64,000 nt of DNA, from IMG/VR virus record IMGVR_UViG_2061766007_002383, one strand, 5' to 3'. The stretch comes from an uncultured virus (IMG/VR IMGVR_UViG_2061766007_002383). Its lineage: Duplodnaviria; Heunggongvirae; Uroviricota; Caudoviricetes. The translations under genes were made by a program, and so were the position numbers. Below the pieces are notes generated by a model, which saw nothing but the letters and a program-made list of their open reading frames with translations, searched no databases and was not told where the DNA came from. This document shows, in pieces, positions 1-64,000 of the stretch (position 1 is its first letter; each line of letters starts with the position of its first letter).

Positions 1-125
1 AAGGAAAAAGAAAGTCTGATTTTACTATTTTTATGGCTTTTAAGCCTTTTTTCTAAATTTGCGATACTAGGGATGACTTTATTCTCATCATCTCTAATAA
101 CTTGATTATTTTTAATTAATAACAT
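1..125 (-). CDS. Hypothetical protein, partial (runs off the left edge); begins MLLIKNNQVIRDDENK
   Basis: ATG at 125-123 with an AGGTG RBS at 135-131; the frame stays open to the window edge. Confidence 0.6.
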   Translation of the reverse strand, partial: MLLIKNNQVIRDDENKVIPSIANLEKRLKSHKNSKIRLSFS

Positions 126-179
126 AATTACACCTTAAAATAAGTTGTAGAGATGTTTAAGGCAATCTCTGTGCCGATT

Positions 180-233
180 TCACACAAGGGAATCGAACCC
201 AACTTCAAAAAGAAGTCAAACCATTGAGTGTGA
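180..233 (-). ncRNA. Degenerate tRNA-like element with a canonical T-arm
   Basis: Minus strand reads UCACAC-UCAAUGGUUU-GACUUC UUUUU GAAGUU-GGGUUCGAUUCCC-UU-GUGUGA. It has a closing stem, a D-loop-like AAUGG, one hairpin and a GGUUCGAUUCC T-arm. At 54 nt it is too short for a full tRNA. Confidence 0.5.
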
Positions 234-256
234 TGGAAAAAATGGCTACAAATTGT

Positions 257-697
257 TTAGATAGTAGATATCTTGGCAATTTGTTCTTTATTTATGTTTT
301 CAGTATTATTGCAATATTTGTTAATACTGATAATTTTGTTAACTATTCTTTGATATGCATCATCAAATAGCCTTATACTAATTATGTCATCTTTTGTGAC
401 ATATTTGCCACTTCTCATCCCCATATGAGCATAATCATCAAAAAATGATAGATTTGTTACATATAGAACACCTTTTTCATCTCTACCTATATGTAGGTAT
501 AGGTCACCTAATTGTTCTGATTTGACCACATCTCTGTGTTCATCTTCAGACAATTTTACATAAACATTTCCGACTCTAACAGAGCCATATCCACCAATTT
601 TTTGGAGTTTGCTTTGTTTAGAAACTTTTGTAAGTGCAGTTACGATTTCAGATACTTGACTATGTTGATTTTTAATAATCTCTTTGTTACTTTTCAT
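257..697 (-). CDS. Hypothetical protein (146 aa)
   Basis: ORF with a GGAGA RBS upstream; no recognised motif. Confidence 0.7.
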   Translation of the reverse strand: MKSNKEIIKNQHSQVSEIVTALTKVSKQSKLQKIGGYGSVRVGNVYVKLSEDEHRDVVKSEQLGDLYLHIGRDEKGVLYVTNLSFFDDYAHMGMRSGKYVTKDDIISIRLFDDAYQRIVNKIISINKYCNNTENINKEQIAKISTI

Positions 698-720
698 TTA
701 GAAATCTCCTTAATTAATTT

Positions 721-770
721 TGGTTCTGTCGCATTGTACTGCGATTATAACTGTCAACCAGTCAGAACCA
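721..770 (-). repeat. Structured intergenic repeat, copy A (three-way junction)
   Basis: UGGUUCUG-ACUG GUUGA CAGU-UAUAA-UCGCA GUACAA UGCGA-CAGAACCA. Bases 723-754 match 1697-1728 at 31 of 32 positions. Confidence 0.8.
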
Positions 771-804
771 TCTGATAAAAATAAAAAAGAATGGCAAAAA
801 GCCA

Positions 805-1233
805 TTATAATTCCATTATAAGCATTGCGACTTCTTTCAAAGTCTTTCTGCTTGGTTGTGGGTCTTGCCCCAATAGTAAATTGAGTAACTGTTGTGGGCT
901 TTTTGTAGGTCTTTGGTCAAGGAAAGACTCCATTGCATCCCATAAGGTTCTGATAGCCCCTTTTTGGGCTTCAGATTTTTTAATTAAAGATGGTTTGCCA
1001 TCTTTAATGGTAAAGAGATGTGTAATTTCTTTTTCACCACCCCTAGATACACATAAGTAAAGATGTCCTTCTTCTAATTCGACATCTTCTTTCTTGGATA
1101 AGAAATCACCAATGATTCCAAACCCATTTTTCCCTTGAGATGGATTTAAATCCTTAATCTCTTTAGCATAACTTCTACCACCGAAATCGTAGCCATCAAA
1201 TGGCAATTTATCTTTTTTGAAATTAAACTTCAT
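805..1233 (-). CDS. Hypothetical protein (likely start MKFNFKKD)
   Basis: The GGAGA RBS at 1246-1242 favours the ATG at 1233 over the track start at 1248. Confidence 0.7.
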   Translation of the reverse strand: MKFNFKKDKLPFDGYDFGGRSYAKEIKDLNPSQGKNGFGIIGDFLSKKEDVELEEGHLYLCVSRGGEKEITHLFTIKDGKPSLIKKSEAQKGAIRTLWDAMESFLDQRPTKSPQQLLNLLLGQDPQPSRKTLKEVAMLIMEL

Positions 1234-1269
1234 ATTATCTATCTCCATTAAATTAATTGCTTTTCTGCA

Positions 1270-1308
1270 ATTATATAAGCATCAAAAGTGATTTGGTGCT
1301 TATATAAT
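1270..1308. promoter_or_regulatory. 17-bp inverted repeat with TTATATA boxes on both strands
   Basis: ATTATATAAGCATCAAA-AGTGA-TTTGGTGCTTATATAAT; intergenic. Confidence 0.55.
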
Positions 1309-1324
1309 GGCAAAAATGCCATTA

Positions 1325-1666
1325 TTAGTCGATAGAAACAGAGAATCCATCAATCCAGTTGATGTTTTTGATGGTTTCTCCATTCTTTTTCACTAACTCA
1401 ATTGCTCTTCTAATGCCTTTGTAGTTTCTAATTACAAGGTTTAACAGACTTATGTAATTATCAGAGCGACCTTTAAGGATTTCTGACAATACAAACCCAT
1501 CGTTTAACAATTGAAGACTTGTGTCATCTATAATGTAGATTGCACCATCTACAACAGTAGCACTAGTCTTTGCATATTCATAATCCTTGTTACCATCGAT
1601 TCTGATTACTACAGAGTCGACTGTGATTGGTTGCCCATTTATAACATCAATCATTACTTTGCTCAT
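1325..1666 (-). CDS. Hypothetical protein (likely start MSKVMIDV)
   Basis: GGAGA RBS at 1678-1674; the longer track start overlaps the intergenic repeat. Confidence 0.7.
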   Translation of the reverse strand: MSKVMIDVINGQPITVDSVVIRIDGNKDYEYAKTSATVVDGAIYIIDDTSLQLLNDGFVLSEILKGRSDNYISLLNLVIRNYKGIRRAIELVKKNGETIKNINWIDGFSVSID

Positions 1667-1696
1667 AATATTATCTCCAAAATAGTTATAAAAGTA

Positions 1697-1761
1697 GTTC
1701 TGTCGCATTGTACTGCGATAATAACTGTTAGAATCAGTTACAACTATCTACTAGTCAGAAC
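1697..1761 (-). repeat. Structured intergenic repeat, copy B (four-arm cloverleaf, tRNA-like)
   Basis: GUUCUG-ACUA GUAGA UAGU-UG-UAACUG AUUCUAA CAGUUA-UUA-UCGCA GUACAA UGCGA-CAGAAC. Confidence 0.8.
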
Positions 1762-1767
1762 ATCACG

Positions 1768-1797
1768 AAAAATAAAAAAAAGGGGCTATTTCCCCTT
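1768..1797 (-). terminator. Hairpin plus U-tract terminator
   Basis: AAGGGG-AAAUAG-CCCCUU followed by an oligo-U run, right after the stop of 1796..2167. Confidence 0.55.
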
Positions 1798-2167
1798 AAA
1801 TCTCCCATACACACTTCTCATAACACAAATTACAGTTTCCGAAGTGTTTGCATTCCCTTACATTTGGAAACTCAACGATGTAATCACTATCATCATCATC
1901 ATCACAACAGAATTTTTCTATTGTAGTAGTTTCCGTGATTCTTGCTAGGCAATCGTGATTGTATTTCTTATCAAATAAGAAAATACCTTTCACATTGCTT
2001 TCTGCAGTCTTGATTAGCCTTGCAAGACTAATCGCATCGACTTTATCCAAATCGGAAGTGAATCCGTGGATAAATGAGAATCTTAAACTTGGTACAGTAT
2101 CGTTGTCGAAAAAACCGACTTCGACAATGATTTTTGCTTTATCATTTTCTAACAATAGACCTACCAT
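1796..2167 (-). CDS. Hypothetical protein with a C-terminal Cys cluster (CKHFGNCNLCYEKC), possibly metal or Fe-S binding
   Basis: GGTG RBS before the ATG at 2167; four-Cys motif at the C-terminus. Confidence 0.65.
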   Translation of the reverse strand: MVGLLLENDKAKIIVEVGFFDNDTVPSLRFSFIHGFTSDLDKVDAISLARLIKTAESNVKGIFLFDKKYNHDCLARITETTTIEKFCCDDDDDSDYIVEFPNVRECKHFGNCNLCYEKCVWEI

Positions 2168-2223
2168 AATAAAACACCATATTATCGCTTGTTTTTCATT
2201 CAGACACTTAAAAACAAACAAAA

Positions 2224-2487
2224 TTACCATCGACTGATGTCGATGGCTTTGTTTTGGCACACAGACTGGCAAGGTGTGGAGTCAGTCCAAAAGCCATCAC
2301 AATGATGGCAAGGAGCGACATCTGACACCCCATCTATGTACACAATCTCTGTTGCGACATCAGAATACTCTGATGACACAGAGAAGAAGTTCAACCACTT
2401 AAGACCTTGTGAATGACAAGCATCCACACAAGCACCACAAAGGGTGCAGTTTGAAGAAGTAGAGAAGTAAGTGTCCATAAGAATCAT
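2224..2487 (-). CDS. 4Fe-4S dicluster ferredoxin-like protein
   Basis: CTLCGACVDAC (CxxCxxCxxxC) plus CHHC...PCQSVC.NKAI. Confidence 0.8.
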   Translation of the reverse strand: MILMDTYFSTSSNCTLCGACVDACHSQGLKWLNFFSVSSEYSDVATEIVYIDGVSDVAPCHHCDGFWTDSTPCQSVCQNKAIDISRW

Positions 2488-2639
2488 TTAAATTGTGTAT
2501 CTCCAACCCTTAACAGTTGTTCTGACTCTAGAAGAGTTCAAAATCAAGATACATCTGAAAAAAGAAAAAAAAAGAGATAAATATTAAAATAAAGGTTGTA
2601 GTATCGTTAAATCAAAAAATAGAAGTAAACTTCGCAAAT

Positions 2640-4020
2640 TCCGAAAGAACGATTCTCCACCCTTATTTGAGAAATTTAAAAGATTTCCGAGTTGTTTTAA
2701 TGTGCCACCACCCATTAGCATCCAATTTTTGAGTGCCTTGCTTTCTGGTGACCTTGCAGACCATACTAACCCATTTGCGATGCTTACTGCTCAAATAAGC
2801 ACCGTAGGGATGGAATAAGTCGGATAAGCCACTAGATGTGACTCCGAAGTTGGAGAAAAGGGTGAACCACACAGAGAACCGAAAATCGGTCGCTATCGAC
2901 TATAGTCTGAAAAATAGCCGACTGCTCACATCGTTTTGCACAAAAGAGTGCAGATGACCCATCCGAAACAAAAAACAAGGACATACATCGCTTGTATGCC
3001 GACAAGAGTTCCGAAAAACCCTTGAAAATGCTTTTGGACTGTACACAGAGCCGTGAACATCGTAGTTGCGATTGCTCCCAAGGGCTTTCCCTAGTGTCAT
3101 CCGAAAGAATCGGAATTGATGAGTATCTAGCCCAAACAAGCACACTACGATGTGTGTTGGCTCACTTACCACTATGAATCGACAGTCGACAAGGTTAGCA
3201 ACAAGGATGAAGTAATTTCGCCAAAGCAAGGTTCGACAACTTGCAGATTTGAAAAAACCCCAAAAAGGGGAGTTCGATTCGATATCCACCCACGAATCTC
3301 AAAGAGAATCGCCATCCAAGGGCAGAAACCTAGATTCACTAGCCAACCGACATCAGAAAACTTGTTTTGACCCCATTCCGAAGTGAATGTATCAGAATGG
3401 CAAAAACACGATGAACTCAATCGTTCTTCACCGATTCCAACCCAAAAAATCCGATGTGTCGAATATCGGATGTGGATTGAAGCCAGTTCCGAAAAGAATG
3501 GCTCAAAGATGCCCAAAAAAGCCCAGTCACCCACAGACTTCAGAATCTGTGGAACTAGACAAGCCAAGGACTGTACAAAGCCAGTTGGGGCTAGTTAGCC
3601 ACGAAGACTTCTTCTGAATCGCAATTTTACTCACAGAAGCCCACAAAGGGCAACTGATGTTCCAAAGTCGCTTTGGCAACTGGTAATTGCCGTTGCGACC
3701 CCAAAAAGAGCCGAAAAGCGATTTCATCGCTTATTGCGAAGAATTGACAGTTCTCCACACAAGCCGACTGCTTGAAACATATACACAGTCAGAAGTGGTG
3801 GTTGTCAAGCCACCGACTGTGGTTGGGAGTTATCGCCCCAACGAAGCCCCCTAAAGGGGATTTCGCCGAAGCGAAGTTCTTACATCTGTCGAAAATCCGA
3901 TTTTAGGCGAAGAGAACCACCAATTCGCCCAAAAACGAACACAGACTGCCCACATCGAAGCCTTGCAGTAAGGTTGTTCCGATGCAAAAGCCCAAAGGCT
4001 CTACCCTATAGGCACAGTTC
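2640..4020 (-). ncRNA. Candidate large structured non-coding RNA (boundaries approximate)
   Basis: Visibly GC-richer than the flanks, with no credible ORF and many hairpins. Examples on the minus strand are CAAGGGUUU-UUCG-GAACUCUUG and UUCGC-UUCG-GCGAA. A U-tract lies downstream at 2575-2558. Confidence 0.5.
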
Positions 4021-4684
4021 TAGTACCAACAAACTCAATTCAAAAAGATTGCAAAATTTTTGTGTTTTGCGATTAAATAAGTAATTTCTTTCGTAATCAA
4101 AAAAGTAGTTAATTTCTGAAGTAATTGCTAAAATAAAGACTAAAGCATCTAGTATAGGCAAAATGGAGAGAAAATCAAAGAAAAGAAAAAGAAGCGATGT
4201 TGTGTCTACGATTTCAACAAAGATACACCAAAACTTTCTGAATCACCAAACAAGCCTAGAACAGTACCGAATCAGCAAATGCAGACCATAGACAAAAAAA
4301 GCCAAAAATAATACTTTTTTGCCAATTATTATTACTGAAATTTAATCGATTGTCTGCAGTTGGATTTGCTAAAGTAATTGCTACAGTTTAGATTGACTCT
4401 AAAGAACGATGGAGCATTGAGAAATCAAAAAAATACAGTTATAGATTCAAAAAACAGTTTGCGATGCCTATACTGTATATATTATGTAGGAACTTATTGA
4501 CCTACATTAGCCCCAAAGTAGATACCATTTAAACACATGACAAATCGTGATAAATTCCTGATAAAATCTGTCGAAATGCTTGTATATTTGCAATTTGATA
4601 TAGAGTAAATGACAAATTTACGATGGTTTCGGTCGGTTTTAGGTGTGCCTAAAAAAAAATAGATGGTAGAAAAAAAAAGAAAGA

Positions 4685-5152
4685 TTATGACTTCTTTGCA
4701 AGAGTTAAGACACTACCATCTGCCATTCTTGCATCAGTCCATTTTTTGCTTGTTTTAATTGCCTTGATGGATGCTTCTTCCTTGGCTTGGATAACTGAAT
4801 CAATCCAGTCATCCAATTCATCAACAAAGCCATAAACAACATCCAAATTTAAAATTGAATGCTTTCCGATGGTTTTTGTTGCATCATCGCAATTAAACCC
4901 ATTGAAATTATGGCTAAAGTAGTCTTCTTTTGACTCAAAGCCTAATAAATGGGCTTCAGATTCGCTCAATACTTGCTTATCTTCTTGGATATCGAAAACA
5001 AAGTAATATCCAAGGTTTACGAAATCAAATAAGCCGTGTAGATAAGAATAAATTCCACCGACTTTGTGAACATTGGAGTCAATAGCCCTAAATGTGAGCA
5101 TCTTTGCTCCAGTAATGTATCCGATGTCTTCAGATTCGTGAAAACTTGACAT
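4685..5152 (-). CDS. ASCH/PUA-like domain protein (likely start MSSFHESE)
   Basis: GAKMLTFR...KVG and LSESEAHLLGFESKEDYF resemble ASCH motifs; GGTGA RBS at 5161-5157. Confidence 0.5.
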   Translation of the reverse strand: MSSFHESEDIGYITGAKMLTFRAIDSNVHKVGGIYSYLHGLFDFVNLGYYFVFDIQEDKQVLSESEAHLLGFESKEDYFSHNFNGFNCDDATKTIGKHSILNLDVVYGFVDELDDWIDSVIQAKEEASIKAIKTSKKWTDARMADGSVLTLAKKS

Positions 5153-5180
5153 ATAATCACCTTTTTTGGAAATCCAAGCC

Positions 5181-5429
5181 TTATAATGCTTGGATTTCGA
5201 TTTCAACACCATTTGGAGTTAATATTACCATATCGCCAAGGGTGTTCAAAAATTCACCATCTTCTTCAAAAATTGCTCTAGCAACTTCTACATTGTGGAA
5301 AAATGGATTTACGAGTTCTCCATCTTCTGTTTCAAAATAGAAGCCTAATCCTTTTTGTACTAAAGTCATTTTCTCTTCTGATGCTTTATTTTCGGTTCTT
5401 TTACTTACTATAATTTCCCATTTATTCAT
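5181..5429 (-). CDS. Hypothetical protein (82 aa)
   Basis: ORF with a GGAGA RBS. Confidence 0.7.
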   Translation of the reverse strand: MNKWEIIVSKRTENKASEEKMTLVQKGLGFYFETEDGELVNPFFHNVEVARAIFEEDGEFLNTLGDMVILTPNGVEIEIQAL

Positions 5430-5645
5430 TGTATATCTCTCCTTTTGTGGTTTCTTCTGAAAAAGCCCCTAGGGGGGTTATTTGGCAAAAAGCCGAAATT
5501 ATCATTAAGAACTGGTTCAACCAATGCAAAAATCGGCTCTTTTTTATGTGGTATATTAATAAAACAATTAAAAGCAGGGCTAATACATCCCGAATTTGTC
5601 TGATTCGACAGCATTAGCCTTGAATAGTTAAAAAACATTGTATCC

Positions 5646-6404
5646 TTAATGGATTAAACAAAATATGATTAATCCATTGTTAGAATAACATAATTCGCAT
5701 CCGTGACAGTTTACTGTACAATCGCATTTACGAATGATGTCTGTTTCAACGATACTGTCGTAAAATTCCTTGTCTACAGCAATAAAGGTATTTCCATTGA
5801 GATACAATGGATTAATGGTCTGTGATGCGTTAATAGTTAAATTAGGATGTTCTAAAACTTTTGAAAAATCAAGATTCATTTTACTGTATCCAAAAACCTT
5901 GATATGCTTAGTTTCGGCATCAGAATAAAGCATATCACATAAAACAAGTATTCTGTTGAATAAATCTTCAGTCAAGTCAGATACTTCATTTATTCTGAAA
6001 AATCTCAATCTATTGAGTGGATTCATTCTTTTGTTGGTCGCAAAATGCTTGATTGCATCAAATAAGAATTTTACGGGTGCTAATCTTAAAATAATGCCTT
6101 GAAAAGCCTTATTTACTTTAGTATCATTCCAAGTAAAAGAACCTTTTAAACCGTAACAAGGCACATTACAACGACCAGAAAGCAAAGCAGGGCAATCAAA
6201 GGCATTTCCATTGCTCATTGTGTAAACGAATGATTTTTCTTTGCCATTTTCATCTAAAAATGCGTATTTGCTGTTGTTGTTGTTCATAATGTCCTTAAAA
6301 GTGATGTTATACTCAACAACGATAGCATCCCATTCCTTTTCGGTAAATTCGTCTTGTCTATGTGCGTATTTCCTTACAAATGCTTGTTTTTGTCCTTTGT
6401 TCAT
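5646..6404 (-). CDS. Phage gp88-like (radical-SAM-fold-related) Cys-rich protein
   Basis: DCPALLSGRCNVPCYG, FFRINEVSD, VFGYSK and a C-terminal CxCxxxCxxCxxC match the gene-product-88 family pattern; GGAGA RBS. Confidence 0.6.
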   Translation of the reverse strand: MNKGQKQAFVRKYAHRQDEFTEKEWDAIVVEYNITFKDIMNNNNSKYAFLDENGKEKSFVYTMSNGNAFDCPALLSGRCNVPCYGLKGSFTWNDTKVNKAFQGIILRLAPVKFLFDAIKHFATNKRMNPLNRLRFFRINEVSDLTEDLFNRILVLCDMLYSDAETKHIKVFGYSKMNLDFSKVLEHPNLTINASQTINPLYLNGNTFIAVDKEFYDSIVETDIIRKCDCTVNCHGCELCYSNNGLIIFCLIH

Positions 6405-6930
6405 TTTTCTCTCTCCATAGGGGGAATTTGCTCGAAAAACGCCAAATTATAAGAGATTTGGCGATTCCAAGCCTTCTCCACATAGTAAACTAAAATTGGA
6501 TGTCATCCAATAATAATTTACTATATATTATATTATATTANNNNNNNNNNNNNNNNNNNNNNNNNNNNNNNNNNNNNNNNNNNNNNNNNNNNNNNNNNNN
6601 NNNNNNNNNNNNNNCTATTCAATTCTTCTGAAACTAACTAATTTTTCTTTGTTTTTGAATCTGAAGCCATAGCATTGAGATTGAACCAAAACAAGTCATA
6701 TCAGTAGGTTATAGGTCAATCCAAGCCACCATAATAGAATAAATATTTACTACTTGTAACCCATCCAAACACCGATGTGAAGTGTTTCACATCGACCTAG
6801 CAGCGACAGGATGTAAAAAAGCCAAATAACCGTCCATTTGCAAAAAGAAAGCCAGAAATTGCTTTTTGCTCGTTGTGTAAGACGCAGGTAAATCGATACC
6901 AAAAAATAATATGTGCCAACGGAAGCCACA

Positions 6931-7020
6931 CGATGCCCCAATTGACCAATAGGGCAACCAGAAGCCTGCATTGGAGCAACAGAGCAACGACAATGCTCCA
7001 ATTGACCAATGGGGCAAGGA
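6931..7020. repeat. Two ~25-bp palindromic direct repeats at 60-bp spacing
   Basis: ATGCCCCAATTGACCAATAGGGCAA (6933-6957) and ATGCTCCAATTGACCAATGGGGCAA (6993-7017). Confidence 0.75.
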
Positions 7021-7129
7021 GAAACGGAATTTCGCGAAAATAAGCACTCAAAAGGCTTTTTATTGTTTTGCGTCTGACCTAGTATTTTTGGCAATGTTGG
7101 TTATAGAAGAATGTCTTACATTTAGTGTC

Positions 7130-8281
7130 TTACATCTTTAATAAATCTCCAATTTCAAGAATGTCAAAAATTTCGCTATCTGAAAAAATTACATCTTCTT
7201 TATCGCAAAGTTGAATGAAATCTTTGTTTAAATTTGTTGTAATATAGTTGTTTTTACGAACAACACCATGTTCTTTGCTGTTAAAATCAACATGAATTTG
7301 TAAATCTTTATCTGAATTAATGTATCCTTCAACTATATGTACATTAATTTTGCTATTTAACCCAAAATTAAACCAATAATTATCAAAAAAAGTGTTATTT
7401 AAGTCCCTAATAAGCAAATCTGATGAAAAATAATGATAAGCATCAATAATTTCGCCCCAATTCCAGCAAATAAGGTAAGGTATTGTTTTTCCGCCGTTTC
7501 CCCAGTAATTAAGTCGGTTAGCAAGTACATAATTGCTTAAATTCACCCTTCCAGCCCCAACTACATCAATAACAACCCACTCATCACAATAAAATCCATA
7601 CAAAAACCACCCATTTGCATTTTCTTCCCACTTAAATTTCGTTACAGATGGAGAAACACATACAGGAAAGTGACATCCGCTAAAAAAATCACTTATTTTC
7701 ACTTGGTAATCAATAGGTGCGTCATTAATTAAAGAAGCATGTATTTCACTAATACCTTTATTTACATAGAACATTTGACATAATAATGGATAAATTGCCT
7801 TTTTACCCTGCAAATTATACACCGAAATGACTGATTTTGCATCAAAAACGGTGGTTGGAAGTCGATTAGCCTCTTTTATAAAGTCTAAAAAGTCATATTC
7901 AGAGTAACAAATCTCATAAATTTCATTTTTGAACCTTTCTGGACATTTTAGTGTTGCGACGATTGTATTTAACGAATTTTTAGGTACTTTTTCAACAAAT
8001 TCAAGATTTTCGTAAATTTTTTCGCCAAAAAACGCCAAAATTCCGACATAAAAGCCTGCAATATCGCTAAAATCGTTATTTTTTAGCTTTTTATACACTT
8101 TAAGAATGCCATTTTCATTACCAATTCCAGGCACAAAAATGCCTTGAGCTGCCCCTTTTTTACGATATCTTGTCAATTTTTGACCCCAACCACCCCCTAA
8201 ATCATAAGAAAACCAGTTCATTTCAAAAGGTTTTTCTCCAATTAACTCTCCAATCTCCTTAATTTTGATATTTTTCGCCAT
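7130..8281 (-). CDS. Hypothetical protein with weak resemblance to a degenerate ATP-dependent ligase adenylation domain
   Basis: GGTGA RBS at 8290-8286. VIDVVGAGRVNLSNYVLANRLNY and DLLIRDLNNTF echo ligase motifs IIIa/IV, but there is no KxDG. Confidence 0.45.
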   Translation of the reverse strand: MAKNIKIKEIGELIGEKPFEMNWFSYDLGGGWGQKLTRYRKKGAAQGIFVPGIGNENGILKVYKKLKNNDFSDIAGFYVGILAFFGEKIYENLEFVEKVPKNSLNTIVATLKCPERFKNEIYEICYSEYDFLDFIKEANRLPTTVFDAKSVISVYNLQGKKAIYPLLCQMFYVNKGISEIHASLINDAPIDYQVKISDFFSGCHFPVCVSPSVTKFKWEENANGWFLYGFYCDEWVVIDVVGAGRVNLSNYVLANRLNYWGNGGKTIPYLICWNWGEIIDAYHYFSSDLLIRDLNNTFFDNYWFNFGLNSKINVHIVEGYINSDKDLQIHVDFNSKEHGVVRKNNYITTNLNKDFIQLCDKEDVIFSDSEIFDILEIGDLLKM

Positions 8282-8406
8282 AATTTCACCAGTAAGTAAG
8301 TAATTAATTAATTTCACAATTTATTGCACAATTTCCAGTTTAAAAAGCCGATTATGACTAATAAAATGAAAGAAATGCCGAATAATAGTCCCAAATTCAT
8401 CAAAAA

Positions 8407-8781
8407 TCACCTAAAATCATGCATTTTTGTCTTCGGTTTGATGTTTAGTTCTTTGAAATAAGAGTCGATTGTCCGAAGGTTGATGCCCATTTCTTGAGCG
8501 ATTTCTTGCTGTGAAAAGCCCATTTTATGCAATTTTTCGCATTGATAAACCCTATATTTGCGATTTTGAGACCTTTTATCGTCTTCACGAGTCAAATCAT
8601 GCTCATTTATGTATCTAGAGAGTTTTGAACGATGAATTCCAGTCAATTCTTGAATAATCCGCAAAGAATAGCCTTCCTGCCATAAAATAAGTGCCTGCTC
8701 AAATGAATCAGTAATTGATTGCGTACGTAATTGCTTAATTAATTGCTCACCTAATTGCTTACGAACTTCGTAGGTGTCCAT
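8407..8781 (-). CDS. Tandem helix-turn-helix DNA-binding protein
   Basis: GYSLRIIQELTGIHRSKLSRY and GFSQQEIAQEMGINLRTIDSY; start uncertain (8781 or 8826). Confidence 0.75.
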   Translation of the reverse strand: MDTYEVRKQLGEQLIKQLRTQSITDSFEQALILWQEGYSLRIIQELTGIHRSKLSRYINEHDLTREDDKRSQNRKYRVYQCEKLHKMGFSQQEIAQEMGINLRTIDSYFKELNIKPKTKMHDFR

Positions 8782-8785
8782 TGTA

Positions 8786-9064
8786 TCAGAGCTCCTTGAA
8801 GGTGATATCGACGTGTAAAAGGGCATTTTCAGAGTTGAAAATAGGATTATAGACTAATTCGTCGAAAATATTCATCTTTATTTTGTATTCTTCATCGCTG
8901 AATCTATCTCTGAAGATAGATATTGTAATATCTAGTATTGTGCCTTCATCGTGGTATTTTGGTGATGGTATTATATGTGTAATATGCGCATCATCGCCAA
9001 AAACTGTTGTTGTAGCGTTATCGATGGATATTAATAATGCACCGATGTCTTTTGTTAATGTCAT
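8786..9064 (-). CDS. Hypothetical protein (92 aa)
   Basis: ORF with an AGGA RBS, divergent from the structural operon. Confidence 0.6.
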   Translation of the reverse strand: MTLTKDIGALLISIDNATTTVFGDDAHITHIIPSPKYHDEGTILDITISIFRDRFSDEEYKIKMNIFDELVYNPIFNSENALLHVDITFKEL

Positions 9065-9181
9065 AGTGTCCTACTATATTTTATAAACTATTTAAATGTC
9101 TTACGCAAAAAACTTAAAACCTTATATATTTGTATCTAATGATATATAAGTGTTACTATTAAATTGGAGTATGAATTAAAA
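9065..9181. promoter_or_regulatory. Divergent promoter region with archaeal-type TATA boxes
   Basis: AAAACCTTATATA (BRE/TATA-like) and a perfect 9-bp inverted repeat CTTATATAT-N12-ATATATAAG at 9121-9150, at the strand switch. Confidence 0.55.
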
Positions 9182-10999
9182 ATGGCAAATATAGTACTAG
9201 GCTGTGACACAAATGGAAATGATGCAGCGACCATTGACACAGTATATACAGGATTAACAAGTGCAGGACATAACGTTCATAAATTAGAAGTTGGTCCAAG
9301 CCCATTTTCAAAATATGCATACACAAGCGAAGCAAAAGATAAAATAGGCGTTTATTTAATGGCTGACAGTTTATTCTCTTTTGCAGACGGATATAAAGAT
9401 TTATATCAACTTGATATATTTGTTATTAGAGGTGGAGTTGGTGGTGGAATTAATTCTCAAGAAGATTTTGATACGAAGCCACTTGGAGCAGATGCTGACT
9501 GTAATTCTGTCTGTAATGAATGGGTAGGTTTAACATACCCACAGATGAATGATAAAGCAAAAGGTAAATGTATAGCTGTATATGGCGGTACAACCCCAGA
9601 AGAAGCATTACAAGCCGCCCTACAAGCATTAAATGGACAGGTAAGTACAAGTACCGCACCTACCGCACCTAATAGTGGTGCAAGTGCAGTTAATATTAAA
9701 GATAAAACTTTTTATGGACTTATTAAACAAATTATTGGCGCAATTGATGGTCTTTTTATTATCGCAAATAATATGGCATATTTATTATCTTTTAAAGATA
9801 TGTATGAATACAGAAATAAATATGATGAATTTATACCAATTATTGAACCTAAACAAATATTAAATAATAGTTTAACGAAAAACTGGTCACATGGTGGCTA
9901 TTATAATGCTGTTGAAGTCACATATGCAGATGGTACAATACGATGCCAAAATGACACATTAGTTAAACAATATGGCGAAAATGTCTTTCATTATAATTTT
10001 CCACAAGATGATGAAGAAACAGCTCGAGATAAAGCAGATGCATTATTAGCAGCACACATTAGAGATTATAGTACAGATATTGAAATAAGTATTTTATACA
10101 ATGAAAATATTACCGCAGGTGCATGGGTTAAGCTAAATAAGAGCATTACTCAATTAACAGGTAAGACACGTAAAGAAAGAGAACAAGAAGAAATTAAAAT
10201 AAATGCAAAACAACAAGGTCTTAATATTGCTAATATTAATGCTAATAATATCAACAAGAAAAATAAGAAAAAACAAAAAACCACCACTATTGAACGAGAT
10301 TATGATTTATTTTTTGTACAAGGTTTTAATTGTCGATGGAGTAGTAAACATGCATTAATTATGGATGTGCATCTTAAATATGGTCCAGATACCCCAGAAG
10401 ACCCTATTAATGCAACTATTAGTACAGGTGGTGTCGCTGCTGGAGGCGCTGGAGCTGTTAATACTGGTGGTTCTTGGGGAGATGATTGTTTCAGTATTTG
10501 TGATATTTGTTTTGAAAATTGCAGAAAAGTATTAGGAAAAGCGGCTGGACGTCGAGCCGACGCTGAAGAATATATTAGAACCCATCAAGCTGATTCTCAA
10601 TATTTACAAGGCAGAGCTAAACAAGATTCTCAATATGCTAAAGATGTAGCAGGTAAAACATCCGCAGAAGCGTATACAATATTTAGAAATAAATTTGATT
10701 ATGCATGTTATTCAGATTCATGTGATAGTGCGTATCGTTGTTGTGATGACTTATGGACAAAAACAAATGCAGCCAATTGTGGAGATTCTACAAGAATGTT
10801 AAAAGTTTTAATGGATGCAACTGGTACGCCTTGTTTTGGTGTGCATGTAGATGGACATTATTTTAATGCGGTACAAGTAAATGGTACTTGGCATACTCTT
10901 GATGGAACAAGAGGACCGACAAATAGTTCTTGTAACTTCCCAGATTCTGGAAATTATGGATATGGCTCAAATGCATGTGGGGGTGGTCCTTGTCACTAA
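9182..10999 (+). CDS. Baseplate-hub C-half paralog with an N-terminal alpha/beta domain and a C-terminal transglutaminase-like (pseudomurein endoisopeptidase-type) peptidase
   Basis: NCGD (Cys at 10778), GHY (10856) and LDGT (10901) form a triad. The middle region IKDKTF...YNAVEV...LVKQYG...LKYGP aligns with 35028..36758. Confidence 0.7.
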   Translation: MANIVLGCDTNGNDAATIDTVYTGLTSAGHNVHKLEVGPSPFSKYAYTSEAKDKIGVYLMADSLFSFADGYKDLYQLDIFVIRGGVGGGINSQEDFDTKPLGADADCNSVCNEWVGLTYPQMNDKAKGKCIAVYGGTTPEEALQAALQALNGQVSTSTAPTAPNSGASAVNIKDKTFYGLIKQIIGAIDGLFIIANNMAYLLSFKDMYEYRNKYDEFIPIIEPKQILNNSLTKNWSHGGYYNAVEVTYADGTIRCQNDTLVKQYGENVFHYNFPQDDEETARDKADALLAAHIRDYSTDIEISILYNENITAGAWVKLNKSITQLTGKTRKEREQEEIKINAKQQGLNIANINANNINKKNKKKQKTTTIERDYDLFFVQGFNCRWSSKHALIMDVHLKYGPDTPEDPINATISTGGVAAGGAGAVNTGGSWGDDCFSICDICFENCRKVLGKAAGRRADAEEYIRTHQADSQYLQGRAKQDSQYAKDVAGKTSAEAYTIFRNKFDYACYSDSCDSAYRCCDDLWTKTNAANCGDSTRMLKVLMDATGTPCFGVHVDGHYFNAVQVNGTWHTLDGTRGPTNSSCNFPDSGNYGYGSNACGGGPCH

Positions 11000-11003
11000 T
11001 CAA

Positions 11004-12554
11004 ATGACCGAATTAGAATTTGTTAAAAGATGTAGAGATGATATTGTCTTTTTTGCAGAACATGTTCTTCGTGCAGAAGATGGTGGTTTTTATAAACTTG
11101 AGCCACACCAAAAAGCAATGGTTACATCAAAAGAAGGACAAGTAGTATATTTCTGTGGAAGAAGACTTGGTAAATCATTTATGTTAGCAACAGAAGCTAT
11201 ACATCGTGCATTATTTAAAAAATATCAAAAAGTGTTTGTATTATCACCTACAGAAAACCAAGCAAAAGAATTAGCTGAAACTATCACAGGAATGATAGAG
11301 AGAAGTGCATTAGTTGAACAAGAAGTAAAACTCAATAATGTAATGGAAAAAAAATTTTACAATGGTTCTCGTATTGTTATTAGAACAGGTGGTGGACGTG
11401 GTTCTGTTTCATCTATTATTGGTTCAGGTGCTAATTTATTAATTATTGACGAAATTCAAGACGTAAGTGATGAATTAATTAGTCGTATCATTCCAGTTAT
11501 GCGTGGACAGCAAGGAGCAGCTAAATTTATTGTAGCAGGTACACCAAGGGATAGAAGTGGATTTTTGTACGAATCTCTTGAGAATGCCCCAAGAATATGG
11601 GATGATGGTAAATGGTATGAATATCCAGAAAATAGGGGTAATTTTACTGTATATAGACAACAGACCTGTTATATGGATGATGACGAAAATATTATTCGTT
11701 CTAGTACTCCACGTATTACCGTTGAAGAATTAAAAGAGGATTATGAGAATATACCAAGATTACAGTTTTTACAAGAGTATTGTTTAGATTTTATGAGTAG
11801 TGTATCTGATGTATATTCAGAAGATTTAAGAGAGCAAGTATTATATCATCCTGATAAAGAGTATGGTTTTGGTAGTCATAATCCAGTTGTGGCAGGAATT
11901 GATATTGGTAAAATGCGTAATGAAACAGTATTGTATATAGCTGAAGTTGTACCACAACCACAACCAGATAATAAAAGTTACAAAATATTAGATTTAAAAT
12001 GGGTTAAAGAATTTCCACTTGGAACAGATTATAGTGACATTGAAGATTATTTAAGTTATATATTACCTACACAATTTCCTAACTTGTTTCGTATTGTGGT
12101 AGATGCAACAGGTGTAGGAGAAGCGATATGTGAAGTATTACAAAAAAGAGCCAAGAAGAATCACCATAAGTATATAGTTGAACCATTTAAGTTTAGTAAA
12201 GAAAAGAAAAAAGATTTAGTAGAAAGTGGTGTCGCAGCTTTAGAAAGAGGACAAGTAAGGATACCTTGGAATAAACGTTTAGAGCATGAAATGCGTGGAT
12301 ATAAACGTGAATTAACAGATTCAAATAATTATGTTTATCAAAAGACAGCAGGTTCTGACGATTATGTCGATGCAATGAACCTTTGTATATATAATATCGC
12401 TTTAGGACTTATCAGTAGTGTGCCAGTTGGGTTTCAAATTGTACCAAAAACATTACCTAAACAATTTGGACAAAAACACGATAATAATGTCATAAAGCCC
12501 CAAAATAAGCAATCAAGACGTAGAATTGTAAATAGCAAAAGGAGAAGATTTTAG
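11004..12554 (+). CDS. terL: Terminase large subunit
   Basis: Walker A GRRLGKS, Walker B LLIIDE, coupling motif AGTP, and nuclease motifs GIDIG, DATGVG and DDYVDA. Start moved to the ATG at 11004. Confidence 0.95.
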   Translation: MTELEFVKRCRDDIVFFAEHVLRAEDGGFYKLEPHQKAMVTSKEGQVVYFCGRRLGKSFMLATEAIHRALFKKYQKVFVLSPTENQAKELAETITGMIERSALVEQEVKLNNVMEKKFYNGSRIVIRTGGGRGSVSSIIGSGANLLIIDEIQDVSDELISRIIPVMRGQQGAAKFIVAGTPRDRSGFLYESLENAPRIWDDGKWYEYPENRGNFTVYRQQTCYMDDDENIIRSSTPRITVEELKEDYENIPRLQFLQEYCLDFMSSVSDVYSEDLREQVLYHPDKEYGFGSHNPVVAGIDIGKMRNETVLYIAEVVPQPQPDNKSYKILDLKWVKEFPLGTDYSDIEDYLSYILPTQFPNLFRIVVDATGVGEAICEVLQKRAKKNHHKYIVEPFKFSKEKKKDLVESGVAALERGQVRIPWNKRLEHEMRGYKRELTDSNNYVYQKTAGSDDYVDAMNLCIYNIALGLISSVPVGFQIVPKTLPKQFGQKHDNNVIKPQNKQSRRRIVNSKRRRF

Positions 12555-13909
12555 TGGCAGAAAATAAACCATCAAGACGGAAATTAACTCGTAAAGATTT
12601 TATATTAAATAAAACACCTGTACCAAAAGGTTCAGCGACATATAATTTTAGTTCAGATGTAAAAAAACATGGTAAAACAAGTTATGTACAAAATTTTGCA
12701 ACATATAATGATATTTATGGAGCAGAGGATGTTGATTATGATTTAATTGATGGATTATATCATTCTACAATATTAAATCGTGTAATTAAAAAAATTGCTT
12801 CTGATGCAGTACCAGAGATGTTTAAAGTACAAATTACTGATTTAACTGGCGAACGCATGGATGAGTTGGAACAATTAGTTAATGTATATTTAGCACATTT
12901 AAAAAGAAAACATATCAATCAACTATTTAATTATACTATGAGATATGGTACTGGCTTTTTGTATATAGGAAATAAACAAGAAGACCAACTTGTCAATATG
13001 TTTTGTTTACATCCTAAAGATTTAAAGCCTGTAATGGACGAATCTAGTGGTGAAATTAAAGAATGGACTTATACTACTCAAGATGGTGAAATTACAATAC
13101 CTGATGAAGATTTATTACGTTTCCCATATGACCCAGATATTGGTGAAGTATATGGTATGTCATTTATTGGAAAATTAGTTCAAACATTACATTTAATGTT
13201 AAATACTGAATTAAATTTAGCCGAAATTGTAGATAAATATGCAATACCAATTTTACAATGGTTAGTTGAAGTTGGAGACGATGAAGAAGTAGAAGATGAT
13301 GAATTACAAGCAATATTTCAATCTATTCAAGACCAATTTGAATATGCAAATGATGTAATCACTACAGACAGAATTACTACTGATGTAGTAGGATTTGCTC
13401 AAAGTCAATATGATATGGAATCTACTCTTGCGCAATTAAAAGAATCATTTGGTCTTTTAACATTTCCAATGTCTATTATTGGTGGTAAATCTGATAATTT
13501 AAGTTCTATTAAAGTACAAGCAGCTCAATACACTAATGATTTACAAGACTTACAAATGTGTTTTTCTGATGAATTAGTAGAACAAGTTATTGAAATATTT
13601 TTAAGTTCAGAAGGACATGAGCCTGGTATTGATTATGCAAAAATAGATGTTATTTTCCCAGTATTAACAACTGAATCAAATGCAGATACTTCTATTTGGT
13701 TGTTCCCTGCAGTACGTATGGGATTGATATCAAGAGATGAAGCTAGAGCACAGCTCAAATTTAGAGGTAAAGCTGTTAAAGTCGATGACCTTGAATTTAT
13801 TGACCCTACAGCAAGATATCTCCAAGAAATGGCTCTACAGCAACAAGAAGCTAATCCAGATGAAAACAAAATCCGAGATGGACGTGGAGACCCAGAAAGC
13901 AAAGAATAA
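12554..13909 (+). CDS. Portal protein
   Basis: Directly after terL; 451 aa; RYGTGFLYI, LHPKDL and YGMSFI portal-like motifs. Confidence 0.85.
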   Translation: MAENKPSRRKLTRKDFILNKTPVPKGSATYNFSSDVKKHGKTSYVQNFATYNDIYGAEDVDYDLIDGLYHSTILNRVIKKIASDAVPEMFKVQITDLTGERMDELEQLVNVYLAHLKRKHINQLFNYTMRYGTGFLYIGNKQEDQLVNMFCLHPKDLKPVMDESSGEIKEWTYTTQDGEITIPDEDLLRFPYDPDIGEVYGMSFIGKLVQTLHLMLNTELNLAEIVDKYAIPILQWLVEVGDDEEVEDDELQAIFQSIQDQFEYANDVITTDRITTDVVGFAQSQYDMESTLAQLKESFGLLTFPMSIIGGKSDNLSSIKVQAAQYTNDLQDLQMCFSDELVEQVIEIFLSSEGHEPGIDYAKIDVIFPVLTTESNADTSIWLFPAVRMGLISRDEARAQLKFRGKAVKVDDLEFIDPTARYLQEMALQQQEANPDENKIRDGRGDPESKE

Positions 13910-13941
13910 TCCCATAAGTAATTAATTAGGTACGTAATTAA

Positions 13942-14169
13942 ATGAAAGAAGGATTAAATACTTATAAAAAAGCATATGCAAAATGCGAAGAAGGACTTAA
14001 GAAAAAAGGCTCTGCGACAAGTGCAGAACTTTTAAACTGGCTGATAGAGAATTATAATTTATATTCATTGAATATAACAGCAAAAGGTATAACATATCAT
14101 TTAAAACAGCAAGGATATAGAAAAACTCGAAAGTACGAAACAAAACCATATATCTTTCATTATGAATGA
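13942..14169 (+). CDS. Small basic protein, possibly winged helix
   Basis: 75 aa; ATSAELLNWL...ITAKGITYHLKQQGY. Confidence 0.55.
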   Translation: MKEGLNTYKKAYAKCEEGLKKKGSATSAELLNWLIENYNLYSLNITAKGITYHLKQQGYRKTRKYETKPYIFHYE

Positions 14170-14266
14170 TAATATACCTAAAAACTTTTTTTCTTTTTAT
14201 ATATTAGACAAAATATCTAAAAACAGCTTACATAAGATAAGCTAAATTTTGGAGAAAGTGATTTGA

Positions 14267-15385
14267 ATGAAACAAACTTTTTCACTAAATTCAAACTTTT
14301 CTTTAACACATAAAGATGATGGAAGCACGCAACTCCAAGGATTTGCGATACATGGCGGAGAAGACTTTATAGTCAATGGAATCTTTGAAGTACCAGAGTC
14401 AGAAATGAAAAATTGTGCAAAAAGTTTAAAAGGCGCAAAACTCATGAAAGACCACGACACACAACATGTAGATTCTATTATCGGAAGAGTAAACAATACT
14501 AAAACCGAGTATGATGAACAAGCTGAAATGATGGGTGTTAAATATGACGCTTCATTAGTTATAGATGATACCAATTTAGCAAAAAAAATCGAAGAAGGAC
14601 TTATCGATGCAACATCAATCGGATTTAGCTTTGAACCTGAATGCTCAATATGTGGGAATCCGTACTTTAGTGAAGAATGTGAACATTCAATATTCTTTGA
14701 CGATATGCACTTTATATGCAGAGATATGTCATGTCATGAATTATCTCTTGTAACATTTGGTGCAGACCCACACGCAAGTGTAACAGGTTCATTAGATGCA
14801 AAAGGTATTGAAGAGCTAAAAGAAAAGTTTTCCAAACAAAAGGAAGAATTTATTATGTCAAAAGAAGATAATATAGTTGAAACTTTAAAGAATGAAAATT
14901 TAGAGTTATCTCAACAAGTATCTGACTTAAAAGCTCAAATTGAGCAAAAAGAAGCTGATTTTAAAAAAGAAAAAGATACTATTGAAACTCAACATCAAGA
15001 AGAAGTTTTAACTTTACAACAAGAAAAGAAAGCTTTAGATGAAAAAGTAGAAGAAATGCAAACAGAATTATCTACTTTTAGAGCTGAAGCTGAAGCAAAA
15101 TTAGCTCAAGAATTAGAAGCTAAAAAAGAACAAGTGCTTGAATTAGCTAAAAAACTTGAGTTTGAAGATTTACTTGATGAAGAAAGATTTACTGACGCAG
15201 AATATCTTGATGAAAAAATGGCTATGTTACAAAGAGTTGACGCTAAAGTTAACCCTGTAAAAGAAACTGTTCCTAAATTTAAAAAAGAACAAGTAGCGCC
15301 ACATGAAGATGGAGAAAAAGAACATGTTCCATTTGCTCGTGCATCTAGATACTTCAGTTTTGGTACAAAATCAGAAGGTGATTAG
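14267..15385 (+). CDS. Prohead protease fused to a coiled-coil scaffold
   Basis: LMKDH, ATSIGF and ELSLVTFGADP protease motifs; CSICG...CEH insert; E/K-rich C-terminal coiled coil; lies between portal and capsid. Confidence 0.85.
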   Translation: MKQTFSLNSNFSLTHKDDGSTQLQGFAIHGGEDFIVNGIFEVPESEMKNCAKSLKGAKLMKDHDTQHVDSIIGRVNNTKTEYDEQAEMMGVKYDASLVIDDTNLAKKIEEGLIDATSIGFSFEPECSICGNPYFSEECEHSIFFDDMHFICRDMSCHELSLVTFGADPHASVTGSLDAKGIEELKEKFSKQKEEFIMSKEDNIVETLKNENLELSQQVSDLKAQIEQKEADFKKEKDTIETQHQEEVLTLQQEKKALDEKVEEMQTELSTFRAEAEAKLAQELEAKKEQVLELAKKLEFEDLLDEERFTDAEYLDEKMAMLQRVDAKVNPVKETVPKFKKEQVAPHEDGEKEHVPFARASRYFSFGTKSEGD

Positions 15386-15883
15386 ATGAGTGATATAACA
15401 GGCGATGCAATTACAGTACACGCAGCAGAAGATATCGTCGCTGCAATCGAATCTGTAGGAAAAACATCCGCTAAACAACAATGTGGAAAAGCAATTGAAA
15501 TGACAGCAACTGGAGCTAAAATAGCATCTTCATCTACCGCTCCTGAAGATTTCATCGGAGTAGTAAAAGCAGCTTCTGGTGAAGCAATTATGTTTTATGC
15601 AAAAGCAAGAAACGTATCTGCTCCTATCAGAGGTGCAAGTTACATTGATGCACCATTCTTTGAAGGAAACGTAGATATTCCTGCTGGAGCTGCTTTTACA
15701 GTAGAAAGACATTGTATCAGTTATGTTTTAGGCGAAGACACAATTAAGTTTAACGACAATTTAGCATTAGACGATGATGGTCTTTTCAAAACAGCTGGTT
15801 CTGGAGATGACGTTGTAGCAAAAGCAATGTCTGATGCGGACGCTAATGGTGTTGTAAGAGCATCTATTTTGAGGACTGTATAG
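15386..15883 (+). CDS. Head decoration/cement protein
   Basis: Between scaffold and capsid; Ala/Gly-rich beta protein ending VVAKAMSDADANGVVRASI. Confidence 0.6.
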   Translation: MSDITGDAITVHAAEDIVAAIESVGKTSAKQQCGKAIEMTATGAKIASSSTAPEDFIGVVKAASGEAIMFYAKARNVSAPIRGASYIDAPFFEGNVDIPAGAAFTVERHCISYVLGEDTIKFNDNLALDDDGLFKTAGSGDDVVAKAMSDADANGVVRASILRTV

Positions 15884-15895
15884 GAGGAATAAAGT

Positions 15896-17104
15896 ATGGC
15901 AAAAGATTTAGCAAGTTTCACAGGTGCAACTCATTCAGAATTCGCAGGTGGCGGAGCAGTAGCTCACCATAACAGAATGGACCCTATTTTATCTGAAGAT
16001 ATCATCAAATATATCGAACAGCACTCCGATTTCAGACAATTTGTCAAACTCGTTTCTACAACCGAATATGTTACTATTTTACCAAGGAAATGGTCAGCAG
16101 GTATTGCTGTAGAAATTGTAGAAGGTTCTGAAATCCCTAAAGCTAGAGATGTTTACGACACTATCAGTATCAATTTAAAACAAAATGGTACTGGTATTAA
16201 AATGACTGATGAAGAACAAAAATTAATGGGATTCGATTCTAACTACTTTGCTACCGAAGCACAGAGAGCAACCGAAAGATTAATGAAAAAAGAAAACGAT
16301 GATATCGCAACTGTAATGTTGGCAGGTGCAGGATACAATGTTATCGCATCCACATACAGTACATTAAAATTCGATGACATCTTAACAGCTAAAACAGAAA
16401 TGTTAGAAAACCCATATGGTGTAGAACCTGATTTAGTTTTAATGTCACATCGTTCTTACGCTGATTTAGTAAGAGACCCAGAATTTAAAACATACTCTGA
16501 ATCTGGTAAAACTAATGTAGTTAATACTGGTGATATCGGAATGCAAGTAGATGGTATGACTATTAAAATCATTCCAGAAGTAGGAGACAACGTATATTTA
16601 ATCGATACTAAATTACAACCAATTGTATTAGTACAAATGGATGGAGTACATGTCGAATCTTACAGATTACATGAAACTCGTGAAGACGTATTAGATTTAA
16701 CACTTTACGAAAAACCTGCAATTTTAAGACCAGATGCAATTACCAAAATTACTATTACTAGAAATGATGCTCGTCCACAAAGAGTATTCCCTGCTGGATG
16801 GGACCCATTTGACGGATACCCAGAACTTCCAATTGAAGATGAAGAAGAAGGTGGAGAAACCACTAAAGAAACAAGAACCTTAACATTTACTATTAATGAT
16901 GGTAAAAATGCAATTGAAGGTGCTACTGTAGCTATTGGTAGTAAATCTTCAACTACTGGAGCATTAGGTGGATGTACATTAGGTGAAATTGAAGATGGTG
17001 AACAAACTGTAACTGTTTCAGCAACAGGATACACTACTAAAACAGAAACAATTACAGTATCTGAAAATAGTACCGCATTTACTATTAGTTTAACATCTGC
17101 ATAA
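15896..17104 (+). CDS. Major capsid protein (HK97 fold) with a C-terminal Ig-like domain
   Basis: EIVEGSEIP, PDLVLM and KPAILRPDAI motifs; GGAGG RBS. An acidic linker is followed by a carboxypeptidase-regulatory-like beta sandwich. Confidence 0.9.
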   Translation: MAKDLASFTGATHSEFAGGGAVAHHNRMDPILSEDIIKYIEQHSDFRQFVKLVSTTEYVTILPRKWSAGIAVEIVEGSEIPKARDVYDTISINLKQNGTGIKMTDEEQKLMGFDSNYFATEAQRATERLMKKENDDIATVMLAGAGYNVIASTYSTLKFDDILTAKTEMLENPYGVEPDLVLMSHRSYADLVRDPEFKTYSESGKTNVVNTGDIGMQVDGMTIKIIPEVGDNVYLIDTKLQPIVLVQMDGVHVESYRLHETREDVLDLTLYEKPAILRPDAITKITITRNDARPQRVFPAGWDPFDGYPELPIEDEEEGGETTKETRTLTFTINDGKNAIEGATVAIGSKSSTTGALGGCTLGEIEDGEQTVTVSATGYTTKTETITVSENSTAFTISLTSA

Positions 17105-17145
17105 ACACGAAAGAATGAAAATAAATATTTAACGAGGTAGATAGA

Positions 17146-17550
17146 ATGGCAAGAAAAAAATCCAAAAAGAAAGGTACTAAAACTTCTAAAAAGGCTAAAA
17201 AACTTCAAATCACATATGACCCTAGATTTAGTGCATCAGAGAAAAAAACAATTATCTTAAGAGAACCAGTACAAGTAGCAGTAGGCAATACATTCAGAAC
17301 TGAATATAAACCTATTATTGAAGGGTTACCACCAGTAATCACTTTAGCAAAAGGTGAAACAATGGAAGTAACCCTTGAACAATTTAAAGCTTTATATGAA
17401 CTTGGATTTATTGATACACCAGAAGATATTGAGGAAAGAGAAAGAGAAAGACTCAAATACAATACTCAACCTGGTGCAGACCCAAGAAGCTTTAAAATCG
17501 CCGCTAAACGTAGCCATCTCTATGAAGATAACTTTATATTAGTTGAATAA
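17146..17550 (+). CDS. Hypothetical virion-module protein with a Lys-rich N-terminus
   Basis: GAGGT RBS; directly after the capsid gene. Confidence 0.65.
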   Translation: MARKKSKKKGTKTSKKAKKLQITYDPRFSASEKKTIILREPVQVAVGNTFRTEYKPIIEGLPPVITLAKGETMEVTLEQFKALYELGFIDTPEDIEERERERLKYNTQPGADPRSFKIAAKRSHLYEDNFILVE

Positions 17551-17552
17551 TT

Positions 17553-18347
17553 ATGATAATCGACCCCACATATATACAAACAGCATTAAATACACAATTG
17601 CATAGTCAAGTAATTAATTACTTAATTAAGCACGTATTTAATTACATATGTGGACAAATAGGATTAGAATCTACACTCGAAGAAGAAGAAATCGCCACAG
17701 AACCAAGAGACGATATTGTCATTGAAAATCCTAATATATTAACAGACGATTTAACATTATTTCAAGAAACACTAATATATGGTGTTGCATGTGAGTTAGT
17801 CAGTACACAACTCATAGACGATACTGTATCGGAAGAATTATATCAATTTTATAAAGATAACATTGATGATGTTACATACTGTAACATCTTCAAATATTGT
17901 TTGACCCAACTCGATGTTTATCTAAATTCTATGTCACAGGTTGAATATGTCAGACAAGTATTATTATTAAAACCAATAATTACTGATGAAGAATTAGCTT
18001 TTTTAATAAATCATTTTACACAATATCTAATAAGTTGCTTACCAGAAGATGCTAAAGTAGATACAGATTCATGGCTTTTTAAACAGGCATTAATAATGCA
18101 AATTGCTTGTCATATTTTTAAATTAAGACCAGATGTTATAGGCACACCAAAATCCTACAAAGTTGATGAAGTCAGAGTAACATGGGCTGTTGGATTTGAC
18201 AAAGAAGGTAATACATGGTGTGATTTAGCAGAAGAAGCATTAGCTGATTTAAAAAAGAAATATTATGGAAAATATGGATTTGTAGCATGGGATAGACCTG
18301 GAGCAAGAACTAAATATGGATATCATGGACCAGGTGGACAAAGATGA
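17553..18347 (+). CDS. Head-tail adaptor (internally duplicated)
   Basis: Synteny; KSYKVDEVRVTW is adaptor-like; two similar helical halves. Confidence 0.55.
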   Translation: MIIDPTYIQTALNTQLHSQVINYLIKHVFNYICGQIGLESTLEEEEIATEPRDDIVIENPNILTDDLTLFQETLIYGVACELVSTQLIDDTVSEELYQFYKDNIDDVTYCNIFKYCLTQLDVYLNSMSQVEYVRQVLLLKPIITDEELAFLINHFTQYLISCLPEDAKVDTDSWLFKQALIMQIACHIFKLRPDVIGTPKSYKVDEVRVTWAVGFDKEGNTWCDLAEEALADLKKKYYGKYGFVAWDRPGARTKYGYHGPGGQR

Positions 18348-18781
18348 GTTATTACTATAATCTCCTTGACTTTATAGAATGTGATGACAGATATTTTTTA
18401 CAAACACGTAAACAATATCAAAAAGAACATCATACTATTAAAGATGAAGTAGGTAATATTATACGAAAAGATGAAGTAGGTAACATTGCCGAAGAATGGA
18501 TTGATTTACAAGAACTTCATGGAACCATACAACATCGCCAAGATGAAGATATAGGTAGACAAGGAGAAGAATCAGCAATAACATATCATGGATATTTCAC
18601 CCCAGAATTTGATTTAGAAACAAATCAATTAAGCAAATACAGAGTTAAATTTGTACGACATTATGAAACATTGTATTTAAAAATCATAGAATATGACCCT
18701 AATAATTATTTATTAGGCGAACAACATCATATTACTTTAGTAATGAAAGAAGATAAAAAATATCAAGGAAGACAACAATGA
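18344..18781 (+). CDS. Head closure (stopper) protein
   Basis: Synteny; DEVGN...EEW and a beta-rich pattern. Confidence 0.55.
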   Translation: MSYYYNLLDFIECDDRYFLQTRKQYQKEHHTIKDEVGNIIRKDEVGNIAEEWIDLQELHGTIQHRQDEDIGRQGEESAITYHGYFTPEFDLETNQLSKYRVKFVRHYETLYLKIIEYDPNNYLLGEQHHITLVMKEDKKYQGRQQ

Positions 18782-19218
18782 GTTATGAAGCACGTTGGGA
18801 TATATCAGGAGTAAATATAGATACAGCTTCAAAAGCCTTTGTACAATCAGCTTCTAGAGCAATATCAAATTTACAAAATCACGAAGCTGAAATTAGTAGG
18901 CTATTTCAATATTACATTAATGAGAATGCTATGAAATCAGGAATAGAAGCTGATAATTTCGGTGATGTATTTGCTGCACATATTCATCAAGGTGCTATTA
19001 ATTTTATTAATACTGACCCATTAGTAACTCAAAGATATGAATTCGGATATTATGAAGGTTCTAAAGATACAAATGAAGAATATTATGAAGAATATATGAT
19101 TCAAACAAGTCCGAGATATTTTATTAGACCTGCTATACAAGAAACATTAAATGATGTAGGAAATATACTTCTTGAAGAAGCAAAAAAAGAATACATTAGA
19201 AATCGTTCAGAGGAATAG
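18778..19218 (+). CDS. Neck / tail completion protein (HK97 gp10-like)
   Basis: RYEFG...PRYFIRPAI motif. Confidence 0.6.
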   Translation: MSYEARWDISGVNIDTASKAFVQSASRAISNLQNHEAEISRLFQYYINENAMKSGIEADNFGDVFAAHIHQGAINFINTDPLVTQRYEFGYYEGSKDTNEEYYEEYMIQTSPRYFIRPAIQETLNDVGNILLEEAKKEYIRNRSEE

Positions 19219-19219
19219 A

Positions 19220-20005
19220 ATGAAAGATAGAAATGAATTAATTTATCTTATTCGTCAAATTATTGGTAATGAAAAAGAAGATGGTTTTTATACTCCAGTA
19301 AAATGGAATAATAAAACAATTGATGTACCAAATTATTTATTTAAAGATGGTACAGCAAATTATCCTGAAATTCGTATTTCACCATTTTTATCTGAATCTC
19401 AAGCTTCTCATTCCATTAGAATAAGAGATTTTAATTATGATAGTAAAACTTCATTTTATAATACAATTTTTCAAATTGATATATATGCAACAAATTTACC
19501 TTTAGTTAATAAGATTGAAGACACTATACGTCGTAGAATTGATTTATTTTATGATATTGATTCTATTATTTATGGGTACGATGAAAGCTTTCATTTAATT
19601 GATAGTGAAAAAAATGTATATTACTCTCCAAAGTACAATATCAATAATACCAATATTATTGGTATCTCTTTCTGCAACAGAAGAATTGAAAGAGTACATA
19701 AAAAAGAGATGTTAAAATACAAACATACATTCTTTATTGATAAAAATGGTTTATATATACATACTGACTTTCCTATTAAAATGATGCGTATTAATGCTGT
19801 ATTAAATGGATTAATTTTCCCTGATGGTGAAACAGCCCATAAAAAAGGAATTATTAAAACTCGTGTTATGCGTAGAAGAAGTTTAAGTCAATTAGAAAAT
19901 AATAGAGTTGAAAGAGTATCTTTTGATTTAGGTATTTTTTATAGAATGGATTCATTACGTAATCCAGGTCCAATAGCAACAAACATAATGATTGATAGTG
20001 ATTAA
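19220..20005 (+). CDS. Tail terminator-like protein
   Basis: YPEIRIS and FQIDIYA motifs; lies before the sheath; start set to the ATG at 19220. Confidence 0.55.
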   Translation: MKDRNELIYLIRQIIGNEKEDGFYTPVKWNNKTIDVPNYLFKDGTANYPEIRISPFLSESQASHSIRIRDFNYDSKTSFYNTIFQIDIYATNLPLVNKIEDTIRRRIDLFYDIDSIIYGYDESFHLIDSEKNVYYSPKYNINNTNIIGISFCNRRIERVHKKEMLKYKHTFFIDKNGLYIHTDFPIKMMRINAVLNGLIFPDGETAHKKGIIKTRVMRRRSLSQLENNRVERVSFDLGIFYRMDSLRNPGPIATNIMIDSD

Positions 20006-20006
20006 T

Positions 20007-20264
20007 ATGGCAACTAAAAAGAAAGAAATTAAACCAGTAAAAGCAATTAAAAAGGTTGCTAAAAAAGAAAAAAAAGCAAAAGCAGTGCCAATTCTTCAAA
20101 ATAAAGAAACATTGCTTCCTGCATCTAAAATTGGTGAAATTTTAAATATACCAGGCTTTGAGCTTTTTATTATCAAAACTAAATACAATTTTGATGATAG
20201 CGCCTTATTTACTATTTCTCAATTTAAAGAAATGTACAAAGAAACAATAAAAGAAGGTAGATAA
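20007..20264 (+). CDS. Small Lys-rich hypothetical protein
   Basis: Closely packed ORF before the sheath gene. Confidence 0.6.
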   Translation: MATKKKEIKPVKAIKKVAKKEKKAKAVPILQNKETLLPASKIGEILNIPGFELFIIKTKYNFDDSALFTISQFKEMYKETIKEGR

Positions 20265-20265
20265 A

Positions 20266-22443
20266 ATGGTAGTTGGTAAACCTTATATTCGTTTTAAAAT
20301 TAATAATGAAGGCACCACAACAACAGTTGACTACAACCACACATGGGCAACTACAGTTGAAACCAATAAAGGACCTATTAACACCCCTGTATTAGTAACA
20401 AGCCCAGCAGAGGCTTATAACATCTTTAATGTAAATGTAGCCCCTTATTTTGCACAAGGTGCAACATCTTTAATTATTGTAAGAGTTGCGGCAGATAGTG
20501 TTAATAAACAACCATCTAAAGGCGTTTTTGATTTCAACACAAAAAAAGATATACCTTTCATTGTAGCTGACCAAGCTGTATTGAAGAAAACTGTAAATGG
20601 AACAGAATATGTACATCCATTATATTATGTGTACATGAGTGACAAGACATACAAAGTTGTATACAAATATAAAGATGCAAATAATCATATTGTTCCTGAT
20701 TTATTTGTAGATACTATACATGATGACGGTAAAGCAAATATTATCACAGAAGAAGATGTTCTTGCAGATGCAAAAGCAAAAGCCGAAGCACAAAATGCAA
20801 GTGCAGAAGAAGGAGCACCACAAATTGATGTTGATTCTCCAGACTTTGACCCAACAAGATATACTGATTTAGAAGCATCTACTCTTTATGACATTAATAT
20901 GGTAAAACCATTATTAATTCCTAAAAAACATGCTATACCAAAAGGAACTTCTTTAATAAGACTTACAACATTGTATGAGGGTGAATATGATATTACTGTA
21001 AGTTGTGGCGAATCAATCACAGATACAGGTTATTATAACATTTATATCACCGAGCAACCATTCGGAACAATATCTGTTAGAGATGGATATTATTTAGATA
21101 AAATTATAGCACGTATTAACAATGCTAACTTTAATGTAGATGCTAGTTTAACTGAAGCAGGTGCTATTATTAATAATGCTATGTACAGTAATGCTAAAGC
21201 TGTTGAATTAGGGCAAATTAATATTGATGGTACTGTAACTGACTTTATTACTAGTGATATTAATATTAAAGATTATATTAAAGTCGCTAAAGATGGTAAT
21301 AATGATATCATAGCTTTAACTACAGATGAAGAAACCGCTATTAAAGAAGATGCTGAAAATATGGATATCACTCCTGATTACACACAACAAGCAACAGTCA
21401 CATACTTACCATATGCAATCAATTTTGTTAATACTGGTGCTCAATCCTTTATTAATGGTAGTAATGGTGAATGGGACGCTGTAGCAGGTAGAATTCCATC
21501 AGAATACCAAGCTAAAGCACATGCAGAAGGTTTAAAAGCTTTGCAAAGAATTAGATTAGCAGGTGTATTCTGTATGTATGGTGAATCACTTATTCAAAAT
21601 GAATATTTAACACATGGTATTAATAAGAAAGAACCTGAAAAAGGTATGAATAATAATGAAACATGTAAGTGGAGAACCATATTATTAGGTGCAAACGCAC
21701 AAGATAGAACAGATATTACTTCTCTTATTAGTAAAGCACAAGTATTAGATAATCAATATGTTCTCTTTTTAGGACAAGGATTAATTGATACTGGTTTTAC
21801 TGGAGACGTCGCATCAATGAGTAAAACACTTAAAGAACAAATTGGTGCAACTAGTGATTACTTCCTCTTACCATACGAATGTACACAATATGTCGCAGGA
21901 TTAAGAGCAAAATTAGAATATTACGAATCTATTTTCGGTGGACAAGGAAGAAAACGTATTAGAAGCATTGGTACATTAGATATTGCTCCATTATTCAAAT
22001 ATGAAAAAGCTTACGAATGGAACCCTAATGCATATACTAGTTTAAACGAAGCTGGTGTATTAACATTTACCGAAGACTATGGAAACATTACATTAACTGA
22101 TGGTGTAACAACCAAACAGTCTGGTACTGAAGAAGACGAAGAAGGTGTAATGAATATCCTTAAATACGCTCAAAATGCTATTTACGATGTTTGTTTACCT
22201 TATATCGGAAGAAACATTAATGCTGATTTAGAAAACAGTATTAATATGGATATTGAATCAGTACTGTATGCAATGAAAGTTAATGACCAAAGTTTAATCG
22301 ATACAGACGAATTTAGTGCATATAGTGTGAATATTAGTTTAGGTACTAGGTCTAACCAATTACTTGGAAGAATATACATATACTTAACTATAACTCCAGT
22401 TCATGCTTTAAGACAAATAGAAGTCGAAATGACTGTACAATAG
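20266..22443 (+). CDS. Contractile tail sheath protein
   Basis: N-terminal KGPINTPVLVTS...YFAQGA..LIIVRV; C-terminal LNEAGV, DGVTT and IYIYLTITPVHALRQIEVEMTV. Confidence 0.9.
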   Translation: MVVGKPYIRFKINNEGTTTTVDYNHTWATTVETNKGPINTPVLVTSPAEAYNIFNVNVAPYFAQGATSLIIVRVAADSVNKQPSKGVFDFNTKKDIPFIVADQAVLKKTVNGTEYVHPLYYVYMSDKTYKVVYKYKDANNHIVPDLFVDTIHDDGKANIITEEDVLADAKAKAEAQNASAEEGAPQIDVDSPDFDPTRYTDLEASTLYDINMVKPLLIPKKHAIPKGTSLIRLTTLYEGEYDITVSCGESITDTGYYNIYITEQPFGTISVRDGYYLDKIIARINNANFNVDASLTEAGAIINNAMYSNAKAVELGQINIDGTVTDFITSDINIKDYIKVAKDGNNDIIALTTDEETAIKEDAENMDITPDYTQQATVTYLPYAINFVNTGAQSFINGSNGEWDAVAGRIPSEYQAKAHAEGLKALQRIRLAGVFCMYGESLIQNEYLTHGINKKEPEKGMNNNETCKWRTILLGANAQDRTDITSLISKAQVLDNQYVLFLGQGLIDTGFTGDVASMSKTLKEQIGATSDYFLLPYECTQYVAGLRAKLEYYESIFGGQGRKRIRSIGTLDIAPLFKYEKAYEWNPNAYTSLNEAGVLTFTEDYGNITLTDGVTTKQSGTEEDEEGVMNILKYAQNAIYDVCLPYIGRNINADLENSINMDIESVLYAMKVNDQSLIDTDEFSAYSVNISLGTRSNQLLGRIYIYLTITPVHALRQIEVEMTVQ

Positions 22444-22451
22444 GTGATATA

Positions 22452-23078
22452 ATGCCACATGCGTATAATAGTACTGACCCAATAAACAACTTTAATTTCT
22501 TTGAAACTGGTTACATAATGATTGACGGAAACAGATACGATGTAGAAGAAATTTCTATTAACACATCAAGAGATATGACACCATATCATGTAGCCGCTCA
22601 AAGAGACCCAATCGACCAAAGACCAGGAAAAAATAAAATTGAATTCTCTATGAAAAGGGCATTTTCAGACGCAACATTATCTTATTTATATGATGCATGT
22701 TGTAAATTTGATTTATTATTAATCAACAACGATGACCCAGATTCTCCACAACCAGTTGTATTATTAACTGATTGTAGATTAAGTCAAGACAATATTGGAC
22801 CTATTAATGGTTCTGATGTTGTATCACAAGATTTACAAGGTGTTGCGGCACAAAGAATCTGGAAAATGTGTGATATCAAAAATGCTCTTGAAAAACAATG
22901 TTCAGCTAGGTGTCCACCAGGCACTAGTTCCACCAAAAACATTACTGATGGAACTGTTGTTGCTGATGCAAGAGATGCAGCTTATACTTTAGGAAATCAA
23001 CGTGCAGCAACCATTCAAGAACGTAATAGAAGCGCTGGTGTATCACGCCCTGATTTAACCCAGTACGAAACACAATAA
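22452..23078 (+). CDS. Tail tube protein
   Basis: Follows the sheath; tube-like beta pattern; GGTGA RBS. Confidence 0.75.
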   Translation: MPHAYNSTDPINNFNFFETGYIMIDGNRYDVEEISINTSRDMTPYHVAAQRDPIDQRPGKNKIEFSMKRAFSDATLSYLYDACCKFDLLLINNDDPDSPQPVVLLTDCRLSQDNIGPINGSDVVSQDLQGVAAQRIWKMCDIKNALEKQCSARCPPGTSSTKNITDGTVVADARDAAYTLGNQRAATIQERNRSAGVSRPDLTQYETQ

Positions 23079-23179
23079 ANNNNNNNNNNNNNNNNNNNNN
23101 NNNNNNNNNNNNNNNNNNNNNNNNNNNNNNNNNNNNNNNNNNNNNNNNNNNNNNNNNNNNNNNNNNNNNNNNNNNNNNT

Positions 23180-23689
23180 GGTAAAGAAGCAGAAGACAAT
23201 AATCCTATTGTCCATGAAACCAAAAATAAAGCAACAAATCCAGATGATTTAATTTCTGAATTAATGGCTGATTCTAAAAAGAAACAAAAAAGTCGTAAAA
23301 AGAAAAAACTTGAAGAATATCAAGCCACTCAAGCAACAAGAGATATGTTGTTTTCAAGACTTGGTAAAACCATTAATGTACCTATCATTATGGATGATGA
23401 ACAAGTTATTGTATTTAAAATTAAAAGACTATCTGAAGCAGAAAACTCTGAAATTATTGACAGGTCTTTAGCAATAAAAAATCTAGACGATATGACACCA
23501 GAAGAACTCGAAGAATCCAATAATTACAATTATAGATTACTTGAAAAAGTTGTAGTCGACCCATACTTAACACAAGATGAATGGAAAAGTGGTGTTGATA
23601 CAGCATTAGTACAAAAACTAGTCGAACAAGTAATGAAAATATTAACTAATATTGATGATTCTGAAATTTTTGAAGAATTTCAAATCTAG
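23180..23689 (+). CDS. Tail assembly chaperone (true start lies in the N-gap 23080-23178)
   Basis: The frame is open from the gap edge; FKIKRLS...VVDP.LT pattern; lies between tube and tape measure. Confidence 0.75.
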   Translation, partial: GKEAEDNNPIVHETKNKATNPDDLISELMADSKKKQKSRKKKKLEEYQATQATRDMLFSRLGKTINVPIIMDDEQVIVFKIKRLSEAENSEIIDRSLAIKNLDDMTPEELEESNNYNYRLLEKVVVDPYLTQDEWKSGVDTALVQKLVEQVMKILTNIDDSEIFEEFQI

Positions 23690-23870
23690 TATTGAAAAAT
23701 CACCAGCATTACAATTAGATTTTATAGTTTGTGAATTTTTACGAAAAACTCCAATGGAAGTATATGAATTAGAAAGACAAGGACTTTTAACTCTTGAACA
23801 GAAAATTTTTATACAGGCAGGAGTATTATGGAAAAGAGAAAAATTTGGAGGTTGTCCATTCTTTGGATAA
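23679..23870 (+). CDS. Frameshift extension of the tail chaperone (+1 frame)
   Basis: Overlapping +1 ORF (FKSSIEKSPALQLDFIVCEFLRKTPMEV...) entered at TTT-CAA (23678-23683). Confidence 0.65.
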   Translation, partial: FKSSIEKSPALQLDFIVCEFLRKTPMEVYELERQGLLTLEQKIFIQAGVLWKREKFGGCPFFG

Positions 23871-23888
23871 TATTCATTTCGCTACCCT

Positions 23889-23925
23889 AGGAGAGTTAAC
23901 TATATAGTTACTCTCCTTTTTTTTT
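23889..23925 (+). terminator. Stem-loop plus T-tract between the chaperone and tape measure genes
   Basis: AGGAGAG-TTAACTATATAGTTA-CTCTCCT followed by eight more T. Confidence 0.7.
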
Positions 23926-23950
23926 ATAATTAATAATAAGGAAAAATACA

Positions 23951-26900
23951 ATGTCCCAAAATAGAACCATTAAAACCCCACAAGATTATGTTAATTATAC
24001 CTTTAATATTCAAGCCAGAGGTGTAGCAGAAGTATCTGGTGAATTAATAGGTTTATCTAATACAGTAACAAATATTCTTGGGCAATTAGCTTTTAAAACA
24101 TCTGAATTTTTAACACATACTGACTCAATGGCATTAGGCGTTGGGGCTACTATTGCATCAATGTTTATATCTGCTAGTCAAAGTGCTGAAAGATTTCAAC
24201 AACAAATTGCAAATGTAAAAGCTATTGGTGGTGAATCAGTTGATGCTAATGCTATTGGGCAAGCGGCTATGGAATATTCTAATAGATTCGGTATGGCAAC
24301 AGCATCAATGACAGAAGGGCTTGAAGCTCTTGCTAGAGCTGGTATTACTAGTACAAAAGTAATGGGACAGGTACTAGAAGAAGGTGTTAAATTATCTAAA
24401 TTAGAAGGAATGGATTTAGAAGATTCAATCAATAGTTTAATTTCAACAACAAACTTATTAGCAGAATCTGGCATAGATATGAATGCTGAAGATTATGGTA
24501 ATTTTGTACAACAAATGAACCAACATATTGTATCTACTTCAGAATCCGCACCAATTAATGCCCAAAATATTATACAAACATTACAACATGTAGGTGGATA
24601 TGCATCCGCATCAGGAATGGACCAAGAAGATTTATTTGCTGTTATTGCTCAATTAGGTTCACGTGGTACAAAAGGAGAAATGGCAGGTACTGCATTAAGA
24701 GCATTTATTGCAGCAGGACAAAAAGATACAGCACAAAGAGCATTAAAGAGAATTGGTTTAACACCAGCTGATTTATGGGATGATGGTGGTGAAACCATGC
24801 TGTCAATTTCAGAAATGAAAGATGTTCTTGATGAAGCATTAGAAGCACGTGGATATTCTAAACAAGAAAAACTTGAATTTTATTCTGATTTTGCTGGTTA
24901 TAAACAAGCTAACCAGATTATGAAAATTGACACAGCTGAAGTAGAGAAATATAAAGAAAATATTGCTAATGCATGGAGTTTAGGTGAAAAATTAGATACA
25001 ATTTTAGGTACTGTCAAAGGAAACCTAGATAGAATATGGCAAATCACTCAAAATTTTATGACTAAAGTTGGTAGCAATCTTATTAATATATTAGGATTAA
25101 TTTTATCACCTATAAGAGCAATTTTAGAAATATTTACAAAAATTCCATTTATGGATACGGTTGTTGCAGCTGGAATGTTATTTGNNNNNNNNNNNNNNNN
25201 NNNNNNNNNNNNNNNNNNACTTTTAATAAACTAGTACCTGCTGTTGCTGGTTTTATGAGTGGAATTGCGAATGTTAAAAAAGAATCATTCCAATTAGAAA
25301 ATATTTGGAAAAGCACTACCGACCAATTAAAATTAGCGTCACAAATTCTTGATAAAATTAAAAATGGAGACCAAAGAGGACTTGTAAAATTAAATTATCA
25401 ACAACATGGTTTGCCAACCAAACAAATGGAAGAAATAAGAATGGAAGTTGTATCACAAATGTATAATGATTCAGAAGGTTATAAAACCTTTGGATTAACT
25501 TTTGATGAGCTCCCTAATTATTTCAAAGATATGATTGCTGCCGAATTTGAAACTACTGATATTTATAGAGAAAACTTACAAACACACATAACAAATGCGC
25601 TTAAAAAGGTTGATGAAGTCACTAGTAATCCAGTAAAAATTACAGAAGCTTTCCAAGAAGAAAGATTAGATGCTATTAGTAGATATGTTGAATATATTTA
25701 TGATATATTAAAAAGACAAGATGAAGATAATGGTAACGACCAAGATGATGGAGAAAGTGCACGCAGTAATAGACGCCGTAATGCAGAAGCTCACGCAAGT
25801 GGCTCTGGTTCTGGTGGCTCTGGTTCTGGTGGCTCTGGTTCTGGTGGCTCTGGTTCTGGTGGTTCTGGTTCTGGTGGCTCTAGAGATGTTGATACTGCAG
25901 TAGCTGATGCGGTTTCTAATATTTTCGGTCGATTAAATGGACGTACATATGGTAATTATGAATTTGACTTCAGGGGCGTAAGTGGATATAATAATTTAAA
26001 AAAAGAAATGAGTCAGGCATTTGATGACTTAATTAAAAAAGTTAATAGTTTTTCCAATACAGATGTCACTCAAATGAATTCTGTACAAAGAACTACATAT
26101 AAAAAATTATTATATCGTGAATCAACATTAAATGCAGGCGCTAGAAAATATTCTACAAGAGCTAATGAATCAGAAGTACGTCTAGCTTTAGAAAAAGGTA
26201 TTTTTGAAGACCCAGGTTCATCTAATAGAGGAATTCGTAATGACCAATTGCGTGTTATGGCAAGAGCTGTAGGATTACGTATTAATCGAGAATATAAAGA
26301 TTTAGAAGAAGCAGGTAATCGTGCTGAAATTGTGAGAAGGATTCATGAAGCTGGTGGAGAAAAGTTACAAGACCCACGAGAAGTAGATAAAATTGTAAAT
26401 AAAACTAGAAAAAAATGGACTGATTTTTTAGATTCTTTAGAAGAAGAAGGCAGAGTAACTATTGACCCACAAAAAATATTACAAAATGACCCTAGAATTA
26501 GTAGACAAATTATTGATGCATTGCATATTAATACAAATGGTGTAAGTGATACACAAGCAGTATATAATTATTTCAAACAAGCAAGAAATCGTACAGATGA
26601 TAAAGTTAATACTGCAACAAATATTATTTTTGAAAACTTAAAAAATAATGGACAAATTTTTTCATTACCTGAACAAAATGAGATACAATATGTATTAGAA
26701 AATATAAAACGTATGCGTAATACATTAGACTTGTTTAGTGTAGATGGAGCTCATGACCAATTTAAAGATGAAATTGATAGTATTCGTGCTGATATGGATA
26801 CATATAACACTATCTTACAAACAGGTGGTGAAGCATTAGGACAAGCTTTTGTAGAAGGCTTTGTTGTTGAAGGATTAGGACGTCATTCACCAGGTTTTGC

Positions 26901-29900
26901 ATACAAAGCTTTTCAAGCTGAATTGAGAAGTATAAATCAATTATTTACAGAAGGTATTGCTAGTTTATCAGGTAAAGAATTTAAAAGCTTTAAAAAATCT
27001 ATTCTTCAAGATTTTGATGTTAAAGATGCTACACTCAATGCAAAAGTATCTGAAGCTGCATTAAGGGCGGAATCATATTCAGATAGTAAAAATTTTAGTA
27101 AATATGAAAAACAATCTTATGCTTTATATAAAGAGGGTGCATCAAGTCGAATGAGAGAAATATTTACTAATTTTGAAGATTTAGAAAATTATTATAATGA
27201 AGCTAATTTTTTACACGAATATTTTGAAAATTATGATGCCTACGATAAAGCAATAAGACACAGAGATGTTAATCTTCCAGATGTATTTGCTACAGCAAAA
27301 TTACATAGTGCTTTTAAAAAAGCACCTAAAATTCCTATATCATCAATGTTGTATCGAGTAGGAGAATCAAGTGAAATTAATACTTTTGATAATGGATTTG
27401 GGTATTTCCCTGGTGCAGTATCTACTAGTTATGATTCATCAGTAATTGGAAGAGATTGGTTACGAAAAGCATATAAGTCACCTACTGATATCACTATGAG
27501 AGCACCAGCTGGTATACCAGCTTTAACTGATGCATTATTTTATAATCCAACAGACCCATTAACATATACTGGTGATAAGTTTGGCGAAGCTGAAGCCACA
27601 TTGGGTGCATTACAAGCCTTTTTTAAAGACGATAGTATTGGTGGAGATTTACAATTAATTACACCTGAACAAATTAATATTCTTTCTGCTATGGTTAATG
27701 ATGAATTGGATGATACTATTGCAGTAATGGATACTATACATCCTATACTTAAAACTAAAGCAACAGATTTAGGACATGGTATTGTAACTGGTTTTGTTGA
27801 AGACGGATTAGGTAGACATTCACCAGGCTATCTAGCACAAGCTGCTAAAAATGAAACAGAAGATACTGATAATGCATTAGAAAGGGGCACTAAATTAATA
27901 TATAGTAAAAAATATGGTAAAATTTTTAGAGATGCTATATTAAAAGATTTAGATGTGGATACTTTAGAACCTTTTAATAAACCTACTTTTTATCGTGTAC
28001 CAACTGTTAAAGATATATCTAGAGTAGCATCACCTGAAGCAATAAAATTAATGGATAATGGATTTTACTTTGATGACCCTGATGAACGTCCACCTGGACT
28101 TATTCCTGGTCCATTAATGCAAAGACAAATATTACATCAAAATGCAAATAATTTTCCTACTTTTGATGAAAAATTAGGTTTTACTAATTATATTTTTCCA
28201 TTTGGTTCAGATATGAATGCTTTTGTTAGACATCCGAAAGATTTTGGACCTGGTGTTTATAGTGGAAACTTTAGATTCTTTACACCTGGTTTTGATGAAA
28301 AAAGTCAACGAAAAAAACCAAATTCACGTACATTAGATAATTTCATTGTTGATGATGAAGTATATATAAATTTTATCAAACAACAAGTAAATGCAGCTAA
28401 TCGTAATATTTTACAATCTCCAGGTTTATTAGAACCAACAGTATTAACTCGTGGTGGTATTCTTAATAAACCACGTAATAAAATTGGTCAATTTGATGCA
28501 TTAACATCAACATCATATTATCCACCTATAGGAGAAAGCTTTAATGATGACAGTAGAAAAAGAACAATGAAATTATTATCTCCTGCTGGAACAAAAGGCT
28601 TAATAGCATATCCAGCCGCATTAACACAAGACCAACAATTATTTTTTGATGAATTAGAATTAACATTAAGTGGTTTCCAAAAATATATAGAAGTTAATCG
28701 AAAAAAAATTGCTGGACAAAAAGGTGCATTATTAAGATTAATTACTGATGAAGAAATTATTGATTTTGCTAATAATATAGAAAAATATAAAGCTATTGCA
28801 TCAGGTGAAGACGATGACGTTTTCCATTCATATAAAAGTCATTTACATGACTACACATATGACCCTTTTATTAGTGATAGGGTATATGGAACAATGAATA
28901 GTCTATACGACAAAGAAAGCAACCCAAGTATGGAATATAGTGCGGATAGATTAGATGCATTTTTTGATATGGGGGAAGTATTAGTAAATGATACTGATTC
29001 TGCGCTTTCATTAGGTACAACTGATGGTAAAACTCTTGTAATAAATATTCCAGATATTATAGAAGAAGCACAAAATGAAAATGGTAACTATGGAGATTTA
29101 TTATTAGATACTTATTTACATGAATTAGCACATATTACATTACAGCATAAACAAAGAGAAAAAATGACATCTTCTCCTTATGCTATTAAAAATTTCCAAA
29201 CTGACGGATATGTTGGTGAATATGATAACCATTTGCAAGCTGAATATGAAGCAATGATGACTGCTCAAAGTGTGCAAAAAGCATTAGGTATAACAATTGG
29301 CAAGAATGATACAAAAAATTTAAAAGCTATAGAAGAAGAGTTGAAAAAACATAATGTTGATGTTGATTTCAGTAAAAAAATTGCTAAAAATATGGCAGAA
29401 TCCATGTTAAAAAATCTTGATTATATTTTTGGAGATATTGATGAAATAGAATCAATGAACCGAATGAAAGCAGATACAGGTGGATTAGGCACATGGGAAA
29501 AAACAAAAAATCATATTACAAAAAAATTATCACAACATAAAGATAATGATGCAGATGTATTTTATTCAAAACCAAGAGGAGCTAGACCATCAAAATTACA
29601 AGAATTGCTTTATCCTTTAGAAAAGCAAATAAAAGAATTAGAAATATATAAAAGACACATTAAAAAAAGAAATGATTTATTATTAGACATATGGTATGAA
29701 TTCCAAAGAACAGAACAAGGATATGGTAGTGGTAAATATTCTGAAGTAAAAATGAAAAATGGTGTAAAACGACTTAACGATTTAATGGATGATAATCGTT
29801 TCTATTATGATGACTTATATGATGAAGAAGGACATTATATTGCTGGACCTAGAATAAAAAGAACATTTGGAAAACATGGAAGAGGTACAGCAACCCAACA

Positions 29901-32646
29901 TAAACATGGTAGAGCACCTGTAAAAATAACAAATCTAGATGATTTTCATCGTAGACACGCTAGCGGTACAGATAATGACGAAGAAGAAGAAACAGAACAA
30001 CAACGTCAAGCACGTGAATATAGAGATAGACACGATGAAAGAAGACGTAGAAACAGACAACATCATGAAAATATTAGAAAAAAAATAGAACAAAAAGAAA
30101 ATGCACGTCAATATCGTGATAGACGTCTTCAAAGACGTGGTAGAATCAATCAACACAATAGAGAAGTACGTGAACAGTTAGAACAACAACAAGAAGAAAA
30201 TCGTCAAAAAGCTGAATTACGTCAAGAATGGGAAAACCGTTATTTAAGACGCAGAAAACGTTTAAAAATTATGGGTAGACCAGGTACACCTGAAAGAGCT
30301 AAATGGGAAGAAGAAGAAAGATTAAAAAGAATGACTCCTTTTGATAGAGCAAGAGAGCAATTAAAAGATGTCCCAGATGGTCGTAGTAAACAATGGCTCA
30401 TGAAAGGTATTGGTATTAGTGAAAAAGTATCTAATAAAGCAAATAATGCATTAAGTAAATTTTCCGAAAAAGCACAAGAAGCTTCCGATAATATTGCTGC
30501 AAAATATAAAGAAAGATATGAATCATATCAAAATGACGATAAACTACAAGGTAATGACCATATAACTTATTCAAAACAACGATTAGGTGATGCTATAGGA
30601 CATGTTGAAAACTTTAGAAATGCATTAGGTACATTATCTGAAGTTTTCCCAGCATTAACTCCAGCAGTATATGGTCTTGATATGGCATTAAACTTAATGA
30701 AAGTAGGTGTACAAACTTTAGAATATGTAGAAGGTATATTACTCTTTACTAGAGAAGGCGCTGCAGCAGCAAACATGTTAGAAGCCGCATCAGAAGAAAC
30801 AAAAGCTGGAGCGTCTCTTATGGCAACTTTAGCAAACTGGGCTGAAAGTGAATCTGAAATTCAAAAAGCTATTGGAACAGCAGGTACAACTATTGTTAAC
30901 TGGTTAGCAACTGGAGCAGAAGCTGCTTTAGCGGCAATTAGGGCTATTGGACTTGGTCCTATATTATTAATTATTGGAGCAATTATTGCTGTCGTTGCTG
31001 TATTATACTTCTGGGAAAAGAAACATGCAGAAGCTTTAAAAGAAAATCAAGAACAATTTAAAGAAAATACAAAATCATTAAATGCCGCAATTGCTAAATA
31101 TAAAAGTGTACGTGCTGCAAGAGTAGCTGAAACACAAGCTGTACGAAAACATCAAGCGGCTTTAAAAGAATCTATAGCTTTACGACAATTACAACTACAA
31201 AGACAAAAACAATTACAAACTATTGATAAAGGTACAACAATACGTAATGATGGAATGTGGGGTGAATATGGATTAAGAGCTCAATTACAAAAAGGTGGTG
31301 ATTGGGTAAATCTTATTCCTGGTATTGGACCGCTAATAAGACATTTAGTTGGTGACTATCAAGAAACAGCATCAGAGCATGAAGGCACATCACAACAAAT
31401 TAGAACTATTATTGATGATGAGTCCGCATTCGGAATTTTTAATAATCCATATCAAAATTATGTAGATAGTTATTATAAAGCTCATGCATATGATTTTGGA
31501 CGTATGGATGCGTTCGCACCACAATTACAAGAACTGTATTCTGTTGAAACACAAGCACAAAGATTATATGGAACAGAAGATGCACGTAATTCTGATATGT
31601 TTTTAAGAAAAATGCAAGAAGTTGCTGACCAAACAGGATTAACTGGAGCGGAACTAGGACAATATCTTGACTATATGCAAACTGAAGCCAATGTTGAATA
31701 TGCAAGAACTGAAGCACAATCTCGTTTTGGTGAAATACAAGCAGAAGCAAATACAAAAGCTATGGAATTTTTATTCCCAGAAACTGGTGATATGGGTGAC
31801 CAAGATAAATTAAGATATAATATGGTTATGGCTGCTGTAAAAGATGAAGCTTTTAAAATGAAACAGCAATTATTTTATAGTGCTATGATGGAGTACGCAC
31901 AAGCATTATATAATTTCTTAACTGGTAATTGGGGAGAAGCAGATAAACATAGAAAAGCAGGTAATGCATATTTAGAAGGTATGGCTGAAGTAGATGAAAA
32001 ATCTAAAGAAATTGCAGAAGATTCATTAGCTATTAGTGAAGAACAATTACGAAAAGATTATGGAACAAAAAGTTATTCATTTTATGGCGATACACCATTT
32101 GGAGGAGCTATAGATTCTGCGCATGCAGCAGGATTATCAGTAGTTAATCATGGAAGTAGTCAGACTAGTATACAAAAAAATACATCATCAAGTACAAGTT
32201 TAAATAATTCATATAATGATGCAGCAAATGCTGCTCAAAAATCATTAGATAACGCTTCTAAAGCATTACAAGAAGATTATGGCTCACAAGATAATGAAAA
32301 TCATATTGGTCTTTTAAGTAAGGCATTAAATTTTGCCGCAAATTTACATCCAGCCGTTGGATTAATTACATCATTATTTGGTGACGATAAAACAGAATCA
32401 GCGGCTGGAGACTCATCACAACCAGTAGTTAACAAATATGAAATTAATATTAATACAATTAATATCAATACAGAAGATAATCCAGAAAAAATTAAAACAG
32501 CATTTATGAATTTAATGATAGAAATGTCTGAACAAATTACACCAAGATATGTATCAAGAACTACTGGACAAATGTCTAATACTAATGAGCAAAGTACTGG
32601 TACTGAAATTAATTATAACAACAACAATAATCCCAATAATATATAG
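23951..32646 (+). CDS. Tape measure protein (~2900 aa) with two ADP-ribosyltransferase domains and a zincin metallopeptidase; split in the ORF track only by the N-gap 25185-25218
   Basis: TP901-type core (EGLEALARAG, GTKGEMAGTALR). The frame after the gap reads TFNKLVPAVAGFM into the 2463-aa ORF. Motifs: LYR/STS/EAE, LTRG/STS/ELE and HELAH. Confidence 0.85.
25801..25881 (+). repeat. 15-bp tandem repeat (GGCTCTGGTTCTGGT) x5, encoding a GSGSG linker
   Basis: Directly visible; the fifth copy has one substitution. Confidence 0.95.
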
Positions 32647-32654
32647 GTGATTTA

Positions 32655-33611
32655 ATGACAAACAATGCTGGTAGTAATATATATATAACTTCAGATAATT
32701 ATAAAGATATAAAACCAATTAATGTAGATAATGCCAAAGATTTAGAAAATGCATTAAATGGTGAAGGCTATAATTCATATAATAGCAGAGATTTAGATTT
32801 AAGTGCACAAGGTTGGGGCGGTATGAAAAGTGGTGCAATTATGTATGATTCAACTCAATCACATAATTGGCTATCAAATGTTCCAGATGAATACAAAAAA
32901 GTAGCAGACAAATGGCAAAAACAACAGGGTGTTATTAAAATCACTCCATTACAGCAAAGACAAAAATTCACATATTCAACTGTTGCATATATTGCTTCAA
33001 ATCAAGCTGAACCTAAAACACAAATATTTCCATTAACAGATTTAAGCGTTACACCACATCAAATTAATTGGGATTTTTATTCAACAACAGAAGGACGTGT
33101 AGGGGTGTCTAATGCTGTTGAAGAACATATGAAATGTGAATTTGATGTATATTTAACAGACTTAATTGCGACATACTGGGTTTTTGGTGGAGATGGTCAA
33201 TATAATTATGGATTATCAACTTTTCCTAATCTAAAAAAACGATGGTGGAACGCTGTTAAAGATGGTACATATTTACAATTTGAAGCTAATATCGAACAAA
33301 CAGGTGCATTTATTCAATTTAGAAATAGTTTTTTACAACAACATTTAGGATGGGTATGTCGTTTTACAAGTCATGCTTTTGGTGTTTTTCAAGGTGTAAT
33401 TAATCAAGTTAATTATGAAATTGGAGGAGGAGAATCATTCGCAAAATGGCATATTACTATAGAAGAAGCTCTTTTTACAAATGAAGGATACAGCATTGAA
33501 GGAAAAAAACCTGATGAATCTGATGAATCTAATGAATCTAGTGTATCTTCTGATTCTTCTACAACAAATTCAGGTGATGCTGGAGATACTGAAAATGTTG
33601 GTACTGAATAA
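32655..33611 (+). CDS. Tail tube initiator / baseplate-tube junction protein (putative)
   Basis: Directly after the tape measure; FGVFQGVINQVNYE...WHITIEE. Confidence 0.5.
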   Translation: MTNNAGSNIYITSDNYKDIKPINVDNAKDLENALNGEGYNSYNSRDLDLSAQGWGGMKSGAIMYDSTQSHNWLSNVPDEYKKVADKWQKQQGVIKITPLQQRQKFTYSTVAYIASNQAEPKTQIFPLTDLSVTPHQINWDFYSTTEGRVGVSNAVEEHMKCEFDVYLTDLIATYWVFGGDGQYNYGLSTFPNLKKRWWNAVKDGTYLQFEANIEQTGAFIQFRNSFLQQHLGWVCRFTSHAFGVFQGVINQVNYEIGGGESFAKWHITIEEALFTNEGYSIEGKKPDESDESNESSVSSDSSTTNSGDAGDTENVGTE

Positions 33612-35017
33612 TGATAAATAGAAACAAAAAACAATCACAATACGTTTTTAATGCGGAAAAAGGTATATTAGAAAAACTTACAACTATTAAAAATATACCA
33701 GAAAAAGCGGCAGAACAACAAAAAAACCCCATAGTTAACACAGTAACAGTAATTACATCAGCAGATAATTTAGTACATAATTACTTTTATTTTTACGAAA
33801 CTTCATGGGACGCTACAAATTGCATACAAAACGTAATCATAAAAACACCCAAAATGAATCAAGAAAACACAAACTATTGGGCAACTTATGTTGGCGAAGT
33901 TACAATATATCTAGGAACAGATATAGCTAAAAATAAAAATAATGAAACAACACACAGTTCAGAAAGCGAAGCTGCAAATTCATTAACAATGTTTTCTAAA
34001 AACTCATATATAAGACCATACTTTAGGGGTGAAATAAGTTATATTAAAGAATATCAAAATGATATAGCCATATATGTAAATGGTATAGGTCGCAGATTTC
34101 AACAAAAAATACCAGAAGAATTCAGAGAAAAATATATCTATAATCAGAATGTAAGAGATTCATTTCAAGCAATGTGTGAATTTTTAGGAGTAGATTATAT
34201 ATGCCCACCACAAACTGTAACTGAAAACCAAGAAGAACAAATAGGAACAGAAACAAGTACAGATGGTAGTGAAAATAATGTTGGAGACCAATTAGCAGCC
34301 GCCAAAAATATAATAGACAAAGCTAAAGACATTGTAAAAAATAAATCTAATGAAAAAAATAAAAACGATAAACAAGAAAATAATCAAGATTCTACAGAAA
34401 ATACTGATAACTTAACTAACAATACAGAAATTGATGCAGTCATTAATGGTTATGATGATATAAGTTTTGATGCTAATGGTTCTATTGTTCATGGTTCTGC
34501 AGTTATCGAAACATCACCAGATATGGCTGAAACATTAATGGAGATGGATGAGCATCCATTAGAAAAATATCTTGAAGATGAAACAGGTATTGTTGAAAAA
34601 GTACAAAAATTTTTAGATGGTGAATTATTTTCTGAATTACATAATGCCGTAATGGATTATGGCTCTATTACTATTCAGCCTGCAAGTACAACCACAACTG
34701 ATATGTCAGCTATTAATACAACCCCTGCTGTTACTGATGCAGGTGCAGGTGGTACAGAAGGCTCTGGTAGTGGTGGTGGTAGTAGTGGAAGTGGTAGTTC
34801 TAAAGGTGGTTCTTCTAAAAATAAAGGAGTTGGACAAAAAGGTGTATGGGGTAAAACTGCAGGCGGTAGTTATTATTTAACACAAGACGCTATTAATAAG
34901 ATGTCTATGGCAGAAGCAAAACGTAGATATGAAGATGGTAAGAAAAGAAATATTTATACTCGTGCAACAATGGAAAAATTATGGTATAGAATGATGTTTG
35001 GTACTAAATTTTATTAA
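33611..35017 (+). CDS. Baseplate-hub N-half, paralog 1
   Basis: FRGEISYIKE...RFQQKIPEEFREKYIYNQNVRDSFQAMCEFLGVDY...YGSITIQP aligns with 36758..37804. Confidence 0.55.
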   Translation: MINRNKKQSQYVFNAEKGILEKLTTIKNIPEKAAEQQKNPIVNTVTVITSADNLVHNYFYFYETSWDATNCIQNVIIKTPKMNQENTNYWATYVGEVTIYLGTDIAKNKNNETTHSSESEAANSLTMFSKNSYIRPYFRGEISYIKEYQNDIAIYVNGIGRRFQQKIPEEFREKYIYNQNVRDSFQAMCEFLGVDYICPPQTVTENQEEQIGTETSTDGSENNVGDQLAAAKNIIDKAKDIVKNKSNEKNKNDKQENNQDSTENTDNLTNNTEIDAVINGYDDISFDANGSIVHGSAVIETSPDMAETLMEMDEHPLEKYLEDETGIVEKVQKFLDGELFSELHNAVMDYGSITIQPASTTTTDMSAINTTPAVTDAGAGGTEGSGSGGGSSGSGSSKGGSSKNKGVGQKGVWGKTAGGSYYLTQDAINKMSMAEAKRRYEDGKKRNIYTRATMEKLWYRMMFGTKFY

Positions 35018-35027
35018 AGGTGATTAA

Positions 35028-36758
35028 ATGCCAAATGATAATACAACTAATGATTCTTTAAACAAACAACAAGATTCTACACAACAAGGTTCTACACAAG
35101 GTAGTGGTGGTAATCATGTATTTGCTTTTGGGATGGATAGTAATGCACAAGGTGATATGGCTAATGTTGAAAAAATGAAACAAGTTTTAGAATCATGTGG
35201 AAATAAAGTACATTTCACTCAAATCGGTCCTAATCAAGAAACTTATTTAGCACAAAAAGCAAAAGAAGTAAATGCTGATACTTGTATTTTTGCTTGTTTA
35301 GTAGCTCCAGCAACCATATGGTCTTTTGGTGAAGCAGTTAAAGCAGGAACACTACCACATACTATTTTTGCTATTGAAGGATGGATGGCAAAAGCAGATA
35401 ATTTAGAAGATGTACGTAATACACCTTGGGAGCCTGAATGGGATGCTGGTCAATTTATGACAGGTAGTAGTACTTCTAAAATGACATCTGAAGCCCAAAC
35501 AGTTGGAGAATGGGTAGATAAAAATTCTGAATATATTAGTTTATGTTATGGAAGTACTGCCGAAGAGTTAGCACAAAATATATGTAATGGTTCATGTGGG
35601 GGTGGTGGCGGTAGTAGTTCTGTTGTTGGTTCTGGTGGTGGAGCTAAAATAAAAGATAAAACTTTTGAAGATTGTATTCATCGTATTTGTGCTGCTACTG
35701 ATTCTATTTTTATTGTAGAGAATAATGTTGCGGTTTTATTTCCTTATACAGATTGGTTAGCTTTTACATTAAGGCAAAAGATTAATACTATTAAAGCAGA
35801 TGAAATAGACCCTGATGTTTTTTCTGTTGAATATAATGATGAAGGCTTTTATAATAAAGTAAGTATGGTGTGGGGTGGGGCAAAATTACCAGAGCGTAAA
35901 TTTGATAACTCAACTTATAAACAACAAACAAATACAGCAACAGTCACAAACAAAGGTATTACAACACAAAAACTTCATGTTGACAAAAATGGAGATAGTG
36001 TATTATCAGAACAGTATGATGCTTTAGTAGAAAAATATGGTGTTCTTGAAAAAAGAATCGAATCACAAGCACCAGATTACGAAACAGCACAATATTTAGT
36101 AAATGCATTATTAATTCAATACGTACGTGATTTCAATAATAATTGCCAATGTAGAGCAATTACTAATAAAAAATATATGGGTGGAACATTTTATAATGTC
36201 ACAAACCCTTTTACATCAGAACAAGAAATGCTATACTTAAATGGATATACCATGAGAGTGCAAAAAGGAACTCCATTATATTTTGATTTAAACTTCAAAT
36301 ATGGACCAGAATCAGCTGAAGAAATATTAGATTACCAATTATTAACAGGAGGGTCAGGAGCTTCATCATCAGGGGTACAAGGAGATGGTTCAGCTACAGA
36401 ACAAGCAATATGGGCAGATGCTGCAAAAATACATTATGGACATGAATGTTCTGCAAGTGACCCAGAAGAAGCATATAAGACTTTACAACCAAATTTAGGT
36501 AAAATATCAGCGGACTGCTTTGGAATGAGTTCATACTTATATTATCGTTTTAATTATCAAGCAGGTATACCATGTAGAATATATGTAGGGTCTGGAAGTG
36601 GCTCAAGTGGAACACATAGAGTTGTAGCATTATACAAAAATAATACATGGTATAGACCAGTACAAGAATATAAACAGCTAGAAAATTTATTCCGTTATAA
36701 TTCAAGCTGTGAAACAACTGAAGATATTTTTCTTAAAGAGCCATCAGGTGGTCAATAA
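35028..36758 (+). CDS. Baseplate-hub C-half with an N-terminal alpha/beta domain and a C-terminal transglutaminase-like domain
   Basis: IKDKTF...FYNKV...LVEKYG...FKYGP; ADCFGMS (Cys at 36516) and GTHRVV (His at 36615); paralog of 9182..10999. Confidence 0.65.
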   Translation: MPNDNTTNDSLNKQQDSTQQGSTQGSGGNHVFAFGMDSNAQGDMANVEKMKQVLESCGNKVHFTQIGPNQETYLAQKAKEVNADTCIFACLVAPATIWSFGEAVKAGTLPHTIFAIEGWMAKADNLEDVRNTPWEPEWDAGQFMTGSSTSKMTSEAQTVGEWVDKNSEYISLCYGSTAEELAQNICNGSCGGGGGSSSVVGSGGGAKIKDKTFEDCIHRICAATDSIFIVENNVAVLFPYTDWLAFTLRQKINTIKADEIDPDVFSVEYNDEGFYNKVSMVWGGAKLPERKFDNSTYKQQTNTATVTNKGITTQKLHVDKNGDSVLSEQYDALVEKYGVLEKRIESQAPDYETAQYLVNALLIQYVRDFNNNCQCRAITNKKYMGGTFYNVTNPFTSEQEMLYLNGYTMRVQKGTPLYFDLNFKYGPESAEEILDYQLLTGGSGASSSGVQGDGSATEQAIWADAAKIHYGHECSASDPEEAYKTLQPNLGKISADCFGMSSYLYYRFNYQAGIPCRIYVGSGSGSSGTHRVVALYKNNTWYRPVQEYKQLENLFRYNSSCETTEDIFLKEPSGGQ

Positions 36759-37804
36759 TGGACTTTCCAAATATATCATTAACTAATAAAATAAGTGTTA
36801 TTACACTCGATGATAATTTAGAACATAATTATTTAATCAATATGGAATGGACTAAAGATAATAATTTACCAGTTGGATATACATATTTTACCACCTTATA
36901 TCAAAAAGAAATACTACAATATTGGATGACATATAAAGGTATAGTAATCGTAAATGCACAATTAATAGAAAAAGATAAAGAAATAAAAAAACAAAAAGCG
37001 GCAAATAATTTGCCTAATTCTTCATTGCAATCAACAGCAATTCAAAAAATTAATCAAAATGAATATTATAACTATTCATTCATTGGGCGTGTCAATAGGG
37101 CAAAACAAGTTGGACAATCAGTTCAAGTACATTTAGAAGATGTAGGATGGAAATTTTTACAAAAAGTTCCACATGAATTTCGTCAATCATATATAGCAGG
37201 TCAATCATTAGGAGACGCTTTTCAAGCCATGTGTGAATTTATGGGGGTTGATTTTGCATATAGTATAGAAGATTTAGATAAATATAAATTTTCAGCAGAC
37301 GGTTATTCCATTGAAAAAGATGGCACAATTATAGAAGAAGTACAAACTGTTTTTGAAGAATGGAGTAATGCAAAAAATGAAGATGAAGAAATGGCAAAAG
37401 CACTTACTGATATTGGTAATGAATTTAGTGGTGTTATAGATGCAAAAAAAGCCGCATCAATAATATCTGATGTTGCATCAGCATTAAATCCTAAAATAAC
37501 AAACACTACTCCTAATGCTATTTCTACTACTGACAATAATGTTGATGACACTACTAATAACTTACAAGATGATAAAATTGAAAAATACCAAGAAGAATTT
37601 GACGAGAAAATAAAAAATCTTTTTATAGGTAATACTTTATATGATTCAAATGTTACAGACCCAGTATTAAACTATGGTGCAATCACAATACAACCACAAG
37701 CTATATCTAATAATGTTGATATGTCTGTGGAAAATACAAATGATACATTAACAGAAAATAATAACAATACATCTCAAGATGATGAAAAAACAGAGGCTGA
37801 ATAA
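36758..37804 (+). CDS. Baseplate-hub N-half, paralog 2
   Basis: FIGRVNRAKQ...KFLQKVPHEFRQSYIAGQSLGDAFQAMCEFMGVDF...YGAITIQP. Confidence 0.55.
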   Translation: MDFPNISLTNKISVITLDDNLEHNYLINMEWTKDNNLPVGYTYFTTLYQKEILQYWMTYKGIVIVNAQLIEKDKEIKKQKAANNLPNSSLQSTAIQKINQNEYYNYSFIGRVNRAKQVGQSVQVHLEDVGWKFLQKVPHEFRQSYIAGQSLGDAFQAMCEFMGVDFAYSIEDLDKYKFSADGYSIEKDGTIIEEVQTVFEEWSNAKNEDEEMAKALTDIGNEFSGVIDAKKAASIISDVASALNPKITNTTPNAISTTDNNVDDTTNNLQDDKIEKYQEEFDEKIKNLFIGNTLYDSNVTDPVLNYGAITIQPQAISNNVDMSVENTNDTLTENNNNTSQDDEKTEAE

Positions 37805-39306
37805 TGGTAAATAGAGAATTTAGACCATCAATTGGACGTGTACAAAATTCATCTAAAATTTTTAATGGACAAAAAACAAATGCAACTATTAGAGATTTAG
37901 AAGAAGAAGAAGGAGAACTTGAAGAAAGAGAAGGAAGTGTTGTTTCAATTGAAACAGATAAAATTCATGGAGCAGGATGGACAGTAAAAGATACACAAGG
38001 AGAAACACATATATGCTCTTGTTCGACATCTATGTACGAAATACCTGATGGTAAAACACGTGGTGGTAAATTATATCCATCAGAAACAATTAAAGTCAAA
38101 TTTACTATTAACCCAGTATTAAGACTCAATAGTATTACAGAAATACTTTCATCAGGCAAAGAATCAACTAAATTAAATATAGAAGACTGGATACATAAAG
38201 ACGAATCTACAACTGTTATAGCAAAACCTAGTTCAGCAATATCTATATCAAATGGATTTATACAAATGAACTATAAAAACAAAAATCAAGTTGTAACTGG
38301 AGAATATGGCGTAAGTACCGAAGGAGATACTACAGACATAAACACAGATATGCTATCAATTAATAGTGACACCATAACAGTTTACGATGGGGAAGAATTA
38401 AATACTTATGTAGATAATCATGCATTAACTGTTAGTAATGATTTTGAATCATATAATATAGATACTTTTAATGATTTAAGCATTCATGTAGATAGAAGTA
38501 ATAATATTACTCAATTATCTATTAATACTCCACATACTTTTAATAAATATGGTGTTATTGGTGAAATTAAAGACCAAAAGGCTATTCCTATTAGAATACA
38601 ATCTCAACAATTAGTAACAGATGGTGATTGTATGGATATTATTAGTATTGACGAAGATGGTATAATATACATAAAATCTTATGAAAATAATTGCCCTAAA
38701 GAAAGAATTATATCATCAACACATAACTGGATTACCCCACAAATTGAAGCACGTAATTATATTAAAATTATCGTTAATAAAATATGTAATAATTGCGATG
38801 AAGGTGTAAATGCTCAAGTAGAATATATAAATTATTGTCCTTCATGTAATAATTGGAATGTTTTAGTTAATACATCTACATCAATCAAGTGTAATACATG
38901 CGGAACACAATATTGTCAAAATTGTGGAACAAATTTATCATTACCTAACGGTGAAAAAATAAAAAAATATCATGAAAATTTTATATCTGCTATTGGTAGT
39001 ACTTGTGACTATTGTAAGACACAATTACAACCTAATACAAATAAACAATATGTTAATTATTGCCCAGACTGTGAAAAATGGGGAACATTATATCAATCTG
39101 AAAAAATTGATGTAGATAAAGAAGGAGAAGAGGATGAATTGTCTATTATTAATATTCTTAAATGTGAATCTTGTGAAGCAGAATATTGTAGTACATGTGG
39201 TATAAATCAAAATATGCATGGATTAACATTAACAAATAATCCAGTTCAATATCAAGCTTATAAAGATGCATTACGTAAATTAAAATATATAAAAGATGGT
39301 GTTTAG
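37804..39306 (+). CDS. Putative central spike with duplicated C-terminal Cys-rich Zn-binding domains
   Basis: Lies before baseplate J; N-terminal OB-like EGSVVSI then beta-rich repeats; two CxxC-NYCPxC-CxxC-YCxxCG units. Confidence 0.55.
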   Translation: MVNREFRPSIGRVQNSSKIFNGQKTNATIRDLEEEEGELEEREGSVVSIETDKIHGAGWTVKDTQGETHICSCSTSMYEIPDGKTRGGKLYPSETIKVKFTINPVLRLNSITEILSSGKESTKLNIEDWIHKDESTTVIAKPSSAISISNGFIQMNYKNKNQVVTGEYGVSTEGDTTDINTDMLSINSDTITVYDGEELNTYVDNHALTVSNDFESYNIDTFNDLSIHVDRSNNITQLSINTPHTFNKYGVIGEIKDQKAIPIRIQSQQLVTDGDCMDIISIDEDGIIYIKSYENNCPKERIISSTHNWITPQIEARNYIKIIVNKICNNCDEGVNAQVEYINYCPSCNNWNVLVNTSTSIKCNTCGTQYCQNCGTNLSLPNGEKIKKYHENFISAIGSTCDYCKTQLQPNTNKQYVNYCPDCEKWGTLYQSEKIDVDKEGEEDELSIINILKCESCEAEYCSTCGINQNMHGLTLTNNPVQYQAYKDALRKLKYIKDGV

Positions 39307-40434
39307 ATGGTAGAATTACAAATTAATGATGGAACAGATATTCTCGATAATCTTTGGAGAAACTTAATTAATACTGGAGCAAGAAAACGCAGACATGATA
39401 GTACACATACTGGTTTATTATTCTCTGCTATTGCAACAGAACTTAATGTAGCGATTAGTTTATTACAGTCATATGCAAATCAATTTTCAATGGATACAAT
39501 GACTGATAAAGTCTTGTTAGAAAATATGGCTGGTCAATATGCATATCGTAGAGTAGCAAGTAAATCAAAAGTTGTTTTAAACTTTTATAGATTAAATGGA
39601 TATACAGATACAGTTAAAATTCCAGCTGGTTTTGCAGTAAGGGCTAACGGAAGAGCAAATATTATTTTTAAAACTGCTACGACTGTGTATCTTTATAAAG
39701 GTACTCAAATGGTATCTGTATTAGCATATTCACTTGCATCTGGTAATCAAAATAATGTAGATGCAAATACATTAACAATTTTTGCAAATAGTGATTTTAA
39801 TGAACTTATTGGTGTAACAAACCCAGAGCCTGCCTTTGGTGGATATAATGACGAATCTATTAGTCATTTAAAAGATAGGTCAAAAAATTTTAGATATGCA
39901 AGAGATTGTACCTTAAGAGATATTGAGCAACAATTATATGAGGCAGGTGTTAAGGTATATCAATATTCTGCTGAAGAATATACAGATGGGGCAGGAAGTT
40001 ATATGATTTGTATTGATGCTGATTCAGATACAGCTTTTGAAGATATTGTTAGCAGAGTACATTATCGACATTATTATGGAAATTCACCATCTTATATCAG
40101 GGCAACAAGACTATATATTGATATGTATGTAACAGTACAAACAGCACATGAAGTTGACTATACACCACGACAAAAAAATACTATTTATAACACTATTAAT
40201 GATGCCATTCAACAATTTTTTTCAGCATATTGTACTGTTGGAGCAAATATTCGTCTTAATGCATTAAAAGCAGCTTTAAATAGTTCTTTAAGCGGTTTTG
40301 ATATTGCAGATATTGAAATTGAAATAGCAAATTCTGTTAAAGTTAACAATAAAAATGTTATTGAAGTTGGTAATACAACAAAAGCATATCCTAATAAAAT
40401 ACTTACATCATTAGAATACGTTGGGGGAGAATAA
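39307..40434 (+). CDS. Baseplate J-like wedge protein
   Basis: VKIPAGFAV, IFKT, GNQNNVDANTL and VTNPEPAFGGYNDES are typical gpJ motifs. Confidence 0.9.
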   Translation: MVELQINDGTDILDNLWRNLINTGARKRRHDSTHTGLLFSAIATELNVAISLLQSYANQFSMDTMTDKVLLENMAGQYAYRRVASKSKVVLNFYRLNGYTDTVKIPAGFAVRANGRANIIFKTATTVYLYKGTQMVSVLAYSLASGNQNNVDANTLTIFANSDFNELIGVTNPEPAFGGYNDESISHLKDRSKNFRYARDCTLRDIEQQLYEAGVKVYQYSAEEYTDGAGSYMICIDADSDTAFEDIVSRVHYRHYYGNSPSYIRATRLYIDMYVTVQTAHEVDYTPRQKNTIYNTINDAIQQFFSAYCTVGANIRLNALKAALNSSLSGFDIADIEIEIANSVKVNNKNVIEVGNTTKAYPNKILTSLEYVGGE

Positions 40435-40982
40435 TGACTAAATGTCATAAAGAACAAATAAAAACACTTACTTCAGACGAATATATTTTTACTTCTGAAA
40501 TGGATAGTTTCGATGGATGTGAACAAAATTTAAGTAATGCAGATATGTTAGATTTTCGTACAGAAATGGATAATCGTTCTTTCTATGAAAAAACTGAATG
40601 GAATATGTGTGAAGATTTAATATACACAATAAACGAAGAAACATTGTGGCAAACTATTGTTGGTGAAATAAAAACACCATTAGGTGCATTAAACAATTCT
40701 GTAGGTCAATTAGGATATGGATGCGACATTTGGAACTATATTGGCGAAAATTTAGATTCATTAATGATAAGCGAAATAGAACACGAAGTGATTAGAGTTT
40801 GTTTAAAGTATCCAGAAGTCAACAATGTCATTGGTATTGAAACTTATACAGCTGAAAATATGTTATTAATCAAACTTACATTAGATAGTATATATGGAGT
40901 TTTTGATGGTTCAATTCGTATACCACAAGCTCATATCTCTAAAAGAAAATGGTCATTAAATAGTGGCAGATACATGAGTTAA
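40434..40982 (+). CDS. Baseplate gp25/W-like sheath initiator
   Basis: IKTPLG...GYGCDIWNYIG...CLKYPEV pattern. Confidence 0.75.
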   Translation: MTKCHKEQIKTLTSDEYIFTSEMDSFDGCEQNLSNADMLDFRTEMDNRSFYEKTEWNMCEDLIYTINEETLWQTIVGEIKTPLGALNNSVGQLGYGCDIWNYIGENLDSLMISEIEHEVIRVCLKYPEVNNVIGIETYTAENMLLIKLTLDSIYGVFDGSIRIPQAHISKRKWSLNSGRYMS

Positions 40983-41035
40983 ATAGATTAGACAATATAG
41001 ATTTTTTATAATATTACTATTTTTGGGGCAATAAA

Positions 41036-44000
41036 ATGGATTATAAAGACATAGAAGAAGTATACGAATTTCATAGAAATATGAGGAGAACTCCATGGAC
41101 ACAACTCTTTCCTCATTGGTGGGATGAGACTGATGCTCTTTTAAACGCTATAGGTGACGAAGTTGAGCGTATAAAAGCATTAGCTGTTTTTGCATTATTA
41201 AATATTGGCATTAAACCACCAGTTTTACTGTGGCAAGAGTCAATTAAACACGACAAATATAATGTAAATAAAAATCTCACACAACTCCCCAATAATATAA
41301 AAATCCAAGCCCCACTCTACAAAACATGGGGGAAGATAACCCTAATCAACAACACCCCTACCCCACTCGACGGACTCCAGATAATGCTCGATTCAGTAAA
41401 TGGATACGTAATTAATCAATTGCTTAAGCAAGGAGATAAGATAGTAATTGATTTAGTAAATCAGAAAGTTGTACTAAATGGAGACGTTATTAGGGCGCAG
41501 GAAGTTGGCGATGGAATGCCATATTTCATTACAAGTCAGAATAATATTGAATATAAGGATAATACACCGCTTCATAATGAAGTTGTCAATATACAAGTTG
41601 AAACTACCGATGGACGAAGTGTCAAATGCGATATTGATGTTGATGTTCAAATGAACGATGCTGTTTTTACCAATGAGCAGAATATAGAAGTTACTGCATT
41701 GGAAGCTGTGCCGATTGATAAGATTGAGTTATATGCGTTTTATGATTTTGAATTTAATGAAGAATATAGCGGTTGGCATAAGGTTTATGAAAAGAAATAT
41801 GACAAGAATACGAATGTTATCTATGATATGATAACTACACAGTTTTATACGAAAGAATTTTATGTTGATGTGTGGTTTAAGACTCTGCAGTATCCGTATA
41901 AGGTTGCCTTCCCATGCTATCAGGACGCTGATGAAGACTCAATGTATCATGTGAATAATAGGTTAGATACATGGGGCGTTCCTTTAGGATTGGAAAGAAG
42001 ATTATATAGAAAAGATATTCCTGAAGATGAGTATGCAAGAACTTTTCCGATATATTATCCATTTGATATTGAACAAGATTATTGGTATTGGAAGAGGCTG
42101 ATAAGCGAATATTCATGGAATGATTTGGCTGTTAATGACGCAGATATTAAAGATATTGAAGGGAATAACGTTATACGTCTACATGCGATTCATCCGTTTA
42201 GTGATGACTTTGCAGTTCATGCAAGGTCAATGTATTCTACATCAAGAGAATATAAGAATAGAGATAGGTGGATACCAGTTGTTGTATCACAGAAGAGTAC
42301 AAAAGCTGTGTATAAGCAATCACCATATTCAAACATTATTAATTTATTGGAAGACAATGAAAGATATGCGTCCATTGACTTGACAGCAAGAAGTGGGATT
42401 AATATAGGAAAAATGAAATATCAGTCAAAAGAATTATGGAATTTCTTTGACTTATCACGATTACCAGAAGATATCAATATAGATGATATCAGAATTTATA
42501 TAGAAGCCGAATCATTAGATAACAAGACAGATAAATATAGTACAGCACAAACTGGATTGATAGCGCCAGGATTAATAGATGGTGAAGAATTTATACCATT
42601 ATATGCTGATAAAAATTATGAATTAAGTGAGCAAACAATTACTTACTCAAATAAGGACTTAAGCAAGTACTTAAAGAAGATACAACCAGATGTTGATGAG
42701 TTCATTACACAAGAAATGACAGTAGGCAATTTTGAAGGCAATCTTGGGGAAGCAATTAATATACCATTATTGTTGAAAGAAAATGATATTATTGTTGAAG
42801 ATATTACAGAAATGTATGTTTACTTCAATGGAAAACTCATTAAAAGTGCTAATAAGGCTTACCCTGATGATGATACAAAAGATGATGTATATAATAATGT
42901 AACAAAAAGTATATCTGTTGATTTGCCACGCACCATGATTAAAACATTAACATTTGTATGTAAATGTAAAGAGCATAAACCATTTATCGGTACAGTAGAT
43001 GTACATACAAAATTCATATATAAAAAAGATGAAAATGATGAGTTTATATTAACCGATGATGGCAAAAAAATAATTGATGATATTTGCATTTATGGTCCTT
43101 TCGCAGATGAAGAATCAAATTCTACAGATGAGCCAAATCCTATTATTATTACAGAAGATTGGCATACAAAAGACGTTAGAAACATTCTTCAGAAACAAGG
43201 ACTTTATTTCCGTAACATATTTGAAAACAATAATGAACAATCTGGAACATCAATCAATGTTAAAAATATTATATTGGAAGTTGAATATTCAGAAAAGAAA
43301 ACTGATTTTACATTAGAAACAAAAATAATTAAAGATAATTTAACTGAACCATATATTGCTCAATATGAAGTTACTATTACAAATACTGGAGAAAAACCAT
43401 TAATAGCAGATATAGATATCATTACAGCACCTAATCTACAATTAGATAGAAATAGCATTCATGTTGAATTAGAAGTAAATGAACCTTATACTGAAAGGAT
43501 TGGTATTATGACACAATATCCAATCGTTGATGGTACATATGAAATTGTTACTTTCTGTGAAGATAAAATTAAAACTAATTTCCTTGAATTGTCATCAGAT
43601 GGATTAATAGAAACAAGCATCCAATTAAAACCACATAGTGGAAAATATAATGAACCAATTACCATTGAGGCTGATATTATAACAGCAGACGGCAAATTAA
43701 TAAGCTCTATAGATGGTATTGAAGTTTACATCAATAATTATTTAATTTCACCTGACAATAATGTATCATTAACAATTCATAATAATCACATTACACTCAC
43801 AGGATTCATACCGCAACGATACAACTTCGTAGATACTGGTATGTTACCATTAGACGTCAAATTTTTAGGCGATAGTAAATATGCAAGTTCTCATAAGAGA
43901 AATTCTATATTTATTGGTAAAGACTCAACAAGAATGGAAATAGATGCTGCAACAGTAGCAAAATATGAAAGCGAATACCAAGTTAAAATTAAAGTTCAGT

Positions 44001-47000
44001 ATTATGATAATAATAATAATTTGCAAAATGTTACAGATGGAAATGTAATGGTATATATTGATGATGCCATGATTGGTGAAGCCATACGTGGTAATGATGG
44101 TATATTTACTTTAACAGTCAATAAATTAGAAGAACAGCCAGGAAACCATATATTAATAGCTGAATACGTTAATAGTGACCAATATGGTAATGCAAGTGCA
44201 TCACAAGAACTTATCATTATTGGTGGAGAAATTAGTGTTGAAGTATTTAATATTGAAGCTCATCCTTGTGATACAATTACATTTACTGCTGTTGCACAAG
44301 ATAGCAAAAAACATACAGTAACATCAGGATATATTGATTTCATTGTAGAAGAATTTAATATTGAAATCACAGATGTGCCTATTGTTAATGGTATCGCTCA
44401 AGCTGATTATTTATTAGATATAACTATTAAAGATAACGCATCTATCATTACACCTATTAAAGCAAGATACCATGATGGAGATTATATATCAAACGATGGA
44501 ACAGCAAACTTAAGCGTATCTAAATACGATGTTGATATAATATGCTCAAATCAATTTTTAGGTTCTCAATATGAACCATTAGGTTTTTATCTGCAAGTAG
44601 TCAATAGAGAAACTGGTGAAAAAGTCACAGATGGTAAAGTTAAGATTGATATCATAGGACAATCTGGTATCACAGGAGAAGCCAATGTAGATGAAGATGG
44701 CGGTTGTCGTTTAATATGTAATCCAATTTCATCTGTCAGATTATGGGATAGATTAGGACGTTATAATTTTGTTATAGAAGATGGTAGTGACCCTTATATC
44801 ACAAGAGATGGTCAAAGAGTTAATTTAAGAGAAGAATTGTTATCAGAAGACCCAACATTCTTCGATGATGCTATATCTGGTGATTTATACTTCATCTATC
44901 AAAATGAAGATGATAAACATACACAAGACAATGAAAACGATATTGTATTCAAGATAAATGAAAATGGCATCTTATCATTCTATAATGATGAACATAATGT
45001 TGTTGAAGATTATCTATTTATCAACGATGATGGACACTTATATAGAAGAACATCAACCAACAACAGATATTATCAACTAGGTACTTATGACGTTCGCTTT
45101 ACATATCAAGGTTCAAAAAGATACAAAAAGCAAGGTAAATATATCGAACAAGCCTTAACAATCGATACACACGATGTTAATTTAGATGTTCATTCATATG
45201 AACTACAATATGGTAGCAAAAAAAATGTTATTTGTTTCACTACTGATTACTTTAATGATGATTTAGAAATTAATGGAAAAGTCAAATTTTACCTTGATGA
45301 AGAATACTTTACCACAAGCGACATTATAGATAATAGAGCAATAATTGATTACGCACTTTATAACAAAATTTCATACGGAAATCATTTATTGGAAGGAAGA
45401 TATGTTAATAACAATTTAGACACAACTCATACTTACACCACTTTCTTATTAAGCAAAATTGACCCTACAATGTCTGTTCATGTTGTGCCTAAAATTAAAG
45501 GCACTATATCAAATGTAACAGTTGATATTGGCATACCTGAAGATTTAGATGGCATCCAAATTAGTGGTCTTGTTACATTATATTTAGATGGCGAAAAAAT
45601 AGATGCTGTATACTTATATGGAAACGAAGAATATGAAGGTATCGTAAACGATGGCGATTTAGATGACAACGTTAGACATTTAAACACCATAGATGGATAT
45701 AATGGCATTCATTTTGAAGTGATGATGCCAGATGATATCGATATCAACGAACACACACTTACTGTAGAATATGAAGGGAATAGTGTCATTAATCAAAAAA
45801 TAGTTAACGAACCATTAAAACAAGAGCCATATGAAATAACATTATATTCTCGCCCAACACATATTGCAAAAGGCGAAGAATGTTCTATTCCTATATATAT
45901 AGATATCGATGAACACCATACTGTCAACGAAGGGTACATACAAGTATTAGTAGATAATGATGTCATCGGAAGTTTCCCAGTTCATGATAATAAAGCGACT
46001 GTATCATGGACTCCACAAGACAACACAGTATATAGTGTTACATATGTTTACGATAATGATGACGATAGAAGTAATGATATGTATACTTGCTCAATTCAAT
46101 ATCCATTAGAAGATTTGGGTATCATATTAATAAACAGTCAGAACTTTATTAACTATATTTGTTCAACAAATGAATATGCAACATTAGAAGACGCCATTAG
46201 ATGCTTAAAAAATAACGGAACATTACAGATAGAAGGAAAATGTAAATTAGAAGATGACTTTACTATCAAAAAAGACATCACAATACAAGGTGCTAATGAC
46301 TCAATTATTTATGTCGACGAACCAACAAATCTTACTATCGACCGCAACAATAGTGTTGAAATTGACAATATAATCTTCAATAATAAACTACAAATTAACG
46401 ACAATGGCAGTCTAAAAATCACTCATTCTATTATTAACAAAGATGTCATGATTAATAGTGCAGGTAATCTTATAATTAACAGAAGCTTTGTGTATTGTGA
46501 CATATATGGAAACAAAACAGACATTGATAATAATTGGTGGGGTAAAAATCAACCACCTTATAACACAAATAATAATATCATTCTTACATTAACAACAAAT
46601 GATGAACCAGCTGTTATAACGGAAGACATTCAAGTGGTCGGTAAACTTATAGGTAAAAATGGCAGAGAATACAATATACCTGAAGCCGACTTCATTTTAA
46701 CAGCTGATACTGGATATTTCTCATTAGACAATGGAAAACTCATCAATCATACCGTTACAACTTCATATTTTGATGCCACCGAAGAAGGATATATCTATAT
46801 CACAGTAGATAATGAAACCGCCAAGTGTCCAATATATGCATACGACAGAAAGACAGAAACAATCATTCGACCTGTTTACGATGTGCCTATTGGATACAGG
46901 GCAACCTTCTACGCCGACGTCAACAGATGTATAGACTCCTACTACGAAGAAACCGACATTCCTGGCTACATAGACTTTTACATAGACGACAATCAAGTAG

Positions 47001-50000
47001 GTCATTGCGTAATTAATCAAGGAATTGCATCAGTAGGCGTTTACTTTAAGGAAGGATTAAATGTTTACAGTCTTGGAGAACATACCTTAAAGGCTGTCTA
47101 TAGACCAGATGAGTATTATTTCAAGTCTGAAGACGAAATTAAATTCAATATAATAGCAGATAATAATATAGTGTTTGTATCACCTGATTCAGGAAATGAT
47201 TATAACAATGGTAAATTTGACGAACCATTTAAAACAATAGCACATGCAGTCACTCAAGCACCTAACAACGGAACTATATATTTAATGAATGGTGAATATA
47301 ACGAAACCAACGTCAGAATCGGTAAAAACTTAACAATTAAAAGCTATGCTGAAAATGTCACTATGGAAAATTTAACAGGTGAATATATTTTTGATTGTTC
47401 CAATGGCTCAACTGACAGAAATATTAACATTATAGGTATAAACTTTATAAATAACCAAGTTAACAATCTATTAACACAAGCTACAAGAACAACCATCAGT
47501 CATTCTATTATCATTAATAATAAAGGTATCTTTGATGACGGAAGAGGCAATATAAGATATAGTGTAATCTTAAACCAAACTGTTACAGGATTAGAAGACT
47601 TTATGAAATATTGTTGGTTTGGTACAAATACGCCAAGAATCTCTATTAAACCTTCAATTAATGATTATGTAATAATGGATACAGCATCATCAAAAGATGT
47701 ATTGTATAAGGGTATTGTAGCAACTGTAAGTGGTCGTATAATTAAATATAGACATCATGCAGGCAATGCATATTCTGATTATAGATTAGAAGACAAACTA
47801 CCATTAAGAATCGCTCAATTCTATAGCGACTACGCTTCATTACTGCCAGCACAAGACTACACTTACCGCAACCAAGCAACAAGCCTACTCAACACCAATG
47901 AAGAAACAAACAGCAAAGACATTGTATTAAGAGTATTGGATAAGAAATATTATGTTGATAATTCAATAGCGATAAGATGTAGCGTACAAGATAAAGTGGG
48001 CAATAAAATAAGCGATGGCGTACTTAATTACTTACTTACCGACAAGAATGGGGTAACCATCGCAGATACAGATAAGGACGTAAAAGATGGATACGCAGTT
48101 TTTATAACTTCTGAATTGCCAATAGGTAATTATGCATTAAAATGTACATATGGAAATACATCTTATTATGATTATATTCAAATTAAGAAGAAAGATATTG
48201 TTGTGGATAATGTATATATCACAGCAGGTGACCATGCACACACATTATCATTTGTTGCCGATTTTGTAGATAATAATGGAAATATTATTGATGATGAAAA
48301 TGTCTTCGTATATGTGGACAATATGAATATTGGACAATATACCATTACTAATGGTCAGCTTCAACAAGTGATAGACTATACTATGTTAAAAGCAGGCACT
48401 CATATTTTAAAATTTACTAATGAAAATATTACTTCAGAATATGATGTATTTGAACATTCAACATCTTTCGTTTCAGAAGCAAAAGACACATATATTGATT
48501 TTGACTATAGCGGCATTGAATTAAAAGTACCATCAGACTTATCCATAATAGTATATGATGATGAAAAGATTGTAGATAGAGGAAATATTACAATCATACT
48601 TGATAATGAAATCGCTTATGAAGATGTTAATTTAGATAATGGCGGTTTCACTATTGAAGACTTAACATTTGAAGAAAAAGGTCAACATTACATTTTTATA
48701 GAGTATGATGGTGTAGATGGATATTATAATAGTTCTGTTAAAGCAGTACAAATTAATGTTGGAATATATGAAGTTCACTTTGTAGATGCGCCAGATATAA
48801 TGTATACTGGTATAAACAAATCAGTAAAAATAAATACACAGATTAAAGATATTTCTAACCAAATTGTATCAAGAGGATATGTCAATGCATATATAGATGA
48901 AATATTGGTTAATGAGAATGTCAATGTTGAAATTGGACGCTTAATATTAGAAGCTAAAGTTCCTATGGGTATTATGCCAGGAAAACACAAATTACTGCTT
49001 GAATATATAGACCCTACGGAAACATATGCAAATACAGACAAAATCATTGAATTAAACATTAATTATATCGACACCGATATTGTACTGGAAAATACTACTG
49101 GTTACCCAGACCAAGATTTAAATATCAGATATAATATTACTTCACAATATGGTAATGTAGATACTGGTAAAATAACAATAAAGTTCGACGATGAGTTCGG
49201 TAATGAAAAAGTCTATTCAAAAGCAGTATCTGATAATTTATTTAATGATATTACTATTCATGTACCTAATTTACCTGCGGACGATTATCCATTAAAAGTA
49301 TATTACACAGATGCTTCAGGCATGTATGCCGATTCTCAAATAAGTACACAATTAAACATCAGCAAAAATCAAGTTAATATTGCCCCAAGATATAATAACT
49401 ATTTTGCTGATGAAACATTCTTATATGAAGCTACCATTACCAATAAAGATGATAAAATTGTCAAGACTGGAAAAGCAGATATATACATAGATAATGTTAG
49501 AGAAATCGAAGATGTAGATATCATAAACGGACAAATGTTGACAGAGCTTCTCTTTACAGAAGCAAGAACATACCCATTAAGCGTTGTCGTAAAAGAAGAT
49601 GATTACCATCTTGAAACTGTTTATAGACAAGATTTTATCGTCAATAATATCATAATTGAAGATATTGATGTAAATATTGAAAATAACATATTAACCGATA
49701 TCATATTTACAACAATAAATGACCATAATGTCACAGATGGAATAATTGATATTGCAATAGATAATAATCAAATAGGCTCATATTATGTAGCTGAAAGCAA
49801 TAAATTTGTTGATATAGATTTATCATCATTAACAAAAGGCACACACACAATCCGTATTAAATATTATGGTTCTAACATCTTTGCAGATAAAAACAAAAAA
49901 ATTGAGATTAATATTGAACCAAAAACATTAGAATATATCCATATTGACGATGTATCTGGTACACCTAAAAGCAGTATTAATATTGCAACAACATTAAGCG

Positions 50001-52102
50001 AAAACATTACTGGTACTATCAAATATTATATTGATGATGATTATATCGGTCTTGCACAAGTCAATGACAATAATGAAGTTACCTTTGATTATTATATACC
50101 AACAACATTAATTAATGATACTTATACATTAAAAGCTAAATTCATTGGTAACAATTATTACGATGAAATAGAAGATACCGCAACATTAACAATTACTAAA
50201 AATGAAACAATTTTTAGTATCAATGATGTAGACGCTTATTATCAGAGCACAATTAATATCAATGTTAATGAAGGAGATATTGATAATAATGCTTTATTAC
50301 ACTTTTATATCAAACAAGATGATAACCCTAGACAATATATTGGTGAATTAATTTATTCAATATATAATGATACATTCACCTACACTTTAGCAGATGAATT
50401 TGTTGCTGGAGATTATACTCTTATCGCAGAATATGATGGTTCTCCAGTCTATAGCGAATATATAGCGACTTCAGAATTACATATAAACACATTCACACCT
50501 ATTATAGACATCCCTAATAATATTGATGTTTATATTGGTGGACAATTAATAATTGACAACATTATTTTAAATAGTCAAGGCACACCAATTAATGTAGGTA
50601 CAATCACATGCACACAAGGTAATGACACATGGTTTACAATCGATGCTGGTAAAAGAGAACAATATCAAATGCCAACAAATATCACATCAAGCCAAGAAGT
50701 GACAATCAAATATGAATGTAATACAGATGGGAAATATGAAGATGTTGAAAAGACAATCACTCTTAATATGTTAAAGAATAATATTAATGCTGACATTGAA
50801 TTACCAGAATATATATATTATGATGTTGAATTTGAAATCCATCTGACAGCCACAAGTGATACAACAGTTATTCCTATTAATACAACCGCCAGTTGTAGTT
50901 ATTCAGCAGATGCTACTTTAAGTGATGGAAAAGCAACATTTAATGTAACAATTTCTCAAGATGATGACCACACCATTACTATTAAAACTCCAAAAGGTGC
51001 TAATCATAGTGTATTTAATCAGACAACAATAACAAAAGAAGTACAAATAAAACTTCACGATATTGTTACACTTAACACAAATAAAGCAGAATCAGCAACT
51101 AATGCTCATACTTTAAGTGACGCTGTTGATTTAGTATCAGAACGTGGTAATGTAATTATTGAAACATCAGTCGCAAATCAAGAAGCCACTATAGACAAAA
51201 ACATTGTCATAGATGGACTTAATAACACTTTAACAGACTGCTCTATTAACAACAATGCAAACTTATCTATCATTAACACAAACTTTAATGATGACACAAA
51301 TATTGTCAACAACAATAAAATAGACATTAAAAACTGTACATTTGATAATTCAACCACTACACCTATTCAAACATTAGGAGAAGCAAATATAGACAACTGT
51401 ACTTTCTCAAATAATAATTTAAGTGCAACAAATACTGGTTGTATAAATATAGGAAATAGAAATAACCATGTCACCATTACTAACTGTCATTTTAATAACA
51501 ATAATAGTCAATTAAATAGTAGTTGTATATTTTCAAATAAAGGAAATGAAGTGGATATTGTAAATAATGAATTCATCAACAATAACTGTAATGGAACACC
51601 AAGCACATGTATATATGTTCGTGGAAATGTATCAATTTATAACAATATATTCTACAACAACAATGATACACAAGAAGTGTACCTATTAGATGGTCACCTA
51701 AATCTTCACCATAACATATTTGATGGCAAAAACAAATGTGTTGCATTCAATAATGGAAATGGAGATTTAGATTACAACTACTGGGGTATCAACCCAACAG
51801 CAAGAAGCGATATTGATATCGATGAGAATATAGAAATCAATAATTGGTTAATCAGTCATTTTGATGTTGACCGCAAATATCAGAACGAATACTATATCAA
51901 AGCTGTCATTAATCAATATGTAAATACATTAGAAAGAGAAATAACCACCATCGATAATATAGATTATAAATTCCCAGTTACCATTAATGGACAAGATAAG
52001 ACTAATAACGAATATTATTACCTAAATGAAGAATATATCGTTACTGAAGGAAATAACAATAAAATAGGACAAGAGGTATTCACATGGCAATCAATCAAAT
52101 AA
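41036..52102 (+). CDS. Giant (3688 aa) baseplate-wedge/adhesin fusion with many Ig-like repeats and pectin-lyase-like beta-helices
   Basis: N-terminal LFPHWW...LLNAIGDE and LDTWGVPLGLER (gpI-like). Repeated G.V..YID...G.H.L...Y.G Ig-like units. VFVSPDSGNDYNNGKFDEPFKTIAHAV and NNWWG/YNYWG motifs resemble methanogen adhesin-like proteins. Confidence 0.8.
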   Translation: MDYKDIEEVYEFHRNMRRTPWTQLFPHWWDETDALLNAIGDEVERIKALAVFALLNIGIKPPVLLWQESIKHDKYNVNKNLTQLPNNIKIQAPLYKTWGKITLINNTPTPLDGLQIMLDSVNGYVINQLLKQGDKIVIDLVNQKVVLNGDVIRAQEVGDGMPYFITSQNNIEYKDNTPLHNEVVNIQVETTDGRSVKCDIDVDVQMNDAVFTNEQNIEVTALEAVPIDKIELYAFYDFEFNEEYSGWHKVYEKKYDKNTNVIYDMITTQFYTKEFYVDVWFKTLQYPYKVAFPCYQDADEDSMYHVNNRLDTWGVPLGLERRLYRKDIPEDEYARTFPIYYPFDIEQDYWYWKRLISEYSWNDLAVNDADIKDIEGNNVIRLHAIHPFSDDFAVHARSMYSTSREYKNRDRWIPVVVSQKSTKAVYKQSPYSNIINLLEDNERYASIDLTARSGINIGKMKYQSKELWNFFDLSRLPEDINIDDIRIYIEAESLDNKTDKYSTAQTGLIAPGLIDGEEFIPLYADKNYELSEQTITYSNKDLSKYLKKIQPDVDEFITQEMTVGNFEGNLGEAINIPLLLKENDIIVEDITEMYVYFNGKLIKSANKAYPDDDTKDDVYNNVTKSISVDLPRTMIKTLTFVCKCKEHKPFIGTVDVHTKFIYKKDENDEFILTDDGKKIIDDICIYGPFADEESNSTDEPNPIIITEDWHTKDVRNILQKQGLYFRNIFENNNEQSGTSINVKNIILEVEYSEKKTDFTLETKIIKDNLTEPYIAQYEVTITNTGEKPLIADIDIITAPNLQLDRNSIHVELEVNEPYTERIGIMTQYPIVDGTYEIVTFCEDKIKTNFLELSSDGLIETSIQLKPHSGKYNEPITIEADIITADGKLISSIDGIEVYINNYLISPDNNVSLTIHNNHITLTGFIPQRYNFVDTGMLPLDVKFLGDSKYASSHKRNSIFIGKDSTRMEIDAATVAKYESEYQVKIKVQYYDNNNNLQNVTDGNVMVYIDDAMIGEAIRGNDGIFTLTVNKLEEQPGNHILIAEYVNSDQYGNASASQELIIIGGEISVEVFNIEAHPCDTITFTAVAQDSKKHTVTSGYIDFIVEEFNIEITDVPIVNGIAQADYLLDITIKDNASIITPIKARYHDGDYISNDGTANLSVSKYDVDIICSNQFLGSQYEPLGFYLQVVNRETGEKVTDGKVKIDIIGQSGITGEANVDEDGGCRLICNPISSVRLWDRLGRYNFVIEDGSDPYITRDGQRVNLREELLSEDPTFFDDAISGDLYFIYQNEDDKHTQDNENDIVFKINENGILSFYNDEHNVVEDYLFINDDGHLYRRTSTNNRYYQLGTYDVRFTYQGSKRYKKQGKYIEQALTIDTHDVNLDVHSYELQYGSKKNVICFTTDYFNDDLEINGKVKFYLDEEYFTTSDIIDNRAIIDYALYNKISYGNHLLEGRYVNNNLDTTHTYTTFLLSKIDPTMSVHVVPKIKGTISNVTVDIGIPEDLDGIQISGLVTLYLDGEKIDAVYLYGNEEYEGIVNDGDLDDNVRHLNTIDGYNGIHFEVMMPDDIDINEHTLTVEYEGNSVINQKIVNEPLKQEPYEITLYSRPTHIAKGEECSIPIYIDIDEHHTVNEGYIQVLVDNDVIGSFPVHDNKATVSWTPQDNTVYSVTYVYDNDDDRSNDMYTCSIQYPLEDLGIILINSQNFINYICSTNEYATLEDAIRCLKNNGTLQIEGKCKLEDDFTIKKDITIQGANDSIIYVDEPTNLTIDRNNSVEIDNIIFNNKLQINDNGSLKITHSIINKDVMINSAGNLIINRSFVYCDIYGNKTDIDNNWWGKNQPPYNTNNNIILTLTTNDEPAVITEDIQVVGKLIGKNGREYNIPEADFILTADTGYFSLDNGKLINHTVTTSYFDATEEGYIYITVDNETAKCPIYAYDRKTETIIRPVYDVPIGYRATFYADVNRCIDSYYEETDIPGYIDFYIDDNQVGHCVINQGIASVGVYFKEGLNVYSLGEHTLKAVYRPDEYYFKSEDEIKFNIIADNNIVFVSPDSGNDYNNGKFDEPFKTIAHAVTQAPNNGTIYLMNGEYNETNVRIGKNLTIKSYAENVTMENLTGEYIFDCSNGSTDRNINIIGINFINNQVNNLLTQATRTTISHSIIINNKGIFDDGRGNIRYSVILNQTVTGLEDFMKYCWFGTNTPRISIKPSINDYVIMDTASSKDVLYKGIVATVSGRIIKYRHHAGNAYSDYRLEDKLPLRIAQFYSDYASLLPAQDYTYRNQATSLLNTNEETNSKDIVLRVLDKKYYVDNSIAIRCSVQDKVGNKISDGVLNYLLTDKNGVTIADTDKDVKDGYAVFITSELPIGNYALKCTYGNTSYYDYIQIKKKDIVVDNVYITAGDHAHTLSFVADFVDNNGNIIDDENVFVYVDNMNIGQYTITNGQLQQVIDYTMLKAGTHILKFTNENITSEYDVFEHSTSFVSEAKDTYIDFDYSGIELKVPSDLSIIVYDDEKIVDRGNITIILDNEIAYEDVNLDNGGFTIEDLTFEEKGQHYIFIEYDGVDGYYNSSVKAVQINVGIYEVHFVDAPDIMYTGINKSVKINTQIKDISNQIVSRGYVNAYIDEILVNENVNVEIGRLILEAKVPMGIMPGKHKLLLEYIDPTETYANTDKIIELNINYIDTDIVLENTTGYPDQDLNIRYNITSQYGNVDTGKITIKFDDEFGNEKVYSKAVSDNLFNDITIHVPNLPADDYPLKVYYTDASGMYADSQISTQLNISKNQVNIAPRYNNYFADETFLYEATITNKDDKIVKTGKADIYIDNVREIEDVDIINGQMLTELLFTEARTYPLSVVVKEDDYHLETVYRQDFIVNNIIIEDIDVNIENNILTDIIFTTINDHNVTDGIIDIAIDNNQIGSYYVAESNKFVDIDLSSLTKGTHTIRIKYYGSNIFADKNKKIEINIEPKTLEYIHIDDVSGTPKSSINIATTLSENITGTIKYYIDDDYIGLAQVNDNNEVTFDYYIPTTLINDTYTLKAKFIGNNYYDEIEDTATLTITKNETIFSINDVDAYYQSTININVNEGDIDNNALLHFYIKQDDNPRQYIGELIYSIYNDTFTYTLADEFVAGDYTLIAEYDGSPVYSEYIATSELHINTFTPIIDIPNNIDVYIGGQLIIDNIILNSQGTPINVGTITCTQGNDTWFTIDAGKREQYQMPTNITSSQEVTIKYECNTDGKYEDVEKTITLNMLKNNINADIELPEYIYYDVEFEIHLTATSDTTVIPINTTASCSYSADATLSDGKATFNVTISQDDDHTITIKTPKGANHSVFNQTTITKEVQIKLHDIVTLNTNKAESATNAHTLSDAVDLVSERGNVIIETSVANQEATIDKNIVIDGLNNTLTDCSINNNANLSIINTNFNDDTNIVNNNKIDIKNCTFDNSTTTPIQTLGEANIDNCTFSNNNLSATNTGCINIGNRNNHVTITNCHFNNNNSQLNSSCIFSNKGNEVDIVNNEFINNNCNGTPSTCIYVRGNVSIYNNIFYNNNDTQEVYLLDGHLNLHHNIFDGKNKCVAFNNGNGDLDYNYWGINPTARSDIDIDENIEINNWLISHFDVDRKYQNEYYIKAVINQYVNTLEREITTIDNIDYKFPVTINGQDKTNNEYYYLNEEYIVTEGNNNKIGQEVFTWQSIK

Positions 52103-53442
52103 GTTTTAAAGATGACCCATATGGGAGCGTCAATATTAAAATCGATAATGCAGACATCTCATTAGATATATTAGAAATCAACAAAGCAGAAACACATTTT
52201 GAATTAAATAAGCCATTAAATACAATCTTATATAATGATATAATTATTGATGCAACATTATATGAAAATAATAATATCGTAAAGAATGGTACTGTAATGG
52301 TATCAATATGGAATGCAAAAAAGACAACAAAATATCCATATGACACTATATTAACTATTGATAACGGAAATATAACAACAACTATTCCGACTAAATTACC
52401 AGTCGGCGAATATATATTAAGCTTATCTTATAATGGAGATAAATATTTTAAAGAAAACACAACAAACTTCATCTTTACAATCGACAAAAGAACATTAATA
52501 TGTTACTATGATAAGTCATCATATTATGGAGACCCTGAAGAAACTGTAACTGTTCAAGGTACTATCAGAGATAAAGACAATAAAAAAATTATTCCAAACT
52601 GTCCATTAAAATATCAATTTAACAATATCATATATGATATCGTAACAGATTCAAATGGTCGCTTTTCTGTTAATGTAACAATTCCACCTACAGATATAAG
52701 TCATTGTAATGTAATAAATGCAGGTGAATCCTTATCTGTAGATGACCCAGATTATTTAGGATATAGAAGTAGTTCTTCTTATCAAAAAGTATCATATCCA
52801 TTATGTGTATGCTCAACAAGAGAAAATTATATCTTAAAACCTACACAAGTTTATGTTATAGCAAATAAATTATCTACAAGCATTAATACAAATATCACTT
52901 CTTATGATAATATTAATAAAGCAACAATTGTAGGAGAAGTTAGAGCAGACACAGATAATGCTTACAAATATGCAAGATATGGATACATTGATATAAGTGT
53001 ATTGAATGACGCCTATAAAATTCATACAAGTCTAAATGCATCTGGTGATTTCTCTGAAGATATATTGTTTACAAATCTTGTAGACTCAATAGAAAACAAT
53101 GAACCAACTGTAGTACATGATGACACCAGTGCGTCATTAGGTACGCAAGTAAATGCTTCAGTAATTAAGTCATCACTTAAAGTCGGAGACACTATGCAAT
53201 GTGATGCTCAAATCATATCCACATACGGAAATGTAATTGATGGAATGATTGCATTTTTATTATATAATAGCGATGAAAGGCAAGTGTATCGCTATGTATC
53301 AAAATTAGATGAAGAAGGAAAAGCTACATTCCTTTTTAACACTTCAAAAAGTGGAACTTATACTATTAAAATTAATTATTATGGAATGGGTAGGTACAAA
53401 GATTCAGAAAATAATGAAGACATCGTGTTTGAGGTTGTATAA
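52084..53442 (+). CDS. Ig-like repeat tail/adhesin protein
   Basis: LPVGEYILSLSYNGDKYF, TDSNGRF and SGTYTIKINYYG. Confidence 0.7.
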   Translation: MAINQISFKDDPYGSVNIKIDNADISLDILEINKAETHFELNKPLNTILYNDIIIDATLYENNNIVKNGTVMVSIWNAKKTTKYPYDTILTIDNGNITTTIPTKLPVGEYILSLSYNGDKYFKENTTNFIFTIDKRTLICYYDKSSYYGDPEETVTVQGTIRDKDNKKIIPNCPLKYQFNNIIYDIVTDSNGRFSVNVTIPPTDISHCNVINAGESLSVDDPDYLGYRSSSSYQKVSYPLCVCSTRENYILKPTQVYVIANKLSTSINTNITSYDNINKATIVGEVRADTDNAYKYARYGYIDISVLNDAYKIHTSLNASGDFSEDILFTNLVDSIENNEPTVVHDDTSASLGTQVNASVIKSSLKVGDTMQCDAQIISTYGNVIDGMIAFLLYNSDERQVYRYVSKLDEEGKATFLFNTSKSGTYTIKINYYGMGRYKDSENNEDIVFEVV

Positions 53443-54218
53443 TGGCATACAAAGAAGATTTAGGAAGAGTAAAAGGAGATAAAGGAGATACAGGAGATAC
53501 CTACGTTCCAACCATTACTAATAACGATGATGGAACAATAACAATAACCTTTACCAACGATAATGATAATAGTGTTGTTGAATTTCCGAATTTAGTACTC
53601 CCATATTATGTCCCATACGTAGATAACAGTACAAAACAAATTAAATTTAGATTAAATACAAGTGAACCAGCTCCAACTGTAGGAAGTATCAACTTAAGCG
53701 ATTTAAAAGGTGAAGATGGGCATATAGCAATTGAAATCATTAATCAACTACCATCTCTCAATAACGCACAAAGAGATACAATATATATCAAAGTTGAAGA
53801 TACAGACAATGACAACATAGATAGTAAGGTTACAGCTTATATAGTTTACGAAGACACACAAGGAAATAAAAGATGGGAAACAATTGAGCAATTCATTGAT
53901 TTAAATAATTATTATGACAAAACAGCTGTTGATGGTATTGTAACTGATATTGAAGCGGATATAAATGCTCGTTTAGAATGTATTTTAGCACAACAACAAA
54001 ATATTAATAGTATTCTTACTAATGGTATTAATTTAGAGGACGAAGAAATGACATCATCTAATCCTATTATTCATGTATTGTCAAGCGAACAAGTTGATGA
54101 TTTAAGAGATGAAATTAGTGCTCAATTAAAAGAGTATATTAAAGACGAAGACATTAATCTTGTTCTTGAAGAAAATGATGGAATTTTAAGTATTGTTATT
54201 CAAAGAGTAGATGATTAA
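53442..54218 (+). CDS. Tail fibre-associated protein with a short collagen-like segment
   Basis: DLGRVKGDKGDTGD, LKGEDG and WETI..IDLNNYYDK. Confidence 0.65.
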   Translation: MAYKEDLGRVKGDKGDTGDTYVPTITNNDDGTITITFTNDNDNSVVEFPNLVLPYYVPYVDNSTKQIKFRLNTSEPAPTVGSINLSDLKGEDGHIAIEIINQLPSLNNAQRDTIYIKVEDTDNDNIDSKVTAYIVYEDTQGNKRWETIEQFIDLNNYYDKTAVDGIVTDIEADINARLECILAQQQNINSILTNGINLEDEEMTSSNPIIHVLSSEQVDDLRDEISAQLKEYIKDEDINLVLEENDGILSIVIQRVDD

Positions 54219-54219
54219 T

Positions 54220-55875
54220 ATGATAAAAAGTGATGATATTTGCAATAATTACGAATTAATCGCAAACAATTTTACTTACTTATATAAAAAATTAAGTAAG
54301 AAATTAGTTAATTACGGAATTACACACGTGAGCAATCAATCATTTACCAAATTAATCGAAGAAATCAACAATATATATGCAGTAGACCATTATTATAAAA
54401 AAAATACAAAGCCCACAGATACCTCAAATTTACCTATACCAGGCGATACAAGTTATGACGATTACAATATAGAGTTAGCAAAAAAAACTAACTTTTACAT
54501 GCAATTATTAAGATACTATTTAGCCTTAAAAGGAGTGCCATTAACAGATATTAATGAAGCCCAAACAATATCAGAACGTATTGATTTAATTGATTCTATT
54601 GATATTGTTATGATTGGAGTACTAACTGTATTAACTGAAGACGAATATAATTATGGAGAATTGATAGAAGCCCCTTATATTCTAACAGATAATTATGGTA
54701 ATGATATTAACAGTACAGATATTACAATTACTTATGGAGAAGATATAGATATTCCATGCACAATAGCGGATGATAAAATATTCTTCTATCCATATAAATT
54801 AGGAGAAAATACATATTATTTCAAATTTAATGGTGCACCTAAATACATTTCTAGCCAAATGATACGTACATTTAATGTATTGCCAGCAAGAACACATCTT
54901 GATATATCACTTATTAATGTCACAAATGGTAGATATTATAACAGTAATGATACTGGATATGATACAGACCAATGGCATTTAGTAATTGAATCAAAAGGGT
55001 TACGTAATAAAATAAAACCTAATACACCAATTAAAGTATTAGTAAATAATGTTGTTATGACAACAATTACAACCGATGAAAACGGTAAATATGACGATTA
55101 TATTAATTTTCCAAATTTTGGAGATAATATTGTTACTATACAAACAGATTATGAAGATAACAACACCAGTTACGACTATAATATAAAAATATTGCATAAC
55201 CTATTTTGTAGACAGTCTGAAAGGATTGTGCGATATGGTGCACAAACTAATTATGCATTAACTATTCAATTATGTAATGAATTAGATGGTAGTGCACCAT
55301 ATCGTGATTATGATGGTCAAAGAGTATGGTTCTATCTTGATGGAGAATATAAGGGGGTTGAATTTGTAAGTAATGGTAAAATTAATTATGTAATTGATGA
55401 ATTATCTATTGGTTTACATAATTTTGACATAAAAATGGTATTAGAAACAGACGCTCATTTTGAAGAAATAGCAGATGAATTATATGATAATATCACTTAT
55501 GAAATAACTACAACAGATGATAATGGTGCAACAATTACCGAAACCACCGCCCCTGATGGCATGCCTTTTATAAAAACAATTATTTTTGATATTAGAGAAA
55601 ATTTAAATGTATATAACTATATTCAAATAGATAATAATGGAGATTTATTGTTATCAACAACAAGTACTGTTGATATACTTGATAATCCAAGCTTATTATA
55701 TACAATTCTTGGTCATGCTCAATTTGATTCAAATAAAAATTTAATACTCGAAACTGTCCCTATTGCGGATAATATTGAAGACACCATAAAAGAAGGAATT
55801 ACTACCATTAGCATCGATGATAATGGAATTATTACATATCAAACTGTAAATGATATATATAGTTTAGATAATTAA
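54220..55875 (+). CDS. Tail-associated Ig-like protein
   Basis: Ig-like repeats (TTDENG, LSIGLHNF); helical N-terminus; start could be 54211. Confidence 0.6.
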   Translation: MIKSDDICNNYELIANNFTYLYKKLSKKLVNYGITHVSNQSFTKLIEEINNIYAVDHYYKKNTKPTDTSNLPIPGDTSYDDYNIELAKKTNFYMQLLRYYLALKGVPLTDINEAQTISERIDLIDSIDIVMIGVLTVLTEDEYNYGELIEAPYILTDNYGNDINSTDITITYGEDIDIPCTIADDKIFFYPYKLGENTYYFKFNGAPKYISSQMIRTFNVLPARTHLDISLINVTNGRYYNSNDTGYDTDQWHLVIESKGLRNKIKPNTPIKVLVNNVVMTTITTDENGKYDDYINFPNFGDNIVTIQTDYEDNNTSYDYNIKILHNLFCRQSERIVRYGAQTNYALTIQLCNELDGSAPYRDYDGQRVWFYLDGEYKGVEFVSNGKINYVIDELSIGLHNFDIKMVLETDAHFEEIADELYDNITYEITTTDDNGATITETTAPDGMPFIKTIIFDIRENLNVYNYIQIDNNGDLLLSTTSTVDILDNPSLLYTILGHAQFDSNKNLILETVPIADNIEDTIKEGITTISIDDNGIITYQTVNDIYSLDN

Positions 55876-55891
55876 AAATAATAACAAAGGG

Positions 55892-56242
55892 ATGTTTATG
55901 ACAAATACAACTATTAACTTGAGTACATATTATTTAAAAAAAACAGATGTTGATTCAGCATTATCTAGTTCAAGTGTTAACCCAGTACAAAATAAAAAAA
56001 TTACAGAAGCTTTAAATGCAAAATTAANNNNNNNNNNTAAACCAGTACAAAATAAAGTTATCAAAACAGCATTAGATAATAAGCTTAATACATCAGATAT
56101 AGATTCAGCATTATCTACTACAAGTACCAAGCCAGTACAAAATAAAGTTATTCAAACAGCATTAAATAATAAACTCAATACATCAGATTTAATTACAGAA
56201 TTTAATAATATAATTACACAAATAAACAATTTAGAAGGGTAA
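55892..56242 (+). CDS. Short tail fibre repeat protein (contains the N-gap 56028-56037)
   Basis: DSALS.TS..PVQNK.I repeats. Confidence 0.6.
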   Translation: MFMTNTTINLSTYYLKKTDVDSALSSSSVNPVQNKKITEALNAKLXXXXKPVQNKVIKTALDNKLNTSDIDSALSTTSTKPVQNKVIQTALNNKLNTSDLITEFNNIITQINNLEG

Positions 56243-57540
56243 ATATGGGGAAAGAAGTAGATATTAAACATTATATTGAAAGTTTTAATTATATTACTAC
56301 AGCAGATGTCAATAGATTATTAAACAATAAAGTTGATAAAGTTGCTGGTAAAGGATTATCCACTAATGATTATACAACTGCTGAAAAAAATAAATTAAGT
56401 GGTATTGAAGAAAATGCAAATAAAACAATTATTGATTCGTCTCTATCTACCTCAAGTACTAATCCAGTACAAAATAAAGTTATTAAAACAGCATTAGATG
56501 GCAAACTCAATACATCAAATATTGATTCATCTTTATCTGACTCAAGTATTAATCCAGTACAAAATAAAGTTATTAAAACAGCATTGGATGCAAAAGTTAA
56601 TAAAACTGACATTGATTCATCTTTATCCACATCAAGTACGAATCCTGTACAAAATAAAAAAGTTAAAGAAGCTTTAGATACAAAAGTAGATAAAGACGGT
56701 TCAAAAGTGTTATCTACAAATGATTTTACTAACGCATATAAACAATCATTAGATAATTTAGAATCTAATCTTAATGCCAAATCAGATATTGGACATGGAC
56801 ATGATTTTTTAAATATTTATGATATTAGAGCAAATGACGATTTAAATGACAGTAAATTCTTGACTCCAGGTATTTTTATATGTAAACTTAATGCTACAGC
56901 GGTAACTGTAACATCTGGTACTGATGCTCAAGATAATCCTATTATACCCTCAACTCAAGCTTTTGCTCTCGTAGTTTTACAAACAGCAAGAGCAAGTACA
57001 AACACGTTTGGACATAAACAAATTTTAATGAGTTATAGTAATGTAGACCAAAATAATTTTATTAAAACAAGAAATATATATGGTAATAGAATTGGAGAAT
57101 GGAGAACTATAGCTGATAGTTACAATACATATAATAAAACCGAAATTGATTCTTTATTAGATAATATAACTAATAATAGTACTTTAAACGAAGAAATAAA
57201 TGAATTATCCAATAATTTAACAAATGTGCTTAAAAGTTATCAATCATCTTTATCCGCTTTAGAAAGTAGTGAGGCATATCAAAATAGTGAAGGTACAACA
57301 ACATTAGAAAAATTACAAGATGCTATAGAAGATGATTTAGCCAATACTGAATACACATCAGGATATTATAGATTTGATATATTTGATAGCGATATTAATA
57401 AATATTATGCAGGATATTATGATAACGAAACACATACAATTACAGATTTAAATGAAATAATCCCTATTGATTCAGCATTATCTACCACAAGTAAAAATCC
57501 TGTACAAAATAAAGTAATTAATACCGCACTTAATAATAAA
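55948..57540 (+). repeat. Dispersed ~80-bp repeat family encoding IDSALSTTSTNPVQNKVIKTALD
   Basis: At least seven CCAGTACAAAATAAA / CCTGTACAAAATAAA cores across two adjacent genes. Confidence 0.85.
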
Positions 57541-59685
57541 GTTGATAAAGTAAGTGGTAAAAAATTATCTACTAATGATTATACTAATGCTGACAAAAAT
57601 AAATTGGCTAATATTGAAGCTAATGCTAATAATTATATACACCCAGAAACACATCCAGCATCTATGATTACTGATTTAGCAAATATAGCCACTACTGGTT
57701 CTTATTATGACCTTGATGATGTACCAATAGAACTATTAAAAATGACAGAAATTTCATATGATGATTTATATGATGATTATGAATTAATAGATAACGATAG
57801 AAATGTTACAACATTAATGGAAGAAATGGGAACTATTCAAGAAGGTATACGATATCATTGTATAGGAACACGTATATATGAAGATGAAGAAAGCGAAAAT
57901 GAAGAAGGTACATATACCATAGAACTTACACCAACACCTTATTATTATTTAATTTATTTACTTAATGACGATACATTTTATTTATTTTATGGTGGAGATA
58001 TTAATTCAGAAATAATTCAAATACAAGATATTAGCGGAAAAGAAGATAAAAATAATAAGGTCACCTCTTGGTCATCAACAACAACAGATACTCATTATCC
58101 AAGCGAAAAATTGGTAAAAGATAGTTTAGATACAAAATTGACAACACCTATATATACTGGAAATAAAGACAAATTTCTTATAAATTTTGGTAATTCAATT
58201 CAATGGATAGATAATGACACATCAACTATTGGTAATGAAGAAGTGTATGATAATATTAAAAATGGAGAATCTGACCATTTATCACTAACATCACAAAAAT
58301 GTATTAATGATGCAATAAATGTTAAAATGGGTAATAAAGTAGATAAAGAAACTGGTAAAGGTTTATTTAGCGGTTCATACAATGATTTAACCAATAAACC
58401 AAGTATTCCTGTAGATGTTTCTGAATTAACTGATACTCAAAATACTCAATTTACTCCTAAAAGCCATACACATAATTATGCTGAAGTTTCTCATGGTCAT
58501 TCATTATTAGATTTGTCTGATACATCATTTGTCAGCAACTATAACACAACATTTACAAGACAAACCACAACAGTTAATGAATCATTAAATGACTTACTTA
58601 CACAAGTAAACGTTTTTAATATGTGGTTAGAAAATGATTATAATACCGCCTTTGACCCAAGTTATGAACATATGGATAGTTTAGAGGATGTTGTTGGATG
58701 GGCTGAAGATATGTATGACAATGTTGTTTTATATGAAGATTTGCCCACTATTCCAAGCAAGACAAGTGATTTAACAAATGATAGTGGATTCATTACAAGT
58801 CATCAAGATTTAAGTAATTATGTGCAGAAATCACAGACAAGTGGATTAATAAAAAATGATGGAACTATTGATACAAACACATATTTAACAAGTCATCAAG
58901 ATATTAGTGGAAAAGTTAATACTTCTGACCTTGTAGGTACTTTCACAGAACTACAAGAATTAATTACAAATGCAAGTAGTGGAGATACAATAGTATTAGA
59001 AAAAAACTATAAAAACACAGACAGTACAAGTATCATGATTAATAATAAATCATTAACTATTATTGGAAATGGACATATTATAGATGGGAATAAACAAAAT
59101 AAATCCATCAGTATAATTGGTTATAATTCAGTATCTTATAATNNNNNNNNNNNNNNNNNNNNNNNNNNNNNNNCTCAAACTAATGCAATTCAAGGGTATC
59201 CTCAAAATAGCGATAATTTTAATGGATATACTTTAAATATACAATATTGTACATTCATAAATAATAAAAATGGGATTTGGTATACTCGAAATGTTTCTGA
59301 TAAGAATATTTCTAATTGTGTTTTCATTAACCATTCCGATTATGCAATAAGTATTGCAACTCCATTAACTACTATTAATTGTACTTTTATTAATAGTCCG
59401 ATTAATTCTACTTATGTTATTAATAAGAATTATTTAACTGACCATCAGAGTATTACTGGTAAAGAAGATAGTAGCAATAAGGTTACTTCTTGGACAAGCA
59501 CTACAACAGATACACATTATCCAAGCGAAAAACTTGTTAAAGACAGTCTTGATGGGAAAGCAAATAGTACACATAATCATACATCTTCAAACATGACTGA
59601 TATGAGTACTGTTCAAGTAGTTGTAACATATACAGATAATACAACTGAAACATTAACATTATTCAAACAAAATCAACAACCATAG
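56245..59685 (+). CDS. Long modular tail fibre / adhesin (contains the N-gap 59143-59173)
   Basis: KVDKVAGKGLSTNDYT, PVQNK repeats, HxH motifs, a pyocin-knob-like segment and the adhesin repeat GTFTELQELITNASSGDTIVLEKNY. Confidence 0.75.
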   Translation: MGKEVDIKHYIESFNYITTADVNRLLNNKVDKVAGKGLSTNDYTTAEKNKLSGIEENANKTIIDSSLSTSSTNPVQNKVIKTALDGKLNTSNIDSSLSDSSINPVQNKVIKTALDAKVNKTDIDSSLSTSSTNPVQNKKVKEALDTKVDKDGSKVLSTNDFTNAYKQSLDNLESNLNAKSDIGHGHDFLNIYDIRANDDLNDSKFLTPGIFICKLNATAVTVTSGTDAQDNPIIPSTQAFALVVLQTARASTNTFGHKQILMSYSNVDQNNFIKTRNIYGNRIGEWRTIADSYNTYNKTEIDSLLDNITNNSTLNEEINELSNNLTNVLKSYQSSLSALESSEAYQNSEGTTTLEKLQDAIEDDLANTEYTSGYYRFDIFDSDINKYYAGYYDNETHTITDLNEIIPIDSALSTTSKNPVQNKVINTALNNKVDKVSGKKLSTNDYTNADKNKLANIEANANNYIHPETHPASMITDLANIATTGSYYDLDDVPIELLKMTEISYDDLYDDYELIDNDRNVTTLMEEMGTIQEGIRYHCIGTRIYEDEESENEEGTYTIELTPTPYYYLIYLLNDDTFYLFYGGDINSEIIQIQDISGKEDKNNKVTSWSSTTTDTHYPSEKLVKDSLDTKLTTPIYTGNKDKFLINFGNSIQWIDNDTSTIGNEEVYDNIKNGESDHLSLTSQKCINDAINVKMGNKVDKETGKGLFSGSYNDLTNKPSIPVDVSELTDTQNTQFTPKSHTHNYAEVSHGHSLLDLSDTSFVSNYNTTFTRQTTTVNESLNDLLTQVNVFNMWLENDYNTAFDPSYEHMDSLEDVVGWAEDMYDNVVLYEDLPTIPSKTSDLTNDSGFITSHQDLSNYVQKSQTSGLIKNDGTIDTNTYLTSHQDISGKVNTSDLVGTFTELQELITNASSGDTIVLEKNYKNTDSTSIMINNKSLTIIGNGHIIDGNKQNKSISIIGYNSVSYNXXXXXXXXXXXQTNAIQGYPQNSDNFNGYTLNIQYCTFINNKNGIWYTRNVSDKNISNCVFINHSDYAISIATPLTTINCTFINSPINSTYVINKNYLTDHQSITGKEDSSNKVTSWTSTTTDTHYPSEKLVKDSLDGKANSTHNHTSSNMTDMSTVQVVVTYTDNTTETLTLFKQNQQP

Positions 59686-59697
59686 GAGATGATTTAA

Positions 59698-60120
59698 ATA
59701 GTTGAAGATATTACTTGGATTATTGGTAACAAAACAGTACAATCATTAACAATTAATAATAAAGAAGTGCAATCAATTAAATTAGCATCAAATAACACAG
59801 TAATATACTCAAAAGGTGCAGTAGTCGAAGAACCAACTGAAAGTATAACAATAAATAGTGTAATTACTGAAAGTGGAAAAACAGGAACTGTATACGAAAT
59901 CAATGTAACTTATTCAAATTTAGTAATAGGAACACGATATATAGATAATATGAGCAGCGCACGAGGGTTTGCTGCAACATCAACAGAATACACTTATACT
60001 TGTTCTATTGTACGAGGTTGTCCCAATTCGCTTCCATTTACAGTAACTTTAATGAATAACTATTTACAAACAGTTGCAACAGTTACTGTAACCAGTACAA
60101 CACCACCATACACCTCATAG
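59698..60120 (+). CDS. Small tail-associated protein; probable start is the non-canonical ATA at 59698 (track uses GTG at 59767)
   Basis: A GGAGATGA RBS lies just before an in-frame ATA, and the frame is open to 60120. Confidence 0.55.
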   Translation: MVEDITWIIGNKTVQSLTINNKEVQSIKLASNNTVIYSKGAVVEEPTESITINSVITESGKTGTVYEINVTYSNLVIGTRYIDNMSSARGFAATSTEYTYTCSIVRGCPNSLPFTVTLMNNYLQTVATVTVTSTTPPYTS

Positions 60121-60130
60121 GAGAATAATC

Positions 60131-61414
60131 ATGGCTACAATCAATCAATTATGGACAAACTTAAAAACATTATTAAATAGATTCTATATCAAAAAGAAAA
60201 AAGACCACACACAATCAGCTAACGCAATAGTTACTACAGACGCTAATGGTGACGCTGTAACAAGTGCTACAATATCCACGTCAAAAATTACTGGATTAAG
60301 TGCTGTTGCAACATCTGGCTCATATAATAGCCTAGACCATTTACCAGATATTCCATCTAAAACAAGCGACCTAATAAATGATGGTGATGGTGCTAATACT
60401 TTTGTAATGACTAATGATACAAGACTAACCAATGCTCGTACACCAACTTCACATAAACATGGAAATATAGAAAATGGTGGAACATTATCAACTGCTTCAA
60501 ACTTTGTTGTTACTGATTCAAGCAAAAAAATAACTACACAAAGTCAAATAGGACAAATAAAATTCAATGGAGCAATAGGTACAACAGCAAATAAACCACT
60601 AATTACAACAAGCAATGGAGTTGTTACAACTGGAAGTTTTGGAACAGGTAGTAATACTTTTGCCATGGGAAATCATACTCACGATTCAACTTATTTAAAA
60701 TTATCAAATATAGCATATGATAATGGAGCACTAACAGTAGGAGCGGTGACACAAGAAGAGTTATATAAAACAGACGTTCATAGCAGTAGATATAATTTTA
60801 AAATTGACCAAACTTCAAACGTTAGAGTGAGAATGACAGATTATAACAACCAGCCAGTTATAGGCAAAACTGTAACAGTAACAGCAAATATTGGACAATT
60901 TGAAAATGGAGAATTAGAATATACTGGAACTACTGATGAAAATGGAGAATTTACAGTTACATACACCGCAACACAATGGGGTATTATTAATTTTAGAGCA
61001 AATGAAGCATCATTTACATGTATCGTTAATGGATTTAGAAAAACAACATTATTTACAAAATCACATGGGTCTAAATTTGATTTTTTTGTCAATGAATTAA
61101 CACATCAATGTATTTTACAGATTCATTTTTTTACCGCAGACTATAGTAGTAAATTCCCCTTAACAAAAGATAAAACTAAAAATATATCATCTTTTACATT
61201 AGATAAAAAATATACCCCACCAAGCCATACTAATGGTGCTATGTATCGTCCAGATATGGTATGGGGTTTGTATACAGGATGGGACCCACAAAATAATACT
61301 GGTGATGGTATTCCTGATGATAAATGGTATTTATGTGTCAGGTCTATGATTGCCAATGCAACACCTGGAACAAATACTAGTTTTCAAATTAAATTTGAAT
61401 GGACTTATTCATAG
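60131..61414 (+). CDS. Tail fibre protein with HxH motifs and a Big-1-like Ig domain
   Basis: VATSGSYNSL, HKHG, FGTGSNTFAMGNHTH and GTTDENGEFTVTY. Confidence 0.7.
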   Translation: MATINQLWTNLKTLLNRFYIKKKKDHTQSANAIVTTDANGDAVTSATISTSKITGLSAVATSGSYNSLDHLPDIPSKTSDLINDGDGANTFVMTNDTRLTNARTPTSHKHGNIENGGTLSTASNFVVTDSSKKITTQSQIGQIKFNGAIGTTANKPLITTSNGVVTTGSFGTGSNTFAMGNHTHDSTYLKLSNIAYDNGALTVGAVTQEELYKTDVHSSRYNFKIDQTSNVRVRMTDYNNQPVIGKTVTVTANIGQFENGELEYTGTTDENGEFTVTYTATQWGIINFRANEASFTCIVNGFRKTTLFTKSHGSKFDFFVNELTHQCILQIHFFTADYSSKFPLTKDKTKNISSFTLDKKYTPPSHTNGAMYRPDMVWGLYTGWDPQNNTGDGIPDDKWYLCVRSMIANATPGTNTSFQIKFEWTYS

Positions 61415-61422
61415 AGGTTAAA

Positions 61423-62190
61423 ATGTTATTTGAATTTAAAATTTACAATAAAGAATTAACAAAAATAAATAATCAAAACACCATCAACACAGACAGATAC
61501 ACAAAATGTAGATTTTATTTTCAAAAAGAAATTTGGCAAGACAAAGAAATCTATGTCACATTCATAGACGAAACTGGCTACAACCAAATAATAGTATTGG
61601 GAAAATGGAATGAAGTATTAAGTTGTACAATCCCACAACAATTCCTAAAAGGCAAATACTTCAAAATATTCGCATACACAGACACACTATTTCGTACTAA
61701 TACCATCAAAGTTAATACTAATTTAGAAAAATGTAATACTTGTAGAACACATAATCATAATGCTGTCAAATATCTGACAGATGAACTAAAACAAAAAATT
61801 GACAATATAATATTTGAAAATAACCAACTAAAATGTTATAGCAATAACACATTAATAGATACAATATATATCGATAATGTAGATGAAGCTGTTGTACAAC
61901 AGCAAATAGATTTACATTTTCAAAACTTAAATCCTAAAATAGATAATATCATATTCATTAATAATAATTTAATCTGCTATGCTGATAATGAAGTTGTTTG
62001 CACAATTCCATTGTCCTTATCAGATGTAGCTTGGAGTGGGGATTACAATGATTTAAATAACATACCAGAAACCTTTAATCCATCGCAACATACTCACCAA
62101 ATGGTCGATGTTACTGATTATGAAGATAATGTTAGCATGGATTTAAACGTCCTATTAGACTTTTTAGGCGATGAAATAAGCAAAGAGTGA
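61423..62190 (+). CDS. BppU-like N-terminal domain tail protein
   Basis: CRFYFQKEIW...CTIP; internal KIDNIIF.NN.L.CY duplication; GAGGT RBS. Confidence 0.55.
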   Translation: MLFEFKIYNKELTKINNQNTINTDRYTKCRFYFQKEIWQDKEIYVTFIDETGYNQIIVLGKWNEVLSCTIPQQFLKGKYFKIFAYTDTLFRTNTIKVNTNLEKCNTCRTHNHNAVKYLTDELKQKIDNIIFENNQLKCYSNNTLIDTIYIDNVDEAVVQQQIDLHFQNLNPKIDNIIFINNNLICYADNEVVCTIPLSLSDVAWSGDYNDLNNIPETFNPSQHTHQMVDVTDYEDNVSMDLNVLLDFLGDEISKE

Positions 62191-62195
62191 TAATT

Positions 62196-63500
62196 ATGGC
62201 AATAGATAGTACAAAAATCGCAAAAGTAAAAAATGCGATGGATAATAGATATGAAAATAAACAGGCAAATAAAAAAACAGATATAAGCGGCGATTACAGT
62301 GAAGACACTTCTTCATATCCAACTGCAGGTGCTGTACAGTCTTATGTTGAAGGCAAAGGTTATATTACAAGCCACCAAGACATTAGCGGTAAAGAAGACT
62401 CTTCTAACAAAGTTACAACTTGGAGTTCAACCACCAATAATACAAGATATCCATCTGAAAAATTAGTAAAAGACTCATTAGATGGTAAAATAAGTACATC
62501 CAACACCGCAGGTCTTGTTAAAAACGATGGTACAATTGATACAAACACTTATTTAACAGAGCACCAAAGTTTATCAAATTATATTCAAAAAGATAGTACA
62601 AGTGGTCTTGTAAAAAATGACGGAACTATTGACACAACTACTTACTTAACTACTCACCAAGATATTAGTGGTAAAGCAAATAGTGCAGATTTAGCAACTG
62701 TAGCTACATCAGGAAGTTATGCAGATTTAAACAACATTCCAGCAACCTTTACACCATCAAGCCACATGCATGGAAGTATCACCAACGATGGTAAAATCGG
62801 AACTGAAGCAGGAAAGCCATTAATAACAACAACTGGTGGAGAAATCAGTAGGGGTGCATTCGGAACAAGTTCAGGCACATTTGCAGAAGGTGACCACACA
62901 CATGCTCAATATTTAACAGCGCATCAATCATTATCTGATATCGGTGGTGTAGTAACAGTAGAAAAACAACAATCAGCAGAAACAGGATATGCACATACCT
63001 ACGTAGTTAAACAAAATGGTAGTCAAGTCGGTGCAAAAATCAATATCCCAAAAGACTTATTACTTAAAAGTGCAAGTAAAGAAGTTGTTGGAAGCACACC
63101 AACTACATTAGAGACTGAAAACAGTTTAACAACTGGCGATGTATATTTAAAATTCATTGTTAACACCGAAGATAATGATAATGCAACAACATTAATTATT
63201 CCTATCAACGATTTAGTAGAAGACACCACATATACTGCTGGTTCTGGTCTTACATTATCCAATAATGAATTTAGTATTGCAAATGGCGATATTAGTTTAT
63301 CAATGTTAGCAAGTGGAGTACAAACAAGTTTAGGATATGCAAATACATTTAATTCAAGCCCAGCATCAGGAATCACTTCCACACAAATCTCCAATTGGGA
63401 TACAATGGCAAGTGGTGGAATGACCGCTAATGATGTTGATGCAAGAATTAATCAAGCATTAGATGATTTAGCAGAGTTAATTTATCCAACATCAAATTAA
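62196..63500 (+). CDS. Modular tail fibre protein
   Basis: Shares the HQDISGKEDSSNKV, GLVKNDGTIDT and FGT.SGTFAEGDHTH modules with neighbours; TTYTAGSGLTL. Confidence 0.7.
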   Translation: MAIDSTKIAKVKNAMDNRYENKQANKKTDISGDYSEDTSSYPTAGAVQSYVEGKGYITSHQDISGKEDSSNKVTTWSSTTNNTRYPSEKLVKDSLDGKISTSNTAGLVKNDGTIDTNTYLTEHQSLSNYIQKDSTSGLVKNDGTIDTTTYLTTHQDISGKANSADLATVATSGSYADLNNIPATFTPSSHMHGSITNDGKIGTEAGKPLITTTGGEISRGAFGTSSGTFAEGDHTHAQYLTAHQSLSDIGGVVTVEKQQSAETGYAHTYVVKQNGSQVGAKINIPKDLLLKSASKEVVGSTPTTLETENSLTTGDVYLKFIVNTEDNDNATTLIIPINDLVEDTTYTAGSGLTLSNNEFSIANGDISLSMLASGVQTSLGYANTFNSSPASGITSTQISNWDTMASGGMTANDVDARINQALDDLAELIYPTSN

Positions 63501-63516
63501 AAATGGAGGTATTTAA

Positions 63517-64000
63517 ATGACTTCTCAATATGAGGAGAAAATAAGTAAACTTAAAAACGCATTAGAAAATGTATTTTTAAAACAATCACAAGGTAGCAAT
63601 AACGCTAATAAAAATGTCACAACAGATAACACTGGACACATAATATTTGAAGATAAAACAGATTATAATTATGGATATGTTGACGAAAATATGCATTTAC
63701 AATTAAAACAAGCATCGTTAGTATTAACAACTACACAACCAATTACAACAAAAGGACAAAATTTTACTTTATCAGCAAATTTGATAGATGAAAACAATGA
63801 GGTTATAAAAAGCGACGAAAAAATTACTTTTATACAAATAAATGAAAATGCAAATAATATAACATTAGACACTATAAATGTGAATACTGGTACTGGTATA
63901 GCCACTTTTACTTCTTCATGCAATACAACTGGTACTATTAAATATATAGCAAAATGTGGTGATTTAGAAAGTAATTATATAGAAATTAATAGTGTATTAT
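63517..64000 (+). CDS. Tail fibre/Ig-like protein, partial (runs off the right edge); begins MTSQYEEKISKLKNAL
   Basis: GGAGG RBS, ATG at 63517, frame open to the window end. Confidence 0.7.
   Translation, partial: MTSQYEEKISKLKNALENVFLKQSQGSNNANKNVTTDNTGHIIFEDKTDYNYGYVDENMHLQLKQASLVLTTTQPITTKGQNFTLSANLIDENNEVIKSDEKITFIQINENANNITLDTINVNTGTGIATFTSSCNTTGTIKYIAKCGDLESNYIEINSVL

What the first reader, a model, noticed from the sequence alone, without database searches (positions are those of the whole stretch)
2640..4020. Candidate ~1.4 kb highly structured non-coding RNA
Seen: the 2.2 kb between 2487 and 4685 has no credible gene, and its core is GC-richer and packed with hairpins. Minus-strand examples are CAAGGGUUU-UUCG-GAACUCUUG (~3003-3024, two G-U pairs), CCAUUCUGA...UCGGAAUGG (~3373-3400), GUCGC-GGCAA...UUGCC-GCGAC (~3667-3699) and cUUCGg (~3862-3875). 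CCACAGA/TCTGTGG (~3531-3552) and CACAGTC/GACTGTG (~3785-3821) also pair. A long U-tract follows at 2575-2558. Several G-U pairs favour the minus strand, but some stems favour the plus strand. Known: bacterial phages encode large ornate RNAs such as GOLLD and ROOL. Inference: this may be an undescribed large RNA of an archaeal virus. A structured origin of replication is the alternative.
Basis: partly seen in the sequence, partly recalled or inferred. Interest (0 to 1): 0.75.

Follow-up and report, generated by a model that had tools for sequence, protein, structure and literature searches.

The report
Large folded RNA gene in methanogen virus
A 1.4-kb gene-free, GC-rich stretch of a rumen virus that probably infects methane-producing archaea most likely encodes a large folded non-coding RNA read on the minus strand, of a kind not catalogued so far, though no transcript has been seen.

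Summary
Window 2640-4020 is a GC 0.45-0.48 island in a GC 0.30 genome. Strain variants in four other metagenomes carry 1-2-nt indels inside it, so it is not coding. Rfam gives nothing.

Five related viruses have an ORF-free GC-rich island at the same place. Each is preceded, in the window's minus sense, by a near-invariant 27-nt block (window 4028-4054). The islands themselves share no detectable sequence with the window's.

Two relatives' islands align with each other. They show 28 pairs changed on both sides, against 0-4 in slid controls. Their consensus fold is strand-specific: z -7.6 in the window-minus sense and -2.3 in the opposite sense.

In the window, 9 of 11 confidently paired polymorphic sites keep pairing in the minus-sense fold, against 2 of 7 in the plus-sense fold. 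One pair runs G-C, G-U, A-U across haplotypes.

A relative encodes a pseudomurein-binding repeat, which points to a Methanobacteriales host.

Best reading: an undescribed, fast-evolving, roughly 1.45-kb structured RNA gene running from about 4027 to the U9CU6 tract at 2573-2558. Its function is unknown. Expression is untested, and internal U-tracts are a caveat.

The parts
2580..4027 (-). Body of the proposed structured non-coding RNA, about 1.45 kb. In RNA sense it is G+U-rich and C-poor: A .22, C .21, G .24, U .33.
   Evidence: GC island. No coding signal. Indels of 1-2 nt in strain variants. Minus-sense fold with many helices at P>0.9. Polymorphism test. 5' limit inferred from the conserved block; 3' limit from the U-tract.
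4028..4054 (-). Conserved 27-nt block TTGCAATCTTTTTGAATTGAGTTTGTT directly upstream of the island in the minus sense. Proposed promoter/operator or 5' leader.
   Evidence: Unique in the 64-kb window, with 0 expected by chance. Present with 0-2 mismatches in L042/L053 (C64), L056, L060 and L061, and more loosely in L062 and L070. It always sits just upstream of the GC-rich island.
3988..4027 (-). First two hairpins of the RNA: GGUAC/GUGCC at 4027-4011 and GAGCC-UUUG-GGCUU at 4001-3988. They flank the semi-conserved CUAUAGGGUAGAG motif.
   Evidence: P 0.80 and 0.73. The motif YUAUWGnnUGAGAg followed by a hairpin of different sequence is visible in all six sequences. This is by eye; RNAalifold did not align it.
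2822..2964 (-). Long-range 11-bp helix 2964-2954/2832-2822 (GGAUGGGUCAU/GUGGCUUAUCC, four G-U pairs) with a compensatory polymorphism at its closing pair.
   Evidence: P 0.97 in the minus-sense fold; 2822 is 98% unpaired in the plus-sense fold. Pair 2964/2822 is G-C in the window, G-U in X3 (2822 G>A only) and A-U in X4 (2822 G>A plus 2964 C>T). In each run one contig covers both sites (tables 3 and 8).
2558..2573 (-). U9-C-U6 tract, the proposed archaeal intrinsic terminator at the RNA's 3' end. It lies 71 nt before the next start codon (2487).
   Evidence: Pyrimidine/U tracts also close the islands of C64 (U7), L056/L060 (UUAUUUUUCUCUCUUU, identical in both) and L062 (U6). That oligo-U terminates archaeal transcription is recalled knowledge.
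4055..4684 (.). AT-rich spacer (GC about 0.30) between the upstream gene 4685-5212(-) and the block. It holds the repeat pair below.
4113..4139 (-). Copy 1 of the repeat with core UAGCAAUUACUU (minus sense). Candidate operator.
   Evidence: the repeat finder family D2. AGCAATTA repeats lie upstream of the block in L056 (x3), L060 and L062.
4366..4392 (-). Copy 2 of the same repeat.
   Evidence: D2, 78% identical to copy 1 over 27 nt.

Best explanation
The island is the gene for a stand-alone, multi-domain structured non-coding RNA of about 1.45 kb. It belongs to a large (about 140-150 kb) tailed virus of Methanobacteriales methanogens.

Proposed working, all inferred:
1. Transcription runs leftward on the minus strand, in the same direction as the flanking genes. 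It starts at or just after the conserved 27-nt block (4054-4028). That block lies downstream of an AT-rich spacer carrying AGCAATTA-type repeats, which are probably a regulator's binding sites.
2. The RNA folds into many local hairpins tied together by long-range helices, for example 3047-3026/2723-2701, 2979-2969/2747-2737 and 2964-2954/2832-2822.
3. It ends at the U9CU6 tract (2573-2558), before the next gene.
4. The RNA acts through its fold and not through a conserved sequence. Relatives keep the locus, the orientation, the upstream block, the G+U-rich composition and (where testable) the base-pairing, while the primary sequence and length (0.7-1.45 kb) change freely.

My most likely functional guess, at about 0.3, is a trans-acting scaffold or decoy RNA made in infection. 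It would resemble the large ornate RNAs of bacteriophages in kind, not in ancestry.

Shown: the region is non-coding, has above-chance folding and a conserved syntenic architecture; two relatives show strand-specific covariation; polymorphisms in the window favour the minus sense.
Inferred: transcription, RNA ends, independence from the downstream mRNA, and function.
For: 1. Not coding.
- Single-base or 2-base indels between near-identical variants occur at 2910, 3099, 3114, 3123, 3369, 3371, 3599, 3600, 3605, 3606 and 3645. In the other 3.6 kb laid, only one indel is listed (1802). The table shows 12 indels and states that 9 more are not shown.
- No Pfam match for 7 ORFs inside the island.

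2. The indels fall in predicted loops or junctions of the minus-sense fold. Position 2910 is in the loop of 2922-2914/2903-2895, 3645 is in the loop UUUGU, and 3369/3371 lie between helices.

3. Family architecture.
- C64 (G006 contig, TerL 86%) has a 2.4-kb ORF-free gap with a GC 0.44-0.47 island at the syntenic place.
- L056, L060/L061 and L062 were found through the conserved neighbour protein; 14 loci were returned. Their GC 0.38-0.44 islands start right after the same block.
- The block is unique in the window.

4. Covariation in L056 versus L060.
- 177 pairs, 28 changed on both sides, 24 on one side, 0 broken. Slid controls give 0-4, and 0 of 500 shuffles reach 28.
- Consensus MFE is -125.1, against -82.7 +/- 5.5 for 30 column shuffles (z -7.6), in the sense that equals the window's minus strand. 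The opposite sense gives z -2.3.
- These two islands are 68-81% identical in DNA. Their flanking genes are 73-78% identical.

5. Window polymorphisms. 20 substitutions are listed inside the island.
- In the minus-sense fold, 11 fall on sites paired at P>=0.5 and 9 keep a standard pair, counting 2964 as compensated by 2822.
- In the plus-sense fold, 7 are paired and 2 keep a pair.
- At the two transition sites where both folds predict the same partner (3146-3064 and 3649-3641), the variant gives G-U in the minus sense and A-C in the plus sense.
- Pair 2964-2822 runs G-C, G-U, A-U across three haplotypes.

6. Folding is z -2.5 to -5.8 per 460 nt.

7. Orientation-specific words. CCGAA occurs 10 times on the + strand in 2641-3866, against 0 TTCGG. 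GGCUU in RNA sense is about 4-fold enriched in all five islands: 11, 3, 9, 7 and 9 observed against 2.8, 0.8, 2.7, 1.6 and 1.7 expected.

8. The flanking genes are on the same strand, and a U9CU6 tract follows the island.
Against: - No transcript evidence. No listed sequencing run is on record as RNA, so expression, strand and ends are unproven.
- The proposed sense carries about a dozen internal U5-U6 tracts. TTTTT is counted 16 times against 11.9 expected. From recalled knowledge these can terminate archaeal RNA polymerase, so a single 1.45-kb transcript is not assured.
- The window's island shares no detectable sequence with any relative's island. A covariance model of the best-supported domain of L056/L060 finds nothing in the window, L062 or C64; the best hit outside the training pair has E 0.068. 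Homology of the islands rests on position and the shared block only.
- Single-sequence z-scores are alike on both strands, and one coding control is as low at -6.1. The relatives' islands give z from -5.1 to +1.3 with no consistent strand bias.
- The polymorphism test uses folds predicted from the reference itself. It sees only the 40 best-supported of 161 variant rows. About half of transitions at a Watson-Crick pair keep pairing by chance. Two sites (2900, 2951) break the minus-sense fold.
- The covariation rests on two effectively independent sequences, and the structure was derived from that same alignment.
- The closer relative G001 shows no island, although its contig starts 2 kb from the syntenic gene. 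G002 and G003 lack both the island and the block.
- The record holding C64 is titled a Clostridia MAG. I read this as a binning artefact.
Confidence: 0.62

Rival explanations
1. The same minus-sense RNA exists, but as a long cis-acting structured leader or attenuator of the downstream leftward operon (2487 onward). Read-through of the U9CU6 tract and the internal U-tracts would set expression of the genes behind it.
For: Same strand as the downstream genes, with only 71 nt between the U-tract and the ATG at 2487. There are many internal U-tracts that could be regulated pause or termination sites. In L056/L060 and C64, small genes follow the island on the same strand.
Against: 0.7-1.45 kb is far larger than any leader I know of (recalled). 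The downstream genes differ between relatives: only o805 and the ferredoxin-like ORF have homologues, and these sit elsewhere in G001. A strong U9CU6 tract suggests a separate unit. No data separate this reading from the main one.
Confidence: 0.15
2. A DNA-level element. The conserved block, AGCAATTA repeats and AT-rich spacer are a replication origin or another protein-binding site, and the GC-rich hairpins act as DNA (cruciforms or single-strand initiation signals).
For: The block is unique per genome and more conserved than the neighbouring proteins: 25-27 of 27 bases against 47-62% amino-acid identity. The AT-rich spacer has repeats. Hairpins fold on both strands.
Against: In L056/L060 the structural signal is strongly strand-specific, z -7.6 against -2.3. 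77 of 354 paired cells are G-U, which would be A-C mismatches on the other strand. The window's G-C, G-U, A-U series works in one sense only. No Orc1/Cdc6 or Rep domain appears in the adjacent ORFs. 0.7-1.45 kb of non-repetitive sequence is unlike iteron or ORB arrays. A strand-specific single-stranded DNA role is not excluded.
Confidence: 0.1
3. A plus-strand structured RNA, convergent to the flanking genes. The A-rich linkers and GAAA-like loops would be its single-stranded parts.
For: The + strand is A-rich, as unpaired parts of many structured RNAs are (recalled). It has almost no T5 runs: TTTTT occurs once, against 16 on the other strand. Middle third z is -5.6 on plus against -4.1 on minus. 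T5 and T4 runs follow at 4058-4076.
Against: Only 2 of 7 paired polymorphic sites keep pairing. In the relatives the opposite sense has z -2.3 only. The T-runs after the block are not conserved in L056, L060 or L062. The orientation-specific words and the conserved block fit the minus sense.
Confidence: 0.05
4. No function: a decayed foreign (GC-richer) gene or junk spacer that happens to form hairpins.
For: Three overlapping minus-strand ORFs of 103-131 aa in different frames. There are no homologues of the island itself.
Against: An island of the same kind sits behind the same block in five relatives. L056/L060 keep theirs as well conserved as the flanking genes, with compensatory changes. 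No Pfam hit in any frame-ORF. Folding is above shuffles.
Confidence: 0.05

Closest known systems
GOLLD and ROOL RNAs, the large ornate RNAs of bacteriophages and prophages. Seen as the search listing and abstract start of PMC12286853 and PMC5737381; further details are recalled.
   Same: Hundreds to more than a thousand nucleotides, with no ORF. Carried by tailed viruses of anaerobes; ROOL was first seen in rumen metagenomes. They have multi-domain folds with long-range helices, and their function is unknown.
   Different: No Rfam match at the gathering threshold in the window, or at E<=10 in 2400-4700. None at E<=0.1 in four relatives' loci. The host is archaeal. No tRNA genes lie nearby: 0 in 64 kb. 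Sequence and length are not conserved among relatives, whereas GOLLD and ROOL have conserved cores (recalled).
phi29-family packaging RNA (pRNA). Recalled, no call.
   Same: A virus-encoded RNA at a fixed genome position whose sequence diverges between related viruses while the pairing is kept.
   Different: pRNA is about 170 nt and is part of the packaging motor of small podoviruses. Nothing here links the island to packaging.
Origin-proximal primer or activator transcripts (ColE1 RNA II, T4 oriF/oriG R-loop transcripts). Recalled, no call.
   Same: A promoter next to an AT-rich region drives a structured, G-richer-than-C untranslated RNA.
   Different: No origin has been mapped here. The RNA is much longer. 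No RNase H-type or initiator gene lies beside it.
GC-rich islands as markers of structured RNA genes in AT-rich archaea (the screening principle of Klein, Misulovin and Eddy 2002). Recalled, no call.
   Same: GC 0.45-0.48 in a GC 0.30 genome, exactly the signature that screen used. In relative G003 the other non-coding GC island, 82,100-83,100, shows tRNA-like sequence by eye; ARAGORN was not run.
   Different: That screen found small RNAs, and in cellular genomes.

Membership tests
Any Rfam 15 family (GOLLD, ROOL, OLE, group I/II introns, RNase P, SRP, rRNA, tmRNA and others). That these are in the library is recalled. | Covariance-model score at or above the family's gathering threshold | tested here: not met
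   0 matches in the whole window at gathering. In 2400-4700 at E<=10 there are only 4 sub-threshold chance hits: a Tetrahymena snoRNA at 26.9 bits against 100, HIV_GSL3, C0465 and RefA1. In relatives L070, L060, L062 and L042 the only hit at E<=0.1 is a 17-nt tmRNA T-arm fragment outside the island.
tRNA / tmRNA | ARAGORN cloverleaf or tmRNA detection | tested here: not met
   0 genes in 64 kb.
Structured non-coding RNA (generic) | Absence of coding constraint | tested here: met
   Indels of 1-2 nt between 98-99% identical variants. No Pfam hits.
Structured non-coding RNA (generic) | Base pairs supported by compensatory change, specific to one strand | tested here: inconclusive
   For the window's own island there is one compensatory pair (2964/2822), and 9 of 11 sites against 2 of 7 are consistent. 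For the positional counterparts L056/L060 it is met: 28 double changes against 0-4 in slid controls, z -7.6 against -2.3. This rests on 2 independent sequences only.
Structured non-coding RNA (generic) | A transcript of the predicted strand and size | not testable with these tools
   No RNA run listed among 21 runs. Read laying was used on DNA contigs only.
Same RNA family as the islands of L056/L060 | Match to a covariance model of their 3' domain | tested here: not met
   Model R1 (241 positions, 66 pairs) gives no hit in the island. The best window hit is E 1.7, at 16880-16952. The model is built from 2 sequences, so its sensitivity is low.
Archaeal transcription unit | BRE/TATA promoter about 25 nt upstream of the start, and an oligo-T terminator | tested here: inconclusive
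   The terminator-like U9CU6 is present. The conserved block holds TTTTTGAAT, which is not a canonical TTTATATA box. C64 and L070 do have TTTATATA between the block and the island. Consensus sequences are recalled, and no archaeal promoter scanner is available.
Archaeal replication origin (ORB/mini-ORB type) | Inverted ORB repeats flanking an AT-rich unwinding element beside an orc1/cdc6 or rep gene | tested here: not met
   There is an AT-rich spacer with two direct repeats, but the repeat finder reports no inverted repeat within the spacer; its one pair has arms at 3416-3428 and 4402-4414. No initiator domain is found in the ORFs searched against Pfam or PHROGs within 5 kb. ORB consensus not tested.
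Virus of Methanobacteriales | Pseudomurein-targeting protein; archaeal-type replication proteins | tested here: met
   Met in relative G001 only: PMBR PF09373 at E 1.4e-13, DNA_primase_lrg at 9.5e-8 and ERCC4 at 4.3e-16. In the window itself only TerL similarity to a Methanobacterium virus is seen. The 64-kb window shows no PMBR among the 23 proteins scanned.

The most novel reading that the evidence does not exclude
This is the first seen member of a family of fast-evolving, 0.7-1.45-kb, multi-domain RNAs fixed at one locus of large methanogen (Methanobacteriales) myoviruses. Each is launched from an almost invariant 27-nt virus-specific element. It would be the first class of 'ornate large RNA' in archaeal viruses. 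Because only the fold, locus and launch site are kept while the sequence turns over, it would act as a scaffold or decoy in the conflict with the host. It might also need a way to pass the many U-tract terminators inside it.
Probability: 0.4. Interest if true: 0.8.

Novelty: new variant of a known kind. Interest (0 to 1): 0.66.

Why it matters
Large structured RNAs of unknown function (GOLLD, ROOL, OLE) are known from bacteria and their phages. Four full-text searches and passages of one methanogen-virus paper found no such RNA described for an archaeal virus.

A kilobase-sized RNA kept at one locus of rumen and gut methanogen viruses would extend that phenomenon to the third domain's viruses. 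It would also give a defined family for RNA structure work: the window, C64, L056, L060/61 and L062, with a related conserved block in L070.

It raises a concrete question about archaeal transcription as well: how does a U-tract-rich untranslated RNA get finished?

Methanogen viruses also matter for rumen methane biology, and their early and regulatory regions are essentially uncharted.

Tried and rejected
**Searches for homologues of the island**
- Phage DNA collection with 2400-4700, blastn: no match.
- DNA search of the island in five relatives' records and two MAGs: only chance hits, best E 0.004 over 19 nt.
- blastn and nhmmer against all fetched loci: nothing but the 27-nt block.
- IMG/VR exact-pattern scans. 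An 18-mer of the island gave one chance hit in a GC 0.58 phage. The block pattern gave only L070. A 23-mer conserved in L056/L060 gave 0.

**Searches through flanking proteins**
- o4685-5212 in viral contigs: 3 relatives, 0 loci.
- o4685-5212 in metagenomes: 0.
- o1796-2272: 0.
- The o805 alignment: 0.

**Expression**
- Sequencing runs: no RNA holder listed.

**Structure and strand tests that did not discriminate**
- Covariance model R1 of the L056/L060 3' domain: no hit in the window, L062 or C64.
- Strand test by counting G-T against A-C juxtapositions inside Watson-Crick-flanked stems: observed 16 and 23, against shuffle means 12.8 and 18.4. Uninformative.
- Single-sequence z-scores do not tell the strands apart.
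- RNAalifold on the six 5' regions did not capture the variable first hairpin.

**Repeats and copies**
- Self-comparison: no internal repeat units and no second copy in the window, so it is not an array or a multicopy element.

**Polymorphism density**
- In the listed pieces there are 58 differences in about 4.16 kb of island, against 144 in about 4.97 kb of flanks (table 8; 32 pieces shown, 59 more not shown).
- I do not use this as evidence. The runs were chosen by words from 2500-4200, which biases the island towards identity.

**Neighbour protein o7130-8317**
- No PDB match to its profile.
- No usable Atlas hit.

**Other**
- Earlier findings of this scan: nothing on this genome or sequence.
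- A full-length shuffle test timed out and was replaced by thirds.
- Considered and rejected by inspection only: C/D-box sRNA array, CRISPR-repeat mimic, DGR template. There are no repeats and no RT gene.
Full report
**What is there**

The window is a GC 0.31 tailed-virus genome piece. It encodes terminase, portal, major capsid, sheath, tape measure and baseplate J genes on the + strand from 9.1 kb on. A block of small minus-strand genes lies to the left.

Between the minus-strand ORFs 2224-2487 and 4685-5212 there is no credible gene. Positions 2700-4020 form a GC 0.43-0.48 island. An AT-rich (0.29-0.33) stretch follows at 4020-4685. The only ORFs inside the island are overlapping ones of 131 aa or less, with no family match. 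There are no tRNAs in the window.

The U9CU6 tract at 2573-2558 is real.

**Is it more than chance?**

Against dinucleotide shuffles, the three thirds of the island fold with these z-scores:

| Segment | plus strand | minus strand |
|---|---|---|
| 2640-3099 | -2.5 | -2.5 |
| 3100-3559 | -5.6 | -4.1 |
| 3560-4020 | -4.3 | -5.8 |

This is clearly above chance. But one control segment over the neighbouring genes (1000-1459) reaches -6.1, and others give -2.1 to +1.7. Thermodynamics alone neither singles out the island nor picks the strand.

**It is not coding**

Contigs from four other metagenomes carry the region at about 98-99% identity. Inside the island they differ by 1-nt and 2-nt insertions or deletions at 2910, 3099, 3114, 3123, 3369, 3371, 3599, 3600, 3605, 3606 and 3645. 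Among the 12 indels shown, only one (1802) lies in the other 3.6 kb laid; 9 more are not shown.

These indels would frameshift all three long ORFs. They fall in predicted loops or junctions of the minus-sense fold.

**What kind of virus**

TerL is most similar to Methanobacterium virus PhiF1 (33%), then to Thermus and haloarchaeal viruses. Relatives in IMG/VR are 138-152 kb.

The complete relative G001 (TerL 78%) encodes a protein with the pseudomurein-binding repeat (E 1.4e-13), an archaeo-eukaryotic primase large subunit and an ERCC4 nuclease. Pseudomurein walls are a feature of Methanobacteriales (established knowledge), so an archaeal host is well supported.

The runs that hold the DNA are mainly bovine gut metagenomes. 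One contrary label: the GTDB record that holds the close relative C64 is titled a Clostridia MAG. I take that to be a mis-binned viral contig (inference).

**Known families**

- Rfam 15 gives no hit at gathering thresholds in the window.
- It gives only four chance-level hits at E<=10 in 2400-4700.
- It gives nothing in the relatives' islands.
- So this is not GOLLD, ROOL, OLE, an intron, RNase P, SRP or rRNA. That these families are in the library is recalled.

**Relatives: same place, different sequence, shared launch site**

DNA searches with the island find nothing in phages, in five related viral records or in two MAGs. G001, G002 and G003 have no comparable island. In G003, the only GC islands are a Gly/Ala-rich gene and a tRNA cluster.

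Closer relatives do have one:
- C64 (TerL 86%) has a 2.4-kb ORF-free gap with a GC 0.44-0.47 island between the homologues of o805 and o7130.
- A profile of the conserved neighbour protein o7130-8317 returned 14 loci from metagenomes.
- L056, L060 (near-identical to L061) and L062 have a GC 0.38-0.44 island 0.9-2.2 kb downstream of that gene.

The only sequence these islands share with the window is a 27-nt block, TTGCAATnTTTTTGAATTGAsTTTGTT.
- It is unique in the window, at 4028-4054 on the minus strand, with 0 expected by chance.
- It has 0-2 mismatches in C64, L056, L060 and L061, and is a little looser in L062.
- It also occurs in L070, an unrelated-looking 37-kb viral contig. There it precedes a TTTATATA box and a 190-nt GC-rich stretch ending in T8.

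In every case the block lies immediately upstream of the island in the sense of the window's minus strand. About 14 nt further comes a semi-conserved YUAUWGnnUGAGAg, which opens a hairpin whose partner arm differs in each virus (seen by eye).

Upstream of the block, AGCAATTA-type repeats recur. The window has two copies of UAGCAAUUACUU (family D2). L056 has three tandem copies, and L060 and L062 have two to three.

The block is far better conserved than the neighbouring protein, which is 47-62% identical.

**Covariation and strand in the relatives**

L056 and L060 are alignable over the whole island. Their islands are 68-81% identical in DNA, and their flanking genes are 73-78% identical.
- Conserved blocks alternate with variable hairpins. 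Examples are CAGG...CCUG against UCGG...CCGA, and GCAG...CUGC against UCGA...UCGA across 45 nt.
- On the RNAalifold structure of the two sequences, 177 pairs are all kept. 28 changed on both sides and 24 on one side.
- With partners slid by 1-3 columns, only 0-4 pairs show double changes. 0 of 500 partner shuffles reach 28.
- The consensus energy is -125.1 kcal/mol, against -82.7 +/- 5.5 for 30 column shuffles (z -7.6), in the sense that equals the window's minus strand. The opposite sense gives -61.2 against -45.9 +/- 6.6 (z -2.3).
- 77 of 354 paired cells are G-U.

This is the signature of selection on a single-stranded RNA of one polarity.

Caveats: there are only two independent sequences, and the structure was derived from the same alignment.

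**Strand in the window itself**

I mapped the 20 substitutions listed inside the island onto partition-function folds of each strand.
- In the minus-sense fold, 11 lie on sites paired at P>=0.5 and 9 keep a standard pair.
- In the plus-sense fold, 7 are paired and 2 keep a pair.
- Where both folds predict the same partner (3146-3064 and 3649-3641), the variant makes G-U in the minus sense and A-C in the plus sense.

The clearest case is the closing pair of the 11-bp long-range helix 2964-2954/2832-2822. That helix has four G-U pairs and P 0.97, and it is absent from the plus-sense ensemble. The pair is G-C in the window, G-U in X3 and A-U in X4, each read from a single contig spanning both sites.

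Against this reading:
- Sites 2900 and 2951 break the minus-sense fold.
- The folds come from the reference sequence.
- Only 40 of 161 variant rows were visible.

Orientation-specific words agree with one polarity:
- CCGAA occurs 10 times on the + strand, with 0 reverse complements, within 2641-3866.
- GGCUU is enriched about 4-fold in RNA sense in all five islands.

A direct count of G-T against A-C juxtapositions was uninformative.

**What does not fit**

- No RNA data exist for this DNA.
- The proposed RNA carries about a dozen U5-U6 runs, at or above expectation. From recalled work on archaeal termination, such runs can stop the polymerase. Either termination there is leaky, or the RNA is made as nested species, or the virus has a way round it. 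Several runs are predicted to sit in helices, for example 2979-2969.
- A covariance model of the best-supported L056/L060 domain finds nothing in the window, L062 or C64. The claim that all islands are one family therefore rests on position, orientation, composition and the shared block.
- Given 47-62% identity of the neighbouring protein, loss of alignable RNA sequence is expected and is not strong evidence against common descent (inference).

**How it most likely works**

The following is inference. A regulated promoter lies in or at the conserved block, with AGCAATTA repeats as an operator. The conserved HTH protein 8407-8826 is a candidate binder. This promoter drives leftward transcription of a 1.45-kb untranslated RNA. 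The RNA folds into hairpin-rich domains closed by long-range helices and ends at U9CU6.

Because the fold, locus and launch site persist while sequence and length drift, I think it acts in trans through its shape, as a scaffold or decoy during infection. That resembles phage GOLLD and ROOL RNAs in kind, not in ancestry.

Rival readings are scored in the Rival explanations section: a giant cis-acting leader, a DNA element such as an origin, a plus-strand RNA, and junk.

**Novelty**

No Rfam family matches. Four full-text searches and passages of one methanogen-virus paper (PMC11375127) found no large structured RNA reported from an archaeal virus. Supplements were not examined.

I class it as a new variant of a known kind: a virus-borne large structured RNA, here in an archaeal virus, fast-evolving, and with a conserved launch element.

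Noticed in passing
window 6750-7060: A second GC-richer (0.44), A-skewed, ORF-poor patch beside the conserved gene 7130-8317. It holds an internal direct repeat GCyCCAATTGACCAATrGGGCAA at about 6935-6957 and 6996-7018. A 33-nt stretch (window about 7030-7061, containing AAAATAAGCACTCAAAA) matches C64 at 85% identity (blastn E 3.6e-4).
   Followed up: partly
window 6522-6614: A run of 93 N, either an assembly gap or a withheld stretch, inside an AT-rich intergenic region.
   Followed up: no
L070 (reverse complement) about 2600-2840: In an unrelated-looking 37-kb viral contig the same conserved block is followed by a hairpin, a TTTATATA box and a GC 0.46 stretch of about 190 nt ending in T8. This is a candidate small structured RNA with no Rfam hit.
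   Followed up: partly
L042 4815-4831 (minus) and a second copy about 450 nt away in C64: Two copies of a tRNA T-arm-like hairpin, GGGGAATTGAACCCC followed by yACGAA, directly after small minus-strand genes. Rfam sees one as a tmRNA T-arm fragment (16 bits).
   Followed up: no
window 1000-1459 and 2100-2400: Stretches over the minus-strand genes fold far better than shuffles (z about -5 to -6 on both strands). Strong structure is therefore not confined to the island.
   Followed up: no
G001 (loci L024-L026, L018): The relative's genome encodes an anaerobic ribonucleotide reductase interrupted by a LAGLIDADG domain, a bacterial-type DNA polymerase III alpha with its PHP domain in a separate adjacent ORF, a GIY-YIG/NUMOD3 homing-type endonuclease and a pseudomurein-binding-repeat protein.
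   Followed up: partly
window 2224-2487 (-): The gene directly downstream of the island is a small (87 aa) 4Fe-4S dicluster ferredoxin-like protein. Its Pfam scores are just below the cut-offs. It has a 37% identical homologue in G001 at a different genome position.
   Followed up: partly
window 41036-52102 and 25255-32646: Two giant ORFs of 3688 aa and 2463 aa in the tail module. The former and several neighbours carry bacterial Ig-like (Big_3_5, Big_1) domains, so they are probably fibres or adhesins.
   Followed up: no

Follow-up and report, generated by a model that had tools for sequence, protein, structure and literature searches.

Tape measure proteins (TMPs) sit inside the tail tube of a virion and are ejected first. 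What is the active-site motif of a metallopeptidase doing in the middle of such a protein? The question is raised by a 64,000-nucleotide stretch of DNA from an uncultured virus (IMG/VR IMGVR_UViG_2061766007_002383), here called the window, in which a giant tail protein contains the sequence HELAH, an example of HExxH. Among the polyvalent proteins that phages and plasmids deliver into cells together with their DNA, zincin metallopeptidase (MPTase) domains are the most frequent hub. We know of no MPTase of these proteins, ArdC included, with a known substrate or cleavage site. The window offers a useful case, in that the domain rides in a protein of well-defined location and fate.

The motif is encoded in P0001, an open reading frame of 2463 amino acids (positions 25255..32646, plus strand) obtained by translation of the window. 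Judged from its sequence, P0001 is the body of the TMP. The first 411 amino acids of the TMP form an N-terminal core that lies upstream (23951..25184, +) and contains a PhageMin_Tail domain (Pfam PF10145, E 1e-19; phrog_28, E 7e-31). A run of 34 Ns (25185..25218) makes the gene look like two open reading frames. The apparent split between an upstream frame of 427 amino acids with the PhageMin_Tail domain and P0001 falls at this run, and no stop codon separates the downstream frame from the Ns. Two relatives, P0002 and P0012, are each one continuous protein across the equivalent point; the N-terminus of P0002, a single open reading frame, is 72% identical to the window's N-terminal core over 411 amino acids.

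In the remainder of the gene (25219..32646, +), a central cargo region precedes a C-terminal TMP region. The latter includes a TMP-like segment with a hydrophobic helix (aa 1729-1947; 30439..31095, +; phrog_58 TMP, E 6e-7), which is kept in P0002, P0004, P0005, P0006, P0012 and P0013, and the C-terminal 650 amino acids of P0001 are 33% identical to P0002. Gene order also fits a TMP, with a sheath gene upstream at 20266 and a baseplate gene downstream at 39307, and among characterised proteins it is best matched by the annotated TMP of Methanobacterium virus PhiF1. Core domain, gene position and conserved C-terminal region are thus all those of a TMP. A preliminary description of this locus had placed the peptidase inside the tape measure protein, and the PF10145, phrog_28 and phrog_58 matches and the continuity of P0002 and P0012 bear this out. 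Pfam returns no family at E <= 1 for the whole of P0001, a tblastn search of the phage collection with P0001 gives no match, and the C-terminal piece alone, used as a query against viral contigs, finds nothing. The GC content is 27% to 36% throughout and gives no sign that the cargo region was recently acquired.

The terminase, the capsid protein and the N-terminus of the TMP all find their best match in PhiF1, which makes a methanogen the probable host. These matches indicate that the element is probably a virus of archaea (Methanobacteriales) rather than a bacteriophage. The probable identity is a Methanobacteriales myovirus, and it is probably a virus of gut or rumen methanogens. To our knowledge, early infection and injected effectors are almost uncharted in viruses of these methanogens.

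The candidate peptidase domain spans about aa 1229-1429 (28939..29541, +). P0001 contains LGTTDGKTLVIN...LLDTYLHELAHITLQH, in which HELAH occupies aa 1289-1293 (29119-29133). The longer stretch HELAHITLQH (29119..29148, +) combines HExxH with a further His at +5 (H1289, E1290, H1293 and H1298). Downstream, AEYEAMMTA (aa 1329-1337; 29239-29265) includes E-Y-E-A (E1330, Y1331, E1332 and A1333; 29242..29253, +), which lies on a predicted glutamate helix and is invariant in the domain alignment A1. E1330-x-x-A1333 fits the ExxA motif of gluzincins, whose third ligand is defined by (E,H)xx(A,F,T,S,G) on the glutamate helix (PMC7213743). The preliminary description had given the peptidase as 28830-29560, a range (aa 1193-1436) that frames the domain well; its position for HELAH agrees with the translation of P0001, and the 29242 it gave approximately for AEYEAMMTA is the E of EYEA. 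No minus-strand open reading frame of at least 80 amino acids overlaps this range.

A lone HExxH is weak evidence, because 0.073 such motifs are expected by chance from the composition of P0001, which has a single one. HELAH is more than chance because it is conserved among homologous domains, a point on which its proposed role had been made to depend. All ten homologous domain sequences (P0001-P0006, P0008, P0011, P0012 and L006; 24-40% identity) keep HExxH and the first Glu of ExEA. They stem from just four lineages, namely that of the window, that of P0002, the P0004 clade (seven sequences) and that of P0012. The second Glu of ExEA, the Ala (Thr in P0012) and the His at +5 are each kept in nine of the ten. 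Every cargo-bearing TMP has one HExxH and no more. The motif is absent from P0013, whose insert is of low complexity, and from the 1259-residue TMP of PhiF1.

Searches for further homologues returned little. None was found for region 1190-1460 among proteins of 1354-4311 amino acids. The profile of alignment A1 recovers only P0003 and the truncated P0008 from longer proteins, only the fragment P0011 from proteins of near length, and one locus only from metagenome contigs, while the query A2 finds nothing in genome contigs. A match to P0007 (E 1e-5) was dropped because it missed the motif, and was rejected as a spurious match to a repeat protein.

The domain is predicted to have a zincin-type fold. 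An AF2 model from the six-sequence alignment A1 (pLDDT 65.4, pTM 0.72) contains an N-terminal helix, three strands, the HExxH helix and the Glu helix, the same elements as the core of polyvalent-protein MPTases described in the main text of PMC5512222. HELAH falls within predicted helix 75-92 of the model, and EYEA within predicted helix 119-139. Between the active-site helices is a low-confidence insert (aa 1303-1323; 29161..29223, +; pLDDT < 50 at model residues 99-119).

Among structural matches of the predicted domain, zincins rank highest. ArdC is best in every structure search, and the predicted model is structurally similar to ArdC residues 151-297. The best named BFVD matches are metallopeptidases and IrrE-like proteins. 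Named matches in the ESM Atlas are all MPTase-PolyVal or Peptidase_M78; they are leads only, because the scores are just 0.84-0.87. In profile comparison, hhalign aligns A1 with P0009 (probability 93.7%, E 2e-7, 50 columns, against a single-sequence template), spanning HExxHxxxxH and ExEA, with the insert at aa 1303-1323 appearing as a 21-column gap. P0009 is an ArdC-N + Peptidase_M78 protein from IMG/VR contigs L001 and L002 that just passes the PF06114 cut-off (23.8 bits against 22); used as a query against viral contigs, it finds only itself. Fold and profile relatives of the domain include ArdC, IrrE/PprI and SprT-like proteins; domains of ArdC/MPTase-PolyVal and ImmA/IrrE (M78) type come closest when profile, fold and language-model features are compared.

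Curated Pfam thresholds (M78, MPTase-PolyVal, SprT-like and Tox-MPTase3) are not reached. Neither the window domain nor any of the six A1 members gives a row at E <= 10 with PF06114 (Peptidase_M78) or with PF18818 (MPTase-PolyVal), for which R388 ArdC itself, as a control, scores 1.2e-48. Tox-MPTase3 stays below its cut-off (E 0.076-0.12, best 13.6 bits against 25), as does SprT-like (PF10263; E 0.03-0.11, best 0.034, 14.4 bits against 25.6). Sequence and profile searches of the PDB return nothing at E <= 10, and tblastn of the domain against phage and plasmid collections gives no match at E <= 5. Of the zincin metallopeptidase in the preliminary description, which was to be checked by profile search and structure prediction, the fold is predicted, the HExxH is conserved and the relatives are of ArdC and ImmA type, but no curated family claims the domain: the profile search yielded the P0009 match, while its Pfam rows were sub-threshold and the PDB profile search was empty.

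The closest comparison is with ArdC of plasmid R388 (PDB 6SNA/6I89, PF18818), in which a HExxH helix is likewise followed by an ExxA Glu on the next helix. The metal ligands of ArdC are H201, H205 and E229 (PMC7213743). As with ArdC, the carrier protein of the window domain would enter the recipient cell with the invading DNA. Unlike ArdC, the window domain has an extra conserved His at +5 and a host that is probably archaeal, and a relationship at the sequence level is absent (hhalign probability of A1 against R388 ArdC only 2.5%, no PF18818 match). The second His and the Glu are 37 residues apart, against 24 in ArdC, and the window domain is fused into a tail TMP, whereas the ArdC protease is fused to the ArdC-N ssDNA-binding domain. 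ImmA/IrrE proteins (PF06114) differ in other ways: the window domain has no PF06114 match at E <= 10, has a 21-residue insert between its helices, is embedded in a structural protein and has no cognate HTH repressor gene beside it. Of the SprT-like/Spartan/Wss1 metalloproteases (PF10263), Spartan has His as third ligand (PMC7213743), whereas here it would be Glu, and all PF10263 rows fall below the cut-off (14 bits against 25.6).

The domain belongs to an insert of roughly 1300 amino acids between the N- and C-terminal scaffold parts of the TMP, which appears to contain the peptidase together with two ART-like domains and further conserved segments. The first ART-like segment (aa 648-818; 27196..27708, +) is recognised at the motif level only, by R / S-T-S / E-x-E columns. 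The second (aa 1010-1180; 28282..28794, +) lies immediately 5' of the peptidase and has R / S-T-S / E-L-E columns; its ESM Atlas score is 0.95, with 174/256 features common to viral ADPrib_exo_Tox (PF03496) clusters. Nine paralogous ART-like segments, aligned with one another, share the R / S-T-S / E-x-E triad columns. The two segments of the window have no Pfam match, and the PDB sequence search gives only chance-level rows for them. ART domains had been proposed beside the peptidase from the start: the adjacent segment does score as an ADP-ribosyltransferase. P0012 carries the peptidase without the S-T-S motif. In P0002 the peptidase is found about 500 amino acids upstream of the first ART-like segment.

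Relatives have extra domains in the TMP, namely HTH and GP88. In P0004 and L006, HTH domains of the HTH_23/GerE type lie just downstream of the peptidase in the same polypeptide; in P0001 Pfam finds no HTH domain adjoining the peptidase.

With the zincin domain, the second ART-like segment and, by motif only, the first, and with virion delivery suggested by its role as TMP, the protein has the make-up of a polyvalent protein. Like P1 DdrB, N4 virion RNAP and MuF fusions, it joins disparate enzyme domains, ART-like and zincin MPTase, in one giant virion-associated polypeptide (PMC5512222, main text). Carriers treated in that main text are head-packaged (MuF, portal) or delivered by conjugation, whereas the carrier here is a TMP and the virus probably archaeal. 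None of 'tape measure', 'TMP', 'minor tail', 'tail protein' or 'tail fiber' occurs in the main text of PMC5512222. We found no open-access paper or bioRxiv preprint that places a zincin or an ART domain within a TMP. TMPs of T5 or mycobacteriophages bear embedded lytic or peptidase motifs, and the window TMP would resemble them as a vehicle that brings an enzyme first to the cell. Their domains act on the cell wall, whereas the neighbours here are ART-like, with HTH and GP88 in relatives, and because of these neighbours the domain's action is more probably intracellular.

How might the peptidase then work? The preliminary description had offered two candidate functions, release of the ART domains from the tape measure or cleavage of a host protein, and each is still an inference. 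Our preferred reading, which we hold tentatively and give slightly less than an even chance, is that aa about 1229-1429 form a gluzincin-type metallopeptidase of the polyvalent-protein kind that cuts the TMP polyprotein in its linkers. H1289 and H1293 of HELAH and E1330 of EYEA would hold the metal, zinc (or Mn/Co/Ni), and E1290 would activate water. The substrate-binding edge would be the beta-hairpin LGTTDGKTLVIN. The cargo would enter the host ahead of the DNA, because the TMP occupies the tail tube and exits the virion first. Cuts in the inter-domain linkers, made either in tail maturation or after ejection, would free the peptidase and the ART domains from the scaffold. An autoprocessing role has been proposed for MPTases of polyvalent proteins (PMC5512222, main text). 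The locus suggests that the virus injects an enzyme bundle that may cut itself apart. If it does, self-processing would explain how a TMP can contain globular enzymes without disturbing the measurement of tail length, and it would extend the polyvalent-protein strategy to Archaea.

Candidate sites for such cuts can be seen in relatives. In one clade, that of P0004, F-x-[S/N]-x-G-E brackets each cargo domain. Six sites in P0004 bound segments with one recognised domain each: ART-a, peptidase, HTH, ART-b and GP88. The form F-x-[S/N/K]-x-G-[E/D] is strongly over-represented in this clade, with 7 observed against 0.38 expected in P0004, 4 against 0.25 in P0006, 3 against 0.13 in P0008 and 3 against 0.12 in L006. 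A linker motif repeated at the domain borders is a concrete, mutable candidate cleavage site. In the window, the linker between the second ART-like segment and the peptidase (aa 1180-1195, ...AIASGEDDDVFHSYK...; 28792..28839, +) aligns with the F-x-S-x-G-E linker motif of P0004, P0005 and P0006, and is a weak candidate for a cleavage region. The motif is not significant there, as its top PSSM score of 4.5 is below the shuffle median of 6.4. A pair flanking the domain, DDDVFHSYK/DADVFYSKP, scores 23, below shuffle maxima of 28-37. A cleavage motif in the window's own TMP was set aside, being unsupported by the PSSM and pair tests.

The main alternative is that an active zincin serves as an effector that cleaves a host protein after ejection, such as a component of restriction or defence, a repressor, or a part of the machinery for transcription or translation, and leaves the TMP unprocessed; host cleavage is also compatible with self-processing. 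The evidence of identity (conservation, AF2 fold and the P0009 hhalign match) is the same for both. ImmA/IrrE proteases cleave repressors, and the nearest profile relative, an ArdC-N + M78 protein, is of a type tied to anti-restriction and repressor cleavage. The peptidase of P0012, which has no ART motif beside it, and the window TMP with no significant cleavage motif also favour a host target, and the main text of PMC5512222 names host targeting as an alternative role for MPTases. We nevertheless consider this rather unlikely as the full account. No substrate can be named, and processing in cis more readily accounts for the linker motif that recurs at domain borders in the P0004 clade. The substrate of ArdC is likewise not known, and its E229A mutant retained the conjugation phenotype, so that protease activity is dispensable for the known phenotype of ArdC (PMC7213743). 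If the peptidase does cut a host protein, it would point to an archaeal defence or regulatory target.

Self-processing can also be stated more broadly. The giant TMPs of this lineage may all be self-processing polyproteins that use the lumen of the tail tube as a cargo hold, a generalisation that we regard as unlikely. A conserved scaffold of about 1200 amino acids, as in PhiF1, would have gained a swappable enzyme cassette at its centre (ARTs, zincin, HTH and GP88). The zincin would serve as maturation protease at the linkers (F-x-S/N-x-G-E in the P0004 clade), and free effectors would be injected before the DNA. Were this so, it would amount to T6SS/eCIS-like delivery within a virus and to the first archaeal polyvalent-protein system described.

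It is improbable that the zincin-like fold belongs to something other than a peptidase, whether a YbeY-type metal-dependent nuclease, an iron/2-oxoglutarate oxygenase with an HExxH motif, or a module that has a structural or binding role without catalysis. Neither the Glu that follows the first His nor the E-x-x-[A/T] helix varies, and together they are the signature of a gluzincin peptidase as defined in PMC7213743. Oxygenases do occur among the structure matches, but these cover 320-390-residue spans of much larger proteins.

Could the domain be a wall enzyme that cuts the peptide cross-links of pseudomurein (or peptidoglycan) for passage of the tail tube? The cell wall of Methanobacteriales, the probable hosts, is of pseudomurein, and wall-degrading domains are common in other TMPs. 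Such a function is very improbable here, as the nearest fold and profile relatives (ArdC, IrrE/PprI and SprT-like) are cytoplasmic DNA-associated proteases, neither P0001 nor the domain has a Pfam match to a wall hydrolase family, and the domain lies mid-protein beside ART-like domains that would need intracellular NAD+.

Finally, it is scarcely credible that HELAH arose by chance in a non-enzymatic TMP spacer: a single HExxH in 2463 amino acids and the lack of a significant family model would allow it, but the conservation of HExxH and ExEA across four lineages at 24-40% identity largely refutes it, and the predicted topology is consistently that of a zincin.

The 2463-aa tape measure protein (TMP) reading frame P0001 (25255..32646, plus strand) contains a conserved HExxH...ExxA domain with predicted zincin topology, adjoining a domain that resembles ADP-ribosyltransferases (ARTs). 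The preliminary description had placed a metallopeptidase motif at 28830-29560, which is P0001 aa 1193-1436, and the translation bears this out: HELAH is encoded at 29119-29133 (aa 1289-1293) and AEYEAMMTA at 29239-29265 (aa 1329-1337), both on the plus strand. No opposite-strand reading frame of 80 aa or more overlaps 28830-29560. HELAH is the only HExxH in P0001. By itself it proves little, because 0.073 occurrences are expected by chance from the protein's own composition.

Stronger evidence is provided by relatives. With aa 1190-1460 as the query, an exhaustive phmmer search of 1.8 billion cluster representatives returned five true relatives, P0002 (2e-41), P0003, P0004, P0005 and P0006; a sixth match, P0007, was spurious and was dropped. 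Further searches added P0008, P0011, the IMG/VR TMP P0012 and the metagenome locus L006. HExxH and the first Glu of ExEA are kept in all ten domain sequences, which represent four lineages and not ten independent samples. The second Glu (Asp in P0011), the Ala (Thr in P0012) and a His at +5 after HExxH (Gln in P0012) are each kept in nine of the ten. In A1, the six-sequence alignment of the domain, the invariant residues include H1289, E1290, H1293, H1298, R1301 and E1330-Y-E-A1333. Conservation in homologues, on which the preliminary description had made its reading depend, is therefore present, and the feature is real.

The domain does lie within a TMP, as had been proposed. The window carries a head-tail module, with PHROGs matches for terminase (10881), portal (12554), capsid (15896), sheath (20266) and baseplate (39307). 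Directly upstream of P0001, a 427-aa reading frame (23951..25234) is the PhageMin_Tail core of a TMP (PF10145, 1e-19; phrog_28, 7e-31), and P0001 aa 1729-1947 weakly match the TMP family phrog_58 (6e-7). The two frames are separated by a run of 34 Ns at 25185-25218, and on the downstream side the reading frame stays open as far back as the Ns. P0002, with 72% identity in the first 411 aa, spans the equivalent of this run as one protein, and so does P0012. We therefore read the window gene as a single TMP of roughly 2900 aa, in which the Ns hide the exact junction, and its split into two frames as an artefact of the N run. Four other N runs occur, at 6541-6614, 23080-23178, 56028-56037 and 59143-59173. 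Directly upstream of the TMP gene, overlapping plus-strand frames at 23264-23689 (141 aa) and 23652-23870 (72 aa) lie where a tail assembly chaperone pair, made by a programmed frameshift, is usually encoded.

All full-length members of the family are giant TMPs of 2093-4154 aa that share their N- and C-terminal parts, and in every TMP with cargo HExxH occurs exactly once. P0013 (L004 3674-11830) has no HExxH or peptidase, its centre being about 1300 aa of low-complexity Ser/Gly/Asn sequence, and the TMP of the cultured relative PhiF1, a Methanobacterium virus (L007 8947-12726), is only 1259 aa long, with neither insert nor HExxH. A variable cassette occupies the centre of TMPs in this family. 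In P0001, a (GSGSG)n linker at 25800-25880 (aa 183-209) separates the N-terminal TMP part from the cargo; at the equivalent place, P0012 and P0013 contain Ser/Gly-rich runs.

PhiF1 is also the best match of the terminase (10881-12554; 33% identity, 83% coverage, 3e-64), the capsid protein (15896-17104; 32%, 2e-33) and the TMP N-terminus (23951-25183; 25%, 2e-25). The C-terminal 70 aa of the capsid protein match Methanobrevibacter/Methanobacteriales viruses at 47%. These matches point to a probable archaeal virus and, together with a G+C content of 31%, to a probable Methanobacteriales myovirus. No relatives were found among 185,579 species genomes.

AlphaFold2 predicted a zincin topology from A1 (pLDDT 65.4, pTM 0.72; 43 to 65 across the five models). 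A helix (26-35) is followed by strands 37-41, 50-52 and 56-60, whose hairpin is the LGTTDGKTLVIN of the preliminary description. The HExxH helix (75-92), a disordered loop (99-119), the EYEA helix (119-139) and a helical bundle follow. This is the zincin core given for metallopeptidases (MPTases) of polyvalent proteins in PMC5512222. Foldseek gave no PDB match at E <= 0.001, the best being ArdC of R388 (6sna_A, prob 0.95, E 0.12). A structure search of BFVD likewise gave none at this threshold, and its best named rows were viral metallopeptidases and IrrE-like and SprT-like proteins.

By threshold, the domain is a member of no curated family. Pfam gave only sub-threshold rows (Tox-MPTase3, E about 0.1; SprT-like, E 0.03-0.11), PDB sequence and profile searches gave no match, and phage and plasmid collections gave nothing at E <= 5. 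Scanning IMG/VR for the A1 pattern recovered P0009, a 282-aa protein in which ArdC-N (1.3e-8) precedes a domain barely passing Peptidase_M78 (23.8 bits against 22). Hhalign matched A1 to P0009 at 93.7% (E 2e-7), with HExxHxxxxH and E-x-E-A aligned and a 21-residue insert in the window family; against R388 ArdC, itself PF18818 at 1.2e-48, the probability was only 2.5%. The ESM Atlas neighbours that carry a name all belong to MPTase-PolyVal or Peptidase_M78 clusters (0.84-0.87, rated as leads only). P0009 and the Atlas leads point towards the proposed ImmA/IrrE or polyvalent type, which no curated threshold supports. The domain is probably distant kin of the ArdC and ImmA/IrrE small gluzincins and putatively works like them. 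In ArdC the metal ligands are H201, H205 and the ExxA glutamate E229 (PMC7213743); by analogy, H1289, H1293 and E1330(xxA1333) are putative ligands. P0009 (L001 9437-10285, on a contig of 49% G+C) joins ArdC-N to a Peptidase_M78-scoring domain and not to MPTase-PolyVal, so that its architecture resembles that of ArdC but its zincin is of another kind.

The co-occurrence with ARTs that had been described holds in part. The stretch that immediately precedes the peptidase (aa 1010-1180) falls with viral ADPrib_exo_Tox clusters in ESM Atlas (0.95, 174 shared features), and nine paralogous segments from P0001 and relatives align in R, S-T-S and E-x-E columns, but Pfam and PDB sequence searches did not detect it; its ART identity is likely, not proven. 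An ART-like segment is followed directly by the peptidase in the window, P0004, P0005, P0006, P0008 and L006. In P0002 the peptidase is upstream of the ARTs, and P0012 has no S-T-S motif. HTH and GP88 domains are also found in the relatives' TMPs.

We infer that the domain is a metal-dependent peptidase and that it is delivered with the TMP, before the DNA. Our preferred but tentative reading is that it would cut the polyvalent TMP in its linkers. Cleavage of a host protein is the main rival, possible though less probable and compatible with self-processing; PMC5512222 proposes both for MPTases, and cites P1 DdrB as processed, N4 vRNAP and ArdC as unprocessed. The ArdC mutant E229A retained its phenotype, and no substrate of ArdC was found (PMC7213743). 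A role other than that of a peptidase is unlikely. That the domain cuts pseudomurein, in a probable Methanobacteriales virus, is more doubtful still. A chance HExxH is very improbable, given that it and the first Glu persist in every domain sequence.

Candidate processing sites can be seen in linkers of the P0004 clade, one lineage of relatives. There F-x-[S/N/K]-x-G-[E/D] occurs far more often than shuffling predicts (P0004, 7 against 0.38; P0006, 4 against 0.25; P0005, 3 against 0.12; P0008, 3 against 0.13; L006, 3 against 0.12). Its form [S/T]-x-F-x-[S/N]-x-G-E flanks every cargo domain in the clade's giant TMPs, at aa 909, 1242, 1555, 1713, 2054 and 2531 of P0004 and aa 142, 470 and 942 of the L006 frame. 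The six P0004 sites divide the cargo region into segments with one recognised domain each, which looks like a polyprotein with defined cleavage sites. The motif may be what a protease recognises, but it is undetectable in the window protein (PSSM top score 4.5, shuffle median 6.4), where the ART-to-peptidase linker (AIASGED) alone aligns with the relatives' site. The peptidase-flanking strings DDDVFHSYK and DADVFYSKP score 23, below shuffle maxima of 28-37. The sole significant internal repeat in P0001 is GLGRHSPG[F/Y] (49 against a shuffle maximum of 37), at aa 540-548 (26872-26898) and aa 851-859 (27805-27831). Each copy lies 100-200 aa upstream of an ART-like segment, and a similar motif, ...QHSPGAISRSMGDEM, is found near the C-terminus of P0004, P0005, P0006 and P0012.

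Zincin MPTases alongside ARTs in injected polyvalent proteins are already known. New are the TMP as carrier, the probable archaeal host, a sequence family without a curated model, and the repeated linker motif in relatives, which makes cleavage testable. Tape measure and tail proteins go unmentioned in the main text of PMC5512222, and the literature searched contained no description of a TMP with such zincin/ART content.

Elsewhere in the window, a 139-aa minus-strand frame (8407-8826), upstream of the packaging genes and divergent from them, matches HTH_23 (2e-07) and Terminase_5 (3.5e-06; 27.3 bits, cut-off 20.3). Six other minus-strand frames tested in 1-8400 (146-395 aa) had no Pfam match. 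Downstream of the baseplate genes, a 3688-aa frame (41036-52102) contains Big_3_5 Ig-like domains (2.9e-33). Its neighbours at 52084-53442 and 60131-61414 have Big domains too, and all three are probably adhesin-like fibres.
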